A stretch of 64,000 nucleotides of DNA, from positions 124,001 through 188,000 of the forward strand of contig JAVKOQ020000059.1 in assembly GCA_031835245.2 (NCBI GenBank). The letters run 5' to 3'. The first letter of the stretch is position 1, and every line of letters starts with the position of its first letter. A model generated the notes under the pieces. It was not told where the DNA came from. It saw only the letters and a list, made by a program, of their open reading frames with translations, and did not search any database. The position numbers were made by a program, and so were the translations under genes. The DNA comes from Balamuthia mandrillaris. Taxonomy: Eukaryota. Below are positions 1 to 64,000 of this stretch, piece by piece.

Positions 1-1158
1 TGCCCAACGTTGTTGGGCAGGCCACGAGCAGGAGCGACAAGATCGGGTTTTTCCCGCTGCTGATGTTGCTCTTCTTTGCTGTTAGTGGCGGGGCCTACGG
101 CACGGAGGACCTCGTCAGCTCAGCCTACCCGCTTTTCGCCATCCTTGGCCTTATCATTGCGCCTTGGTTCGTGGCTTTACCGCATGGTTCTCTGCTCTCT
201 GCTCTCCTTTCTCCTCTCTCCTCTCACTCACCCATACGAACACATCAGGCCTGCTGACAGCAGAACTCTCGACGATGATACCTGAGAACGGGGGATACAC
301 GCTATGGGTGCAGCGTTCGTTGGGCAACTTTTGGGGCTTCCAAGAGGGCTATTACCATTGGATCAACACCTTGACGGACAACGCCCTTTATCCTATCATG
401 TTCTCTGATTATCTCTACCGGCTAACAGGTCTCTTCACTCATTCTTCATTCTTCATTTTTCTAGTTCTTGTTCTTCTTCTTAATCTTCTTCTTAAACTTG
501 TTCTTCTTCTTCTTCTTCTTCTTCTTCTTCTTGTTCTTCTTCTTCTTCTTCTTCTTCTTCTTCTTCTTCTTCGTCTTCTTCTCCTTCATTGTCATTATCA
601 AGATCTTCTTCATCATCTCCCACTGCTTCTTCTTTTTCTTCTTTATGCTGCTGCTGCTTTTCTCTTTCTTTGTTCTTATTTACGAACCATCTCTACTATG
701 CATTCATTACAAAAAACAAAGGTGATCTTGGAGAAGGATGGGCATGGCTAATCCGCCTAGCTGTCATCATTGGCATTTCCACTCTCAATCTTCTAGGGAT
801 AGAAATGGTTTGTAGTGGTTGCCTTTCCCTTCCGTCTTTCTCACCCTTTCGCTTCTTTCTTTTCAAAGGTGGGACATCTTTCTATCGTTTTTGGGGTGTT
901 TGTATTGAGCCCATTCGTGCTATGTATCTTCTTTGGGCTGCCAAACGTGGATCCAGCACAATGGCTCGCTGTCAAAGAACATCCTCTGAATGATGTCGAA
1001 TGGGGCGTCTTCTTCAGCATTCTGATGTGGAATTATAGGTCTCCTGTCTCTCACTTATCTTACTTCCTTCTTCTTGTTCTTCTTCTTCTTCTTCTTCTCT
1101 TTCTTCTTCGTTCTTGTGCTTCTTCTTCTTGTTCTTCTTGTTCTTGTTCTTGTTCTTC

Positions 1159-1232
<74 letters not shown>

Positions 1233-2508
1233 CTTCTTCTTCTTCTTCTTCTTCTTGTTCTTCTTCTTCTTCTTCTTCTTCTCTCTCCCTCCCCTTTCAC
1301 AGTCACTCATAGTAAATTCGTTGCCTTTTTGCGGTTTAACAAAAGCGGTTTCGATTCTCTGTCGACAGTATCTGGCGATGTGAAAGAGCCCAACAAAACT
1401 CTGCTTCGCGTGACTTTGGCAGCCCTTCTATTGATCATTGTGTCCTATGCAGCTCCGCTAATGGTTGCCGTAGCCGTTTTGACTAACTGGGATGATTGGG
1501 AGGAAGGCTATTACCCAGTTATTGCAGGAAAGATTGGAGGAAAGTGGCTGGAATGGTTCATGACATGCGGTGCTGTTGTTGCTTCACTTGGAATGTTCAA
1601 CAGGTTAGTTCTCTCGTTTTTTTTTTGGCCTTTTCTCCTTTTGTTTTCTTTTCTTCCATTCTTTTTTCTGCCATCTGTTACTATGTATTTCACTTTTTCA
1701 ATTCTTTATCATTTCTTCTTCCTTCTCCTCTCTTCACTTCTCTCAATAGCATCTTATACACATCATCAGCGGCATTATCAGCATTAGGACAGGAAGGAAT
1801 GTTGGGTGCGCCCGCCCTTCTCTGGACTAACCGACGTAAGAGCCCATGGGTGAGCATCCTCTGCAACACGGTGGGGGTGTTGGTTTGCCTGCTGTTGCCG
1901 TTCCGAGAGTTGGTCCAGGTCGACACAACCATGTACGGCCTTTCCGTCCTGTTGGAATATGCTGCTCTCATGTGGTTTCGAATCAAGGTTCTATTCCTTC
2001 ATTGTAGTTTCTTTCTTTCGTACATGCTGTTGCTTTCTTCCTTGAATTCCTTCTTTTTCTTTCTTTCTTTCTTTATTTGTTTTACTTGCTCTTGTGTAGT
2101 ATTGTTTTTGTTTCTGGTGTTAACTTTTATTGCTTACAAACACAGAGACCGGATCTACCACGACCCTATCGCGTTCCAATGGGAACCTTAGCGCTATTCC
2201 TGTTCATCACACCGCCTTGCGCTCTGTTTATAATAACGATGGGAACGGCCTCGCTCAAAAGTCAACTCATCAGCGGAGGATTCATTGTGATGGGATGCGC
2301 CATCTACTTTATCAGAAACTACAACAGCCTCGACTTTAACTTGAGTCGGTGGACAAGGAAGCGAAAACAGGAGGATGATGATATGGAGTTGTGTATGATA
2401 GCAGGAGAAGAAGATAGAGAGAAGGGAAATGACGAGGAGTACAAGCAAACGGATCACGATGAGGAATTATTGGAACAACAGGAAGAAGTGTGGGATAAAA
2501 AGGAATGA
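1..2508 (+). CDS. APC-superfamily amino acid/polyamine permease (PUT1/RMV1-like), multi-exon, start codon cut by the window edge
   Basis: Spliced frames give FFAVSGGAYGTED, AELSTMIPENGGYTLWVQRSLG, GFDSLSTVSGDVKEP and RPDLPRPYRVP, typical of plant/protist polyamine-type APC permeases. First intron 187-248 is GT-AG; stop TGA 2506-2508. Confidence 0.88.
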
Positions 2509-2647
2509 GAGAGTGAAGATAAAGTGAAGTTTGTTGCTTTATTATATGATGACTTGCTTCTCTGCTTCTCTCGATCTCGTTCTTGCCTCTCCTCTCTTCT
2601 CTCTGCTTCTTCTGCTATCATACGCAATTCCATTTCATCATCTTCTT

Positions 2648-2686
<39 letters not shown>

Positions 2687-2960
2687 CAGCGTTTCCATTC
2701 TACTTGATTGGAGGCCATGATAAACAAGCGTATTATTCAACGGAGGAACACGGGAACAAAGGTGTCCAGAGAGAAGTGTGTGGTGCGCTATAACGATAAA
2801 AGGCATGATGACGAAGTGGCATTCTCTCACTCCCGATTGGCTCAATATAACCTACCAATATAGCCGGATCACGCCATTACCCCGCGAGGGACAACCATTT
2901 AAAGCTCGGAAGACTTTCATTTATCCACCTTTATTTCACAAATAGAAGGAAAGCAAAAAG

Positions 2961-3886
2961 ATGGAAGCTCACAAACATGAAGACGGAGAGGAACAAGAAG
3001 AAGAAGAAGTGGTCGACTTGCGGGGCTTTGCTGCAAGGTCGCATACGCTTGCCAATCGGTTGAAAGACCTGGGCGTCGACTCGCTGATCGGCGATAGAAA
3101 ACGTAACCTCAAGACCCACCGAAACGTATTTGTTGGTTCGTGCTCCTTCCCTTCTTTCTTTCTTCTTTTTCCATCAGCTTCGCTCCTTCTCATTCTCTCT
3201 TTCGCGTCAAAAAAAACAAGGCAAAGAGTTCGTGGACTGGTTGATAGAGAAAGGAGAAGCAAAGACAAGAGAGGAAGCCGTTACCATGGGGCAAGACCTC
3301 ATCAACTGCGGTTACGTGCACCACGTTTCCGACTCTCACGGCTTCAAAGACGACAATCTCTTTTATCGCTTTCGAGTAATGTTCTTTCTCGTCGTTCCTT
3401 GGTTCTTCACTTCTTTCTAAGTTTAGTAACAACCAAACCAAACCAACAAACGTACAGCAAGGCGAAGCCAAAAAGACAAAGATCAAACAAGAGAAACGTA
3501 TCTTCAAGAACAAGAAAGGCGTTGCCATCGGCGGTTACGACTGCGTGGCCTACTTTGAGCAAGGACGAGCTCTCAAGGGCACGCCCCAGCTCTCCGAACG
3601 GTGGAGCGATGCCGAGTGGTGGTTCCACAGCGACAGCAACAGGGAGCTCTTTCGCAAGGATCCGGCCCGATACGCCCCACAGTACGGCGGGTACTGCGCC
3701 TTCGCCGTTGCCAACGGCTCCACGGCTGCCACCTCCCCGGAGGCATGGAAAGTGGTGGAAGGGAAGCTCTATCTCAACTACAACAAGGTGGTCAGAGCCC
3801 TGTGGAACAAAGCAGAGGATGCTGTGGTGAGAGGAGATCAACACTGGAGAACCATGGTTGGTGAGGGTGCTGGTGGGTGTAAGTAA
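2961..3886 (+). CDS. DEP domain + bacterial-type YHS-domain fusion protein (exons 2961-3135, 3221-3375, 3458-3886)
   Basis: DEP: IGDRKRNLKTHRNVFVGKEFVDWLIE...TREEAVTMGQDLINCGYVHHVSDSHGFKDDNLFYRF. YHS family: AIGGYDCVAYF...WWFHSDSNRELFRKDPARYAPQYGGYCAFAV...WKVVEGKLYLNYN. Both introns are GT-AG with matching phases. Confidence 0.82.
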
Positions 3887-3892
3887 AAGAAA

Positions 3893-4146
3893 AGGAGGAG
3901 GAGGAGGAGGAGGGAGGAGGGAGAGGGAGGAGGAGGGAGGGAGGAGGAGGAGGAGGAGGAGGAGGGAGGAGGAGGAGGAGGAGGAGAGGAGAGGGAGGGA
4001 GGGAGGAGGAGGGAGGAGGAGGAGGAGGGAGGAGGAGGAGGAGGGAGGAGGAGGAGGAGGAGGAGGAGGGGAGGGAGGAGGAGGAGGAGGAGGAGGAGGA
4101 GGAGGAGGAGGAGGAGGAGGAGGAGGAGGAGGAGGAGGAGGAGGAG
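3893..4146 (+). repeat. (GGA)n purine microsatellite between the converging 3' ends of the DEP-YHS and selenoprotein genes
   Basis: About 250 bp of near-pure GGA/GGGA repeats seen directly. Confidence 0.95.
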
Positions 4147-4254
4147 AACAAGAAGAACAGTAGTTTATAATAAGAAAAAGCAAAAAGAAAAGAATGGTTG
4201 GTGTGTACAAAAAAGAAATATAGAGAGAAAGAATAAAGGATAATACCTCTTTCA

Positions 4255-4322
4255 CTCAGCTCTTGCCCTGTTCCTCTCTTTTGGAGAAGGAAATAGCTTT
4301 CAGGGAAATACAAAAGCTTCAT
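4255..4322 (-). promoter_or_regulatory. Eukaryotic type II SECIS element in the 3' UTR of the PRXL2/SelU-like gene
   Basis: Minus strand reads AUGAA-GCUUUUG-uauuu-CCCUG-AAA-gcuau-UUCCUUCUC-caaaa-GAGAGGAA-CAGGG-CAAGAGC-UGAG. It has the UGAA/UGAG core, a 12-bp helix II (7+5 bp around a 5-nt bulge), unpaired AAA and an apical mini-helix, about 90 nt after the stop codon. Confidence 0.8.
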
Positions 4323-4411
4323 TGCTCTTTCTCTCTTCTTTCTTTTTTTGCGTTGGTTCATTGCTTTCCTGCTTCGTTTTCCCTATTCTTCTTTCTCGTT
4401 CTCGTTTTTGT

Positions 4412-5548
4412 TTACAAAGCAGCCGCTTCTTTTTGTTGTTCTTGTCGTCTGGGAAAGTGCTGTTTGACGGATTGCATCAGCTGGTCGAGGTCCGCATGCT
4501 CCCCAAAGCCTTGTTGATGGTGTTGAAAGACCAACTCGCCGCTCTGGCAGTCCACTACAAAGGTGCCGCCCAGTTGCCTAAACAAAAACGAATGTACATT
4601 CACTAAGGACAAGGGAGAAGCAGAAGAAGAAACAGAGAAGAACAAGAAGAACAACAAGACGAACAAGAAGGAAAAGAAGAACAAGGGCCAGAAGCACAAT
4701 AAGAAGAAACACGTTACCAGCCATCGCCAGCAAGGTCACCCTTAAAGCCCTTTCCATCGGCCCGTGAAGCAGCCGACCAAAAGGAAGGACGAAGCAGGCC
4801 AAGAACGGAACTTCTGCTTGCCTGTTTTGTTTTGTTTTTGAGTGAATGAGAGAGAGCGAGAGCAGAGAGAGCAGAGAGAGCAGAGAGCAGAGAGCAGAGA
4901 GCAGAGAGCAGAGAGCAGAGAGCAGAGAGAGAGAGCAGAGAGCAGAGAGCAGAGAGCAGAGAGCAGAGAGCAGAGAGCAGAGGAGCAGAGAGCAGAGAGC
5001 AGAGCAGAGAGCAGAGAGCAGAGAGCAGAGAGCAGAGAGCAGAGAGCAGAGAGCAGAGAGCAGAGAGCAGAGAGGGACCACCGTACCCCGAATGCCTGGT
5101 ACAATTGACGACGCGTGTCGAGGAGGAGGTGGTCCCCCTTCCAGTAGCCACCCGCCAGGAACTCCTCCACACCCAGGAGCTCATGACCGATGCCCACGAG
5201 GGCCACGTCGCGCGCGCGCAGCTCCTCGCCGAGGGAGGAAGAGAGCTCGTGAGCCCCCTCCCTAGTGAGAGGTCAGCCGAAGCGGCGGAGGAGGTGGACG
5301 GCGAGGCCGGCACGCCCGCCCGCGCAAAGGCTGCCCAAAGGGACCGCCTCTGCCTCCGCAGCAAGGTGGGAGCCCTGAAGGGTTCGCAAAGGGATGCTGG
5401 CGGCTTCCTTCCAGAACGTATTATTATGCTTCATCGTGGTGGTGGCGGTGGGGGTAGCGCTGTTCATGGGTGAAGAAAAATTGGTTGCAGCGAGTAGAAC
5501 TGCGAGGAGCAGGCAGAGAAGAGCAGCGACGGAGGCAAGAGCTCGCAT
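4412..5548 (-). CDS. Peroxiredoxin-like 2 (PRXL2B/FAM213B, SelU family) selenoprotein with signal peptide; Sec codon UGA at 5275-5273; exons 5548-5087, 4821-4718, 4577-4412 (about 243 aa)
   Basis: Reading through TGA gives HLLRRFG-U-PLTREGAHELS...VALVGIGHELLGVEEFLAGGYWKG...LLLDTRRQLYQAFG...GFKGDLAGDGWQLGGTFVV...GELVFQHHQQGFGEHAD. This aligns with FAM213B motifs (LRRFGCxxCR, VRLVGVGPEALGLQEFLDG, GNLSGDLLQSGG). Intron phases match and a SECIS lies downstream. Confidence 0.85.
4850..5074 (+). repeat. (CAGAGAG)n heptamer microsatellite filling intron 1 of the selenoprotein gene
   Basis: Tandem GCAGAGA units seen directly, inside the GT-AG intron 5086-4822 on the minus strand. Confidence 0.95.
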
Positions 5549-5942
5549 AGGAAAAGAAGGAGAAGGAGGAAGGAAAGGGTCACGCCTCGCTTCTCTCTTC
5601 TTTCTTCTCTGGCTGAATTTTGTTCCTAATAGGTTATGTTCCGAACATATTAGATTATTACATACGAGTTGAATTTATAGGACCACAAATCGAGCTTGAA
5701 AATTGCAGACATTGACATTGAAAGGAGGACAATAAATGATGTCACGTTTCCGTATGACGTCAGCAGAGTTTGTGTCGACAAAGAAAAAAAGAAAAAAGAA
5801 AGAAAGAGGGAAGAGCCAAGACTCCTTTCTCCTCTCGCTCTCTCTCTCGCTCTCTCTCTCTCTCCTCTCTCTCTACTCGCTTTGGTGAAAGCAAGGACTT
5901 GCACTGTGCTCAGTTTTCTCTGCTTTCGCGAAACAAAAAAAA

Positions 5943-8900
5943 ATGTCGTCCGCCGACGGAGCGCAGCAACAGCACCCGCACAGAAATCGAAAGTCCGGCC
6001 GAAAGGCCGAGAAGAAGCGAGAGTCCAAGCTCAAGAAGAAAGGGCTCGAGAAAGACAACCTTCGCAACCAAAACCCCAAAGTAAAAACAAACAAAAAAAC
6101 ATAGTTTCTTCCTTTCATTTACTATTTATTTTTTTCACTCACTGAATTATTCTTTTTTTCTTCTCATTACAAAAAAAAGGCGTTCACTTCGTTTTCCTCC
6201 GTGAAAGCGGCCCGAAGGGCACGCAGAAACTTTGATCAACAGGAAAAGCGGCAACACGTCCCCGTTGTCGATCGTACCCCCGATGAGCCGCCTCCGATCG
6301 TGGTGGCGGTCGTGGGGCCGCCGGGCGTGGGCAAGAGCACGCTGGTGAGGTCCTTGGTCCATCACTATACCAAACAAAACCTTTCGGAGATCAAAGGACC
6401 CATCACCGTTGTTTCTGGTAACCCCTTTGCTTGCTCTATCCCTTGCTCTTTCTCTTTCTCTTTCTCTTTCTCTTTCTCTTTCTCTTTCTCTTTCTCTTTC
6501 TCTTTCTCTTTCTCTTGCTCTTTCTCTTGCTCTTTCTCTTGCTCTTGCTCTTTCTCTTGCTCTTTCTCTTGCTCTTTCTCTTGCTCTTGCTCTTTCTCTT
6601 GCTCTTTCTCTTGCTCTTTCTCTTTCTCTTTCTCTTTCTCTTTCTCTTGCTCTTGCTCTTGCTCTTGCTCTTGCTCTTGCTCTTGCTCTTGCTCTTGCTC
6701 TTGCTCTTGCTCTTGCTCTTGCTCTTGCTCTTGCTCTTGCTCTTGCTCTGCTCTTGCTCTTCTCTTGCTCTTGCTCTTGCTCTTGCTCTTGCTCTTGCTC
6801 TTGCTCTTGCTCTTGCTCTTGCTCTTGCTCTTTCTCTTTCTCTTTCTCTTTCTCTTTCTCTTTCTCTTTCTCTTTCTCTTTCTCTTTCTCTTTCTCTTTC
6901 TCTTTCTCTTTCTCTTTCTCTCTCTCTCTTTTCTCTCTTTCTCTCTCTTTCCCCTTTCGCGTCTTCTTCCTCTTTCTTTGGGGCATTTGAAAAGATGACA
7001 AACATCGCTTGTGGATCGCTGAGATGATAGTATCATGCTTTTAATTTCACAGTTTGCCTGAACCAAACAAACCGCCCAACCTCCTTTTTTTTCTTCCTTT
7101 CTTTCCTTCTTTTCTAGTTCTTTTTGGCTTTGCTTCCTTCGTTAACTCCTTGATTGAAACATAGGCAAAGCTCGTCGTTTGACTCTCTTCGAATGCCCTA
7201 ATAATCTGAACGCGATGATTGACGTCGCCAAGATAGCGGACCTCGTCTTGTTGTTAGTCGACGCTCATTTCGGCTTTGAGATGGTATTCCTTCCTTCGTT
7301 CTTGCTCTTTCTGCTTCTTGCGACAAACGATAACTAACAAACCAATAAACAATATTTAGGAAACATTTGAGTTTCTGAACATACTACAAGTACACGGCTT
7401 TCCTCGTGTGATGGGAGTACTTACCCACCTCGACCAATTCAAGAGCATCAAGACTCTCCGCCGCATCAAGAAACAAATGAAGCATCGCTTCTGGACAGAG
7501 ATCTATCAAGGCGCCAAACTATTCTACCTCTCCGGCCTGGTGGGAAGCACCAACAATAAGAAGTACGCCAAGCGAGAGGTTCACAACTTGGCTCGTTTCA
7601 TTTCTGTCATGAAGTTCCGCCCTCTCATCTGGCGCAACACCCACCCTTACGTTCTCGTGGATCGTTTGGAGGACCTGACAGAGCCGCAGTTGAAGCAAGA
7701 CAATGCCAAGTGCGATCGTGTGGTAACGCTATACGGCTACGTTCGCGGCACAAACCTCAAGTCCAACATGAAGGTGCACATTCCTGGCTGTGGGGATCAT
7801 TACATGCAGGAGGTGGAGGTGCTGACCGACCCTTGCCCTCCTCCTGGGTCGAAGCAGCAAGAGAAGAAAAAGCGGACGTTGTCAGATAAGGATAAGCTGC
7901 TCTATGCTCCGATGAGCGATGTGGGAAATATTCTTTATGATAAGGACGTTGTTTACATCAACTTGCCCTCCAATCAGGTCAATTATTCAGACATTCCAGG
8001 TATGGCCTCTTCTTTTTTGTTCCTCTTTCGTATTTCTGCTTATCAGGGACCCAAAATACCAACAGGCGCAGCACCGACACAAGGCCCAGGAGAAGAGATG
8101 GTAAGAAAGCTGCAAGAAATCAGCGTTTCCATCGATGAACGCCTTCAAGAAAGCAGCGTTCGTTTGTTCAGTGGTGCGCAGCCAGTTACGGCATCAAAAA
8201 TAGAAGAGGGAGAGGAAGAAGAACAAAATGAAAGTGCTACTACTACACGCAGACGACGAATGATGTCTTTTGATGACGATGATGCTGAAGAGAAAGACGA
8301 TGAAGATGATGAAGACGACGAAGAAGAAGATGAAGAAGACGAAGAAAATGAAGAAAATGGAGTTGAGGAAGATGAAGATGACGAGGATGAGGAAGATGAC
8401 GATCAAGATGAGGATGAGGACGAGGACGAGGATGAAGACCAAGATGAAGACGACATGGATGATGGAGATTATGCCAACGCAAATGCAAAAGACATTGCCC
8501 AACGGTGGGAGAACTTGTTCAATCTTCATCGTCGAAACGTTAACCTGGCGGAATTGATTTATGGAAAGTCTTCGTCTCGCAAAGGACAACAAGAAGGTGG
8601 AGGAGACGACGATGAAGACGATGACGAGTTCTTCAAAGTAAAGAAGAAAAGCGGAGAGGATGACCATAGTGCTGCCGGAGAAGAAAATGTGGATGAACTT
8701 GATTCTTGCAAGTTACAAGAGACCGCCACCGTGGTTCATAAAGACTGGAAAGCGGATGAGGAACTTTCAGAGTTGATCGCGCGATGCTTTGCCATTTCTT
8801 ATGAAAGCGATGAAGAAGGAGGAGCAGGAGAGGAAAACGGTGTTGATGATAGCGATGACGTTGATAGTGATGTAGATGGCAGTGGTAAGAGAAAGAAACA

Positions 8901-10781
8901 TGCGGAAAGTGAACAAGAAAAGCGTAGGTCGGAAAAAGCTAAACTGAAGGAGGCTTTTGATGCTGAGTGCGTATATCTGTTCCTCTCTCTCTCTCTTCTG
9001 TCTCGCAAATAGAAAACTAACGATAACTTTTGACAACAGATATGACAACGCAGCAGCAGGTGCGCAGCAACCAGAGGCAGAACTCACTTTCGGTGAGGAG
9101 CTCAAGCAACAGCTGGACCAACAGGTCAAGCTCAGCCGCCAAGAATTCGAGGATGAGGACCCCATTACTCGTAGCCAATATGAGGGTTTCCGCGCCGGTC
9201 TCTACGTGCGCATCAAAGTAAGCGGTGTGCCCTACGAAATGGTGGAGTTCTTCAATCCTGTGAACCCCGTTTTGGTGGGCGGTCTCCTCACTACGGAGGA
9301 GAGCCTGGGCTTCATTCAGGCGCGAGTCAAGAAGCATCGCTGGCATAAGAAGATCCTGAAAACGAACGATCCGGTCATATTTTCTGTGGGTTGGCGACGC
9401 TTCCAGTCCCTGCCGCTCTATGCCATTCAGGATCCGAATGGCAGGAACAGGATGTTGAAGTATACTCCTTTGCACATGCATTGTGTTGCCACTTTTTACG
9501 GTATGCTCTTTCTTTGTTGCCTTCCCTCTTTGACACAAACTTATTTGCATTTCTTTTTTTTCTTCTTCTTCTTAGGTCCCATCACTGCCCCTAATACCGG
9601 TTTGATTGGGTTTCAGTCCTTGTCTAACGACTTGGTACTTATCTTCTTTCCTTTCTCCTTTTCTGTTCGCTCTCTCCGTTGTTTTGCGCTTTGTCAAACT
9701 AAAGAACCTTTTTCATCAAAATTGCATGACTAAATAGCCGAGCTTCCGAGTGAGCTTGACTGGTGTCCTTTTGGAGATCAATCAGTCATTTGAGGTCGTG
9801 AAGAAGCTGAAACTGACGGGCACTCCCTACAAGGTCCACAAGAATACAGCCTTTGTGAAAGATATCCTTTTCTTTCTTCTGTTCTCTCCTCTCTTTTGTT
9901 TGCCGTCTCTTCATTTCTTCTTTAACTATTGTATACGTATGTTCAATTCTGCGTTGGAAGTGTCCAAGTTCGAAGGGGCGAGCATTCGAACGGTGAGCGG
10001 CATTCGCGGCCAAGTAAAGAAACCGTGTTCCGCTCCTGAAGGCGCTTTTCGAGCCACCTTTGAGGACAAAGTTCTCATGAGCGGTAATAACTCACACCTC
10101 CTTTTTGTGCTTCTCTCTCTTTCTTTCCTCACTCATTTGATGTATTCCTGTGCATATTAGATATAATATTTTTGCGGACGTGGTATCCCGTAAAGCCGAT
10201 CGCCTACTACAATCCGGTCTGTTCCATGTTGACCGATGGCCAGTCGGAGTGGACGGGCATGAGGACCGTCGCTCAAGTTCGCAAAGAGAAAGGGCTGAGC
10301 ATCCCCCAGAAAACTGATTCTCATTACGAGGTTCTCTCTCTCTCTCCACTATTTATTTCAGTTTTCAGGATAACTTACAATCAAAAAATAGGCGATAGAA
10401 AGACAGAAAAGAGTGTTCAACACGCTGAAGATTCCAAAGTCGCTCCAAGCCCAACTGCCCTTCGCCTCCAAACCAAAACAACTCAACAAACGCTCCAAGC
10501 CAACATACGAAACCAAGCGCAAAGTCATTTTGCAGCCGCAAGAAAGAAGAGTGGTGACGTTGATGCAACAGCTCAACACGCTGAAGAACGAGCAGAGACA
10601 GCAGAAGAAGGAAAAGCAGAAGCAGAGATTCTTGGAGCACAGGAAGAAGAAAGCGGTGGAGGATGAGAAGAGGCAGCAGAGAGAGAGGGAGGCCAAGAAG
10701 AGAAAGTTTAGGAAGGAGAGCAAAGAGCAGGCCCGAAAGGAAGCTGCCGCCAAGAGACAAAAGAGAGGGGGAGACGAATAA
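5943..10781 (+). CDS. BMS1: Ribosome biogenesis GTPase BMS1, multi-exon
   Basis: QNPKAF, HVPVVDRTPDEPPPIVVAVVGPPGVGKSTL, RFWTEIYQGAKLFYLSG, KFRPLIWRNTHPY, KKHRWHKKILKTNDP, GASIRTVSGIRGQVKK, LQAQLPFASKPK. Confidence 0.97.
6440..6945 (+). repeat. (CTCTTG/CTCTTT)n hexamer microsatellite in BMS1 intron 2
   Basis: About 500 bp of tandem hexamers; source of the low-complexity ORFs listed for 6147-7066. Confidence 0.95.
9862..9936 (+). other. U12-type (minor spliceosome) AT-AC intron in BMS1
   Basis: 5' end ATATCCTTTT, branch site TTCTTTAAC at 9918-9926, 3' end TATAC. Removing it restores the conserved KNTAFVK-G-MFNSALEV. Confidence 0.92.
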
Positions 10782-10844
10782 GAGAAGAGCGTATCTTCTT
10801 TCTAATAGAAACTTACATCAAGTTTTTTGCAGCGTTAAAAATCT

Positions 10845-10876
<32 letters not shown>

Positions 10877-10985
10877 CAAAAGGGAGATGTACATTTGCTT
10901 TCTTTTGTTGTTTGAAATGTAAAGAGAGGGTGTAAAGAAGTGCGGGGAAAAAAAAAAGGTACAAAAGAAAGAGGAGGATAGGGTT

Positions 10986-13900
10986 TTACAAAGGATCGTA
11001 GCCGCTGCCGGAGGGAGGAGGATCTCGTTTGGAATAAAAAGGCTTAAGGCAAGTGTCCTTTTGCAGTTTACGAAAGACCGCTTTGCCCGTTGTGGGATCC
11101 GTTGATAATTGCAACAAGAACCTAAACTGTGGGCACTCTCCCAGAAAATCTGAAAGTACAAACACTTAAACACAAAGAGAAAGACAGGAGGGAGGGAACG
11201 AGAGATAGTTCGAAGCAGAGCAGATGGAAGAGGAGAAAAATACCAGGAAGGGTTTTCTTGGCGCCAGCTGTGTCCGACTTTTGGACGAGGTAATGCTTGA
11301 TCTCTCCGGGAGCTTGCTTGGACATGCCAACGTAGGCGATGCCAAACTGGCCAGGGTGCCGCTCCGAAAAGCGAAGCAGAAAGGTGCCTGGCTCGTGCCC
11401 TTTCAGCGCTTCGGTAACGTCCGTCCGTGTCAAGAAGCCATAAATCAATCTGTTGCGAAGACAGTGAGCATTAGAAAGGGAAGAGAAAAAACAAGAGAAG
11501 GAGAGAAAGAGCATGGCCTTCAAAAGATAAGGAGGAAAAGATAAAAGAGGAGATATTAACCCTTGCTGCCAAAGCTTGCTGATGTGACGCTGATAACGCA
11601 GTATCTGCAAGTTCTTCCCGAACCAATTCCAAAACGTGTCAAAGTCCTTCAGCGTCAACTCGTCCTTATTGCCAAAGAACGTGGCCTTAATGTACTTAAG
11701 GTCATAGGCAGAGAGACATCTTGCGGGGCGAATGGAGTCTTGTTTGGTGGCCTTTAGCAAATGCCGCTGAAGGGCGTTGGCAAATTGGGGCCATGGTATG
11801 CCCAGTTGCCCTCCAAAAGCGTCTCGCTTGAGGAGAGTGCCGGCGGAGCCCTGCCACTGAATCTCGTTCGTGATGACGATAAAGTCTCGAGAAGTGTCAC
11901 TTTCCACTGTGGCAGTCAACGAAGCAGCTGAAGAAGTGGTAGCAGAAGGAGAGGAAGACGAAGGAGCAGAAGAGGAAGAACCAGAAGGAGAGGAAGAAGA
12001 AGCGGAAGAACCAAGAGGAAGACCAACTTTGAGTTGCATGCTGAACTTGAGAGAGACACAGCTCTTACGAGTGCCGATCTGGAAGCGGAGAGGGAATCGG
12101 GCGATGCGCTTGCCAGGGTCGAGCGGTTGTACGTTGTTGCCGAGGGCCTTCTCCGACATATCCTGCACTTGGTGGCTGTCGATGATCATTGAGGCCTTGA
12201 CAGGGCTGCAGCTTTGTACTGTGGTGGTGGCTCCGCACAGCAGCTGTACTTGGATGGTGTCCTCTGAAACTTGTTTGTTTTTGGTGAGCACCATTGGGAA
12301 CGGCTGCTTTATTACCACTAGTGCTGCTATGCTGTGGATGATTTGTGTTTAATAACGTTGATTTGGAAAAATTTGAGTCAGAGAGAAACACAAAACGATT
12401 AACTTGAAAAAGAACTAACCATCGAGGAGCAGGAGATTGCATCAACAATTGCAGCTCCAAGTTATAAAGCTCTAATTGCTTGGCTTGAATTTCGAGCTCT
12501 TGTTTCAACGCCGTTTGCTTGTAAAGATCTGTTGGTTGCAACAAAAAGTTTCTGTTGATCTCGTTCACAAACTTTAGCTCTTCCTCCAGCTTCGCTTTTA
12601 GCTGCTTCTGCTCTGCGTCGAGGTACTGATAGCTCTCCACGGAGGGTTGGCTAACAAGCTGCAGCTGGAGGCTGCAAAACTTATGGAGAAGCTCCTTTTG
12701 TTCCATTTGGGCAAGTTCAAGTTGTTCTAACAGCTGATGAGCTCTGTCGAGCGGCTTGGCTGGTAACAGCACAGCAGAAGGAGTATAGAGAGTGGATGTG
12801 GATGAAGATGGAGAGGAATGAAGGTGAGGAGGATGAAGTGTATGTGGAGGTGACATAAAGGAGGTGGAGGCAGATGGAGACCACCCCGCTCCGGGAGAGG
12901 CCAAAGAAGAAGGAGCGGGAGAAGAAGGAGCAGAGTGTTGTGGAGAAGAAGGAGGAGCAGACATTACACCGCTGCCACTCCCAGCGGAGGAAGATGGAGG
13001 AAGCGGTGAAGGAGCAGGAGAGGGGGATGTAATGGATGGCAAAGTTGGGGGGGAAGAGGGTTCGGTTTTAGTATTCGTGGCAGAGGAAGAGGAAGTCGAC
13101 GAAGAAGCAGAAGAAGTGGAACTTCCCTGTGCTGAGGAAGTAGCAGAAGAAGATAGCTCATGCTTTCTCTTCTTGACGGACTCCCCAGATGAGAGCTGCA
13201 GTGACGCAAGGTCTGCCGGTAGCTGTTGTTGCTGATGGTGGTGTTGTTGTGTGTAAAAGTGGTGATGGTTGTGAGGATAAAGATGGTATTGGAGTTGTTG
13301 TTGCGGTGCGACACCATTGCTTGTAGCGACAGTGGCACTTCCACCACCGCCCGTGGTTGGAATAAAACGAGGAATAAAGGCAGCGGAAGCGCTCGTTGGT
13401 TGTGCCCGAGAAGAGACAGAAGATGGAGAAGATGCGGAAGGCGAAAAAGAAGCAGGAGCAGAAGCAGCTGGAACGTGCTGACGGTGGTGATGTGGATGTG
13501 GATGGGGATGAGGTTGGGCATGATAGTGAGGCACAGTCCCTCCTCCTCCACTTCGAGCAGTGAGATAAGGCGGTACGTGGAATGGCTGTTGTTGTGATGA
13601 TGGTGGTGGTTGATAGTTCATTTCATAGCTTTGTTGTTGATGCTGATGAGGAAGATGCCATGAATGAGGAGGAGCAGGAGCGTGACTGCCTTCAACTGAC
13701 CAGCCCCAACCCCCAGTAAAAGCAGAAGGATGAGAGGGAGGAGCGGCAGCAGCTTCCATCATCATGCCTCCTCTACTTTCGTAATGTTGTGCCCGAAGCT
13801 CCGACGCACAAGAAGAGGAGGAGGAAGAAGAGGAAGAAGTATGAGGCATGGCGGTCATGGCGGAAGAAGAGGAAGCAGAGGACGCGGAATAAGGAGAGTG

Positions 13901-14230
13901 GTAAGAAGGGGCACCGCCGCTGCCACCAGCGCTTTCCTCCAGCGCATCTCCGCTTTGAGGCAAAAGGCTCAAGAAAGAGTGCGAGAACAGTTCTTCTTCT
14001 CCAGATCTGGTTTTTTTGTGTGTGTGTTTCGTTGAGCACGAGAGAGACAGAGAGAGGGAGAAAGGCAAAAAAACAAAAGGGAAAAAAAGTAGCACAAATA
14101 AGATATCAAATTAGAAAGAAGGAAAAGAAAAACAAAAAAAATAATAATAATACTAAACGTACGTGCTGAACATTTCTATGAGGTCATGAGCGTCCATGGG
14201 TTGGCCGTCCCGAAGATGAGGTTGTTGCAT
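10986..14230 (-). CDS. Amoebozoan-type STAT transcription factor (low-complexity N-terminus, coiled coil, DNA-binding domain, SH2, C-terminal Tyr)
   Basis: LVVIKQPFPMVLTKNKQ, FIVITNEIQWQGSAGTLLK, SH2 GTFLLRFSERHPGQFGIAY, and terminal GYDPL* matching the Dictyostelium STAT GYEPL phosphotyrosine motif. The first exon (MQQPHL...) is inferred. Confidence 0.93.
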
Positions 14231-14793
14231 TTCGTCTTCGACCAGCCAAAAGCTGGCTTCCTCCTCGTTTTCTTCCGTTTTGGCCGTTCACGTAGCCGTA
14301 GCGACTGGTCTCCTACAGGGAAAAGTTTCTTGCTTGGATCGCCTTGCTTCATTTTTTTGATTTATTTTTTTTAATATTAAAAAGATCATACCACACCACG
14401 AAGCAGAAAGAAGAAGGACTAAGAACAACATAGAGAGAGAGAGAGAGAGGAATTGAATCGCACCGTTCGCTTTTCTTCGCCGCCTGCTGCTACAACACAA
14501 GATCCAAGAATTTTTTTCAGTTTTTTTTTTTGTTTTTTTTGCATTCCTTTCTCTTGTCGGCAGAAAACAAACTGGATTTAATTATTGACGTCCTAAAAAT
14601 AATTAAGGTCGCTTTGCCGGGCTTCGATCACATTTTGGGTCGACATGTTGGTCGACAAATAAAAAGGGATTTTTGATTTGACCTGCACAAAGTGATGACA
14701 TGAAGAGCAGTTTTGTGTGTGTCGACATTAAATTGTAATTGTCGTGTCGACATTGAATCTGCATCTCTTTTTTTTTCGTTTTTTTATTATAAC

Positions 14794-16756
14794 TTATTCT
14801 CTTCCGAAAGGAAAGGAGATGGGGTCGTTCACGGGGTTGACAGACATGGACATCACGTCGGTGGTTCCATACGTCACGGAGCTTGCGGTCAAAGGAGGTG
14901 CTATGATATCCTCGCCCTTCCGTTTGCCTTCCTGCTGCTTCTTCTTCTTGCTCTCATCCTTCAGCCGGTTCAGCTGTTCCTTGAAGAAGAACATTATCAA
15001 ACAAGCCACGGCAGTGAAGCTCAAGAAGATGTACTGAGAGGTCGGGATGTGGCCATTGTCGATAAAGTGGTTCAAGAGGAAGATCATGCCGATGCCTGAT
15101 ATCTGTCCGCTGGTGACGAGAAGGCCAGAGGGAATGGCTTCTCCCACCGGATAAGCTACCTCGCTCCCCAACTCCAACGAAATGGGCAACACTTTTGGGA
15201 TTAAATAGAATTGAAATGTGTTCATGAACAATGAAAAAAAAACAAAACATAGAGAGAGAGAGAGAAGCAGATGAAGCAGAGAGCAGAGAAGAACTTGCAG
15301 GGAGACGAAAAGAGAATCATGAGCTTAAAGGAGGAGACAAGATGTACCAGGAGTCATCGAACAACCCAATAAAGTGGTTGCAACACAAAGGAACGGAAAT
15401 CTGTTTGGTTGCAACAATAATGTAAACATTACCATCGACCCTGTTTTTTTAATGTGGTCAAAACGTGATTACAGGGAAAGATAGAAATCGAGAGAGAGAG
15501 AAGAGAGAGAGAGAGAAGAGAGAGAGAGAGTACCAGTGGCGCAGAATAGGCAAACAATCAACGTGAACTTGTACCAATGCATGTAGTCCACAAAAGCACC
15601 TACGAGCCCACTTGCAAGAATACCACAACCAACAGCCAACACACCAAGAACACTTGCTTCGCTCTGAATATTATATTAATATGTAAGTAATGTTGAATGT
15701 CAAGGAATAGAAAGAGAGAGGCTATATTTTTCTGTTAGTGAGAACGTACGTTGGAATAGCCATAAGGTTGTATAACTTCGTTTAAGAGAGTTGCTAAAGT
15801 GTTGAAGGCTCCAAGTGCAAGAGAAAACTGAAGTAATAAGACCTAGGATTGACGTTCGTTAGTTGCTCGTTATAATAAAGAACAATTAAAGAAAAGAACA
15901 AGTTAAATAAAAAAAGAACAGTAGTAGAAGGCTTACCCAAAAGTTAGGGTTGGACAGAGTACGCAGTGTGGATCGCACATAGGATCCAGGTACGACTTGT
16001 CGAGCAGCAGATGCGCTCGGCGGCGTTGGAGGAGCCCCTCTGAAGAATGCGATCAGGGGAAGACTGAAGGCGAGAACAACGCCAGCTTCGACATAGAGCA
16101 GCGTGGGAAGGTCTTCTGCTTTATGAACCACCATAGAGGGTAATACCATTCCAATACCCACTCCTATTGGATTCGACACAGATGCTATCGTTGTAGCCAA
16201 CGCCCGTTGGTTGGCTATGAACAAAACCAAATGGTTAGAACCGATAACAAGAATGAACAACAGCAGCAGGAGAAAGCTAAACGACAAAGTGAAATGATAA
16301 GGAAAGACAAAGAGGAGGAGGAGGAGGAGGAGAAGAAGAAGAAGAAGAACATGAACAAGAACAATAAGAAGCGAGGAGGTACCGGGAAACCAATTGGCAG
16401 CAATCAACGATTGAGCGTTGAGAATGAAAGGTTGACCTATGGCCGCTATCAACTGCTATTGTGTTAAAAGCAGGAAAACACGGAGTAACAAGAGGAAGAG
16501 CAGCACGGACCTGTCCGATGAACACAGCCCAAAAGCTCCATTTGCCAAAACCTCTGACACCAGCACCGATGCAGGTGGTGATGGTCCCCGCCAAAACTCC
16601 AAAATGAAGGCCCATAGTATCCAACGCCCAACTTGCAGGAAAGACCAAAGGAATGTAGACAGCCATGAAGAGAATGCTCAACATATTCACCTGTTTGTTC
16701 GTTCGAAAAAAAAAGGGTTGCGATTAGACAAGAGAAGCGAGAAGCAAAGCGCAGAG

Positions 16757-16797
<41 letters not shown>

Positions 16798-16818
16798 GAC
16801 AAAGAGACAGAGGGAAGA

Positions 16819-16850
<32 letters not shown>

Positions 16851-17369
16851 ACCAGGAGGAGGAGAACAAAGTGCAAGAGCAAGAGGAACGAGAACAAGAA
16901 CAAGAACAAGAAGAACAAGAAGAAGACGAAAGAAAAATGAAAACAAGAAGGAGAAGGAGGAGCAGAGGAGAAGAAAAGAAGGAGGAGAGAAGAAAGGTGA
17001 AGCTAACCCAAAGAGAGGTCGTATCGTAAAAGTCCCCCACTTTGTCGGAAATAGGGCTGAACGTGATCCACGCGATGGCATTGCCCATGCTTGACAAACA
17101 AAACAACAGCAACATAAACCAACGCCGCTTGTACACCTGTTGTTTGAGTAAACAAGCAACAAAAGAAAGTGTGAGTTGAAGCGTCCTTTCGGTTTGCCTA
17201 AACAAAAACCAAAACGAAGAAGAAGAAGAAGAACAAGAAGAAGAAGAACAAGAAGAAGAAGAACAAGAACAAGTTGAATAATTTATTGAACCTTAAACAG
17301 CGGAGAAGTAGGGTTGATCGCCAGCAACTCATCCGCGCTGGAATACATGGCAGCCTCGTCCTCCATCAT
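14794..17369 (-). CDS. MFS transporter, FLVCR/SLC49 family
   Basis: VYKRRWFMLLLF, NAIAWITFSPI, GQLIAAIGQPFILN, WFPANQRALATTIA, FRGAPPTPPSASA, ELGSEVAYPVGEAIPSGLL. Confidence 0.9.
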
Positions 17370-17759
17370 TTTCTTTCGTCAGCTCGCTTCTTCGGCCGGT
17401 AATGCCGTGACCCTCCTCTTCCTCCTCGGGAATTACTCTCTTTTTCTTTCTTTTCCAATCAATTTATTGCAAAGAATGAAAGGAATTTCAAACATTCTAA
17501 AAATTTTTCCGATCCATTTGGTAAGGAATTCCATAAATTTGGATTATGTTTGGTATTTGTCGACACATACCAAACATTCCAACCCGAAAAAGGACACAAA
17601 ATAGGCGTGACGAAAGTAACGTGCGATGTCGACACAAAAGAGTTGTGGCGCCAAGACCAAATCAAAAAAAATAGAGAGACAGAAAGAAAGGGAAAAAGAG
17701 ACGTAACACGGCCAATTGGCTTTCTGTCTTGCTCTCTCTTTTTTATTTATTGCAGCCCC

Positions 17760-17791
<32 letters not shown>

Positions 17792-18048
17792 GTTGTACGG
17801 TGGGTATCGTATAAATTTGTTTGCCCTCTCTTTGTGTGTGTGTGTGTGTGTCTCTCTCACACCACCCTCTCCTTTCGTTCTCACAGCGGCCAACCGACGC
17901 TGTTTTTTTTTTTTTTTTTTTGAATTGGGGGCGGGGTGTGTTGTGTGGTGTTACTGTTTGCTGCTACTTCTTTTTTTTTCTGAAAAGAGAAGGAGAAAGA
18001 GATTTTTTCGACTCAAAAAGAGAACACGTACAAAGGCCTGTGCACTTT

Positions 18049-18211
18049 ATGCAGAAGCAATTTCAGCTGGGTGGGGAGACCTACACTGGCGAGCTGAGCG
18101 CAGACGGCCGTCCTCATGGCAAAGGCATGATGGTTTGGCCCGATGGCAGCACTTTTATCGGCAAGTTCAAAGGTGCCCACTTTTCTCTCTGCTCTGCTCT
18201 GCTCTGCTCTG

Positions 18212-18255
<44 letters not shown>

Positions 18256-20288
18256 AACCCATCCCCCTCCTCTTGGGTTGCAGATGGAATGGCGAATGGC
18301 AAAGGAGAGCTGCGCCACGCGCGTGGCGACGTTTTTGTGGGACAGCTGAAGGGCGGGCAGTTCCATGGCGAAGGCAGCTACACCTGGTCCAACGGCAACA
18401 CCTACACGGGAGAGTGGCGAGAGGACAAAGGGCATGGCCAAGGTATGTTTGGAAGGTTTTTGTGCACCTTTGTTAGCTAACCTCCTTTTACATTTACAAA
18501 ACAAAGGCACGTATCGGTGGGCAAATGGGCGTGTATATGAGGGGGAGTGGAGGGACGGGAAGTACCATGGGGAGGGAACCTACACCTGGGCCAGCGGCAG
18601 GAAGTATCAGGGGGAGTGGCAGCGGGGCAAATATCACGGCCGTGGCGCGATGACATGGCCGGATGGCAGGCGGTATGAGGGCGACTGGAGACATGGTACG
18701 TTTGCGTGCACCCCATAAGAGGAAGAAGCTGAGAGATGTGTGGTCCTTTGTTCCTTTATGTTTTTTTGTGTGGTGTTTAACATGTTCATTCATTCATCTT
18801 GAAACAAACAGGACATAGAGAAGGGCAAGGAACGTGCGTGTGGTTGGATAGCAGCGGACGTGAGGTGCGCTATACGGGAGAATGGCAAGAGGATGAGTGG
18901 AACGGAAAGGGCAAGATCGTGTGGCCAAACGGCACTCAGCTTTCGGGTGACTTTAAAAACGGGCTTTTGCATGGCGAAGGCATCAAAGTACTGTTTTAAC
19001 CTTCTCGTTCTCACACTCCACTTCCACCTTTCCTCATTATGACCTCTTTCTTATTCGCGCCTTTCTCCTTTTTCCTCTTTTGAATGCAGCTATGGCCAAG
19101 CGGCAACACGTACGTGGGGGAATGGAAGTCAGGCAAGGCGGAGGGGAAGGGCATGTTCACGTGGGTAACAACCAACGAGCGCTATGAGGGCACCTTTAGA
19201 AACGGTCGCAGGAACGGAAGAGGCGCTTATTATTATGCTGATGGCAGCGTCTACGAGGGAGAATGGCAGCATGGCAAAAGGCACGGCAAGGGTCATTATA
19301 CTTGGCCTGGTATGTATATCTCTTTTTTACTTTCCAACGCAGAGCTGTTTTGAGAGATAAGAAAGAGAGAAGAGAGAAATCACTCAGTTGCTCACTGCCT
19401 CACTATAACAATGGGCAGATGGGGAAAGCTATGAGGGAGAATTCAGCCAAGGTGCGCAAACAGGATCTGGAACGTACCATTGGCCCAACGGCAACTATTA
19501 CGAAGGAGAATGTACCGTGAACACTCCTTATTTTTTTTCTTTTGCTCCCCTCATCTTCTGACTTGTCTTCTCGATCTGTTTCGATAAAAAAAAAAGGTCG
19601 TAACAATGTGGCACAAGGAAAAGGCAAATACGTGACCCAATCTCCGAAAGAAACGATCTGCGGATGGTGGGCCGACGGCGAGTTGTCCGTGCAATTAGAC
19701 GAGTCCTCGTTTATGGCTTCGGCCTCCGATTCTTCGTCTGCTTCCTCAACAACCTCAACATCCACGTTGACAAGTCCTCGAACTCATCTTCCGTCTTCTT
19801 CTGCTCACTTTTCAGCAGGAAGAGGAGATTTGTTGGTTGAGTTTGGAGAGGATGAGGATATGAGCTGTGGATTTAGCGACAGTGAAGAAGGAGAACATGA
19901 AGCAGACAAGGAAGGAGATAAAATACAACAAAAAGTGAACATGCTTGGAGAGAGCATGGTTGCTGCGTTGGTTCTGGATGAATCGCCATCGCCAATAGCA
20001 ACGAGAAGAAAAGAGAAGGAGAAAGAGGCAGCCACAACAAAAGCAGAAGAGAAAGAAATGAAGAAGACAACGCAGCAACAAGAGAAGGATGGAGAGATAA
20101 GCGGGTCGGCTGATAAGGAAAACGTGGATGGCAACTCACCTGTTGTTGCAACCAGAAGCAAACATCAACAAAAGAAGAAGTATAAGAAGACCAAGAAGAC
20201 CAAGAGAAACAGCAACAAGTCTCTGACTTCGCAACAGCACTCGGTCCTCGATTCTTCCTCTCCCAGAATTTCCAAACGAACCCTATAA
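18049..20288 (+). CDS. MORN-repeat protein with acidic/basic low-complexity C-terminus
   Basis: Many YxGEWxxGxxHGxGxxxWxxG repeats across several GT-AG exons; the start codon is tentative. Confidence 0.88.
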
Positions 20289-20354
20289 AAGCAAACAAAG
20301 AAAAGAAGAATAGAGAAGAGAACGATGTAGAAATGCTCTTTTGTTAATTCACAC

Positions 20355-21279
20355 TCATTCATTCATCTTTCCTTCGTTACCGCTAAGCGATGTCTCTGCC
20401 AACTTTGACTCCACAGCAAACTTATTTACAAGATCATCGTCCGGCAGCGAGGACAGAATCACAAACAATCTTTTCTTCTCCGCCTCGCTGTCGTTGCTCA
20501 GCGGAGCTTGTTGGATGGTCCGAATGATGGTTTGTATGTGTTGTTGCACCAATTGATCCTCTTTGTTGGCGTGTAGCTTTATGGACAGGTTTTTGTCGGT
20601 GTGTTCTCTCACGTTCAAATTTGCTGCCATAACTATGAGAATAATAGAATAAAGGAGAGAGAGAGAGAGAGAGAGAGAAGCAAGATGAAAGATGAACAAA
20701 GAAAGGAATACCAAAAGATTGGGCAAGCCCAGAGAGGAGATCCTCAGCGCTGTCATCGCCCTGCTGACATATATACATGCTGTGTGACTGCTCGCCTTTT
20801 TTGTTGCGGAGTAAGGTGACCAGCTCCTCAAACAGTCTTTGCTCCAATCCCATGAAGCAACATGCTCTCCATTTAATCAGTGCCATCTTTTTTTTACCCA
20901 AAGGTTACTGATTGTAAAGAGAAGCACAGCAAGAGAGAGAGAGAGAGAAGAGAGAGGGAAAGAGAGAGAGAGGGAGAGAGGGAGGGAGCGCATACTAAGA
21001 ATACATCATGTAATTTGCACGCTGGCAAGAAAAACCGATGCTTCATTTTTTTAGTTTTGTTATAAGGGAAAAGTCAGTCCTGAGGAATAAAACTTAATCG
21101 AGTAAATGCGAAAGTGAGTTACCATGTAAGCACAAACACCACGGACAGCTCTGGCCGTTCCAGCATAGTGTTTCCACCGCCGCACGTACTCTGGTAATAT
21201 GGCTGCATCTGCTGGAAGTTCATTCAGCTGAACAAGGAAAAATGGACAATTATATTTTCAAGAAATGCAGAATGAAAAT

Positions 21280-21320
<41 letters not shown>

Positions 21321-21806
21321 CTGGAAGATTCAGTCATTTAGAAGAGGGATGGATTGGAAAACGGAAAGGAGCAAACAGGAATAGAAAGAAACGACAAGAA
21401 AAAAAGAAAAAAAGAAAGAAAGAAACGACAAGAAAGGAACGACAAGAAAGAAAGAAAGAATGAAAGGAAGGAACGACAAGAAAGAAAGAAAGAAAGGAAC
21501 AACAAGAAAGAAAGAGATAGAAAAAGAAGAAAAATGTATGCTCGATAATACACAAAGAGACAAACATTAACGCTCTCTTTGCACCTGTTGTTCGAGCACG
21601 TTGAGTTTGTGTTGAATTTGTTTCGCTTTACGTTTGCTTCCTCTTCCACTCCCTCTCCATTCGTATTGTTTAACATTCAAACAACTCATTTGGTTGAATG
21701 AATGGTCATTCCTTGAAGAAACCACATGAAAGAGCTTAAAAAGCTCTTTCCATTGTTTCTTCTCTTCGATTTTGTTCTTTATCATCATTATCTTCCTTCT
21801 TATTAC

Positions 21807-21854
<48 letters not shown>

Positions 21855-22327
21855 CAAAGAAGAAGAAGAAGAAGAAGAAGAAGAAGAAGAAAGAAAACTT
21901 GATACCTGTTGGCAATGAAGTAGACACATGCTTTCAAAAAACGAGACGATGAGACTGTACAGTTCCTATTTTGTTTTCGAAAAAAAGAAACTTAAAACAA
22001 AGATCAGAAAGCAAAAAGAAAAAGTACGTACCCGACGTTCTTCAGTTCCTTCCTTCTTTTCGCACGCGAAGAAAAAATGCACCATGCTACACACATGTAG
22101 AAGAAGATGAAACGAGAAAAACAAATCAGCTGCAAAGAAGGGTTTTCGGTTCAACAATAAAAATAATAAAAAATGTAGTGAGCAGTTAACTTGTAAAGTT
22201 CCATCCAACCGGCAGAGTCCAACTGTCGTTGATCGATGAGGATGAAGCCCTTGTGAAGCCTCTCCCACACGGCTTGCACCGTTTCCCGTCCCATTTGCTC
22301 GCTGCTCCGCCGCATCTGCAGTTGCAT
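20355..22327 (-). CDS. Short cullin-N-terminal-repeat protein (CACUL1-like architecture, no cullin homology/Nedd8 domain)
   Basis: Hand-spliced: VWERLHKGF...GWMELYNMVHFF...ELYSLIVSFLKACV...EYVRRWKHYAGTARAVRGVCAYM-HRFFLP...DVFLMALIKWRACCF...RLFEELVTLLRNKKGE...GLAQSFV, following the helix pattern of cullin repeat 1. Needs a 13-nt exon at 21584-21572. Confidence 0.65.
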
Positions 22328-22544
22328 CTCTTGCCTTGGCGGCTGCTACTCTTTTTTTCTTCTTAATTCACTGATCAAAGAATAACCATGACGACATGAA
22401 TTAACGCAATTTCTGCCGACAATTTTCGATCGATCATATGTTAAACAATCTACCAATCGTGAACTGCCACATCAGCTCGGATAATTGTCACGTGCGGCTA
22501 TTATAATTGGAAGAAAAGAAAAGCAAACTAACACGGAAGCGCGG

Positions 22545-24850
22545 ATGAGGAAAGAAGAGACGGCGCTGCGCAACAATGGAGGACAAGGGTGGAGCGCCGC
22601 CACCTCGCCCGGCCTGGCCGAGCGGCTGCACTACAAAGTGGACTTCTACCTGTCCGGCAGTCGCTACGCCCGCTTCATCCTCCTCGGCACGGTCTCCTTG
22701 GCCCTGACCTTGCTCTGCGCCTGCCTGGCCTACGTGGTGCTCGGCCGGGACTCCCACCACCACCCCGACTTTAGCTTTGGGGAGGCGATGTGGTGGGCCA
22801 TGGTGCGGATGATAGACACGGGAGCCCTGGAGTCGGAGGACGTGGCCCCGGCCTCGCGGCTCCTCAGCGTCTTCGCCACGCTCTGCGGGCTGGCCGTGGT
22901 GGCCTCTCTCATCGGTCTGGTCAATGCAACCCTGGAGGAGAAGTTTGAGGAGCTGCGGCGGGGCAAGAGCAAGGTGATAGACAGGAACCACACCCTTATC
23001 CTGGGCTTTCAGCAGGAGAAGCTGCTGGCTATTCTGGCCGAGCTGAGAGAGATCCAGCGCAACGAGCAAGGGCAGGCCCACAGGGAGAAGGGCAGGAAGG
23101 GCCGCAGCGTGGTGGTCCTGTCGGAGGTGGACAAGTTGCAAGTGGAGGCCATCATTCGGGAGCACTTGGGCAGCATGTTGAACACGTCGGTGGTCGTGCG
23201 GCAGGGCTCCGTTTATTCTCCTATTGACTTGCGCAAGGTTTGCGTTACGCCGCTTGGCGTCTCTTTCGTTCTTTGTTTTCTTCTCTGTTCTCTCTCGTTC
23301 TCTCCCTTCTCCATTTTCTGCCTTCTCTCCTTTGTGCCGGTGTCTCATGTGCTTGTGCATGAAAATAGGTTGGTGCGGAGAGGGCACGAAGCATCATAGT
23401 GCTAACCGATGATAACGATTCGGACAGCGGTAGCAACGGCGATGGCAACGGTAACTGCAACAACGGAGATAACGACACTCGTTTGAGAGATATAGGTGCT
23501 ATCAAAACGCTGTTAGCTCTGCGAAGGATCGATGGCGTCCTCCATAACAACTACGTGGTAATCGAGCTGCAGGATTCCAGCCGCAGAGCTGTCGTGGAGC
23601 GGCTCGGCAAGAATCGTACTAAAGTTGTAAATATGAGCGAAACCTTGAGCAAGATTTTAGTGCAGACCTCCAGGTTTCTCTTGCTTTCTCCTTCTTGTTC
23701 TTAAGCTTTGTTCTCATTCCTGGTTTCACTGTTAACCACAATAGACAAAGAGGATTGGCAGCCATCTATGCAGACCTTTTAACATTTGTCGGCTCTGAGT
23801 TTTACTATAAGAACTTTCCAGAGTTGGAGGGCGTGGCCTTTGGTCGGGTGCAATCCATGATGAACGGGGCAGTGGTGTTGGGTGTGCAGAGAACGAAGGA
23901 GAAGAATCTTTCCTTTACCATCCTTAATCCCAAAGATGACTTTGTCATTCGCGCCGAGGACGACATTCTTGTCATCTCTGAGTGCGGAGGCACCTTCGCT
24001 CTCACCGGTAACTTCTCATTTGCTGTCCCGGACTCGCTCCAACGAGATGCTGCAGGCGAGAAGAAACGAAGAAAGAAGCATCGAAAGAAGAAGCAACAAC
24101 AAATGAAAAAGCAACGACAGAAAATGAAAGAAGAGGGAGAAAAGAAGAACGAAGCCGTTACCACTCACCACAAGATGGAGACATTCCTCATATGTGGTTA
24201 TGGAAGAAAGCTGCCAGCTGTTCTCACCGAGTTTGATCGGTACTTGGGGCCGGGCTCAGCTATTTACATCATGTTGGGACTGCCCAACAAACAAGAACGT
24301 CCCGCGATTGAAGAACTTAAAGCCTTGCCTCTCCGAAACATTACCTTGAGTTTTGTCAACGGTTCGTTTTCATTCTTTCTCATCTTTCTAATCGGTTTTC
24401 ATTCTTTCTTGCTTACAGAGTACGAATAGGAGATCCAACAACACCACAAGGATTGCGGCAACTGGTTGGCACAACATTTGAAGAGCTAAAATGTACTATC
24501 GTCTTAGCCAACGATCACCTTCCCTCCGAGGAGGCAGATGCCCACACCATCATTACTGTGTTGCTGCTGAGCGAGCTCCTTGATGACATGTTTGCTTGCG
24601 CCACGCGTAAACGAAAACGGAAGCCGCGCATCATTTGGTACATGTTTAGCTTCTTCTTTGGTCTTGTTTCTATCTTGTGTTCGCTAGCTTACACAAATGT
24701 TCATAAGCGAGATAATGGACACTCGGTCAAAGGACTTGCTTTCTCAGGACGAAGGGGTGGAGTTTGTGCTGTCCACTCTCATCACAAGTCGTCTCATCAC
24801 ACAAATATCGGAACAACCTGGTATCAGCGAAGTCTTTGGTATACTCTTCC

Positions 24851-24898
<48 letters not shown>

Positions 24899-25337
24899 GC
24901 GTAAACCTTGCTGACTCTTATGTTTATTAACTTTTTCCATTGTTCAAGCGGAACTGTTTGCAGAGGAAGGAAATGAGATATACATCAAACCAGCTTCCTT
25001 GTATGCTCCTCTGGATGTACCATTTTCTTGGCTAACAGTACAAGCAGTTGCCAGGCAATACCATCAAATAGCCATTGGTATCTTCTTCTTCTTCTTTTTG
25101 TTCTTGTTCTTGTTCTTCTTCTTCTTCTTCTTGTTCTTCTTCTTGTTCTTCTTCTTCTTCTTCTTCTTCTTGTTCTTCTTCTTCTTCTTCTACCATAAAC
25201 TCACCCTAATTTTTTGTTAAGGGTATACCTATGGATTGGAGCGGATACCAGTGATCAATCCTCCACAATCAGAACCAATAACGTTTACTCGTCAGCATAA
25301 AGTCGTGGTTGTGGCCGAGGATGAGGAGGACGATTAA
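22545..25337 (+). CDS. CASTOR/POLLUX/DMI1-like cation channel (TM pore module + RCK domains)
   Basis: EAMWWAMVRMIDTGALE pore region, LEEKFEELRRGKSKVIDRNHTLILG, VVRQGSVYSPIDLRKV, QTSRQRGLAAIYADLLTFVGSEFY, ELFAEEGNEIYIKP, VINPPQS...VVVVAED. Confidence 0.88.
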
Positions 25338-25401
25338 AAACAGAACGATGCAGGTATAAACAATATAGTTTTGTTCTATTTTAAAACGCACATCCATCCA
25401 T

Positions 25402-26056
25402 TTAATTGACAGTCATCCTTTGGGGTTGAGAACTTGCATCGTCAGAGGAGAGAAGAGCTTCTATCTCTTCTCGATCATGGCGATGATGCCGATATGGATT
25501 TTGATGTTGGCGATGATGACGACGAGGAGGGTTGTGCTGATGACGAGAATGATGATGATGACGATGCGCACTATTCCGAGAAGAAGATAAAGAAGACGAA
25601 GGCCGTCCGGTTCGTTGTTGTTGCTGTTGTTGAAAGAGACGATGTTGTTGCGCTTGATGCTGCATGAGTTGTTCTTGCAACTGCTTCTCCTCGTAGTACT
25701 TTTTCGCCATTTCGAGGAGATACTTTTTGACCACCACGTAAAGCCCCAGCTTGCGCGAAAGGAACAAAACTAAGCCCGTCAAGATGAAGAACAGCCCAGC
25801 AAAGTTGAAGAGACTTCCTTGAGAGTCCCATTTGAGGACACGGTTTCCCATTACAGGCCTCAAGTGGAAGGCGATGGCCACCAGAGGTAGACGAACGGTA
25901 TTGGCAATGTAAGCAATCGCGGCTGAGCCGTGCTTCACCACCATCAAAGTACAGAGGTTGAATAGAAAGTTGCCGATGATATACCCCACCACTGGCACCC
26001 ATGCTTTTAAAAATAGTCAAACAGGAGAGAAGAATATGAGAACAGGAACGGAACGA

Positions 26057-26097
<41 letters not shown>

Positions 26098-26098
26098 A

Positions 26099-26132
<34 letters not shown>

Positions 26133-28221
26133 ACGAACCTAGGTGACAGTCGTCATCGGGTCTAGTATTGATCCCGATGAAGCACCTCCCTCCGTCGGAG
26201 ACAGCGCCAGGAAGGCCCTGGATGGAACTGTCGCCTACCTTGGGCACAGCATCAAATGGACACAACAATATAGACATCAACAACTGAAAGAACGCAGACC
26301 ATGCTTGTAGATATACAATGTTAACTCCCTGTTGTAGTCAACTAGTTTAGCAAAAGTTTGCCAATGAGGGCAGATGGAGGAGCAAGAGAAAGCACTGACC
26401 GTTTGTCGAAGAGTGAATTCCTTATAAACAACAGAAAGGCTGAGAGGTACCGTGGCACAGGCAAACACTCCGTGATACAGAAGCGCGTTCCAATCGGGGA
26501 ACCTCAACGTGGGATACAGAGAAGTAAACACACCAAACAGAACGACACCAGCACCACAATATTCCACCACATGATATCTGTTTTGTTTATTTTGTGAGAC
26601 TCAAGTTCGAAAAGAGGGGAAAGAGGGAGAACGAGCAAAGAGAGAAGAGGGAGCAAAGGTACTTGATTTTCAGAAAGAAGATTGAAAGGAGCATTGTAAT
26701 GGGGATGACTCCTTGAAACAACAGTGATTGAAGACTGCCATCTGTCCCACCCCCTCCATACACCTTTCAGAAAAGTACATGATAACAATTGTAAGCAAGA
26801 AAGGGCAAATGAGCAGGAGAAGCGAAAGAAGGAGGATACCAATAAAATACCAGACATGGCATCCAGAGAGCCCATGATGAAGAACTTCCACTTAGGACAG
26901 TCGAATGCGCGTCGAGCCGCCCTTAACTTAGCCTCCAACGCCTTCCTCTGCTTCTTCGACAGAGCCGCCATGCCCTTACTGACAGAAGGGCCTTCTCTTG
27001 GTCCTTCTTCATTACGTACCAACCGCCGCCTTCCCTCCTCTTCCACCAACTCGCCCGTTCGGTTATTCGTCCTATCCACCATCTCTTCTTCCATTGATAA
27101 AGAATTGAACGCCATGATCTCCTCCTCTCCAGCTTCCACATCCATCTCGTCTCCTCCTCCTCTTCGTCATCCTCCTCTTCATCAAACTCATCTTCAAACG
27201 CTTCTTCTTCTTCATAGTAATCGGAGGACGAACGCAGCCGCTGTCGTCTTTGCTGCCGCCTCTGTCTTCTCCGCAGCTTTGTTCTCTTGCTCATCATGCT
27301 GTGATAGAGCTTAGCCTGGCGGAGGTTCTTCTGCTCCACGTGCAGGTAGAGCAGGCTAGCATAGGCTATGCAAAAGTAGAACGGCAGGGAGCCGGCTATC
27401 ACCGCCAGCGAGAGGAAGTAATGGTAGTTGGGCATGGCGTCCGTCATCTTCTTGAAGCACACGGCAGCAAAGGTGGCGGTGGCCACCAACGCCACCCCAT
27501 AGAAGAAGGACATGAGGAGGGAGCGGAGGTCGCCTTGCTCCCCCGCCAGCAGCACCACTGGCCATTGCTTTAGCCAGTCAGGAGAGGAGGCGTCGCCTTG
27601 TTGTTGAGGTTGGGGTTGAGATGGAGAGTGTTGTTGTTGTTGCTGAGGATGATGAGGACGGGGACGAGAGGGAGGTCTTTCCGCCTCTTCTCGTTGGCTG
27701 TCAAGTTCGTCGTCGTCTTCTGCTTCTTCCACCTCCTCCTCCTCTTCCTCGTCATCGTGAAAGCTGTTGGCTATTCTAGTAGGAGAAATTGGGGTGGAGG
27801 TTGGAAAGGGCCGTTTAGAGTCGCTCAGGTCTTTGCCCGTTCGGCGGGTAGTGTCGTGCGAGGTGAGGTCCTCCTCTACTTCCAGAACTGCAAGTCGTTC
27901 TTTGCCCTTGGGTTCCTCTTCTTCGTCTTGCTCTCCTTCTCCTGCTCCCTGTTGTTGTTGTGGTCTTTGCGAAAGAGGAGGAGGAGAAGCAGGAGGAGGG
28001 GAGGGAGAACGAAGAGCAGAACCGCGGTTGGCGTTCTCGGAGGAAGAGGAGGAGAGCAGAAAAGAATGAGTGAAAAAGGGAGAGGAGCTTAAGGAGGAGG
28101 AGGAGGAAGAAGATTCCTCTGTTGAGGAGGGCGGGTCATCGTCTATGCCACCAAAGCTGTCCTCTGCCCCGTCCTCCTCCTCAGAAGAGGAGGAGAAAGG
28201 GTCCAAGGGTCGTCCTTCCAT
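25402..28221 (-). CDS. CRT-like (chloroquine resistance transporter/CLT family) DMT transporter with long acidic N-terminus
   Basis: FKKMTDAMPNYHYFLS, PKWKFFIMGSLDAMSGILL, QSLLFQGVIPITMLLSIFFL, YLQAWSAFFQ, FNLCTLMVVKHGSAAIAYIANTVRLPL. Confidence 0.88.
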
Positions 28222-28656
28222 TCCACTTTTTTCTTTTCTTTTCCTTTCTTCTATTTTTTTTTTGTTATACTTTTGTCCACTCTCCTATCCTGGCCAGCTT
28301 TTTTTTAGTGGTCTCTCGCGTCCTGGCTCAAGCCCGGAGAATTCTGTGTCGACATGAAGAAATCCCAATCTCACGTCTCCTCTCCTGCCCTTCTCCTGCT
28401 CTCATGTCCTGGAGGGCCATTTTTGCTTTAGCGTCGAGTTTTTCTTCGTCAAACAAGAGGAAAGGGTTTTGTGGCTGTTATAGTATAATAAGAGGTGTTT
28501 TTTTTTTGTTTTTTGAAAAAAAAATATATCAGTTTTACAATGATAAAAGAGAGAAAGGAAGAACTCTATAAATAAACGAAAGGAGGAGTATGACTGCCGT
28601 CCATCCACTTTGTTGCTGTACACCTCACCACCCCACCATCCATTCCTCAACCAAAA

Positions 28657-29174
28657 CTAAGGAGGCTTTGTTAGTTCTCGTTCTTGCTCCTCTTTTCGGT
28701 GTTGTCTTCGCTGTTCCTCATCGTTTTGTTGTCGATTCTGTTGTTGTGACAATCGAGCAATAAACCGTGCTGGTACAAACGAAGCTCCTCCTCCACCAGA
28801 ACGATATCCCGGTTTCACACTCGTAATAGTGCTCACACAAGGCGTCCACTGACTCAACTCTTCTTCATCCCTCAAACATCCCAACGCAGAAGTTGAAGGC
28901 GGCGCTCTCAATCTCTCCTTGAAGTGTTGCATGTCTCCCTCCACAAGCGCTCGCTTATGCGCCACGACCTGCTCGCGAATGGAGTGAGCGATGCAGACCT
29001 GAAACTCACGGCTGAGGCCGAGGTCCCTGCACAGCATGGCCGCGAAGCACTCGGGCGTGATCGGGTTGTTGCTGCTGGTGTCCCATTCAAACTGGTCCGT
29101 CAGCGAGACGCCGTTCACCGTTAGTCGAAGCTATCGTTTATGTTTCGTTTTTGTTTTTGTTTTGTTGGTTGCAC

Positions 29175-29216
<42 letters not shown>

Positions 29217-29332
29217 AAGAGAGAAGAGAGCAATGAGGCAAGAAGAGAGAATGAGAATGAGAGAAGAGAGCAAAGAGCAGAGAGAGAGAGAGAGCGCGCA
29301 GAGAGGATAGAACGTGAACACGGAAGAGAGAG

Positions 29333-29372
<40 letters not shown>

Positions 29373-29851
29373 AAGTGAACAGAGAAGAGAGAGAGCAGAA
29401 AATATAATAATTTAAGAACAAAAAATTTGGAAGAACAGAAAAAAGAAAGGAATACCTGAATGAGCATGAGAGAGTCGCGCAGGTGAGGCGGCGGTCGGAT
29501 GGTGCGCTGGGCGGCTCGCCACTTTTGGGAGGCGCTCAGCTGCCGTTGCACGCTGCTGGCGATGAGCGCTTCGAACCGTTCCGGAAAATCCATCTCTATG
29601 CACAACGTTTTGGCAAATTGTTCTGGCGTCACTGAGGTTTCTGTTTCGTATTTTGGTTTAAGTGGAAGCTGATGAGAAAATGTTTTTTTTTTTTGTGCGA
29701 GTCTCATCAATCTCGACTCGCGCAAAATATACAAAAATTACGCACCATTTAAATCCCACACAAAAGTGTCCTTGAGGGCAATCCCATCAAGAAAAAGGTC
29801 CAATCGTATGGGCACGAGGCTGTCCTCCTCTTCACCGCTGTTATCCTCCAT
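28657..29851 (-). CDS. SNF5: SWI/SNF core subunit SNF5/SMARCB1-like (Rpt1 + Rpt2)
   Basis: LVPIRLDLFLDGIALKDTFVWDLNETSVTPEQFAKTLC; LTDQFEWDTSSNNPITPECFAAMLCRDLGLSREFQVCIAHSIREQV. Confidence 0.9.
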
Positions 29852-30101
29852 GGAGCTTCGGTTGCAAAAGAACAAGCAAGCCTTTACCTACCCCCCCTCT
29901 CTCCAAGAACGAAAAGGCCGCTCTTTGGGGCTTCTTTCTTTTCGGTTCGTGTTTACCATGTCGACATGGAATAATTTTCACGTCGACGCGAAGTGTTTAT
30001 TTTTATTTTTTCTTTATTTTATTTTATTTTATTTTTTTATTTATTATTTTTGTAGTTTTTTTTTTCGTTTTTTTTTTTCTTTAAAGGAGAAGTGAGTGGG
30101 T

Positions 30102-31434
30102 TCATTCTGGCGGGGCTTCCACCACCACCAGCGTGTGGTCGATGCCAGGGGCAAGGTGCACCACCTTATGGCCGGCCAAGCCAGGAATGGGGGTCGGCGT
30201 GGCAATCCCTTCGGGTGCGTTGGGAAGGCCCAGTCTCCCTTCGGCGGCCAGCCCAAAGGCGTAGACGGTTCCATCGGCGGTGCAGACGAAGGATTGGCCA
30301 CCGCCGGCGTGGATGCTCTTCACGTCCTTGTCGTCAAAGAAGTCGATCTTCTCGGGGATGGAGGAGTCGTGGTTGTCGCCGTGGCCGAGACGGCCATAGC
30401 CTCCATAGCCCCAACTGTAAACTTCTCCTTTCACTGTATGCCATGTTGGATGTGAGAAGAAGAAGAAGATGACGATGAAGCTAAAGAATAGCAGAAGAAA
30501 GGTAATTGTAGATACAATAAAGATGAAACAAGAATGAAGTGAGATAGAACACATGAGAAACATACGAACCTGTGAGGGCAAGTGAGTGAGCGCCACCGCA
30601 AGCCACATCTTCCACCGCATCGGGAATGCTCTCTATTGCGGTGGGGTGCATTAGGACGCCCTTCTTGCCATGTCCTAGCTGACCTATCTCCGAACTTCCA
30701 AAGGTGTATATATAGCCATCCTCTCCCAACAAGGCCGAAAAGTCGGTGCCACAACGCACCTTCTTGACTCTCACAGCCCTTGTGTCCAACAGCACTGGCT
30801 CCCGCACTATGTCAGGTGAACCATTGCCCACTTGACCATCCACTCCGAAGCCCCATCCCCATACCCTCTGATCATCTTTTGTTGTGTGAGCAAGGAAATG
30901 AGATGGAGAAGAAAGAAGAAGAAGGAGAAGGAGAAGGAGGAGGAGGAGAAGCAGCTAAAGTAAAATTAAAAAGAGGGGAACCTGTAAGGGCCAAACTATG
31001 GTCCAAACCGCAGGCGATTTCAGTTATGGCCCCCGATTTTCTCAGCTTCTCCAGACGGACAGGCTGGGGTACCCCTTCTTTTTGGCCCTCTACAATGCCT
31101 ACCTGGCCCAAGTCGTTGTCTCCCCATGCAAACACCTCTCCCCTAGCTACCATTATGTTAGAGAAGTCCAGAAGGAGCGAAAGGCAGAGGAACTAAGGAA
31201 GGAAGAAGCAAGCAAAGAGGAAAGGAGAATGGGAGCAACAGTACTGTTCAAGGCAACCGTGTGGTGCCTTCCACAGCAAACGGTTTTCAACTTGAGCGCT
31301 CTGCAAGACTCCACATAGGTGGGATAATAGGCGTTTGCACCTCGATGAGGTATTCCCAAAGCCAGGCCAGCTGTACCCCACGAGTAAACCTCTTGTTCCT
31401 CTGAACCATTCCGTTTAGTTGGAAGAGAAGAAGC

Positions 31435-31479
<45 letters not shown>

Positions 31480-31987
31480 ACCTGTGATGACCATGTTTTG
31501 CGACCAAGAGGCAGAGGCATGGATGAATCGCTTCCGCAGGGGCGCTTCCTGCAGAATGGTTGGCTCGGAGACCGATTCCATGGCGGCACCAAACCCCAAC
31601 TGACCCAAATCGCCCCTCCCAAAGGTCATCAGCGCATGAAATGCTGTTTCGAAAACGCAATTTGAAACATGAACGATTAACCAGTGCAGCTGCTACTTTT
31701 TTTTGATGAGAGAACACCACAAGCACAAAAAGGAACGTACGACGCTGTAGCCGTCGTGGCTGGATGGAGTAGCGCCGGTGGAGAGGAGTGGTGCCAACGG
31801 GTCGGTACCACTGGGAGCCGCAGTGCCCGCGTACCCGATGGGCCATCTTTGCCAAAGCCGGACGCTCCGCTGCCACCCCGGACAGGAGGGCAAACCAGGA
31901 AGGGCGCTGCTGCTGGCGGCTTCTCATCTTGCTTTCTTGTTTTTTTAGGGAGACTCTCCTGTCCATGCGGCACTCTCCTGTCTGCAT
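30102..31987 (-). CDS. RCC1-repeat beta-propeller protein with Arg-rich N-terminus (possible mitochondrial RCC1L-like)
   Basis: Repeats TFGRGDLGQLG, VFAWGDNDLGQVG, IACGLDHSLAL, VYSWGYGGYGRLGHG. Intron phase selects the MQTG/MRSR... frame for exon 1; start may be 31927. Confidence 0.82.
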
Positions 31988-32569
31988 ACGTCATCGATCG
32001 TAGATCATCTTTTCCCTCGCCCATTGTGCTTGATCCTCTTTCCTCATCGATCTCTCACGGATGGGGTTGCTTTACGACTAAACTCCTCCCCACTCTGGAA
32101 AAGCTATTGAGAGGTTCACACGCAGAAAAGTGAAGGACTTTTCCCCACCTTTTACAAACTCATTTCTATATTTTTTTTTCTTACTTTCCTTTCTGCTGCT
32201 AGTGTAAACAAGGAACCCCTTCATACAGTACTTGTCTTTCACTCAAACCTTTCATACGAGAGAGATGGAGAGAATGAGTCAACCGAACAAACAAGAATAT
32301 GAAAAGAAATGGTTTTATGGGTAGGGATGTGTAAGCAAATGCCGACGGATACTTGGCACTGTTTTAAGAGGTTGAAACGCAGCAACCCAAAGCGCCCGTC
32401 TCCCTCACTCAGGAACCCATGCAGGATGCTCGTGACTCCGCCATGGCGGGCGGCATATTTCTAGAAAGAAACAGAGGAGACAAAGCATCAGGCCATGGTC
32501 CACCAATAGGCGAATTCTAAAATCTCCAACTTATGCGCATTGGAGGAAGGAACTCCCCGAAGCAGCGCC

Positions 32570-32576
32570 TATAAAA
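32570..32576 (+). promoter_or_regulatory. Putative TATA box upstream of the SDR gene
   Basis: TATAAAA about 50 bp before ATG 32627, with CCAAT near 32503. Confidence 0.5.
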
Positions 32577-32626
32577 CCACAAAAAAGTTCAATCCCACAC
32601 AAACATTACCAACAAACAACGCAAGG

Positions 32627-33493
32627 ATGGAAGACTCGCAGGCATACAAGGTGGTGGTAATAACAGGGGCCAGCCAGGGCATAGGCCTGACACTCGCCCA
32701 ACAGCTGGCCGCCAGCAACCACCACCAAGCGGAGCAGCAGCCCAAGTACAAGCTGGTGCTGGCCGCTCGCTCACGGGAGGCCCTGGAGGAGGCGGCCAAC
32801 GCTCTCAACGAACAGGTCGCCGACAAGAGCTTTGCGCCCGTGGCCGTGGCCGTGCAGGCCGACGTCAGCAAGCGGGAGGACCACAAGCGGTTGCTCCAGA
32901 GCGCCATCGATGCCTTTGGCAGGGTGGACGTCTGGGTCAACAACGCCGGTCGCGGGATCACCAAGCCGGTGCTGGAGCTCACGGACGAGGACTTTGACGA
33001 CATGATGCTGGTCAACTGCAAGTCGGTGCTCTACGGCATGCAAACAGTGGTGCCCTACTTCAAGCAACAAGGCCGCGGGCACCTCATCAACGTATCCTCC
33101 GTGCTGGGCCGCCTGCCCTTCGCCTCCATCCGCTCCGCCTACAGCGCCGCCAAGCACGCCGTCAACTCCCTCACCTGCACCATGCGGATGGACCTCCTGA
33201 GGGAGGGCTTCCAGGACATCCACGTCACCCTGTTCTCCCCAGGCGCCGTGGCCACGGACTTTGGGCTCAACGCCCTGCACGGCGGGCCGGACAACCGGCA
33301 GCTGCCTGGGGCGCAGCCCGTGGAGGAGGTGGCGGAGGCCCTGGTCGATGCCATCCGCCGCCCCCGCGCCGATGTCTACTCCAGAGAGGCCTACCGCACC
33401 GCCGTGGCGGCCTATTACTCTGCCGAGAGGGTGGAGGAGATCGAGGCCAAGCACGCCGCCAGTCCTGTGCCCATCCTTTCCACCGCAAAGTAA
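32627..33493 (+). CDS. Short-chain dehydrogenase/reductase, intronless
   Basis: TGASQGIG, VDVWVNNAG, INVSSVLG, catalytic YSAAK, FSPGAVATDF. Confidence 0.93.
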   Translation: MEDSQAYKVVVITGASQGIGLTLAQQLAASNHHQAEQQPKYKLVLAARSREALEEAANALNEQVADKSFAPVAVAVQADVSKREDHKRLLQSAIDAFGRVDVWVNNAGRGITKPVLELTDEDFDDMMLVNCKSVLYGMQTVVPYFKQQGRGHLINVSSVLGRLPFASIRSAYSAAKHAVNSLTCTMRMDLLREGFQDIHVTLFSPGAVATDFGLNALHGGPDNRQLPGAQPVEEVAEALVDAIRRPRADVYSREAYRTAVAAYYSAERVEEIEAKHAASPVPILSTAK

Positions 33494-33551
33494 ACAACAT
33501 CATCCTCTTTTTTTTCACGGTTTTATAAATAATAGGTTTTTCTTCTGTGCG

Positions 33552-35355
33552 TTACTCCTGCTGTTGTTCTTGTTTTTCTTCCTTCTCTTCTGTCTGTGCT
33601 TCTTCCTTCTCTTCGGCATCACCTTGCTCTTCGGTCTTACCCTTGCCCTTGTCGCTATCGTCTTCTTCCTTCTCGGGTACTTGCGCTGCGGAAGAAGATG
33701 AAGAAGACGAGGAACCAGCGTCTTTGTCATTCGTAGTTTTTTCCTTGAGGCCAGCGCTTTCTTCATCGGCATCCCATTGAGGAGCAAAGAGAACCTTGCC
33801 ACGGCTCATGTTACCAACGTATGCAGCCAAAGCCTCGCCAAAACGCTCCAATGGATAGCATGCACTTTGTTGCAAGCAAATAAGTCAGCATTCTGTAGTG
33901 AGATAGAGGAAGGGGAGGAGAAGAGAGTATACCTCACGTCAGACTTGAGAGTGGTGCTGAGTTGAGACTTGAGCTTTCTCATCCACAACAAAAGGCCCAC
34001 CACGTTCTTGCGTTTGATGTATGGCGTCAACCAGAAGCCCTCCACTTTCTTTTCCTCAAAGATAAAGTCAGAGGGTCTTATCTTAACGGCTGCATCTGCC
34101 AGTCCTCCGTACACTTTAACAATGCTTCCTGTTGAGCATCATGATTGTTAGTTATTCATTACCAAGTTTCATCAACTATCAAGTGGACACTCGGGTGCCT
34201 CACTTGGTGGAGAAGGAGAGAGGGGTAGAGAGAGAGCACACCTCGGGGCATGTTGTGAAGAATCTGTCCTGTCAGGTCGCCAGCCACAGCATCAAAAGCA
34301 AGTTTGCATCGCAAATCTTGGCACAGCTTCTTGAAATCCTTCTCCCATCCTTTGTTTCTAATAAAAGATTCCTTTGTAAGAAGGAGAATATGAACAAACA
34401 AGTACGAGAACAAGCAGAACGTACGATGTGTTGAAAGTGGCAACGGCTCCAAGGGCCTTAAGTTCTTCAACTTGTTCCTCACGACGCACTGTGCCAATGA
34501 TGCCGATGCCCTCCGTCTTGGCAGCCCTGATCAGCATTTTGCCTAAGGCGGATGCAGCGGCCGTGTGAACGATGTACTTTTGTCCAGCAGCCTTTGCGAT
34601 CTCGAGGAAAGCCAATACTGTTAACGGATTTACAAACGCACTGTTCACAAAAGAAAGAAAGAAAGACAGAAACAAACGACAAGAGACAACAAGAAAGAAA
34701 AGAGACCACAGAGCAGTTAGCGTCATTTCAGATGATAACAAAAGCAAGCACAAGCGGAGGAATGTAGAACCTAGCACCAGTCTCGAAGGACACATCAGCA
34801 GGAAGGTCGACGCACTGGGTGGCAGATGCCACAACGTATTGAGACCAGGCATGAACTCCTTTGCCTCCTACCTATATTTGTTTTAATTCTTGTTTAGAAG
34901 AGACGAATAAATGGGAAAACAAAAATGGGGGGGTACTGTACAAAGGCCACACGCTTGCCTTGAAGAGACCATCCCAAGAGGCCACCTCCATTAGCAACGA
35001 CAGTTCCACTGCCCTCTGCCAAAAACAAACCAGGGTCATTCAGTTTGATGGAAGAGAGAGAGAAACTCTCTTTCGAACAAAACAACAAAAAAAAACTCTG
35101 CTTACCAAAGCCAGGAATAAGAGGAAGTCCTTCGTTGGAGGTGGAGTCGTAAGAGCCCTTGAGGCAGCCAAGGTCAGAGGGGTTGATGGGGCTGCGCTCC
35201 ACCTTGACGAGGACCTCCCCGCTCTTGGGCTTGGGGACGTCCACCTCCTGCACCTTGAAGTGCTCGCTGTAGTCCTCCGCCTCTGCCGAGAATTGTCCCA
35301 GCCAGGAGGTGAGGCACAAGGCCTTCATTTTTGGTGGCACGGCGGTTGAACTCAT
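33552..35355 (-). CDS. MDR-family NADPH oxidoreductase (enoyl-reductase/quinone-reductase-like)
   Basis: VPKPKSGEVLVKVERSPINPSDL, AFVNPLTVL, HTAAASALGKML, AFDAVAGDLTG, FIFEEKKVEGFWL, GKVLF. Confidence 0.88.
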
Positions 35356-35756
35356 CGTAGGAGAAAAGAGTAGCAGTGCGTGGCAAACGAGTGTGGTTCT
35401 CTCGAGTCTGCTCGCTACGTTTTTTTTTTTTGTGGGGGTAATTCGTAGCTTTCCTTTTATTGCTTCGGGGAATTGTAGTTTCTTCCATTGGCGGGACAAT
35501 AAATTCCCCGTCATTAGATGGAGATTTCCGTCGGCAATTCTCGGTTGTCGACACGGCCACGTCAGATTTGCCCGATAAGGGAAAACACCGGAGTTTCGCT
35601 GTCCGCCTGACCGTTTAAGGAAGAGAAAAAACCAAAAGGAAAAAAAAAGGTAAAGAAATTCACCACTGAAGCGAGAAGCCAAAGCCCAAGCAACCAGCCC
35701 AGCCCTCCCCTCACCAAAACCTGTTTTCTTCCACGCGTACTACTGCTTCTCGAACT

Positions 35757-37509
35757 ATGGACAAAGCAAAGGAAAAAGGAATGCCCTACGGAGACTACGG
35801 TTTGTTTTTATTTATTTATTTTGGATCCCTTTATTATTTTTTTCTGGGTTGTTTATTATGGCGGAGGGGAGTTTTTCTGTTTCTCTAAACGTACCGTTCC
35901 GTTCTTTTGATCAACTATAACCTATTCCACCACACTCCCAAAAAAAAAGGATTCGGAACGCGTGCTATTCATGCTGGCCAGCCTCCTGATCCCGTAACCG
36001 GAGCTGTCATTGTTCCCATCTCCATGGCCACTACCTTTCAACAAAGCTCACCAGGCGTTCACCAGGTTCACTACATCTCTGCTACCCTTTTGCTGTTGTT
36101 GTTTCTTTGTCTTCTCCCTTTGTTTCCTCTCCAATGTGTTCTTATTTTAACCTAAAAAAAAACCAATTGTTTGTGGGCCCACCAAACCCAAACAGGGCTA
36201 TGACTATTCGCGGAGTGGCAACCCTACTCGTCTCGCCTATGAGAACAACGTTGCGGCATGTGAGAATGCCAAATACGGTATATTATTCTTCTCTTCTTCT
36301 CTGTGCTTCTTTCTTTCTCTTTGTTATAGAATGCTCACTTTGATCGCTCAAAAACACAAAACCAACTGAAACCAAAAGGTATTGCAATGTCCTCTGGCAG
36401 CGCCACAACGGTCACCATTTTGCACCTTTTGAGCAAGGACGACCACGTAGTGGCCATGGATGACTGCTATGGCGGCACCTACCGTTATTTCACTAAAGTG
36501 GCCACTCCGATGGGCCTCAACTTCACTCTCATCGATTTTAACGTGGAAGGAGCCCTCGAAGGCGCAATCACTCCTAAAACAAAGGTTATTATCAACCTGC
36601 ATTACCTTCGAACTTTCATGTTGATCTGACACGCTCTTTTTTCTCTTCCCCTCTTTCCATTGCTGAATACAGTTGATTTGGATGGAGACACCGACTAATC
36701 CAATGCTGAAGATAGTGGATATTGCTAAAGTCGCTGAAATCGCGAAGAAGAATAACTTATTGCTGGTAGTTGACAACACATTTATGTCTCCTTACTTCCA
36801 AGTACGCATTGTTGTTGTTGTTGTTGTTCTTCTTCTTCTTCTTCTTCTTCTTCTTTTTCTTCTTCTTCTGCTCCTCCTCCTCCTCCTCTCGTAAGTAACG
36901 TCCCAACCACAAAGAATCCACTGGATTTGGGAGCCGACATGGTAATGCACTCTGTCAGCAAGTATATCAACGGTCACTCGGATGTCATTGGTGGAATCGT
37001 TTGTACTAATAACGAGCAGCTGCACACTAGACTCCGTTTTTTGCAAAATAGTATGTTTAGCTCCTTTTAATTCTACACGACGCATTTTTTGTTCTCTGCT
37101 CACTCTTTTCGTTCTCTCTTTGCTCACTCTTCCAACAACAGGCATAGGAGCCGTGCCAAGTCCAATGGATTGCTTCCTGATTACTCGTGGCATGAAGACT
37201 CTCCATGTTCGCATGCGCCAACACGAGGCCAATGCCATAGAAATCGCCAAGTTCCTCGAGGCACACGACAAGATCGAAAAAGTGGTCTATCCAGGATTGC
37301 CCACTCACCCTCAACACGAACTCGCCAAGAAGCAAATGAAGGGCTTTGGTGGCATGGTCACGTTCTACGTGAAGGGTGGCTTGGAGGGAGCACGCACCCT
37401 TCTTTCTAACCTTAAAATTATTGCTTTGGCCGAGAGCTTGGGCGCTTGTGAAAGCTTGATTGAGAGCCCGTAAGCCTTATCTCTTTTCTTCGGGTTTTCT
37501 CTTTTTTGA

Positions 37510-37543
<34 letters not shown>

Positions 37544-37695
37544 AAAGGGCAATAATGACCCATGCCTCGGTCCCACCTGAGGAGCGGGCGAAGCTTGGCA
37601 TTTCCGATTCTTTGTGTCGTTTGTCTGTTGGTATTGAGGACGTTGAGGACCTCCTTGCTGACCTTGCTTCTGCTCTTGATAAAGTAGAGTGCTAG
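35757..37695 (+). CDS. CTH: Cystathionine gamma-lyase (PLP-dependent, Cys/Met metabolism family)
   Basis: [58 protein letters not shown] (PLP lysine), [19 protein letters not shown]. Confidence 0.93.
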
Positions 37696-37804
37696 TACCA
37701 TTTTTTTCCCTTATCAAATAAAAATCCACCAACACAAAATGAAGACTCTTTTTCGTTGAGGAACAACCCTTTTCCATCAGCGCATAACTTTCGAACAAAG
37801 TTGA

Positions 37805-37835
<31 letters not shown>

Positions 37836-37884
37836 AGAAAGAGGGGAATAAGTTTCGGCTTTTATTTAAACGAAGCAAAAAATA

Positions 37885-40800
37885 TTAAGAAGAGAAACAG
37901 GATGGCTCAAGGTCCACGTTCCAAACGGTGAGGGCGGCACCGCGTTGGTACCAATAGGAAGCAGGCAGAGAAGTGGGCATGCGCAGATAAATGGAGAAGA
38001 GCAGGTCCAAACGAGTGGGATTGAGATATACCGGCAACTCCACCTTGTTCTTGTGAAGAACGGCTAAGTCCACCGTCCCTTGTTGTGGTTGGGTCTCTCC
38101 GCGAGGAGGCACGTGCACCCACGTGAAACGCACGTCTGGCATGTTGGTGAACAGGTCTCTCGTGACGGCCAACTGACCTTTCATCCAGGAAGCTCCTTCA
38201 ATGCTGAGTCCATGCACTATGAAGCTGGTGCTGTCCGAAATGACTTGCTGCTCTCCCTCCTGTGATCCATCGAGCACGTCCACATGGAGGGCAAGGTTCT
38301 CTACGGACCAACCGTGAGCACGAGCGGCTGCCTGACGAGTGGCTGTGATGAAGGCCTCGGGGAAGAACAGACCGCCCACCCAGATGGTCAGTTGCTGTTT
38401 GTTGCGTTGGCGCAGGTGATGCAACTGCTTCATGCGGCGAGTGAGATCCACCAACCAAGCATTGACGCTAAGAGTCTCGGGTACGGCGTACATCCTCCAT
38501 TCTCGGGGGATGAGGCCTTTGAGCAGATCGCTCATGATGCTGCGCAAGTAGTTGGTTTGCTTGAGCTCGCCGCGGCATGTCAGTATGGTGTTCTGTAGAT
38601 CGCGACGTACTTTGACCACAAGACCAGCTCCCGCACTGAGCTCTCTTTGGAGGCAGCGAAGGACCGGATCATGTTCGCTGGCGCCGTAATCTTCTCCTCC
38701 TTGCTCCTTTTGCTTGCCCGGCATTTGAGCGAGTTGCTCAGGCAGCAGCAACAACCACTTCTCGGCGGTCTGACTGAGAGCTATCATCCAAGCGGGGAGA
38801 GCACCAGCTACCTCCTTCTCTTTATCTGGGGACTCAGACGAAGATGCGGCCTCATCCTCTTCAATGACTTGCATCTTCTGCAGCTTCTTGAGCATTTCCT
38901 TGCCCTTGTTGGCCAGCAACATCACCTCCGCGTTATCAGGCAGACCAAGCCATGCTGGTGTCTCGTTTTCAGGCATGCTTGCTTGCACCCACTTGATAAA
39001 GTCATCACGGCTTCGGCCATCGGGCACAGTTAGCACTTCGTCATTCTCAGCCGAAGAAGAACCGGCAGTAGAGGAAGCGAGGAGGGCATTGGTGAGCGGG
39101 AATTGAGCATCAAAGCTGTGCGGCGTGAAGAGGTGGTCGAGGAAGGAGTCAAGTAGGCGCTGATCGAAGGGATTATCTACGCGGCCGCCATACACGGTCT
39201 GGCCAAGCAGAGTGCGAAGGGCAACCCATGGGATACGCTCAGGCGGGATGTTGGAACGGCCTTGAGCACGCAAGTCCACCCAGTAGTCCACTGTGTCGAG
39301 CGCACAGCGCAAGTCTGACTCGTTGAACTCAAACATCTTGGACCAACCGAGTGGTGCATAGCGCAAGCGCTCTTGCACCACGGCATGGAACCACGCCAGC
39401 AGGAAGTAAAGGCGGACGCGTTCAACGGGCTGCCTCTCCATTCGGTCTGGCGTTATATTGGAGAAAGTATGCAGCAGGTTGGCGCGAATGCCTGGTGGAG
39501 GCTCGAATACGAACACATGCGCCTCTCGAAGGAGACTAGTTGGGAGACGAGGATGGATCTCTGAAGTAAGGAACAAGCGGAAGGTAGGCTTGGGTTCCAG
39601 GCTGTGAAGCTTCTTCTCCAGCTGTACCAGCCACTGCGGCGCCAAGTGGATGTTCTTGAGGAGGACCCAAGTACCCGACTTGGCGGCTGCCGCGATGGCT
39701 TTCTCCGCCAAATCGAAACCTTCTGCAGAGCCAAGAGCCAGTGACTTGCAGGCACGCTTCGTCTTGTTGACGAGCTCATCAACAAGATAGCTGGCATCAT
39801 GACCGGCGCTTGAGCACAGCAGCAAAGGTGAATCGCTGCTGCTTTCCTTCTCCACAACGTGCAGCAGGTCAAGGTCTGGAATGTGAAGGAACGCCTCTCC
39901 AAACACTTTAGCGGCGTATTGGGCAGCTCCAGCCCTTAGCCTGTCCGGTCTAAGTCCCTTCAACAATAGCAACCGCCTGAACAGAGCAATGACCTTCGAA
40001 GGAGAGGCTCCTGCGCCTTCTTGTTGAGCCTGTTCCCAGGAAGTCGGCACGTGGTGCTCCGCCGTTGGCGAGGTCAGGAAGTGCCTCCACTCTTCTTGGT
40101 TGCTGTTCATATGCTCTGCTATGCGAGCAAAGGACGGCAGCTTACGCAACTCAGAAATAAAGACTCGCTGTGGACCCGACAGGAAGTCCAGCCCCACAGT
40201 AGCTTCGTCGCTCTTTGCGGTGCCGCCAACGTTGTGGGTGCCTTTCAACAAAAAGTCAAACTCGGTGGGATTCGCTTGGTCCGGCGAGTCTTTGAGGCGG
40301 ATCTGAGTCAACCGCAGGGCAAACGTGAGCTGATCCTCATGAAGGAGACCTCTGGCCACGCGTTGGAATACCAGCTGGAACACATCGTGCATCAGCACGG
40401 AGAGGCGCTGAATGTGATCGGTCAGGCCGTCCAGGTGGTCGTTGCGCAGAAGAATGTCGTGGAAGATTCGCAAGAAGAAGTTCAACGAGAATTGATATAG
40501 GAAGTGTACGGAGGCGGTCTGCTCCAGAGCAAAATATATACCAGAACAGGCCACAGCCATTGGCACGTACTCCTCGCTGACAGTGCTGATCTCCTGCATA
40601 ACAACCTCGGTTTGAGCCATCTTGGCGGCAACGGAGGCAGCTTCGTTCTTCAAGGATTCCAACGTGCTAATGACGTGGTCATCTTCCAAAATGTTGTTGC
40701 CCTGAGAGGCATTCAAAGCATCCAACAAGGATTTCTCGAGGTTGCGCAAGCGCACCTTGAACTCGCCCTGCAGCTTGAGCAGGTCCACTCTCTTCTTGTG

Positions 40801-43800
40801 GACGTCGGGGCGCTCTGATTTGAGCACAGAGTGAAGGCACTGGCTCTGGAGGCTGCTAGGTGTCACAGTAAAGTTCACAAAGGTGACACGGCTGCAAAGA
40901 TCGGGAGTGAAGTGGGAGGTGGGATCTCTTGTAGACAAGAAGATGACAAACGAGGGAGAAAAGTCGACGTCTTGGTCGCCAAGCCTTATCAGCACGCGTC
41001 CACCGGTCTTACGAATCTCCTTGTTGAGGACTGGATTGAGAACGGGATCAATGCTTTCCACGTCTTCAACCAACAAGGGTGTGCCGAAACGAAGCGCGCT
41101 CTCCAAGTTCTTCATGAAAGAGGCATCGAGGAAGCTGGTCTTCTTGATCTTGAGGTCGGCGTACTGTTTCATCAAGAACTCGGCAGCCTGGCCCGATGGA
41201 TCGATAACCAACGGGTACCTATTGAAGCGGTGCAACATAATGGCGTTCTCCAAGCAGAGATCATCGGCAGGCAAGGCGTTGTTTTGCCAGGAGAGGCGCT
41301 CGTCGGGTGTAGAGAGGTACTCGATGACAGAGATATCTTCCTTGAAGGCTACGCCAACAGCCTGCAGGTGAGCTTTCCATTGGTTTTGAAGGGTAGTACG
41401 GTAGTGCTGATCAAAGAAGCCAATGTAGGCTAGGAAGGCAGCGCTGATGAAAGAGTCGCCTACAATGGTGGCCATGTGGGCCTTGAAGGTCTCACTGCTG
41501 CTCTCCCAACGATCCTTCTCCGAGTTGAGATTGTAGAGGAGGGCGGTGGATCTCTCTACCTTGGTCTTGACCGTCGCCATCTCGGCCTTGATGGCCTGAG
41601 TCTCGCTGATGAGCATGGCGTATTCGTCCTTGTAGCGGTTGATGCTAGCCTCAAGGTTGGCGATTGTGTTCTCCATCTCTTGCTGCTTGTCCTTTAGCTC
41701 GCCGGCGGCATCTTCTAGGCTTTGCACTTCTTGGCGAAGAGGCTCCACCTTGCCCAGAATGTCGGAGTAGGACACTTGGGCGATGATCCAGGCGGCGAGA
41801 GGGCCACAGGCTTTGCTGGCGTGATTTATCGTCTCAAAGTTGAACTCGGGGTCGCTGAGATACTCCTTCTTTAAGAGGGTACGCAGTTTGGCAGAAATAG
41901 TGTTGGTGTCGAACGACACGATGTTAGAGATGAAGGACTTGTCGACGATCATACGACGAATGCCATCCCAGGTTTGCTTCTGGTGGGTGATGAGAAGGCC
42001 AACAGCCTCCAGGGTCTTTTTGATCTTTTCAGGAGGTCTTCCCAGCACACGGATTTCCTCCAAGTGTTTTCGTTTGATGCCGGACACACTCTTCTTGGCG
42101 GCTTCGACGGCGGGCTCTGCTTTGCTAAGATCCTCGTAGGCCTTATCTTTCTTGATTTGAATCTCCTGCTCTTGCTTTTCCAACTTAAGGCGCAGCTCCT
42201 GAGCAGCTTGTCGCTGTTGCTCTGCTTCTTGCTGGTCTTTAACCATCTGCTGCAGCTTCTCATTGGCCTCAGCCTGCTTTTCCTCCAAGACCTGACTCTT
42301 CACGCGGAGACTTTGCTGCATTTCCTTGACAGCTTGTTCTGTGTCTCTAAGCTTTTGCAAGCCCACATTGACGTGAAGCTGCTGCTCTTCTAGCTCTTCC
42401 CTCTTTTCGTTGATGAGGCGCACAAAGTGGGCGATGAAATCAAGGTAATGACGAGGGGTGACATAGTTGGATCTGCCTTGTTGTCTAGAGAGCTGCCAGT
42501 TGGCGTCGTTAATGGTGTTGTGGACGTAGACGAGGGCGCTGATAACAGCATCGCGATGGGATGGATGAGTAGGATTAGACAAAGGAAGGTTGGTCTCTGG
42601 GAAGAAGTCAGGAGGTTGATAGGTAGGATCATCCAGATCCACGTTCTTAGTGAACTCGGAGCCCACTTGGAACAAAGCTGCATCGGACCACTCTCCGAAC
42701 CAGTCCAACACACAACGGTTGAACAAGGCAGGAGAAGTGGCAGCTCGGTTGTGGAAGTCGGGACTGGCAGGGTTCATCGTGAACACAATGTGAAGATTGT
42801 TACGGACCTGCAAGGTGAACCACTTGTACATCTCTTCCTCTGTGTCCAAAATAAGACCACGGTTCTGGACAGCTTCCTTGCATTGATGCATGAGTGTAGT
42901 ATATTCATCACCCTCAAAGAGACCGGGCACTTCACCGCTGGCCAGCAGCGTGTTCATCCTCTCCAGGAAGCTGGATTCCAGCACGTTGGACTCGTCGAAA
43001 ATGAAGCATATTTTCTCGTCAGCACAGCCCGCTCGCTTCATGACAGTTCGAAGATCGTTGTCGAAGTCTTCGGGGCTGTAGCGGTTGTTGACCTTGATGG
43101 TGAAGATGCTGAGTCCGTTCATCCACGCCACGAAGCGGGAGAGCACAGTCTTACCACCACCGCTCACACCAATAAGTAGAGCGTGTCCCTGTGGTTGACG
43201 GAACACTCGATCGATACGGAGAATGTGGTCCAACACTTCGTCAAAGATAACCAAGGGTACATCCAGCTCCTCCTCGTAGAATACCTTCAGCCTGGCCTTG
43301 ACGTAATCACGGAGCTCAGCTCGTTCCACACGTACGTACTCTTTAGAGAGCCAGTTACTGAAGAGTATGGGCCTGGCCAACGCCTTCTCATCGAGGTTGG
43401 GGAAGTGCTTCATGACGATGGCGTCAATAGTCTTGTCGGTCCATTGAGCTTCTTCTCGAGTGACCAGCCTATCCTGGAAGAGCCGCAGCCCTTCATGCAC
43501 CCACAAGCGCATGAGCTCTTCCAGAGCGATACCTTCTCTTGCCTTGATGGCTGTGTAGAGGGCACGCAACCAGCGAGACAGTTCTCTGGGACTGTAGATG
43601 TAATGGGCGTGCATATCTGGCGTGAACCGCTTCTGGGAGGTCAAATAGAACTCCACCATAGCTTCCGTGAGAGAAGCCGCCTGCGAGCGCAGAGGCGGTT
43701 GCAGCTTCATCAACGAGCGGTAGAAGGTGCCATAGATCTGAATCAACGAGGACTCGGAGGGGAAATCAACGAGCAATAGGGGCACATGTCGCAGGAACCT

Positions 43801-46800
43801 GTGGGACAAGGGCACACGGCCTGCGTCTGTGGGAGGGTTGCATGCTCCCACGAACTGGATCCTCTCCAGGGTGATCCACTCGTGGTCTTTGTTGCCATCC
43901 GTGTTGATCTTCCAGTAGCCACCCTGCTCTGTCAGCTGTCGCATAAACGTGATGACGCGTTGGGTGCCATACGTGTCGTTGGCAGGAAGGTTGACCTCAT
44001 CGCAAAACACGACCAGCCACTTGCCAACCTGCACAGGCTGCAGGACGGTTCCCTTGGGCGTATGCTTCAGCTCGCAGTGCTGCTCAAAGGTTTGCAGCAG
44101 GAGCTCTGGCGTTGTGGCGCTGGAAAAGTTGAGCGACACCATTTCAAAGTCGGGCAAGGATTTGAGGGTGCTATCTAGGGTCATGGTTTTACCGCTGCCT
44201 GGTGGGCCGCACAAGACGAGGGGTCTGTGCTCTGCCAACCAGGATCGAAGCACTTCGGTATGACGCACGGTATCCACAGTGGGAATGACCACATCCGGTG
44301 AGGCCACCATGTGAGTCTCCACTTCGACGGTTGGCACCAAAGTGCTCCACAGGTGCCAATCTCCGTCTTCCAGAGATACCCAGTAGTCCAGCAGGGAGGG
44401 ACCAGAGGGGTCTGGCATTGGCGTTGTGGCCAGGCTCATCACATGCTTGCCAAAGGCCTCCCTATCGGAAAGACCCATGCTGCCGCCCAATCCCCACATC
44501 AGGGCATAATACAACCGGTTCGTCATATATCTCTCCAGCCGGTCCATCGGCAAGTGGAAGTCCGGGTGCTCCTGGTTGTATTGCAGTATGTTGTAGATGC
44601 CTCTGTTGATGAGAGAGAACGATGACAGCAGCGTGCGCAAGCGAGTAAAGTCCATAATGTGGGTCTGTTTTTGGGCATAGGCCATACACTTGTCCACAAG
44701 GTTACCGTTCTCGAAGAAGGGTTCCAGGATCTTGGCCACATCTCGTTGAAGGAGCAAGCCAGAAGGAGCTTCTACTTTGCCCTCGTCCAACAAAGGCTCT
44801 TGCAGCGTGGAAGAGGAACCACCAGCGGTCGGTCTTTGCTTAGTGGCGGCGGTGACCCTACGGAACGACTCACGCTCCACTTCGTCGAGGGGCTCCCACT
44901 GAAGCCGGAGCAGGTAGTTAGTGTAGATCATCTGCGTGGTCAGCGTCTCCTCCGAGAACCAAACCATGCCACAGCGACTGACAGTGGCTGGGGTTGCATA
45001 GCGAAGGTCCTGTACTTCGAACATGACCCGCACGTTGTCGGGCAGAGCCAGACGCTCGCCGTTGGGAAGGGTCAGCAGCTTGTTGTCATCCAGTAAACTG
45101 TTCAAATTTTCAACCCATTCAGGGTCCACATCACCGTCGAAGACGAACCAGTGTCGCTTATTGCTCTCTCCTCGCACATTATCTACTATCTTACGAAGCA
45201 AGCCCGTAAACAGACCATCCGTCCATTCTCTGGTGGTGGCATCCAAAGAGCCAAAGAGCTGCTCCTTGGTGATAGCTTTGGGATCCAACACGTAGGCCTC
45301 GGCCTTGATGCCCTCGCACCTCTCCAAAGCTTCAAGCAGCACGCGCCATGCTGAGCTCTTGCCGCTGCCGGAAGGTCCTACCATCATAACACCATGTCTT
45401 AGTATTTGGATCTGGTAAAGTTGCAACAGCTTCGCTTCCCACTCTGGGCTGACCACGAGGAAACGTTCCTTGCAAATCTCTGCGATTTTGGCTCGCAGCT
45501 CGTCCAAACTTATTGGGTTGGGCACTGAATTGGGGAATACGTCAGACAGTAGCGCCTGGAACAATGGAACATCACCGGCCACCAGCTTTGGAATGACGTT
45601 CTCACAGATGCTTCGCAACAGGATCTCTTGTTCAAAGGTTGTCCACTCTGACTCGCTTTCCTTTGGCTTCTCTTCTTCCCCTTCCGTTATGGTGTAAGTC
45701 TTTCGCTTGATGTTACCAGCGCTCACCAACACGCTCTTCAGAGCTCGCAATCCAAAGTCGTAGTGGCTTTGGGTGGATAGTTGCTCGCGGCAGAGGTTGA
45801 ACAGTGGTACCACTTTGCTTGCTAAGCGCTCCGCCGTCTTGAAGCCTTGTGAATAAAGCATCACCTGAGAAAGAGAGGCTGGTCAGGACCTTGATTTCTT
45901 TTTGCCTAGACTAGAGCAAGCATACCTGAGCAATCAACTCTCTGTCCGGTTGAATCATAGCAACGCCACGGAAGAGTTGCTTAAGATTGTCCGGCAAATT
46001 AGAGCGTCCCGCATAACCTGGATTCATTGTCACGAAGATACCCTAAATAAAATTTGAGAAACAAGTTCATCACAATAAGATAACAGTTTTCACAGTGATT
46101 GAGGAGGATGTGTGTACCATGACGGGGTTGATTTTGACGGATTTGCCGATGATCTCCACTTCTTTGGCCTTCTCCTTGAGTGCCACTTGAATGCCCTGGA
46201 TCTGCTGAGAGACAGCAGAGAGCATCCGCTCTTCCAGACGATTGAATTCGTCAAAGCATCCCCACGCACCACATTGACAAAGTCCAACAAAGATACGGCC
46301 CATGGCTTGGAAGTCAAAGTTTTCATCACAACAAAATACCAAAACAAATCGACCAAGTTGAGTACCCAACGCCTTAACTGTTTCTGTTTTGCCGGTACCG
46401 GCAGGACCGAAAGGACTGCCACCCAGACGAGCTTCCAGGGCTTGCGTTAGGGTCAAGTAGCAACGATCCGTCAATGGGGTCTGCACAAGTCGTTCGGCCA
46501 CGCCCAAGTACTCGAATCCATAAGTGAATGAGGCATTGGCCATTCGCACGGTCAATCTTTTCAGAAGCGAGTCCTTGCTAGGGTTCCAATAAAATCTCAT
46601 TTCTTGGAGCCACATAAAGTCAGCGGCACTGCTTATTTTGTGCTTGATCAACTATATTAACGTGGACCAAAACAAGTGTCAGATAAGATAGTGTCAAACA
46701 AAAGCGAGCATGACTTCGAAACTAAAATACCTTTCGGATGACATCTCGTTGATGAACGCATTCAGTGATAAGGTGTTCGTGTTTTACACGCTTAGTTGGG

Positions 46801-49800
46801 GCGAGATCCTCTATAACGCTATCGGCCAACAGGTTCAGTTTGTTCTCAATGTTTTGCAGAACTTTGGCGAGTCCTTGTTGGGCTGACTCCGAAGAACCTC
46901 CCTCTTCGCCCAGGGCCTGCTCTACTTCCCTGCACCACAGCACTTGAGAGGCGAGAACCACGAGCTGTGCTGGACATCTATCAATCCAAGACAGATAGGC
47001 CTTCGTGTCCAAGGTTGCCGCTTGTTCTATAACTTCCATTTCTGCTATGTAATCCTGTAAGAGAGAGGCAAGCGTGAATTTCATCTCGTTTTCGACCGTG
47101 CTCAGCCATTCGTATATCTTGGGGTGGTCCTTGAGTGAGACCGCCTTCTTAAACATCACCACCTCGCCTTCGCGGGACGACATGCCCAATATGTTGGCCT
47201 GCTCTTCGTCAAGTACCAATGAGGCCAATCCTGCAAACATTTTTTTAAGATGTTTCTGCACCTTAAAACTATGTAATGCGTGAGTTAATTGTGCAACTCT
47301 AGAGAAATTGGTGGTAACAAATAAAGGCTATAAAGACGTACATGTCCTTGCTGTTACCGATAATCTCCAACAAGTCCTCATCACCAACAAAGTAAAAGCG
47401 TGGGAAGGCAGAGCGTTGTCTCTCGAGATATTCACCGAGGGCTTTTTGGATCTTGGTCAGCAGATCGGAAAGCCTTTCAAGAGAACGGAACAGGCCCTCG
47501 ATCTCCAGCACCTCCAGAATTAAAGGTGCCTTGCTGACTTTGCGCATGAGAGTAACAAACTCGGTGTTGATGCTACGGAAGCGGGTGCTTTCCACGGGCA
47601 ATAGGTGTTGAATATCTCCACTTCCAGCAAAGATGCCTTCCAGGTATACCCATCTACGCTGAACATCAATCCACACGTCAAAGATCTGCTGAATACGATT
47701 CAATTTATCTTCCCAGCCGCTAGCTTCCTCTTTGAAGACCTTGAAGTAAGGAGACATCTTCATGGCGCCCAACGAGTTGGAGTGCTCTGCTACTTTGGCA
47801 AAGAGGTCGTCCCAGCCACGAATAAGTCGGCACTTGTTCTGGTAGTTCACCAAGTCGAGTTCATACTGCTGCCAGAATTGGCGAATCTGAAAGTAAAGAA
47901 AGATGTGATTACTAACGTAACTCTCCATCTTTACGAGCTTATGGAGCATATGCAAACCTGTTTAATAAATTCTTCCAAGGCAAGTTCTCCTTGTGCCTGC
48001 TGGATGATATCTTTGAACAGCTTGGCATTTCTATTCAAGTCGCAGTCCCAGATATCCCCGAGTGTCAACTCTGTAAATAGCCAATTTGCATTTAATTGTC
48101 GCCGCAGAGTCTTCCAGTGTCTCTCTTTGAGGGCCTCAGAGCGCAAATCTACAATAATCATGTTGGCTTTAAGGTGTCTACAAAATGACAAAAGAGAGTT
48201 AGACAAATCACTTATTTCCTGCAAACTGATGATTGGAGTGAGTGACGCACGATTTCACTGTTGATTGCAAGTGCTCGAAGGCAGAATACTGCCTGACGCG
48301 GTTTGGCAAAGTCTTTAAGCTGGAGAGGATCTCATCCAGAGAGTGGCGTATCTGGAATGGACAATAGAGATTTATAAGCAATTTGGTGTGTTTGTTTTTT
48401 TTTTTGAGCTGATGTAGGTACCTTTCGTGGGATAACCGCCGACCAAGGAATCTCTTTCAAGGTGTCCAAACTCTTCCATACGTCGGATAACTTGTTCCAC
48501 ACTTCCTTCAAATCATTCATTTCTTCTTCGATGGGTGTTAAGACGTCCTCCGACTGTATTAAAAGGTAAGGAGCTAAAGAGAGAGAAAAAAAAAGGAATT
48601 TAAAACGGTTGTAGCGCACCTCAGTTTCCAGGTTAAGAGCGACCTTAGCCTTGCAAATGCGATCATATTCCTCTTTAAGTCTTACGAGCCGCCCATCGAA
48701 AATCTTCAACGTCTCAAGAGCAGTTGTGAACTTCGTATCCCCAGAAACCGGTTTGGAATTGTTCCAGTCCTCGCTAAACTGGCGGATCTTTTCTGCGACA
48801 GACTTTCCTTCAGCGGCAACTTTCATCTGCAATGCTGGAATTTCGGAGTTGATAGAATCTGTCTTGCGACTGAGTATCTCATTGAATGCATTCCACTCGC
48901 CCTCTACCATGTCAAACTCCAGCCAATCAGCAGGAAATTGGAAGCGTTGGCGACGCAGCAAATCTTGTCCTGAACCGTAACAACGAAGCTCTTCTTCCCA
49001 TGCCTTTGTTTATGATAATAAGAATAACCAACATTCGTCATGAGATGGATGTAAGGTGTCGAAAATATAATTTGAGAAACCACGTACCGGGATGCACTTC
49101 TTGATTTCTTGAACTCTGATGATGAAGGCCACTGCCTCCGCAGTGGAGTCTGTCTCAACTGAGTGTTGTTCAAGCTCCACACGGGATGAAGAGATTTTGC
49201 TCTGGAATGTGCAGGATAGCAATAACGTTGTAAGAAACTCGTAATATAGGAAGAGAAAAAAATGGATACATACATGGAAGGCCTTCATGCTATCGGCAAG
49301 CTTTATGCCGAACTTTTTCAAGACATCCTTGTGCCAAAAGTCATATTTGTGATTCACATTGGACTGAACTTGGCCATAACGAATTACAACAGTACCAAAG
49401 GACTTTTCGCTCTCAGAAGTATCAAACGTCTTACGAGAACGTTTGATTTGTTCTAGAACCTGCAATTAAAAACGTTAGTCGGATTTGGCCAAACTGTGGG
49501 AAGTAAAATATGGAGCCAAACCTTTTGCCAGGTGAACAAGTCATCACCAAGGCGAGAATACAGCGTAGAAGCTTCCATATCCCAAAGTGCTTGATACTGC
49601 AGCCATATTTGAACATACTGCTCAACTTCACGCAGCTTATCCTCCAGAGTATTGTACGCTTGCTTCATAGCACCTTCGGGCAAGCGAGCCAACTAATAGC
49701 GCAAAAAAAAGTTAGAACACTGCCAACAGGCTATTCTACAACGAATAGAGCAAAAACAGATAGGCACCAGTTGTCTATAAGTGTTGATAGCAGCAGCGTG

Positions 49801-52377
49801 CATATCTTTCTTGTGGACAAGACCTTCATCATAACGAGAACTTTGTGGTCGGGAAAGGTCACAAATGTTGGCCAACCAAGTAGAGAGCTGTTGCACCCAG
49901 TGTTCCCTTGCATGCTCCAAAGGGGGATCTAGTGCAATAATCTGGTTACGGATGACAATCTCGTGATAACTGGTTTCTATCTTGGGTCTGTATAACTTTT
50001 TCCTATGCAAGGGTTGTTGCGCTTCTTTGACTTCGGTAGAGAGCATGTCTCCATCAGAGGTAGCGGAGGGCGCCACTTCTCCTTGGTCACTATCACGAGA
50101 GGCAGGGACACTACCAGCTGGGGCTCTTTTCCGTCTGGCCATGGCGCTGGAGCGGTAAGAGGAAGCTGTGGAGATGGAGTGCTGCGACTCCACCACTTCG
50201 TCATCTTGGCCGAAGGTGGAAATCCAGGCCTGGAACGCTTCTTCTAAGCGTTGTAACAGAATCTTTTCGATCTGCTTGTCCAACTCCCTCACCCAGGACT
50301 CCAAGTTGGAATAAGAAGCCAGATTGAGGTAGTCCACCACCTTTTGTATGTTTTCCATGACTTGGCTCAGAGTGTCCTTTTCCAGCGCGCACAAAGCCAA
50401 GGTGTTCAACGCGGTTTGGATTTCCGAGTACTTGACAAGTAGCTCATCCACCTTATCCTTGAAGGTAAGCACCGAGTCGGAAAGACGTCGAACGTAGGGA
50501 TCGACCTTAGAAAGCGTCTCCCACTTGATGTGAAAGCCCTCGCTGATATGATGCTGCACATCTAGCTTGTAGGCCGAGATGAGGGGAGCGATCTCTGGTC
50601 CAATCTTGGCTGAGGTCTGGGTGTAAGTTCGGATGGCTTCCTTCAAAGAAACAGCGAACGGATAGACCTGCTTCGCTCCACTTGCCAACAAGGTGATCGA
50701 AAAGGGGACGCGGAAATTGAGCCATTGCAGGTTGCGTACTTCCTTGAAAAGGGTGATGATGTTCGGGTCGAAATGCACATCTAGCATGAGAGTCTTTCCT
50801 TTCTTTGTTACATTGAGCAACCGCCCTGATACTTGAAAATTACGCGATTCCACGTCTTTGGCCCATTTTTCGAAGATCTAATAATGATGGCGAAGAAGGC
50901 CGAAAAAGTTAAAAGGCTAAAACTTCGCGCAAGTGAGTGTCATCAAAGGAAGTTGTGTACATACAACGTTAGCGTTAAGCTTTCTGCGGAACCTCTCACC
51001 ATCAGCTTTGAGCTTCTGGCCCTCCACATCGCGCTCCCAACCTTGACCCAACACATCTTCCACTCTTTGCATTTCGGTGGCGAGCTGACGCTCAATCTGC
51101 CTGGCCCAGATAATAGCTCCAGACACTGGTGGCAAATCTCTGAGTTGACTCATGCGGTAGGCCTCTGAGTTGCTGTATTGAGTCTTGAATTTGTCATGAA
51201 GTCCTTTGATATCGTCCTTCACTCGCTCAATGAGTTGTGTTTGGTATTCCTGGATAGCACCACGGATGCGAGGACGGAAGAACAGGGCGTTAAACTTGGA
51301 AAAGACCCTGAACATTTCGCTTGCATTCTTGGCCGTTGCTAACTTGTCTCGAAGCTTGGCTGTAATTTGAGACTCGACGCGATCGATCTTCGAGTCATAT
51401 CTCTTAACCGCAGCCTCCCAAATCTCTGTCCCCTCTATCCAAACAGTAAGACACAAGGTGCGATTTTATAAATTCAAAAAAAGAGAGAAAACGTACCTCT
51501 TGAAAGGTCGAGAATATCATTCACACGGGTGACTTCCTCGTAGGCATCTTTGATTTCTTGGCTTGCATTACGCCCATCTGCGCTGTTTGGCGAGAGCACT
51601 CGCACTATAACGTTCAACAATTCTTCATGTTGATGCCTAAACTTACGCAATTGGGAGATGCGCTCTTGCAATGGGCGATTCTCTGCGTTAACCTAACAAA
51701 GAGGGTTTACATGTTAGAACGAGAGTCCTTATTGGAAGTGGACAATTGGCACGTACTCGTAGCGGGATTTTATCTTTCTGGCGCTTCCGGGCAAGATCCC
51801 TGATGGAGTCGCGGAAGCTATCAAACTCATCCTCCCAAACAGCAAATAGAGTGCGGCAGGCAGAGGTTATCTGATCAAACTCGGGGTAGGTTAGGTGCAT
51901 TAAACGTTTTGCCCGCAAAAGCATCAACAATTTGGAACACATGTCGCGTGAAACAGCCTCTACCAAACGGAGATAGCGTGGGATAGGATAGTGGGCATTC
52001 TTGGTTCTCTTCAAGTGGGTAAAGATGGCTTTAACTGCTTCAGAAACCTTCTCCACCTCGCTGGCGGTTAAAAGCTCATCAACAGGGAAATCTTTCATAA
52101 GGCTTTTGTAGTGAAGAACTACAAAAAACAAAAAAACAAAAAAACACAAATGAGTAAAAAAGGTCGTGGTATGAAGCTCTGATATAAGGCTCTAACCTGT
52201 CTCTTTGGCTTTCTTCAAGCCAATAGTATCGGTGTCAAACGCAGCAGTTGCGTGGAAACGTTTTGCTTGTTTCAAAATGCCAAGAGTACATTCTATTTAA
52301 AGAGATGAAAGAACAGTAAATTATCAGGCGGGAAATGGAGAGAAGGGATAGTAATGAAGAAGCTTGTAACGAGGATG

Positions 52378-52414
<37 letters not shown>

Positions 52415-53480
52415 GGAATGTGACTGCATACGTGCTTCAGGGGAGGCAAGTTGCTCAGTAATATCATTTAACACTCCTTCCAGTTCCATCCAAAACTTGA
52501 TTTCTTGCGATGTTTCGCTATTAGGGGGCATGTTCTCAATTCTTTCGTGCTTTGTGACCTTTTGAATGTTGCGAATCCATGTGTTTACTCCGGCCTGCAA
52601 AGCGTTCAAAAAGTCGGTGTCGGCTGCCCGCACTTCCAAGTCTTGCACTTTCAGCGTTCTGCCATGCTCTTTGCACTTTAGAAAAAAATGATTCGGTTAG
52701 ATAAGCCTTTTAGGCAAAACATGAATAGGCAGTGAGTACGAACCGCAGCAGACGCCTGTAAGATCTCAGGATAAAACGCGAGTTTCACTTCCTCGATTTG
52801 TATGTTTTGCTTGCAGTTGTAGAGGGAAAGCTCCAGCTCGGCAATTTTCTTGTCAACGGTGGCCAACCCCTTGGGGTCCTTCTCGCTGGTCTTCTCCGAG
52901 GACTTGGCATAGGAACGGAAGAAGGGGGCCAACGAGTTGTGCACAAAGGAGTGGAGCGTCTCAAAGGGAGTGCCGCTGGCAAACTTGAGGAGCTGCACCT
53001 GGGAAGCCACGCTCTTGCTGCCCCCGAACACGCAGTCCTCTGGCTGGTTTTTGATGACGACCATGCTTGGGCTCTTCTCATCCGTGAAGCTGACCTCCAA
53101 GCCAAACTCTACCGTTGCGCCCTCTTTGGGGGAAGCACCTACTTGCGTGAAAGAAGAAGTAAGAGAGTGAGCGAGAGTGAGAGAGAGAAAGAGAGAGAGA
53201 GAAGAGTAGTGATGAGACGTCAAGTGTTTCATCAACAATCTCGATTTTGTGTGCTATTATTGTTGCAAACAAACAAACCTTGCTCTGACTCTTCCGGTGC
53301 AGTGTATTGGCAGAAAAGCACAGAAGTCCTGCTGTCAGTAGCGAATTGATGAATCTTGGCTTTGGCGTCGGTGCTCTCCAGTGCGTGGGCAAAATCGGTT
53401 GCCGGCACGCCCAAGATCAAGGGACCGGCTTGCGCCAAGTACTCCTCCACGGCACGCCTTGCCGCTGCTTCCTCCTCCAT
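37885..53480 (-). CDS. DYNC1H1: Cytoplasmic dynein 1 heavy chain, multi-exon
   Basis: Four P-loops [24 protein letters not shown] and [45 protein letters not shown]; stalk coiled coil; terminal exon of about 8 kb. Confidence 0.98.
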
Positions 53481-53762
53481 TTGTCGTCTGTTTTTTTTTT
53501 AATGTAGAATAAAACTTGTGTAAAACTTGTTATTTCGGTGGTTACTGCTTGTTTTCGTGGAGGAGCAGCGCCAGCCCCTTTCTTCTCCCCCCTTTTCTTC
53601 GCCTCTCTCTCTCTCTCTCTCTCCTTTTTTTTATTTATTGTTTATGTCAGTACTATCCATATTCGGTTAGGGATGACGTCAATTCTTGATATATGTTGCA
53701 AACAGACCTATAGGTTCGCGTCGTCCTGAAGGACAGAGAGAGAGGAAACGGAAGCTGATCGA

Positions 53763-56700
53763 ATGATGTGGGGCCGGGGCGTTGTGCTGCCCGCCAGGGG
53801 AGGGAAGCTGAACCAAGGGCGTGCTTGTCAGCGCTTGCCGTTGCGCTCTGGCGCTTGCTTTCTCCAGAATCGCAGATACTACTTCGCGAGCTCCTTCCGT
53901 TGTTGCGGTGAGCGAGTGCTTGTCCTACTTTTCTTTCTCTTATCACCCATACTTTCGTTACTCGTCTTTGTTGTGCTTTGCACCCAATCGCTTGTTCTCC
54001 ACTCACTGTGCCACCAATAGAGAAAAGCAAAGAGGGAAAACCAAGGAGGAGCATCCAGGAACAACGGCACACGCGCAATAGCACGTCGGCAGGCTTTCCT
54101 CAAAATGCAACCATTACTACCCCCGCTAGGGAGGCCGGATTGGGCAGAGAACACACACGGCAGCTGCAAGGGCTAGCGAGAGGAGCAGGCCGCCTTCAGG
54201 CAGGCGTACTGAGCAGCACGTTGGAGGAGATGGAAAGGGCGGGGGTAAGAGCGGAGGATCGAACTTACATGGACCTGCTCAAGCGCTGCAAGCAGGAGAG
54301 GAGCCTGCAAGCCACCCAGCGGGTGCATGCTCACCTCCTTTCTCTCTCTTCCACTTCTGGTGGGCGACGGGTGCCTTCCAGCCTTGCTGCTTCCCTGATC
54401 AGTGCCTATGGGGCATGCGGCAAGCTGGACCAGGCTAGTGCAGTGTTTAAGCAGCACTTCAAGGAAGGCGAGCCGTGGACATGGAACGCAATGATGCAAG
54501 CTCGCACACAGTGTGGTCATGGGAAGGAAGCCCTGGAGCTGTTCCAAGAGATGCAGCAGGCTGGCGTGCCAGCAGGTTCCTTGACCTTCTCCATCGTCCT
54601 CAAGGCCTGCGCGATGGCGAAGGACTTGGAGGCGGGCAAGCGTGTGCACGCTGAGCTGCTTCGCCGCGGCTCGTTAAGCGTCTCCGAGTCAACGGCACTG
54701 ATCAACATGTATGGCAAATGTGGAAGGATGGAAGAGGCGCGCGCTGTATTCCAAAACATGAAGGAACGAGACGTGGTAACGTGGACCGCTATGATTACGG
54801 GGGAAACCCAAAGTGGCTGCGGGAAAGAAGCACTGGAGCTATTCAAACAGATGCAGCAGGCTGGCGTGCCAGCAGACCCCTTCACTTTCGCCAGTATCCT
54901 CAAGGCGTGCGCGATGACAAAGGATTTGGAGGTGGGCAAGCGTGTGCATGCTGAGCTGCTCCGCCGTGGCTTGTTAGGCACCTCTGAGTCAACCGCACTG
55001 ATCAACATGTATGGTAAATGTGGAAGGATGGAAGAGGCACGTTCTGTTTTTCGTGGTATGACGGAACGGAACGTGGTAACGTGGACATCCATGATTACAG
55101 AGGAAACCCAAAGCGGTCACGGGAAGGAGGCCCTGGAGCTATTCAAAGAGATGCAGTGGGCTGGCGTGTCAGCAAACTCCTTCACCTTTGCCAGTGTCCT
55201 CAAGGCCTGCGCGATGATAAAGGACTTGGAGGCGGGAAAGCGTGTGCATGCTGAGCTACTCTCTCGTGGCATGTTGAGAATCTCTGAAGCAAATGCCCTG
55301 ATCAACATGTATGGTAAATGTGGGAGGATAGAAGAGGCACGCGCTGTGTTCCATGGGATGAATGAACGAGACGTGGTAACGTGGACCGCTATGATTACGG
55401 AGGAAACACAAAGTGGACATGGGAAGGAAGCTCTGGCGCTATTCCAAGAAATGAAGCAGAAAGGTGTGCCAGTAGACTCTATGACCTTCGCTAGCGTGCT
55501 CAAGGCGTGCGCGATGACAAAGGATTTGGAGGTGGGCAAGCGTGTGCATGCTGAGCTGCTCCGCCGCGGCTCGTTAAGCGTCTCCGAGTCAAATGCCCTG
55601 ATCAGCATGTATGGCAAATGTGGGAGAATAGAGGAGGCACGTTCTGTTTTTCGTGGAATGAAGGAACGGAACGTGGTAACGTGGACATCCATGATTACAG
55701 AGGAAACCCAAAGTGGCTGCGGGAAAGAAGCCCTGGAGCTATTCAAAGAGATGCAGCAGGCTGGCATGCCAGCGGACGCCTTTACCTTTGCTGGTGCCCT
55801 CAAAGCCTGTGCGGATACGGCAGACTTGGCGATAGGCAAGCAAGTGCATTCTGAGCTACTTCACAGAGGTCTAATTCCTGATGTTCTTCTCTCGACGGCC
55901 CTGATCAACATGTATGGTAAATGTGGGAGAATAGAGGAAGCACGCGCTGTGTTCCAGGAGATGAAGGAACAGAACATCGTTTCATGGAATGCAATGATAG
56001 CCGTGCATGGACTACATGGACAAGGCAAAGAAGCACTGGCCACATTTGATGAGATGCAACAACAAGGTGTGCAGCCAGACGCCATCACATTCACCAACGT
56101 GTTGAACGCGTGCAGCCATGCAGGGCTGGTGGAGGAAGGCATGGCCTGCTTTGCTGACATGACAGAAAAGCACAGCATCCAGCCCACAGTGGAACATTAC
56201 AACTGCATGGTAGACCTGCTGGGTCGGGCAGGGAGGGTGGAGGAGGCGGAAACTTTGATCCACGCGATGGAGGTCCCACCTGATGCGGTGACATGGATGG
56301 CTTTGTTAGGGGCATGCCGAGGGACCAAGGATGTGCAGCGAGGCAAAAGAGCAGCAGAGAAAGCAATCGAATTGGATCCAGAGAACGCAGCACCCTTTGT
56401 GGTGCTTTCCAACATCTTGGCAGCCGCAGGGCAATGGAAGGAGGTGGAGAGAGTGCGCAAGCAGATGGAGGAACGCAACGTGAAGAAAGAGCCAGGAAGG
56501 AGCTGGATCACTGTGGATGGGCAGCTTCATAGCTTCGTGGTGAAAGATCGTAGCCACCCACGCAGCCCAGAGATCTACCAACAATTAGCCCAGCTGGACC
56601 AGCTTATGAAGGCCGCCGGCTACAAGCCAGACACGGACTGGGTGCTGCACGATGTGCCGGACGAGCAGAAGGAGGAGGAGCTGTGCCATCACAGCGAGAA

Positions 56701-56902
56701 GCTAGCCATTGCATTCGGCCTGCTGAGCACCCCACCAGGGCAGCCCCTGCGCATCATTAAGAACCTCAGGGTCTGCGGGGACTGCCACACCGCCACCAAG
56801 TTCATTGCCAAAGTTACCCAGCGAGAGATCTTGGTGAGGGACGCCAATCGCTTCCATTACTTTTCGCCAGATGGCAGGTGCTCTTGTGGCGATTACTGGT
56901 GA
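53763..56902 (+). CDS. PLS-class pentatricopeptide repeat protein with E1/E2 and DYW cytidine deaminase domain (exons 53763-53907, 54021-56902)
   Basis: Five 100-aa P-L-S triplets, P2-L2-S2, PG box (EPGRSWI), HSEKLA, CGDCH and terminal CSCGDYW. Exon 1 is Arg-rich and acid-free (MMWGRGVVLPARGG...NRRYYFASSFRC) and splices in phase. Confidence 0.95.
54474..55976 (+). repeat. Five tandem 300-bp coding repeats (PLS triplets) in the PPR gene
   Basis: Near-identical blocks recur at exact 300-bp spacing, e.g. atcaacatgtatgg at 54701, 55001 and 55301, and its variant at 55601. Confidence 0.9.
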
Positions 56903-57135
56903 TGATGATGATGATGATGATGGTGTTTCAAAAAAAAACTTGGGAAGACAACCATCTTCCTCTTCTTCTTCCTCTTCCTCTTCTTCATCATCATCCGCGC
57001 GCATACGCATTTATGTAGACATAACCCTCGCTCGGCTTGCCGGTGGGCCAAATAAACAACAAAGAAACACCACCGTCGGTTGGCGCAGTTGCCAAGAAGG
57101 GGAAAGAGAGAGAGAGAGAGAGAGAGACAAGAAGC

Positions 57136-58068
57136 ATGACGGGTTTGGCCAAGACGGTCAAGAGATCGTGGCCATATATTGCCGCCACCTTGTTATGTAT
57201 AGCAGTGATAGTGTTGATGTGCGTGGCGTGTGCCACGGACTGGTATGAGGCCGACGGTGAGGGGCAGATCAAGGTGCAGCGGAACGAAACCTACCCTAAG
57301 CTGTTTGAATACCTTCCTCTGAGCTGGTCCATCAAAGAAGACCTCTTCTCGTTAACGTTGGAGATCGGCTCTTCATCTGTAACATGCGACTACAAAGACG
57401 GCAAATGCGATGGTACGGAATAACTTTCGTTCCATCTGTCTATCATCTCGTTCGTGAGTTGATACTTATGTGTTGTTCTGCACCTGTGAGCAGCGGCTAG
57501 AGATTTGGTGAGAGCATACTACAATGCAGGTGCGTGGACCACGGACACTTGCCAAACGCCACCATGCTATAACCGCCCATGGGACGTCTCCGAGTACGAG
57601 GGTGCTTACATCGGCATCCTCTTCTTCTCCATCCTGAGCATGCTGCTGGCATTGGCCGTCGCAGTGCTCAGCCAGCTGGTTTACTGGAAGGCCATGGACT
57701 GGGAGCGAACGGCCCGAGGGCTCTCTATCGCCAATGTCGTGATATCAGCCCTGCTCATCGTCTCTCTCTTCATCACTTGGGGCATCCTTTGGCATCACCC
57801 TAAGATGGCGCAAGGCTCCTTGGACTATCATTCCTGCGATGAGGACTTTGAGGATGAGGAGAATGGCAGCTTCTTGTGTAGCTGGATGGGGGATATCAAC
57901 GTGGGCAAGCAGGTCAGCAGGCAGACCGAATGGTCGGGCTTTTACTGGCTGGACTATTCGGAAGAGTGGGGACCTTCCACCGCCTGGACTCTCACCACGG
58001 TGGCTTTGGGCTTGGCTATGGCTTCTCTCACTCTTGTCGTTGGTTGGAAACCAGCTTTCGAATCTTAG
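57136..58068 (+). CDS. Four-TM membrane protein with claudin-like topology, two exons, function unknown
   Basis: TM1 followed by ATDWY, a Cys-containing first loop, TM2/TM3, a second Cys loop, then WGPSTAW and TM4. Intron about 57413-57493. Confidence 0.6.
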
Positions 58069-58080
58069 CTTGGTTTCCCT

Positions 58081-58115
<35 letters not shown>

Positions 58116-58142
58116 AAGGAAGTTGGGGTGATAATAGAAAAA

Positions 58143-59987
<1,845 letters not shown>

Positions 59988-60236
59988 CTCTCTTTCTCTC
60001 TCTTTTTATTTTGTTAAATAAAAAATGGGTATATTTCTTTTCTCTTTTTTATTTCTTTTTCTTATTTATAAATATAGATAGATAGATGGATGGATGGATG
60101 GATGGATGGATGGATGGTTAGATAGATTGATGGCAAAGGAGGAGGGAGGAGGAGGAGGAGGAAAGCATGGCAAGCCCGCTGCAAGCCTCTCTCATCTCCG
60201 TGGTGGATGTATGGAGGGTTCTCTCTGAAAGCTATA

Positions 60237-61392
60237 TCAATACTGGCCACCCTCCAAGCTGGCCGTCCAGTCAAATGGTTCCCAGTGGTTGAGGAAGGCC
60301 AAGGTGCGTGCCTTCTCCATGGCGAGGGTATCCCTCTGCCCTTGTCCCCACTTTTGCGGCGGCAACTCCACCACTCCCGCCACCACATCCTGGACCCATC
60401 CGCACACATTACAAGGTTAGTTCCATAGCTGCAACGAGAGCAAACAAGAGAAGAGACAAGAATGGTAGAGAGCTAGAGAAAGAAAAGTAGATAGAACGAG
60501 AGAGCAGAGAAGAGCGAGACAACAGAAAGGAGGGAAGCAACGTACGCGTCCAAAGTTACGAGGAAACTCCCTGGCATCCTCGATGACGTGAGCGTACCCA
60601 CCGCCCATTCCAAACTCCACGCTAAAGTAGGGAAAGTCTGGGGGTATGCTGCGGCGTAGACCACGTTCCCTTGTGTCCACCACTTTCTTGTTCTGTGACC
60701 ACTCGCCCTCCGCCTCCAGCAGAGCCTTCTTGAAGTAGGCAGGAGCCACCTCCGCGTCCCTGCTGGGTAGAGGTACGCAGTCTACAACGGTGTGCCACCG
60801 TTTCTTGAGGTTTGTTACTGTTTCCATGAAGATAGGCACTTTGTCCTGTGCTGCGAACATCTTCGTCAGGCTTTGTTTGAACCGCTAATATGAGGAATAA
60901 TTTAGTTACTATCCACATGCTAAGAGAAGAGAACGATGAAGAAGAGAGGCTAACCTGAAACTCTTCCCATACATCCTCGTCCACCATGGTACAAGCCAGT
61001 TCGTGCTGCATTGGCACCAACTGGCAATGTCCCTCCACTAAAACGCCTCGCTGAGGTTGGGTGAGATACACTTTGTCACCCAAAGAGATGATGAGATGCC
61101 GTGGAAACTTCTTGTTATCAAAGCAGTAGTTGCAGTTCTCCACCAGCTTTTTATTGGCATTGTAGGCTGTTTCATGGCAAGTGAATTAGTAAATAAAATG
61201 ACATGGATAAATGGATTGTTTTCAAACTGGCAAGTACCTGCGATCGCGCGTTGTTTTTGTGTATCTACAGCACTTCGGCCAGACTTTCCTCGTTTCTGTT
61301 TCCGCTTGCCTTGGGCACCTTCAAATGAGCCAGGTATATCTGCCATATCGTCCTCCTTGTATTGCCCCAAGTAACAAGTTTGTTAAAGCGAG

Positions 61393-61425
<33 letters not shown>

Positions 61426-63049
61426 GACGGAGAAAGAGAAGAGAGAAGAGAGAGAGAGAAGAGAGAGAGCGAGAGAGAGAGAGAGAGCGAAAGACAGAGA
61501 GATTAACCATCAAGTTCTGGTTCTTGGCAACTAGTTTGGCAAAGTCCAAATTGTAACGACTGGAATCCTCGTCTCTCTGTTCATGGAAAAATAAGGAGCT
61601 CATTGATACTTGAATACAATAACTGAACCATGGAAAGAATAAAGTGTACCTCCTCTGCAACCATGTCAAGCAAGTTAGAAGATTGGGCATGGCGCGTTTG
61701 CCCTCTGCTGCCGGCTTGTGTGCGCGGAGCTACGATAGGGCGGCCTCGTTTATCCAACGTGGGCAAAACTATAACTTCTTCCTCCTCCTCATTGCTTCGT
61801 GGTCTTGCAGGGGCCGACCGTGCCTCCTCTAACTTGCTCTTCAGTTCAGCAACTCGTTCATCATCACCCATCATCTCTGCTTTGAGCAATTGTGCCTCCA
61901 GCCGGTTAATGTCTTCTGTGGAAGTAGGTGCTGTGGTTCTAGCGGTGTTTGGGCTTTTTCGTTCCAATTCCTTTCGAATGCTACTTCTGACACTCTCTCT
62001 GTCTCTGTCTCTGTCTCTGTCTCTGTCTCTGTCTCTGTCTCTGTCTCTGTCTCTGTCTCTGTCTCTGTCTCTGTCTCTGTCTCTGTCTCTGTCTCTGTCT
62101 CTGTCTCTGTCTCTGTCTCTGTCTCTGTCTCTGTCTCTGTCTCTGTCTCTGTCTCTGTCTCTCACTCTTTCCCTGCTGTCGTGGCTTCTGCTTCTGTCTC
62201 TGCTCTCCTCTGAGTACAAGGAGCCTGGAGAAGAGGTGGAAGGACCGCTTCGCCATCCTCCTTTGCTGGTGCCTCGCCGCAAAAAGTCCTCCTAATAGTT
62301 AGAGCCAGCGCAATGGAAGGGGTGAGCAAAGAGGCAACTAGAGAAAGGAAGAGAGCTAACGTACGCCAAAACGGTTGCGCAGGGCTTCCTCCACGTTTCT
62401 TCCTTCCTCACGTGCTCGTTCGATGGTACGCTGCACTGCCATCTGTTGCCACTTGCTCCCTCCATCGCCAAGGCCAATCTCTCTAATGGAGGCACTGCGC
62501 CTCTTCTCAGGAGGCAAGCCCCCGGTGGCTGCGTAAGGGTTTAGCTCCTTCGGGTTGATCTGAGAAAGTGGGTGAGAGGAGAAGTGAGCCTTTCTCAAAA
62601 AGAAAACTATGGTGGCAATGAGAATAAATAAATACTTTGGCAGGAGGTTCCTCTTTGGGTGGAGGTTCTTCTTCGACAGGGTGGGTTGGTTTGGTTCTTT
62701 TCCAAGGGCGAAGCATCCATTCTTGTCGCTGAAGTTTCGGCTCTTCTAGTTGTGCGGTAGTCTCAGAGGTGCTCTCCCCGTTCTCTTCGGAGCGTGGCGG
62801 TGTTCGCAACAAGTTCTCTTCGTCTTCTTCTTCTCGTTTTTGTGAATGTGGTGGAGTCTTCACCACCCACTCCTCCTCATCAAAGGCTGTTTCGTCTTCT
62901 TCCTCTCGGCTTCGTTTGTGGCGTTTTTCTTTCTTTTCCTTCTTTCCCTTTTTGCGATGCTTCTTGTCCTTTTTCTTATGCTTATGCTTGTGCTTGTGCT
63001 CTCTCCCACGTTCAGCAAAGGTTTCCTCCTCCTCCTTCTTCTCCTCCAT
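60237..63049 (-). CDS. CWF19L2: CWF19-like protein 2 (CwfJ C-terminal domains; spliceosome-associated)
   Basis: KELNPY, GDGGSKWQQMAVQRTIERAREEGR, CNYCFDN...GHCQLVPMQH, YFKKALLEAEGEWSQNKK, PYFSVEFG...GYAHVIED, WEPFDWT. Confidence 0.92.
61997..62162 (-). repeat. Coding (AGAGAC)n hexamer repeat encoding an Arg-Asp dipeptide tract in CWF19L2
   Basis: Perfect GTCTCT repeats on the plus strand, in frame within an open exon (RDRDRD...). Confidence 0.85.
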
Positions 63050-63219
63050 CTTCCTTCCTTCTGTGCTTTTTATTCTTTTCGCTTTCTTTTTTTGTCGACT
63101 GTGGGGTCTGATCTGATCTGAAGGTGATGTCATCCATAAACAAAAAAGACAATTCGTGTCGACCCGAATATAGGCTTTTTTTTGCCGAAAGAAAGCAGCA
63201 CAAGCTTTTTCTGTTGCAT

Positions 63220-64000
63220 TCAAAAGGGGGAATACTCAAACACCTTCCACGTCCTATCGGCAGCGGCGGATACGATGTACTTGCTGTCGTGGGAAATGTC
63301 CACACCGAAGACCTTGCCTTCATGCCCAGATAGAGTGGCGATGGGCGACCAGTCACGGGCAGACCATACCCTGCAGGTTTTGTCGAATGATGCCGTCACG
63401 AAGAATTGACCATCGTTTGGCTGTTGTGTTTGTTTTGAAAACACAAAAGTTACTCACCTGATTGACAACAAAATAGATGCCAACTGGAGAGAGTGAGCAC
63501 GAACCTGGAATTTGATGTGGGAAACAGTAGAGGAATGAGCAGGTATGATGTAGCTACACTTCTTCTTGCGGAGGTCCCATACGCGGCAGGTGTGGTCCTC
63601 GCTTCCAGTGATGAGCTGGTATCCATTGGGAGAAAAATCGATGCCGAGAGTTTGTTTGGCGTGCCCTCGTAGGACCATCACGGACCGTCCTGTGCGCAAA
63701 TCCCACACTCTTCCAAATGTGTCCATGCCACTATTGCGATTCACAAATCACAATGCGTTCAAGTCAATCCTAATCTCCAGAAACAAAAACACAAGCGCAA
63801 TGTAATTGAACAATAAACAAGACACCACACACAAGGATATGAGATACCTGGTGGCAGCTAAAGAGCCATCGACCTGGAAGGAAATGCCATAGACACCCCG
63901 CGAATGACCAGTTTGAGCAACAAGTTCCTTTTGTGCTTCAACGTCCCACAGCCGCCATGTTTTGTCAAAACTAGTATCATCATAACAAACAGAGAAGGGA
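63220..64000 (-). CDS. PRPF4: U4/U6 snRNP protein Prp4 (WD40), 3' part only
   Basis: [10 protein letters not shown]...[65 protein letters not shown]. Confidence 0.92.

What the first reader, a model, noticed from the sequence alone, without database searches (positions are those of the whole stretch)
2961..3886. DEP domain fused to a bacterial-type YHS-domain protein
Seen: two in-phase introns join a eukaryotic DEP membrane-targeting/signalling domain to a complete YHS-family module (AIGGYDCVAYF...YAPQYGGYCAFAV...VEGKLYL) encoded in one GC-richer exon. The usual GYDP motif is GYDC, adding a second Cys. Established: this YHS family is mainly bacterial, usually signal-peptide bearing, and some members are annotated as (seleno)proteins. 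Inference: a horizontally acquired metal/redox module rewired to cytosolic signalling. It lies tail-to-tail with the Sec redoxin, which may be coincidence.
Basis: partly seen in the sequence, partly recalled or inferred. Interest (0 to 1): 0.7.

Follow-up and report, generated by a model that had tools for sequence, protein, structure and literature searches.

The report
Amoeba membrane-anchor fused to thiol domain
A spliced, transcribed gene of the amoeba Balamuthia joins a eukaryotic DEP signalling domain to a bacterial-type reactive-cysteine (YHS selenoprotein family) domain that lacks the usual export signal, so it likely does thiol chemistry at the inner face of cell membranes; the fusion is real, but its function is inferred and its donor unresolved.

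Summary
The fusion is real. Three exons (2961-3135, 3221-3375, 3458-3886) give a 252-aa protein identical to an NCBI Balamuthia mandrillaris record. One transcript contig spans both introns, and 4 raw RNA reads from another study cross 3375/3458. Residues 43-109 are a DEP domain like those of P-Rex1 and DEPTOR. Residues 132-241 are a full NF041384 YHS (seleno)protein domain, up to 59% identical to bacterial proteins. The key residue is Cys190: invariant in 119 of 119 homologs and a TGA codon in 3 of 80 bacterial loci. The GYDC cysteine sits at a variable column and occurs in 2 of 119 homologs. The exon's GC content is within the native range. Trees cannot separate a bacterial donor from a clade shared with giant-virus copies. 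No second DEP+YHS protein was found, but eukaryote coverage was weak. One new lead: Cys139 and a family-unique His167 lie beside and on the vestigial YHS/TRASH metal site. Verdict: an apparently undescribed, probably lineage-restricted domain fusion of moderate interest.

The parts
2961..3135 (+). Exon 1 (CDS): acidic N-terminal tail (aa 1-20), helix, start of the DEP domain
   Evidence: transcript contig starts at 2938
3136..3220 (+). Intron 1, 85 nt, GT..AG, phase 1, inside the DEP domain
   Evidence: absent from the X1 contig (table 8)
3221..3375 (+). Exon 2: rest of the DEP domain (DEP = aa 43-109, nt 3087-3372 spliced)
   Evidence: Pfam PF00610; P-Rex1 and DEPTOR matches
3376..3457 (+). 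Intron 2, 82 nt, GT..AG, phase 0, at the DEP/YHS boundary
   Evidence: joint 3375/3458 in X1 contig and 4 X4 reads
3458..3520 (+). Basic linker (aa 110-131 hold 10 K/R, 2 D/E) in place of the family's signal peptide
3521..3850 (+). NF041384 YHS (seleno)protein domain, aa 132-241
   Evidence: AlphaFold2 mean pLDDT 86.9 for exon 3
3542..3544 (+). Cys139 (GYDC), at the variable Pro position of the D-P-V-C knuckle
3626..3628 (+). His167, at the third metal-ligand position of canonical YHS/TRASH domains; in 0 of 119 and 0 of 82 homologs
3695..3697 (+). Cys190 (GGYC), invariant; the selenocysteine position of bacterial members
   Evidence: PMC13188914 table row (motif GxU)
3851..3886 (+). Low-confidence C-terminal tail ending in Gly-Gly-Cys-Lys and TAA; no RNA cover beyond 3834
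4412..5467 (-). Neighbour, tail to tail: AhpC/TSA-like (PF13911) gene, exons 5087-5467, 4718-4821, 4412-4577, in-frame TGA at 5273-5275; not part of the fusion
4255..4322 (-). SECIS-like hairpin (AUGA...UGAG core, AAA at the loop) in the neighbour's 3' UTR
   Evidence: no Rfam SECIS hit; folding z only -1.1

Best explanation
This is one spliced gene in which a DEP domain and a basic linker stand where the bacterial YHS selenoprotein family has its export signal, so the protein is likely cytosolic, is predicted to dock on acidic membranes or a membrane partner through DEP, and would use its invariant Cys190 as a reactive thiol there. Shown: the single transcript, both domains, the missing signal peptide, 45 of 49 strongly conserved family columns kept, and Cys190 at the Sec/Cys position. 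Inferred: membrane docking (by analogy with DEPTOR and P-Rex1 DEP domains), thiol-redox chemistry (from Sec/Cys exchange; no member has been assayed in the papers I saw), and origin by capture of an intronless bacterial-type gene as the last exon of a native DEP gene. My odds: fusion real 0.97; bacterial-type module captured in the amoeba's lineage about 0.6; Cys190 thiol chemistry at membranes about 0.5. Cys139 is most likely a tolerated substitution.
For: Transcript and junction. Domains. No hydrophobic N-terminus against 113 of 119 homologs. Cys190 in 119 of 119; in-frame TGA at that codon with a downstream hairpin in 3 of 80 bacterial loci; motif GxU for NF041384 (PMC13188914, table row). 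Cys190 lies just before a helix in the model, a position that favours a reactive thiolate (general knowledge). 45 of 49 columns conserved in 80% or more of homologs are kept despite a long branch, which points to selection on the family function. Linker with 10 K/R in 22 aa; DEPTOR DEP domains bind phosphatidic acid through basic patches (PMC8439649, passages). Whole YHS module in one exon behind a phase-0 intron. Identity 52-59% to four top bacterial-type hits against 29-33% to six giant-virus-type copies.
Against: No biochemical function for NF041384 in the papers found. Bacterial neighbours give no recurring redox partner: MsrB, a redoxin and a GPx motif each in 1 of 77 loci; mixed families among 81 and 46 neighbours. 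The DEP domain has net charge zero overall and the N-terminal tail is acidic, so lipid binding is not assured. Trees do not fix a bacterial donor. The DEP half of the full-length model is partly low confidence. Read depth is low, about 1-4 in X4.
Confidence: 0.5

Rival explanations
1. The YHS module is a cytosolic metal (Cu/Zn) sensor: Asp138, Cys139 and His167 rebuild a site where canonical YHS/TRASH domains bind metal, and binding controls the DEP domain, as the YHS domain controls the M. phlei adenylyl cyclase.
For: Alignment to a canonical D-P-V-C...F-C-S-x-x-C YHS domain maps the four ligand positions to D138, A141, H167, N171 (ligand spacing from PMC4626032). H167 is in 0 of 119 and 0 of 82 homologs; 0 of 119 homologs have two Cys/His among positions 139/141/167/171.
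Against: Only 1 of the 4 canonical ligands is kept exactly. Cys139 is at the Pro position, not a ligand position. The protein has 9 family-rare residues, and two Cys/His among 9 is expected about 8% of the time at the observed 24 of 465 rate (binomial by hand, post hoc). No coordinates were available to test the geometry.
Confidence: 0.17
2. The YHS module is a non-catalytic interaction or scaffold domain, like the YHS-type repeats of ciliary adenylate kinase 9, and DEP simply localises it.
For: The only clear structural match is mouse AK9 (9d2f_A, Z 8.0, rmsd 2.2 A, 65 residues), also found by profile (E 5.4e-10).
Against: AK9 repeats are distant (14% identity in the structural alignment) and cover only half the module. 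Cys190 is invariant and exchanges with Sec, which usually marks a catalytic thiol.
Confidence: 0.15
3. Origin rival (compatible with any mechanism above): the module came not straight from a bacterium but from an older eukaryote or giant-virus pool of this family.
For: 8 of 9 viral loci hold a divergent, hydrophobic-leader, Cys-rich member; both tested pass the NF041384 cut-off. A Balamuthia + giant-virus clade has the best likelihood and is not rejected (p-AU 0.97; 0.63). Two unchecked earlier notes report secreted Sec forms in other protists.
Against: Only 29-33% identity to the viral copies against 52-59% to bacterial ones. Both branches are long, so attraction is likely. Free searches placed it among bacteria, near an Acidobacteriota-rich group, at SH-aLRT 90-91, unstarred.
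Confidence: 0.35
4. Artefact: two separate genes, a chimeric assembly or bacterial contamination.
For: The cluster has one member on one contig; read support is thin.
Against: Spliced contig across all three exons and junction reads from a second study with a different allele; a contig from a third study runs from intron 2 into the YHS exon (X3, 3442-3668); codon usage is native-like.
Confidence: 0.02

Closest known systems
NCBIfam NF041384 YHS domain-containing (seleno)protein (first listed from Olavius algarvensis symbionts, PMC1976440)
   Same: Full-length match (model 2-112 of 113, 142 bits); invariant GGYC cysteine at the Sec position; 45 of 49 conserved columns kept.
   Different: Eukaryotic, spliced, no signal peptide, fused to DEP; Cys (TGC) not Sec; rare Cys139 and unique His167.
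DEP domains of P-Rex1/P-Rex2, DEPTOR, GPR155/LYCHOS and Epac (PF00610)
   Same: About half of aligned residues identical to P-Rex1 DEP1 (E 1.7e-18 to 6vsk_A); basic loop and basic downstream linker.
   Different: Single DEP, no GEF, GAP, PDZ or receptor domain; the partner is a bacterial-type thiol module.
Canonical YHS/TRASH copper-sensor domain (M. phlei class IIIc adenylyl cyclase, PMC4626032)
   Same: Same fold family fused to a signalling domain in a cytosolic protein; Asp at ligand position 1.
   Different: The three ligand cysteines are Ala141, His167 and Asn171 here; Pfam YHS scores 19.7 bits, under the 30.3 cut-off.
YHS-type repeats of ciliary adenylate kinase 9 (PDB 9d2f_A)
   Same: Structural match over the first half of the module (Z 8.0); shows the fold already exists in cytosolic eukaryotic proteins.
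   Different: Remote (14% identity); part of a large axonemal protein; its GYCP cysteine aligns with Asp138, not Cys139.

Membership tests
NF041384 YHS (seleno)protein | Score over the curated cut-off across the whole model | tested here: met
   142.4 bits against 70; model 2-112/113
NF041384 YHS (seleno)protein | Cys or Sec in the GxU/GxC motif | tested here: met
   Cys190 (TGC); aligned TGA in 3 of 80 loci
NF041384 YHS (seleno)protein | N-terminal export signal (typical of members, not part of the model) | tested here: not met
   Hydropathy maximum 1.13 in the first 45 aa; 113 of 119 homologs reach 2.0 or more (crude measure, no SignalP)
Selenoprotein (this gene itself) | In-frame UGA plus own SECIS | tested here: not met
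   No in-frame TGA; stop is TAA. The SECIS-like hairpin nearby is on the other strand
DEP domain (PF00610) | Score over the gathering cut-off across the model | tested here: met
   87.6 bits against 32.7; model 4-72/72; PDB matches
DEP domain (PF00610) | Membrane or partner binding | not testable with these tools
   Inferred from basic segments and DEPTOR passages
Canonical metal-binding YHS/TRASH (PF04945) | Pfam gathering score | tested here: not met
   19.7 bits against 30.3
Canonical metal-binding YHS/TRASH (PF04945) | Asp/Cys-x-x-Cys ... Cys-x-x-x-Cys ligand set | tested here: not met
   D138, A141, H167, N171, mapped with one canonical sequence (L100)
Horizontally acquired bacterial gene | Nested in a bacterial clade with alternatives rejected | tested here: inconclusive
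   No topology rejected; careful search unfinished
Horizontally acquired bacterial gene | Foreign base or codon composition | tested here: not met
   GC3 0.737 against native 0.662 +/- 0.085; 5 of 39 native windows at 0.74 or more; codon adaptation within the native range
Horizontally acquired bacterial gene | Absence from related amoebozoans | not testable with these tools
   No eukaryote genome set held; word-seeded searches too insensitive

The most novel reading that the evidence does not exclude
Balamuthia turned an exported bacterial Sec/Cys protein into a cytosolic, membrane-tethered sensor: it swapped the signal peptide for a DEP domain and re-evolved a metal site (Asp138, Cys139, His167) on the vestigial TRASH knuckle next to the catalytic Cys190, coupling copper or redox state to DEP signalling at the phagosome or plasma membrane.
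Probability: 0.15. Interest if true: 0.68.

Novelty: new variant of a known kind. Interest (0 to 1): 0.42.

Why it matters
NF041384 is a predicted selenoprotein family with no assayed function in the papers I found. A soluble, signal-less, Cys-form member tied to a well-understood localisation domain is a handy entry point for finding what the conserved thiol does. It is also a clean example of a bacterial-type exported protein re-addressed to the cytosol by becoming the last exon of a eukaryotic signalling gene. As it stands it is one lineage's domain shuffle with no phenotype, so its weight is moderate.

Tried and rejected
GYDC as a special second cysteine: variable column, 2 of 119 bacterial homologs also have it. 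GC content as a sign of transfer: within the native range. A conserved bacterial operon as a clue to function: none recurring among 81 adjacent co-oriented ORFs and 46 of 55 second neighbours (9 left out to shorten the call, by no rule). Other DEP+YHS proteins: none among 3 hits of 250-2000 aa or the best 120 of 803 hits (683 unseen). The DEP-region search returned only the query among 5 candidates and is too insensitive to count. Of 6 metagenome loci found with the DEP exon, 2 are convincing DEP genes and none has a YHS match. ESM Atlas gave no usable whole-protein feature hit and bacterial clusters for the YHS part. Sequence search of the PDB with exon 3 alone: no hit. Foldseek of the full model against viral structures: nothing at E 0.001. 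hhalign did not detect an internal repeat between the two halves of the module, so I do not claim one. Rfam found no SECIS for the neighbour. Literature: no paper holds YHS + DEP domain + amoeba; YHS is absent from the main text of two Balamuthia papers and from the one supplement file held for PMC10471605; larger annotation tables not seen could list it. Run search: no holder on record as RNA was listed; the raw-read lays supplied the evidence.

Full report
Gene structure. The + strand carries three exons, 2961-3135, 3221-3375 and 3458-3886, with GT..AG introns of 85 and 82 nt; joined, they give 252 aa. Neither intron length is a multiple of three, so splicing is required. The product is identical to NCBI KAL6068796.1, 'YHS domain-containing protein [Balamuthia mandrillaris]', a one-member cluster. 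No whole genome is held for the window; the window has one copy.

Expression. A 736-nt contig of run X1 lies on 2938-3134, 3220-3375 and 3458-3834 with no mismatch and lacks both introns. X1 is only guessed to be RNA, but a contig without both introns is a spliced product. In RNA run X4 (another study, about 3 in 100 of the run read), 4 reads from 2 start places cross 3375/3458; runs X5 and X6 listed none. A contig of run X3 runs from intron 2 into the YHS exon (3442-3668), so the junction also exists as unspliced sequence in a third study. The three listed differences in the coding part are two silent changes and T152A. Depth is low. Bases 3835-3886 are not covered, and GT donors at 3861 and 3879 leave the last few residues open.

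Domains. Pfam DEP covers aa 43-109 at 87.6 bits. The best solved relatives are P-Rex1, DEPTOR, P-Rex2, GPR155 and Epac. NCBIfam NF041384 covers aa 132-241 at 142 bits; Pfam YHS itself stays under its cut-off. Intron 1 lies inside DEP; intron 2 is phase 0 and sits one residue after DEP, so the whole YHS module is one terminal exon. Residues 110-131 hold 10 K/R. 113 of 119 homologs have a hydrophobic N-terminal stretch; this protein has none anywhere. AlphaFold2 folds exon 3 confidently (mean pLDDT 86.9). The full-length model has pTM 0.55 with a partly weak DEP half, which had no homologs in its alignment.

Which cysteine matters. Cys190 (GGYC) is present in 119 of 119 homologs. In 3 of 80 bacterial genome loci (two deltaproteobacterial MAGs, one Nitrospiraceae) the same codon is an in-frame TGA followed by a hairpin, in line with the GxU motif listed for NF041384 (PMC13188914, one table row seen) and the family's first listing (PMC1976440, section 12 read). 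Cys139 (GYDC) is at a variable column: P68, A28, V11, T9, C2, S1 and 0 of 82 rows from the genome loci. So it is rare but not unique. The protein keeps 45 of 49 columns that are at least 80% conserved, on an end branch of 0.86 against a median of 0.23.

A possible metal site. Canonical YHS domains are proposed to bind metal with Asp-x-x-Cys and Cys-x-x-x-Cys (PMC4626032, part 1 of 4 and passages read). Against one canonical domain (L100) these positions are D138, A141, H167 and N171 here. The family normally has Ala/Ser at 167; His occurs in 0 of 119 and 0 of 82. No homolog of 119 has two Cys/His among 139/141/167/171. I keep it as a lead at about 0.15.

Fold. The model's one clear match among 48,161 solved chains is 9d2f_A (Z 8.0, rmsd 2.2 A, 65 residues), named adenylate kinase 9 in the profile search (E 5.4e-10). 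The fold is thus not foreign to eukaryotes, but AK9 is remote.

Origin. Identity to four top hits is 52-59%. Base composition gives no support: GC3 of the YHS core is 0.737 against 0.662 +/- 0.085 for 39 windows of other genes here, and codon adaptation is within their range. The viral scan gave 9 loci; 8 encode a divergent Cys-rich member with a hydrophobic leader, 5 of them on contigs named as giant-virus MAGs, 29-33% identical to the amoeba domain (6 compared). Quick trees of 125 and 67 rows put Balamuthia near an Acidobacteriota-rich group at SH-aLRT 90-91, unstarred. Against that, a tree holding it with the viral copies scored 54 log-likelihood units higher than the quick free tree (p-AU 0.97), and with LG+G4 on 44 of the 67 rows none of three topologies was rejected (p-AU 0.50, 0.63, 0.23). 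The careful search did not finish. With 129 columns and two long branches the donor is unresolved. Two unchecked earlier notes of this scan report secreted Sec forms in other protists, which lowers the surprise of finding the family in a eukaryote.

Spread of the fusion. No second DEP+YHS protein appeared. These searches are weak for eukaryotes: the DEP-region search returned only the query although the PDB search finds many DEP domains, and 683 of 803 YHS hits were not shown. No paper holds YHS, DEP domain and amoeba together; YHS is not in the main text of PMC10471605 or PMC8569187 (passage searches).

Neighbour. The tail-to-tail gene is a spliced AhpC/TSA-like gene (PF13911, 30.5 bits) with an in-frame TGA at 5273-5275 and a SECIS-like hairpin at 4255-4322 on its own strand; Rfam does not score it. 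The fusion gene has no TGA. Bacterial YHS genes show no fixed redox partner. I treat the adjacency as chance; synteny in other amoebae could not be tested.

Mechanism and verdict. Most likely a native DEP gene captured an intronless bacterial-type NF041384 gene as its last exon, replacing the export signal. DEP and the basic linker would bring the module to acidic membranes, as DEPTOR's DEP domains bind phosphatidic acid (PMC8439649, passages), and Cys190 would act as the reactive thiol. The gene, transcript, domains and residue mapping are shown; localisation, chemistry and donor are inferred. Novelty: new variant of a known kind. Interest 0.42.

Noticed in passing
L088-L095 (e.g. L094:3839-4432): Viral contigs, five named as giant-virus MAGs, encode a divergent Cys-rich member of the NF041384 YHS (seleno)protein family with a hydrophobic leader; two tested pass the family cut-off.
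   Followed up: partly
window 4255-5467 (-): Spliced AhpC/TSA-like gene with an in-frame TGA in a G-U-P-L-T context and a SECIS-like 3' UTR hairpin: a likely amoebozoan selenoprotein. Strains differ by a small insertion near 4281 inside that hairpin.
   Followed up: partly
PDB 9d2f_A / 9fqr_Xf: Ciliary adenylate kinase 9 carries up to five YHS-type repeats that match the NF041384 profile; two trypanosomatid axoneme chains give weak structural matches (Z about 3).
   Followed up: no
L017, L019, L046: Three bacterial MAG loci with in-frame TGA at the family's conserved Cys and near-identical downstream hairpins.
   Followed up: partly
L030, L076: Verrucomicrobial YHS genes lie beside acyltransferase, VTT/DedA and TANGO2 genes, as in an earlier unchecked note on an aminolipid operon.
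   Followed up: no
window 3861-3884: Two unused-looking donor motifs near the stop; the annotated Cys-bearing C-terminal tail has no RNA support.
   Followed up: partly
window 32510-33490 (+): Intron-free short-chain dehydrogenase ORF with unusually high GC3 (0.88); a possible other bacterial-type gene or a highly expressed one.
   Followed up: no
window 37888-45882 (-): A single 2665-codon open frame, by its sequence a dynein heavy chain (recalled, not scanned), in a gene that is otherwise rich in short introns.
   Followed up: no

What the first reader, a model, noticed from the sequence alone, without database searches (positions are those of the whole stretch)
4255..5548. Hidden selenoprotein: secreted PRXL2B/SelU-type redoxin with a UxxT active site and its own SECIS
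Seen: the ORF track stops at TGA 5275-5273, but the frame continues with strong FAM213B/PRXL2B similarity, and the TGA sits exactly at the first Cys of the family motif RRFG-CxxC. The second position is Thr, giving U-P-L-T, with no resolving Cys. A hydrophobic signal peptide starts the protein and a SECIS-like hairpin follows the stop. Established: the SelU/PRXL2 family has Sec forms in some lineages (typically UxxC), and UxxT is the glutathione peroxidase arrangement. Inference: a secretory-pathway Sec peroxidase-like enzyme that automated annotation would truncate or mis-splice, implying a full Sec machinery in this amoeba.
Basis: partly seen in the sequence, partly recalled or inferred. Interest (0 to 1): 0.9.

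Follow-up and report, generated by a model that had tools for sequence, protein, structure and literature searches.

The report
Mis-annotated selenoprotein gene in Balamuthia
A three-exon gene of the amoeba Balamuthia mandrillaris for a peroxiredoxin-like (PRXL2/SelU) enzyme keeps an in-frame UGA exactly where its relatives have the catalytic cysteine, so it likely encodes selenocysteine, and the public gene model hides this by cutting the codon out as a false intron.

Summary
On the minus strand, a three-exon gene (5548..4412) encodes a 243-codon PRXL2/SelU-type redoxin. Codon 92 is TGA (5275-5273).

- **Active-site match:** the TGA aligns with the first Cys of RRFG-CxxC-R. That column is Cys in 112 of 124 homologues. 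Position +3 is Thr.
- **Annotation error:** the GenBank Balamuthia mandrillaris model is identical except that it removes 14 codons around the TGA as a 42-nt "intron".
- **Transcript evidence:** a correctly spliced transcript contig from a public run keeps those 42 nt and the TGA. RNA reads also carry the 3' UTR through a hairpin starting about 90 nt after the stop.
- **Hairpin:** it has an AAUGA/UGA core, 13 bp of helix 2, an unpaired AAA and a mini-stem. It is non-canonical, with a 5-nt bulge and UGAG instead of KGAW, and Rfam does not call it.
- **Relatives:** the Acanthamoeba orthologue has CxxC. A metagenomic relative has TGA at the same column.

Not testable here: the Sec machinery of Balamuthia (no genome held) and selenium incorporation.

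Verdict: a real selenoprotein gene is likely (about 0.75). It is a new, UxxT-type member of a known family, of moderate interest.

The parts
5086..5548 (-). Exon 1 (codons 1-154): start ATG at 5548, hydrophobic N-terminus, Thr/Ser/Pro-rich linker, and the first half of the redoxin domain with the active site
   Evidence: Translation. Pfam AhpC-TSA_2 at 30 bits against a cutoff of 27. The X2 contig runs uninterrupted over 5086-5524.
5483..5548 (-). Predicted signal peptide or membrane anchor (codons 1-22, MRALASVAALLCLLLAVLLAAT)
   Evidence: Mean Kyte-Doolittle hydropathy 3.1 for residues 7-21. Targeting is inferred; no signal-peptide predictor was run.
5273..5275 (-). In-frame TGA, codon 92, proposed selenocysteine codon (U-P-L-T)
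   Evidence: It aligns with the first Cys of RRFGCxxCR. It is unchanged in the spliced transcript contig of run X2.
5258..5299 (-). The 42 nt (codons 84-97, VHLLRRFGUPLTRE) that the GenBank gene model removes as a GT..AG 'intron'
   Evidence: P0002 lacks exactly these 14 residues. The X2 transcript contig keeps them.
4821..5085 (-). Intron 1 (265 nt, GT..AG), mostly a CTCTCTGCT-type microsatellite
   Evidence: Joint 4820>5086 in the X2 contig; sequence.
4717..4820 (-). Exon 2
   Evidence: X2 contig pieces; agrees with P0002.
4577..4716 (-). Intron 2 (140 nt, GT..AG)
   Evidence: Joint 4576>4717 in the X2 contig and in one X21 read.
4412..4576 (-). Exon 3, coding part, with stop TAA at 4414..4412
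   Evidence: agrees with P0002.
4240..4411 (-). 3' UTR as far as RNA reads show it
   Evidence: X21 raw RNA reads: one pair covers 4346-4585. Four reads with four different starts cover about 4240-4409, at depth 4 over 4266-4313.
4254..4322 (-). SECIS-like hairpin. A-AUGA (4323..4319). Helix 2 of 8 bp, a 5-nt bulge (UAUUU), then 5 bp. Unpaired AAA (4300..4298) in an internal loop. Mini-stem and 5-nt apical loop. UGA-G 3' core (GA at 4257..4256).
   Evidence: Folds. It is the only TGA...GA hairpin in the UTR. It is one of 2 of 594 ATGA sites in the window passing a SECIS-like filter. Allele differences lie in the apical loop or keep pairing. There is no Rfam SECIS match.
4207..4351 (-). Possible extended helix 1: the purine-rich 4351..4325 pairs with the pyrimidine-rich 4233..4207. 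This part is uncertain.
   Evidence: The 181-nt fold gives -50.7 kcal/mol, z -3.87. RNA reads were seen only down to about 4240, so the 3' arm may lie outside the mRNA.

Best explanation
This is an intact, expressed Balamuthia mandrillaris gene for a PRXL2/SelU-family thioredoxin-fold redoxin. Its codon 92, UGA, is likely read as selenocysteine. The steps below are marked as shown or inferred.

- **Shown:** the UGA sits at the catalytic first-Cys position of the family motif RRFG-CxxC-R.
- **Shown:** the UGA is kept in correctly spliced mRNA.
- **Shown:** the frame behind it stays open and homologous across two more exons.
- **Shown:** the 3' UTR carries a hairpin with a SECIS-type AUGA/GA core.
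- **Shown:** the GenBank model removes the codon as a false 42-nt intron.
- **Inferred:** the hairpin acts as a type-II SECIS that recruits the Sec-insertion machinery to the UGA about 550 nt upstream.
- **Inferred:** the hydrophobic N-terminus sends the protein into the secretory pathway, behind a variable Thr/Ser/Pro-rich linker.
- **Inferred:** position +3 is Thr rather than the family's second Cys. The enzyme would therefore work as a one-selenol reductase. Sec92 attacks a peroxide, endoperoxide or disulfide substrate. The oxidised selenium is then resolved by an outside thiol (glutathione or thioredoxin) or by Cys75 or Cys196.
For: 1. **Homology at the exact column.**
   - 9us9 prostamide/PGF synthase matches at E 6.9e-11. 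Its CxxC is aligned to U..T, and both Cys are mutated to Ser in the depositors' variant 9usa.
   - The column is Cys in 112 of 124 homologues.
   - Pfam AhpC-TSA_2 scores above its cutoff.
2. **A Sec form exists at the same column.** Metagenome locus L001 (70% identical to P0042 over 73 residues) reads ...FLRRFG-TGA-QLCR..., and the open frame continues for 158 more codons.
3. **The UGA is in mRNA.** The X2 contig of 669 nt is spliced at both true introns and runs through 5086-5524. All of its 7 differences and its 6-nt indel lie at 5418-5477. None lies at the TGA or in the 42 nt.
4. **The UTR includes the hairpin**.
5. **Hairpin anatomy.**
   - An A precedes AUGA, with tandem G.A/A.G possible against the GA.
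   - There are 13 bp to an unpaired AAA, followed by a mini-stem.
   - It is the only such candidate in the UTR.
   - Only 2 of 594 ATGA sites on both strands of the 64-kb window pass the same filter. That filter was written after seeing the candidate.
6. **Natural variation.** The three differences in the X21 reads are a C>U that turns C-G into U.G, plus a substitution and a 3-nt insertion in the apical loop. The fold is kept at -49.6 against -50.7 kcal/mol.
7. **Sister lineage.** Passages of PMC8038987 report a tRNA-Sec, a SelB/EFSec candidate and a SECIS-bearing thioredoxin reductase for Acanthamoeba castellanii. The orthologue there (P0010, XP_004337233.1) groups with this protein at SH-aLRT 95.
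Against: - **No Rfam SECIS match.** None appears at E<=10 in 2 kb or in 291 nt around the hairpin.
- **The hairpin departs from the SECISearch3 description** (UGAN/KGAW core, limited bending of helix 2; passages of PMC3753652). The 3' core is UGAG. A 5-nt one-sided bulge puts the AAA 18 nt after the core.
- **Weak stability alone.** The short fold is no more stable than shuffles (z -1.14, 26 of 200 shuffles as good).
- **Helix 1 is doubtful.** It rests on low-complexity purine/pyrimidine tracts, and reads stop near 4240.
- **Thin read support.** Only 4 reads of one run (X21) cover the hairpin. X22 and X23 have none there, and X2 has no contig below 4445.
- **The orthologue uses Cys.** The Acanthamoeba orthologue has Cys at both positions. 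Both active-site cysteines are therefore altered here, which could also be read as decay.
- **Machinery unseen.** Sec machinery in Balamuthia was not examined, and the window has no tRNA gene.
- **Too few differences for selection tests.** Behind the UGA there are only 2 synonymous and 2 non-synonymous allele differences, too few to show selection.
Confidence: 0.75

Rival explanations
1. Expressed pseudogene or null allele. The TGA is a true stop that arose from TGY at the catalytic Cys, only a 91-residue fragment is made, and the hairpin is a chance structure.
For: - The Acanthamoeba orthologue has CxxC.
- Both motif cysteines are changed here.
- The hairpin is non-canonical and gets no Rfam SECIS hit.
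- The short fold is not better than shuffles.
- The Sec machinery was not verified.
Against: - The 151 codons behind the TGA stay open across two correctly spliced introns and remain homologous, including the C-terminal block shared with P0010.
- The transcript contig has depth 54.9 with no sign of decay.
- The second allele shows no difference across codons 45-154, while the linker carries 7 differences plus an indel.
- Cys to Thr at +3 needs two base changes, so the active-site change is old and not a fresh lesion.
- A stop at exactly the catalytic Cys column, together with an AUGA/GA hairpin in a UTR of about 170 nt, is improbable by chance.
Confidence: 0.13
2. Sec-independent read-through. 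The UGA (followed by C) is read at low level by a near-cognate tRNA, inserting Trp, Cys or Arg and giving a full-length protein without selenium.
For: The full-length frame is conserved, while the SECIS is not canonical.
Against: - Trp or Arg at the catalytic position would inactivate the enzyme.
- A relative keeps TGA at the same column, as expected for Sec.
- The hairpin has the SECIS core and AAA.
- TGA closes 3 of the 13 ORFs of 300 codons or more in the window, so there is no sign of general reassignment. This is weak evidence, because such ORFs may end inside introns.
Confidence: 0.06
3. The GenBank model is right. The 42 nt at 5299..5258 are a real in-frame mini-intron, and the protein lacks the active-site loop.
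For: - The 42 nt begin with GT and end with AG.
- The deposited protein P0002 is built that way.
Against: - The spliced X2 transcript contig retains the 42 nt, and no joint is reported there.
- The two confirmed introns are 140 and 265 nt.
- Removal would delete RRFG-x-PLTR, the most conserved block of the family.
- Contigs drop rare variants, so a minor isoform cannot be excluded.
Confidence: 0.03

Closest known systems
Selenoprotein U (SelU) / PRXL2 family selenoproteins of fish, birds, green algae and diatoms (passages of PMC2375036 and PMC3316567)
   Same: - Same Pfam family, AhpC-TSA_2.
- Sec replaces the first Cys of the RRFGCxxC motif, as in metagenomic relative L001, which reads RRFG-TGA-QLC.
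- The UGA lies far upstream of a 3'-UTR element.
   Different: - Position +3 is Thr (UPLT), not Cys.
- The protein has an N-terminal hydrophobic leader and a Thr/Ser/Pro linker.
- The host is an amoebozoan. Dictyostelium's five selenoproteins do not include SelU (PMC2375036, Table 2 as quoted).
- The SECIS-like hairpin has a bulged helix 2 and a UGAG core.
Acanthamoeba castellanii ACA1_219050 (XP_004337233.1, P0010), the apparent orthologue
   Same: - It groups with the window protein at SH-aLRT 95, in a tree of 75 of the 125 sequences (those of 150-300 residues).
- It is 38% identical to P0002 over 196 columns, with a strongly shared C-terminal block.
- It shares Cys75 and Cys196.
   Different: - It has CVLC where Balamuthia has UPLT.
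- Its deposited model lacks the hydrophobic N-terminus.
Prostamide/prostaglandin F synthase (PRXL2B), PDB 9us9/9usa
   Same: - Best solved relative, at E 6.9e-11.
- The motif LRRFGCVVCR aligns with LRRFGUPLTR.
   Different: - It is a CxxC enzyme of 198 residues.
- The match starts at residue 18 of the chain and residue 64 of the query, so the leader and linker of the Balamuthia protein have no counterpart in the alignment.
- No Sec.
Cys-x-x-Thr PRXL2 homologues of the fungus Entomophthora muscae (P0005, P0026, P0024; KAJ9067231.1, KAJ9063121.1, KAJ9062622.1)
   Same: - Same family.
- Same loss of the second Cys, with motifs RRFGCPLTR and GRFGCPFTR.
   Different: - They have Cys, not Sec.
- In the tree the one Entomophthora row long enough to be included (P0024), with P0124, sits in another clade. 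The Thr therefore seems to have arisen independently.
Glutathione peroxidases (UxxT redox motif; PMC1088965 passages)
   Same: Sec followed by Thr at +3, and one-selenol chemistry without a CxxC partner.
   Different: - It is a different family. Pfam gives no GPx domain for this protein.
- The resemblance is confined to the motif.

Membership tests
PRXL2 / SelU (Pfam PF13911 AhpC-TSA_2) | Sequence match to the family profile above Pfam's curated cutoff | tested here: met
   Exon 1 alone scores 30 bits against a cutoff of 27, E 7.3e-07. PF13911 is precomputed for P0002. 124 homologues were found at E<=0.001.
PRXL2 / SelU (Pfam PF13911 AhpC-TSA_2) | Active-site block RRFG-C-x-x-C-R with both cysteines | tested here: not met
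   The block is present, but it reads RRFG-U-PL-T-R. The first position is UGA and the second is Thr. 105 of 124 homologues are CxxC and 6 are CxxT. This is a variant active site, not a failure of homology.
Eukaryotic selenoprotein gene | In-frame UGA aligned with Cys or Sec of homologues, with conservation continuing downstream | tested here: met
   A relative has TGA at the same column.
Eukaryotic selenoprotein gene | UGA present in the mature, spliced mRNA | tested here: met
   The spliced X2 contig covers 5086-5524 with no change at 5273-5275.
Eukaryotic selenoprotein gene | [quoted passage not shown] | tested here: inconclusive
   - **Present and transcribed:** the AUGA/GA core, a preceding A, 13 bp of helix 2, AAA and a mini-stem.
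- **Deviations:** a UGAG core, a 5-nt bulge, and no Rfam SECIS hit.
- SECISearch3 was not available.
Eukaryotic selenoprotein gene | Host has tRNA-Sec, EFSec, SBP2, SPS2, PSTK and SepSecS | not testable with these tools
   No whole genome is held for the window, and the window has no tRNA. The only support is by relatedness: Acanthamoeba is reported to have tRNA-Sec and SelB (PMC8038987 passages).
Eukaryotic selenoprotein gene | Selenium incorporated into the protein | not testable with these tools
   This needs 75Se labelling or mass spectrometry.
Glutathione peroxidase | GPx domain | tested here: not met
   Pfam lists only AhpC-TSA_2, plus a sub-threshold low-complexity hit.

The most novel reading that the evidence does not exclude
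Balamuthia makes a secretory-pathway, one-selenol (U-x-x-T) PRXL2 enzyme. It is decoded through a lineage-specific SECIS whose helix 2 carries a 5-nt bulge and whose core ends in UGAG. This would be a Sec form of a family in which the second cysteine has been given up, so the enzyme works like a glutathione peroxidase on a peroxiredoxin-like scaffold. It would also mean that current SECIS models miss part of the selenoproteome of the acanthamoebid amoebae.
Probability: 0.45. Interest if true: 0.55.

Novelty: new variant of a known kind. Interest (0 to 1): 0.45.

Why it matters
- **Annotation:** it corrects a public gene model that deletes the active site of the enzyme.
- **Biology of the organism:** none of my three Balamuthia searches turned up a paper that discusses selenoproteins or selenocysteine in Balamuthia. 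rest on titles and abstract starts apart from PMC9083255. In that paper both terms stand only in the reference list. This gene is the first concrete lead that this human-pathogenic amoeba uses selenocysteine.
- **Enzymology:** it offers a natural Sec-x-x-Thr variant of the PRXL2/SelU family, whose chemistry can be compared directly with the Cys-x-x-Cys orthologue of Acanthamoeba.
- **SECIS prediction:** if the bulged hairpin works, it is a useful training case for SECIS predictors outside animals.
- **Limits:** SelU selenoproteins in protists and Sec use in Acanthamoeba are already known, so a specialist would find this plausible more than startling.

Tried and rejected
- **Rfam.** No SECIS family matched at E<=10 in 3800-5800 or in 4130-4420. 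The listed matches were weak miRNA or sRNA chance hits.
- **Positive control with L001.** I tried the TGA-bearing relative L001 as a positive control for SECIS detection. Neither Rfam nor my scans found a convincing SECIS in its 850-nt downstream part. The control therefore says nothing either way, and L001's Sec status rests on homology only.
- **Whole-genome search for Sec machinery.** No genome is held.
- **ARAGORN on the window.** It found 0 tRNA genes.
- **Earlier findings of this scan.** Nothing for this genome or this sequence. The word search gave only unrelated selenoprotein cases.
- **Reads at 95% likeness.** They gave no depth over 4170-4316. The hairpin reads appeared only at 85%.
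- **Short 106-nt fold.** z was -1.14, not distinctive.
- **Allele differences behind the UGA.** There are 2 synonymous and 2 non-synonymous, too few for a selection test.
- **GPx membership.** Rejected.
- **The 42-nt intron of the GenBank model.** Rejected.
- **Second site passing my SECIS-like filter.** The site at 33503 on the minus strand lies inside long ORFs and has an irregular stem, so it is taken as chance.
- **Literature.** Searches for 'selenoprotein U' with 'Amoebozoa' returned 0 papers. Of the 4 and 2 papers returned by the two Balamuthia selenium searches, none has either term in its title. I opened only PMC9083255, where both terms stand in the reference list alone.
- **Not done.** No structure prediction or complex prediction was run. 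No supplementary files were opened.
Full report
**What is in the sequence**

- The gene lies on the minus strand.
- The ORF list stops at TGA 5275-5273 after 91 codons. With TGA read through, the frame continues to a GT at 5085.
- A spliced contig of public run X2 gives the exon structure. The exons are 5548..5086, 4820..4717 and 4576..4412. The introns are 265 and 140 nt, both GT..AG.
- The joined CDS is 732 nt: 243 codons plus TAA at 4414..4412.
- The product starts with a very hydrophobic segment (mean hydropathy 3.1 for residues 7-21), followed by a Thr/Ser/Pro-rich stretch.
- The redoxin domain follows, with ...LAVHLLRRFG-U-PLT-REGAHEL...

**Which organism, and what the public annotation does**

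- The only close database protein is a GenBank entry of Balamuthia mandrillaris. It has 229 residues and is named 'Peroxiredoxin-like 2 activated in M-CSF stimulated monocytes'.
- It is identical to the window's product except that 14 residues, VHLLRRFGUPLTRE, are missing.
- Those 42 nt (5299..5258) start with GT and end with AG. The gene predictor therefore removed the stop codon as an in-frame mini-intron.

**Homology at the UGA**

- Pfam places exon 1 in AhpC-TSA_2 (PF13911), at 30 bits against a cutoff of 27.
- The best solved relative is prostamide/prostaglandin F synthase 9us9 (E 6.9e-11). Its LRRFGCVVCR aligns with LRRFGUPLTR, and the depositors' variant 9usa has both cysteines changed to serine.
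- An exhaustive HMMER search gave 124 proteins at E<=0.001. The two motif columns are:

| Column | Cys | Other residues | Absent |
|---|---|---|---|
| The UGA position | 112 | Trp 7, Asp 1 | 4 (one is the GenBank model itself) |
| Position +3 | 114 | Thr 6, Leu 1 | 3 |

- Of the six Cys-x-x-Thr proteins, three are from the fungus Entomophthora muscae and three are unnamed Logan contigs.
- I built a tree of 75 rows: the window protein and the 74 hits of 150-300 residues (shorter and longer hits left out). The window protein groups with Acanthamoeba castellanii ACA1_219050, an IMG metagenome protein and a Cyanophora protein at SH-aLRT 95. The CxxT proteins P0024 and P0124 sit elsewhere.
- The closest named relative, from the sister amoeba, has CVLC. 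The Thr therefore seems to have arisen independently of the fungal forms.

**A Sec form in a relative**

- The seven 'Trp' proteins made me suspect TGA read as Trp by a gene caller.
- A scan of metagenome contigs with one of them (P0042) returned one locus, L001.
- L001 reads ...FLRRFG-TGA-CAG-TTG-TGC-CGG... That is RRFG-U-QLC-R in a 200-codon frame with no other TGA.
- In-frame TGA at this exact column does therefore occur in the family.
- I could not find a SECIS in L001. Its Sec status is by homology only.
- Passages of PMC2375036 and PMC3316567 state that SelU is a selenoprotein in fish, birds, Ostreococcus and Thalassiosira, and a Cys protein in mammals.

**Is the UGA in the mRNA?**

- Run X2 holds a 669-nt contig of depth 54.9 that is spliced at both introns, so it derives from RNA. 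It runs without a break over 5086-5524.
- Its 7 differences and one 6-nt indel all lie at 5418-5477, in the linker. None lies at 5273-5275 or within the 42 nt.
- Five of those 7 differences change the amino acid. Codons 45-154 are identical.
- The UGA is therefore neither a read error of this assembly nor spliced out in the dominant transcript.

**The hairpin**

- **Core:** about 90 nt after the stop lies A-AUGA (4323..4319).
- **Stem and loops:**
  - Helix 2 has 8 bp, a 5-nt bulge (UAUUU), then 5 more bp.
  - An internal loop begins with AAA.
  - Next come a mini-stem and a 5-nt apical loop.
  - On the 3' side the sequence is U-GA-G (GA at 4257..4256).
- **Uniqueness in the UTR:** it is the only TGA...GA hairpin there.
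- **Background rate:**
  - The filter required an ATGA...GA closing stem, energy at most -15 kcal/mol, and AA at the 5' side of a loop reached after 9-15 bp.
  - It passed 2 of 594 ATGA sites on both strands of the window.
  - Without the AA and single-stem conditions, 16 sites reach -20 kcal/mol.
  - The filter was written after seeing the candidate, so its rarity is overstated.
- **Stability:** the 106-nt fold alone is unremarkable (z -1.14). With flanks, a purine tract (4351..4325) pairs with a pyrimidine tract (4233..4207), giving -50.7 kcal/mol and z -3.87. Such tracts are common in this DNA.
- **Departures from the SECISearch3 description** (core UGAN/KGAW, limited bending of helix 2): the hairpin has UGAG and a one-sided 5-nt bulge. 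Rfam reports no SECIS family.
- **Amoebozoan comparison:** Dictyostelium SECIS elements are type II with an unpaired AAA (PMC2375036 passage). The present hairpin resembles them in that respect.

**Is the hairpin transcribed, and how does it vary?**

- At 95% likeness no RNA read lay on 4170-4316.
- At 85%, run X21 gave one pair covering 4346-4585. It also gave four reads with four different starts covering about 4240-4409, at depth 4 over 4266-4313. X22 and X23 gave none below 4346.
- These reads come from a diverged allele or strain. They differ from the window at three places:
  - 4305 on the plus strand, which is a C>U at the first pair of the upper helix 2 and turns C-G into U.G;
  - 4280, in the apical loop;
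  - a 3-nt insertion behind 4281, also in the apical loop.
- The core, the lower helix, the bulge and the AAA are unchanged. The fold of the variant keeps the same architecture (-49.6 kcal/mol).
- This is compatible with a constrained structure. It is not covariation, and it rests on four reads.

**Sec machinery**

- No genome is held for the window, and the window has no tRNA gene.
- For Acanthamoeba castellanii, passages of PMC8038987 report a thioredoxin reductase with UGA and a predicted type-I SECIS, a tRNA-Sec entry and a SelB candidate.
- The searches for Balamuthia with 'selenoprotein', 'selenocysteine' or 'thioredoxin reductase' gave no paper that I could see addressing the question. 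I judged this from titles and abstract starts, and opened only PMC9083255.

**Mechanism**

- Shown:
  - family membership;
  - UGA at the catalytic column;
  - Thr at +3;
  - the hydrophobic leader;
  - UGA in mRNA;
  - the hairpin in the UTR.
- Inferred: Sec insertion via the hairpin, entry into the secretory pathway, and a one-selenol catalytic cycle resolved by an external thiol.
- 'No resolving Cys' needs a caveat. Cys75 and Cys196 remain, and both are shared with the Acanthamoeba orthologue. The Cys75 column is Cys in only 9 of 125 rows, including three of the six other CxxT proteins.
- From the positions of these two cysteines in the sequence I think a structural disulfide is more likely. 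I could not measure distances.
- UxxT is listed as the glutathione peroxidase motif in PMC1088965. That is a motif parallel, not membership.

**Verdict**

- The selenoprotein reading is likely (0.75).
- The main rival is an expressed pseudogene (0.13).
- It is a new, UxxT-type member of the SelU/PRXL2 selenoprotein family in an amoebozoan, with a non-canonical SECIS candidate. Interest is moderate.

Noticed in passing
P0042, P0045, P0056, P0066, P0070, P0088, P0110; L001:121-126: Seven unnamed ENA/Logan homologues have Trp at the first-Cys column (RRFGWxxCR), in at least three places of the tree. A metagenome relative of one of them has TGA at that codon. The Trp residues are probably Sec codons translated as Trp by the source pipelines, so UxxC SelU forms may be commoner in environmental data than the protein databases show.
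   Followed up: partly
window 5418-5477 (codons 24-44): The Thr/Ser/Pro-rich linker behind the leader is the only part of exon 1 that differs between the window and the X2 transcript contig. It carries 7 substitutions, 5 of them non-synonymous, and a 6-nt indel. X2 also holds two variants of 5495-5610, so two alleles or strains seem to be present.
   Followed up: partly
window 4850-5080: Intron 1 is almost entirely a CTCTCTGCT-type microsatellite. It attracts many reads that run on into unrelated sequence, so depth there says nothing about this gene.
   Followed up: no
window 3900-4165: A long (CCT)n / (AGG)n tract fills the space between this gene's 3' end and a convergent plus-strand ORF, 3545..3886 (113 aa). 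That ORF looks like real coding sequence. It was not examined.
   Followed up: no
Column of Cys75 (window 5324-5326): Most family members have Trp here (81 of 125 rows). Cys occurs in 9 rows: the two Balamuthia rows (P0001 and P0002), the Acanthamoeba and IMG relatives, and three of the six other Cys-x-x-Thr proteins. It could be an alternative resolving cysteine in forms that lost the second motif Cys.
   Followed up: partly
window 33420-33503, minus strand: This is the only other ATGA...GA hairpin in the window that passed my SECIS-like filter. It lies inside long ORFs on both strands and has an irregular stem, so it is probably chance.
   Followed up: no
window 37885-45882, minus strand: A single open frame of 2665 codons, the longest in the window. 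It was not examined.
   Followed up: no

What the first reader, a model, noticed from the sequence alone, without database searches (positions are those of the whole stretch)
53763..56902. Plant-type PLS-DYW RNA editing factor with a mitochondrial-type presequence in an amoebozoan
Seen: a complete P-L-S array, E1/E2, PG box and an intact Zn-deaminase signature (HSE...CGDC...DYW). A short first exon, not joined in the ORF track, supplies an Arg-rich acid-free presequence. Established: DYW-PPRs carry out organellar C-to-U editing in land plants and occur sporadically in protists such as Naegleria, Acanthamoeba and Physarum. Inference: site-specific mitochondrial C-to-U editing in this organism.
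Basis: partly seen in the sequence, partly recalled or inferred. Interest (0 to 1): 0.7.

Follow-up and report, generated by a model that had tools for sequence, protein, structure and literature searches.

The report
Brain-eating amoeba's plant-type RNA-editing gene
This is a real, spliced gene of the pathogenic amoeba Balamuthia for a plant-type RNA-binding deaminase with an intact active site, one of a dozen or more related copies, which likely changes chosen C letters to U in the amoeba's mitochondrial RNA, though that editing was not observed here.

Summary
Observation confirmed. Exon 1 (53763-53907) and exon 2 (54021-56902) encode a 1008-aa PLS-E1-E2-DYW protein. The 113-nt GT..AG intron is skipped in public sequencing data. 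The organism is Balamuthia mandrillaris. All catalytic residues, and 23 of 26 function-mapped residues of the solved editor 9kfx, are kept. The code residues predict the target GGnAAnUGnYGnAUnUnnnC. The gene is one of 18 annotated loci (about 12 if near-identical pairs are alleles). The 13 placed in a tree form one clade among land-plant sequences, all scorable copies share a one-residue insertion, and most keep an acid-free presequence. The arrays grow and reshuffle in 300-nt triplets. Editing itself was not tested: no Balamuthia mitochondrial DNA could be fetched. Against a one-gene-one-site reading, Naegleria and Acrasis have 11-12 such genes but two sites each, and NCBI's model of this locus splices off the DYW tip (unresolved). 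My searches found no report of DYW genes or C-to-U editing in Balamuthia. Verdict: new member of a known kind. A likely mitochondrial editing factor (0.55), directly testable with public data.

The parts
53763..53907 (+). Exon 1: residues 1-48, Arg-rich acid-free predicted mitochondrial presequence
53874..53891 (+). R-Y-Y-F-A-S (residues 38-43), resembling a mitochondrial processing-peptidase site; a similar motif in 10 of 16 full-length family N-termini
   Evidence: pattern chosen after seeing the sequences; paralogs not independent; likeness to the MPP consensus is recalled
53908..54020 (+). Intron 1, 113 nt, GT..AG
54021..56902 (+). Exon 2: linker, PLS array, E1, E2, DYW domain, stop
54257..54472 (+). 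Degenerate N-terminal L and S motifs (helical in the model)
54473..55975 (+). Five P-L-S triplets; a 300-nt tandem repeat (4.9 copies, 79% matches); the first four units 77-85% identical in DNA
55976..56284 (+). P2-L2-S2 triplet (codes ND, TT, ND)
56285..56488 (+). E1 (56285-56386) and E2 (56387-56488) motifs
56492..56899 (+). DYW cytidine deaminase domain: PG box, H939-S940-E941 (56690-56698), L964, C967xxC970 (56774-56785), C1002/C1004, D-Y-W (56891-56899)
56878..57018 (+). Possible second intron used by NCBI model P0001 (GTGCTC..ATGTAG, 141 nt), which would replace CSCGDYW by another tail; not resolved by reads

Best explanation
The gene encodes a complete plant-type PLS-E1-E2-DYW protein that is likely imported into Balamuthia mitochondria, is predicted to bind a site like 5'-GGnAAnUGnYGnAUnU-3' on a mitochondrial transcript, and would deaminate the C four bases downstream to U. 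Shown: gene structure, splicing of intron 1, domain order, intact zinc and catalytic residues, canonical code residues, family membership. Inferred: import and presequence cleavage near residue 40; one-motif-one-base binding with S2 opposite position -4; stand-alone Zn/Glu941 hydrolytic deamination as in moss PPR56/PPR65 and consPPR-DYW; a native target. The family most likely stems from one ancestral gene of land-plant type that expanded in this lineage and changed targets by duplicating, deleting and converting 100-aa triplets.
For: Residues mapped in consPPR-DYW (PMC13324415 sections 8, 10, 11 read, plus passages; P0022 matches the paper's numbering at 26 of 26 positions) are kept at 23 of 26, including H939, S940, E941, L964, R965, C967, C970, R784, R992, F993, W1008; the differences are T412>A, V419>G and H598>Y. 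Identity to P0022 is 226 of 357 over the C-terminal part. phmmer best hit 9kfx at 2e-137; AF2 model pLDDT 85 and Foldseek best hit 9kfx, E 1e-44, TM 0.80 on target. All 11 P/S motifs from -19 to -4 carry canonical pairs under the code in PMC6397227. Family-wide, P motifs are canonical in 102 of 106 against 1009 of 1342 in the other hits, and S-motif last residues are D or N in 45 of 45, the pattern expected under selection for base reading. 16 of 18 loci keep HSE..CxxC. 14 of 16 full-length N-termini are acid-free for at least 35 residues, and the neighbouring bacterial-type ProRS has a similar RRYSS N-terminus. Single moss DYW proteins edit on their own in E. coli (PMC6397227, abstract and results part 1). 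DYW genes led to finding C-to-U editing in Naegleria and Acrasis (passages).
Against: No editing was observed; no Balamuthia mtDNA locus was obtained. In Naegleria and Acrasis the DYW genes (11, 12) far outnumber the confirmed sites (2, 2), so a given copy may have no site. NCBI's model splices off CSCGDYW, and in moss PPR65 mutating the terminal Trp abolishes editing. Two Balamuthia mtDNA papers annotate the ORFs straight from DNA and contain the word 'editing' 0 times, so there is no obvious need such as missing start codons. Transcript level looks low: 17, 36 and 5 reads laid from 12.9 million records per run, some of them from paralogs. One of the interface residues (His598) is Tyr here. 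Targeting was judged from composition only; no predictor was available.
Confidence: 0.55

Rival explanations
1. The protein is mitochondrial and binds RNA sequence-specifically, but it acts in stabilisation, processing or intron splicing of transcripts rather than editing, with the deaminase unused or spliced off.
For: Excess of DYW genes over sites in Naegleria and Acrasis, whose authors suggest cleavage or splicing roles. The NCBI model lacks the DYW tip. P0121 has no E/DYW part and P0018 has a dead site yet keeps its array. Balamuthia mtDNAs carry strain-variable introns.
Against: Catalytic and interface residues are conserved in 16 of 18 loci while presequences and arrays diverge, which a non-catalytic role would not require.
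Confidence: 0.22
2. The organism does edit mitochondrial RNA, but this copy is a surplus product of rapid duplication and triplet shuffling with no current target, catalytically intact only because it is young.
For: Short branches within the clade; recent 300-nt duplications with mosaic identity, including a 68-nt identical run between units 600 nt apart; near-identical pairs that differ by whole triplets, e.g. P0004/P0014 at 98% C-terminal identity and 300 aa apart; low read counts.
Against: This copy is 15% or more away from every paralog in the C-terminal 274 columns (best 85%), and its frame is open over 3 kb with every code position from -19 to -4 canonical.
Confidence: 0.16
3. The protein works outside mitochondria, for example on cytosolic, endosymbiont or viral RNA.
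For: No localisation data; cytoplasmic roles were raised for surplus protist DYW proteins.
Against: Presequence-like N-termini are kept across the family.
Confidence: 0.05
4. The sequence is plant contamination or an assembly artefact.
For: The nearest non-Balamuthia hits are land-plant proteins.
Against: The gene lies 282 nt from a dynein heavy-chain start, in a window that also holds a STAT gene. GC3 is 0.63 against 0.66, 0.69, 0.63 and 0.47 in four neighbouring ORFs. 11 runs from 4 studies of the same organism hold half or more of its words. Natural plant hits reach only 47-63% identity. The paralogs sit on 15 contigs.
Confidence: 0.01

Closest known systems
Land-plant PLS-E1-E2-DYW editing factors (consPPR-DYW 9kfx/9kfy; Physcomitrium PPR56/PPR65; OTP86 7o4e; DYW1 7w86)
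   Same: Same motif order (P1L1S1)n-P2L2S2-E1-E2-DYW, PG box, HSE..CxxC, CSCGDYW; 63% identity to consPPR-DYW over 357 C-terminal residues; same fold.
   Different: Amoebozoan host without plastid; one extra residue before CSC in 19 of 19 scorable Balamuthia rows and 0 of 93 others; lineage-specific P-motif helix (M-I-x-E-E-T-Q-S-G) and a recent 300-nt tandem array; activity and target not shown.
Protist DYW-PPR families of Naegleria gruberi (11 genes, 2 sites) and Acrasis kona (12 genes, 2 sites)
   Same: A lineage-specific expansion of about a dozen plant-type DYW genes in a free-living amoeba, attributed to transfer from plants (PMC4202320 passages).
   Different: Different supergroup; editing is shown there and not here; none of their sequences appeared by name among my 226 hits, so relatedness was not tested.
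Amoebozoan DYW-PPRs of Physarum polycephalum (16 genes) and Acanthamoeba castellanii
   Same: Same supergroup; DYW genes reported. Acanthamoeba is in the same order, Centramoebida (one search places Balamuthia there; the rest is recalled).
   Different: Physarum has a heavily edited mitochondrial genome, whereas Balamuthia's is annotated as ordinary. No Acanthamoeba or Physarum protein was named among the top 120 of either search, so orthology is open.
PPR-DYW of paradinid Ascetosporea and of Diplonema
   Same: Protist DYW proteins in organisms with mitochondrial C-to-U editing (passages).
   Different: There 1-3 genes face many sites; here many genes face an unknown number of sites.

Membership tests
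PLS-class PPR-DYW proteins (sequence family) | (P1-L1-S1)n-P2-L2-S2 array with 35/35-36/31-aa motifs | tested here: met
   Five triplets of P35, L34-35, S31, then P2 35, L2 36, S2 32; four of the five L1 motifs are 34 aa, one residue short
PLS-class PPR-DYW proteins (sequence family) | E1 and E2 motifs and PG box | tested here: met
   Pfam E_motif and Eplus_motif above cut-off; gap-free alignment to 9kfx through this part
PLS-class PPR-DYW proteins (sequence family) | HxE(x)nCxxC catalytic zinc site, base-stacking Leu, second zinc site and terminal DYW in the reading frame | tested here: met
   H939, E941, L964, C967, C970, C1002, C1004, D1006-Y-W1008
PLS-class PPR-DYW proteins (sequence family) | DYW tip retained in the mature mRNA | tested here: inconclusive
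   Reads stop near 56823 and 56890-57000 was skipped as repeat; the NCBI model splices the tip off
Organellar C-to-U editing factors (functional class) | Canonical code residues at positions 5 and last of P and S motifs | tested here: met
   11 of 11 from -19 to -4; the first P motif (NG) is non-canonical
Organellar C-to-U editing factors (functional class) | Mitochondrial localisation | tested here: inconclusive
   Composition and family conservation fit a presequence; no targeting predictor or localisation data available
Organellar C-to-U editing factors (functional class) | A C-to-U site in the organism's organellar RNA that matches the array | not testable with these tools
   No Balamuthia mtDNA was held in the collections searched; the indirect read-laying attempt returned no data
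Organellar C-to-U editing factors (functional class) | Deaminase activity on RNA | not testable with these tools
   Needs an E. coli or in vitro assay
U-to-C (KP / DYW:KP) editing factors | Loss of the PG box and an HAE site with a GRP/DRH-type tail (recalled definition) | tested here: not met
   PG box, HSE and DYW are all present

The most novel reading that the evidence does not exclude
Balamuthia mandrillaris runs an unreported plant-style mitochondrial C-to-U editing system. A single plant-derived DYW gene expanded into a dozen or more stand-alone editors that retarget quickly by gaining, losing and converting 300-nt P-L-S triplets, each fixing its own mitochondrial codon. It would give a compact natural test set for the PPR code outside plants, and an enzyme class that the human host lacks.
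Probability: 0.4. Interest if true: 0.62.

Novelty: new member of a known kind. Interest (0 to 1): 0.42.

Why it matters
If the inference holds, the proteins made by Balamuthia mitochondria differ from what its published mitochondrial genomes predict, in a nearly always fatal human pathogen whose RNA editing I found no paper on. It would also bear on an open question: why protists carry many more DYW genes than editing sites. With 12-18 arrays whose code positions are almost all canonical, a 41-kb mtDNA and public RNA-seq, factor-to-site assignment can be tested by computation alone. The triplet-level array turnover gives a natural view of how editing specificity evolves. The enzyme class and its patchy presence in protists are already known, so this is an extension, not a new mechanism.

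Tried and rejected
(1) Getting Balamuthia mtDNA to compare RNA with DNA: two published primers found 0 matches in each of the three collections; a published accession was not held; no whole genome is held for the window; Rfam found no RNA family in the window. (2) Indirect route: a cox1 motif scan and a protein scan gave fungal, bacterial and one unidentified protist mitochondrial contig. A homologue search with its nad5 listed no Balamuthia protein among 120. Laying Balamuthia runs on that contig returned no data, so editing stays untested. (3) Scanning the predicted target on that unrelated mtDNA: best 9 of 11 matches, while 176 of 200 shuffles reach 9 or more; the cox1 GNWFVP stretch (8 of 11) is rejected as a candidate. 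(5) The profile search of representatives never ran (queue full on 10 tries), so distant protist DYW proteins are missing from the tree and the donor and the relation to Acanthamoeba are untested. The sister of the clade (P0210, support 84, long branch) is not interpretable. (6) No DYW relative in viral contigs: 7 pattern matches, 0 confirmed. (7) The survey paper on DYW proteins in diverse eukaryotes (PMC3858438) and the 2023 review (PMID 36527364) were not held; what they say about Acanthamoeba was not seen. The Acanthamoeba mitochondrial proteome paper has 0 hits for DYW, PPR or editing in its main text; its supplements were not looked at and may list such proteins. (8) The presequence motif count (10 of 16 against a shuffled mean of 1.5, 0 of 1000 shuffles as high) uses a pattern chosen after the fact on related sequences and is not a valid p-value. 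(9) The P5 column was fixed by my search pattern and is not used as evidence.

Full report
Gene structure. The long open frame 53912-56902 has no Met near its start. An upstream ATG at 53763 opens a 145-nt exon that joins it through a 113-nt GT..AG intron, giving 1008 aa with no internal stop. Laying 4 runs on 53500-57200 showed this joint in one contig of X11 (RNA by guess, depth 23.9; the piece 54020-54497 has 0 other letters) and in 1 read of RNA run X19. Raw-read counts were low (17, 36 and 5 laid of 12.9 million records each), roughly half ran on into unlike sequence and so probably include paralog reads, and mates lay both ways, so strand could not be read. The gene starts 282 nt from a divergently oriented dynein heavy-chain gene.

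Organism. The best hit is an NCBI model of Balamuthia mandrillaris, 100% identical over 97% of the query region (P0001). 11 runs from 4 studies of one organism hold half or more of the stretch's words. GC3 is 0.63, against 0.66, 0.69, 0.63 and 0.47 for four neighbouring stop-to-stop ORFs. Plant contamination is excluded.

Domain anatomy. Pfam gives PPR, E, E+ and a full-length DYW_deaminase match. The array is a degenerate L and S, five P-L-S triplets, P2-L2-S2, E1 and E2. The best solved relative is the synthetic editor 9kfx, by sequence (E 2e-137) and by fold (model pLDDT 85; Foldseek E 1e-44). From PMC13324415 (sections 8, 10 and 11 read in full, plus passages) I took 26 residues assigned to RNA contact, catalysis or the PPR-DYW interface. 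P0022 matches all 26 and the window protein 23, with every catalytic and zinc residue kept. Of 12 paralogs in that alignment, 11 score 23-24 and P0018 scores 15, with a dead site.

A caveat on the tail. NCBI's model ends in a different 12-residue tail because it splices 56878-57018, which removes both C-terminal zinc cysteines and D-Y-W. The reads did not reach this point. Of the 19 other Balamuthia models, 17 end in CSCxDYW, one in CSCGDRW and one lacks the domain, so the genomic tail is under family-wide constraint. Whether the intron is real is unknown. It matters, because loss of the terminal Trp abolishes editing in moss PPR65 (PMC6397227, results part 1).

Predicted target. With the code and register given in PMC6397227 (last S opposite -4), all 11 P/S motifs from -19 to -4 are canonical and spell GGnAAnUGnYGnAUnUnnnC. 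Across the family, 102 of 106 P motifs are canonical, against 1009 of 1342 in the non-Balamuthia hits (rough pattern-based parse). In 45 S-P pairs from 12 proteins, S5 is N, T or S and S-last is D or N in all 45. Specificity positions thus toggle only among readable states, which indicates selection for sequence-specific RNA binding (inference). The target could not be located, and a scan of an unrelated protist mtDNA was at chance level.

Family. The two homologue searches (top 120 each, only about 8000 candidates scored) and two cluster look-ups gave 20 Balamuthia models: 18 loci on 15 contigs after merging two isoform pairs, and about 12 if near-identical pairs are alleles or haplotigs. This is a lower bound. 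16 of 18 keep HSE..CxxC. A tree of the last 275 or so residues used 143 rows: the window protein and 142 of the 226 hits; rows without a scorable deaminase motif near the end, P0001 and P0121 were left out. The 13 Balamuthia rows formed one side of a branch with SH-aLRT 99, and 0 of 500 label shuffles did as well. They sit among land-plant and unnamed rows with an unresolved sister, in a quick, midpoint-rooted tree. A one-residue insertion before CSC is in 19 of 19 scorable Balamuthia rows and 0 of 93 others. No named Acanthamoeba, Physarum or Naegleria sequence was among the hits, so neither the donor nor the independence of the acquisition is shown. Horizontal origin from plants is the published reading for other protists, not a result of mine.

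Array turnover. The array is a 300-nt tandem repeat (4.9 copies). The first four units are 77-85% identical in DNA, with patchy similarity and a 68-nt identical run between units 600 nt apart, which suggests duplication plus conversion. P0004 and P0014 are 98% identical in the last 270 aa and 91% in the first 120 but differ by exactly 300 aa. P0009 and P0015 are 97% identical at the C-terminus but have different codes. Assembly or annotation error in a repeat cannot be excluded for these pairs.

Targeting. The first 48 residues hold 8 Arg, 1 Lys and no acid; at the protein's own composition an acid-free run that long has probability about 0.002. 14 of 16 full-length family N-termini have no acid before residue 36, and 10 of 16 show an R-x-Y/F..S/T motif near residues 25-40 (post hoc pattern). 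The adjacent bacterial-type prolyl-tRNA synthetase, presumably mitochondrial, has a like N-terminus. This supports mitochondrial import but does not show it.

Editing. I could not obtain Balamuthia mtDNA, and the indirect routes gave no data, so the key test is open. Precedent cuts both ways. DYW genes predicted editing correctly in Naegleria and Acrasis, but 11 and 12 genes face two confirmed sites each (PMC4202320 passages); Physarum has 16 such genes (PMC4758236 passages). I put the chance that Balamuthia edits some mitochondrial C to U at about 0.7, and that this copy is an active factor with a native site at about 0.55; both are judgements.

Literature. Searches: DYW+Acanthamoeba+pentatricopeptide+editing (9 papers); Balamuthia+mitochondrial genome+RNA editing (4); Balamuthia/pentatricopeptide/DYW/PPR, at least two terms (15 of 2,820 listed); Acanthamoeba+C-to-U+DYW (7); Balamuthia+DYW anywhere (3: one is 'bodyweight'; one cites Balamuthia only in its references; one seen as listing only). 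Word searches within the Balamuthia genome-annotation paper and two mtDNA papers found no DYW/PPR discussion or RNA editing (DYW and PPR were searched only). The library lacks most subscription journals and the two most relevant surveys were not held, so 'unreported' is limited to these searches. NCBI's automatic names already call several copies DYW or PPR proteins.

Verdict. The feature is real and is a clear member of the PPR-DYW sequence family; its function as a mitochondrial editor is likely but unshown. Earlier notes of this scan record similar families in two other protist genomes (unchecked leads), so such genes are not rare. Novelty: new member of a known kind; interest 0.42.

Noticed in passing
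window 56878-57018: The NCBI gene model uses a 141-nt intron here that removes the second zinc site and the DYW tip; if real, this is an alternatively spliced, probably non-catalytic isoform.
   Followed up: partly
P0018 and P0121 (paralogs, not in the window): P0018 has HSD and SxxS in place of HSE and CxxC but keeps a long array and a DRW end; P0121 has nine P motifs and no E or DYW part in its model.
   Followed up: partly
window 58143-60005 (minus): Bacterial-type prolyl-tRNA synthetase with a presequence-like N-terminus (RRYSS at about residue 40), probably the mitochondrial enzyme.
   Followed up: partly
window 11122-14110 (minus): STAT-family gene with STATa Ig, EF-hand and SH2 domains, as in Dictyostelium and Acanthamoeba (recalled).
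   Followed up: no
window 57136-58068 (+): Small multi-exon membrane protein gene with several hydrophobic stretches just downstream; no Pfam match at 0.001 for either ORF piece, no NCBIfam match for the larger.
   Followed up: no
window 37885-53480 (minus): Cytoplasmic-type dynein heavy chain (identified by eye), head-to-head with the DYW gene across 282 nt, so a shared promoter region is possible.
   Followed up: no
window 22485-24914 (+): ORFs that look by eye like a CASTOR/POLLUX-type ion channel (recalled likeness); no Pfam match for the first ORF.
   Followed up: no
L004/L039 and L001: Contigs filed in the viral collection are mitochondrial DNA: L039 (from a giant-virus bin) is a gene-rich protist mtDNA with nad7, nad5, cob, cox2 and cox1; L001 is a fungal mtDNA with many endonuclease introns.
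   Followed up: partly
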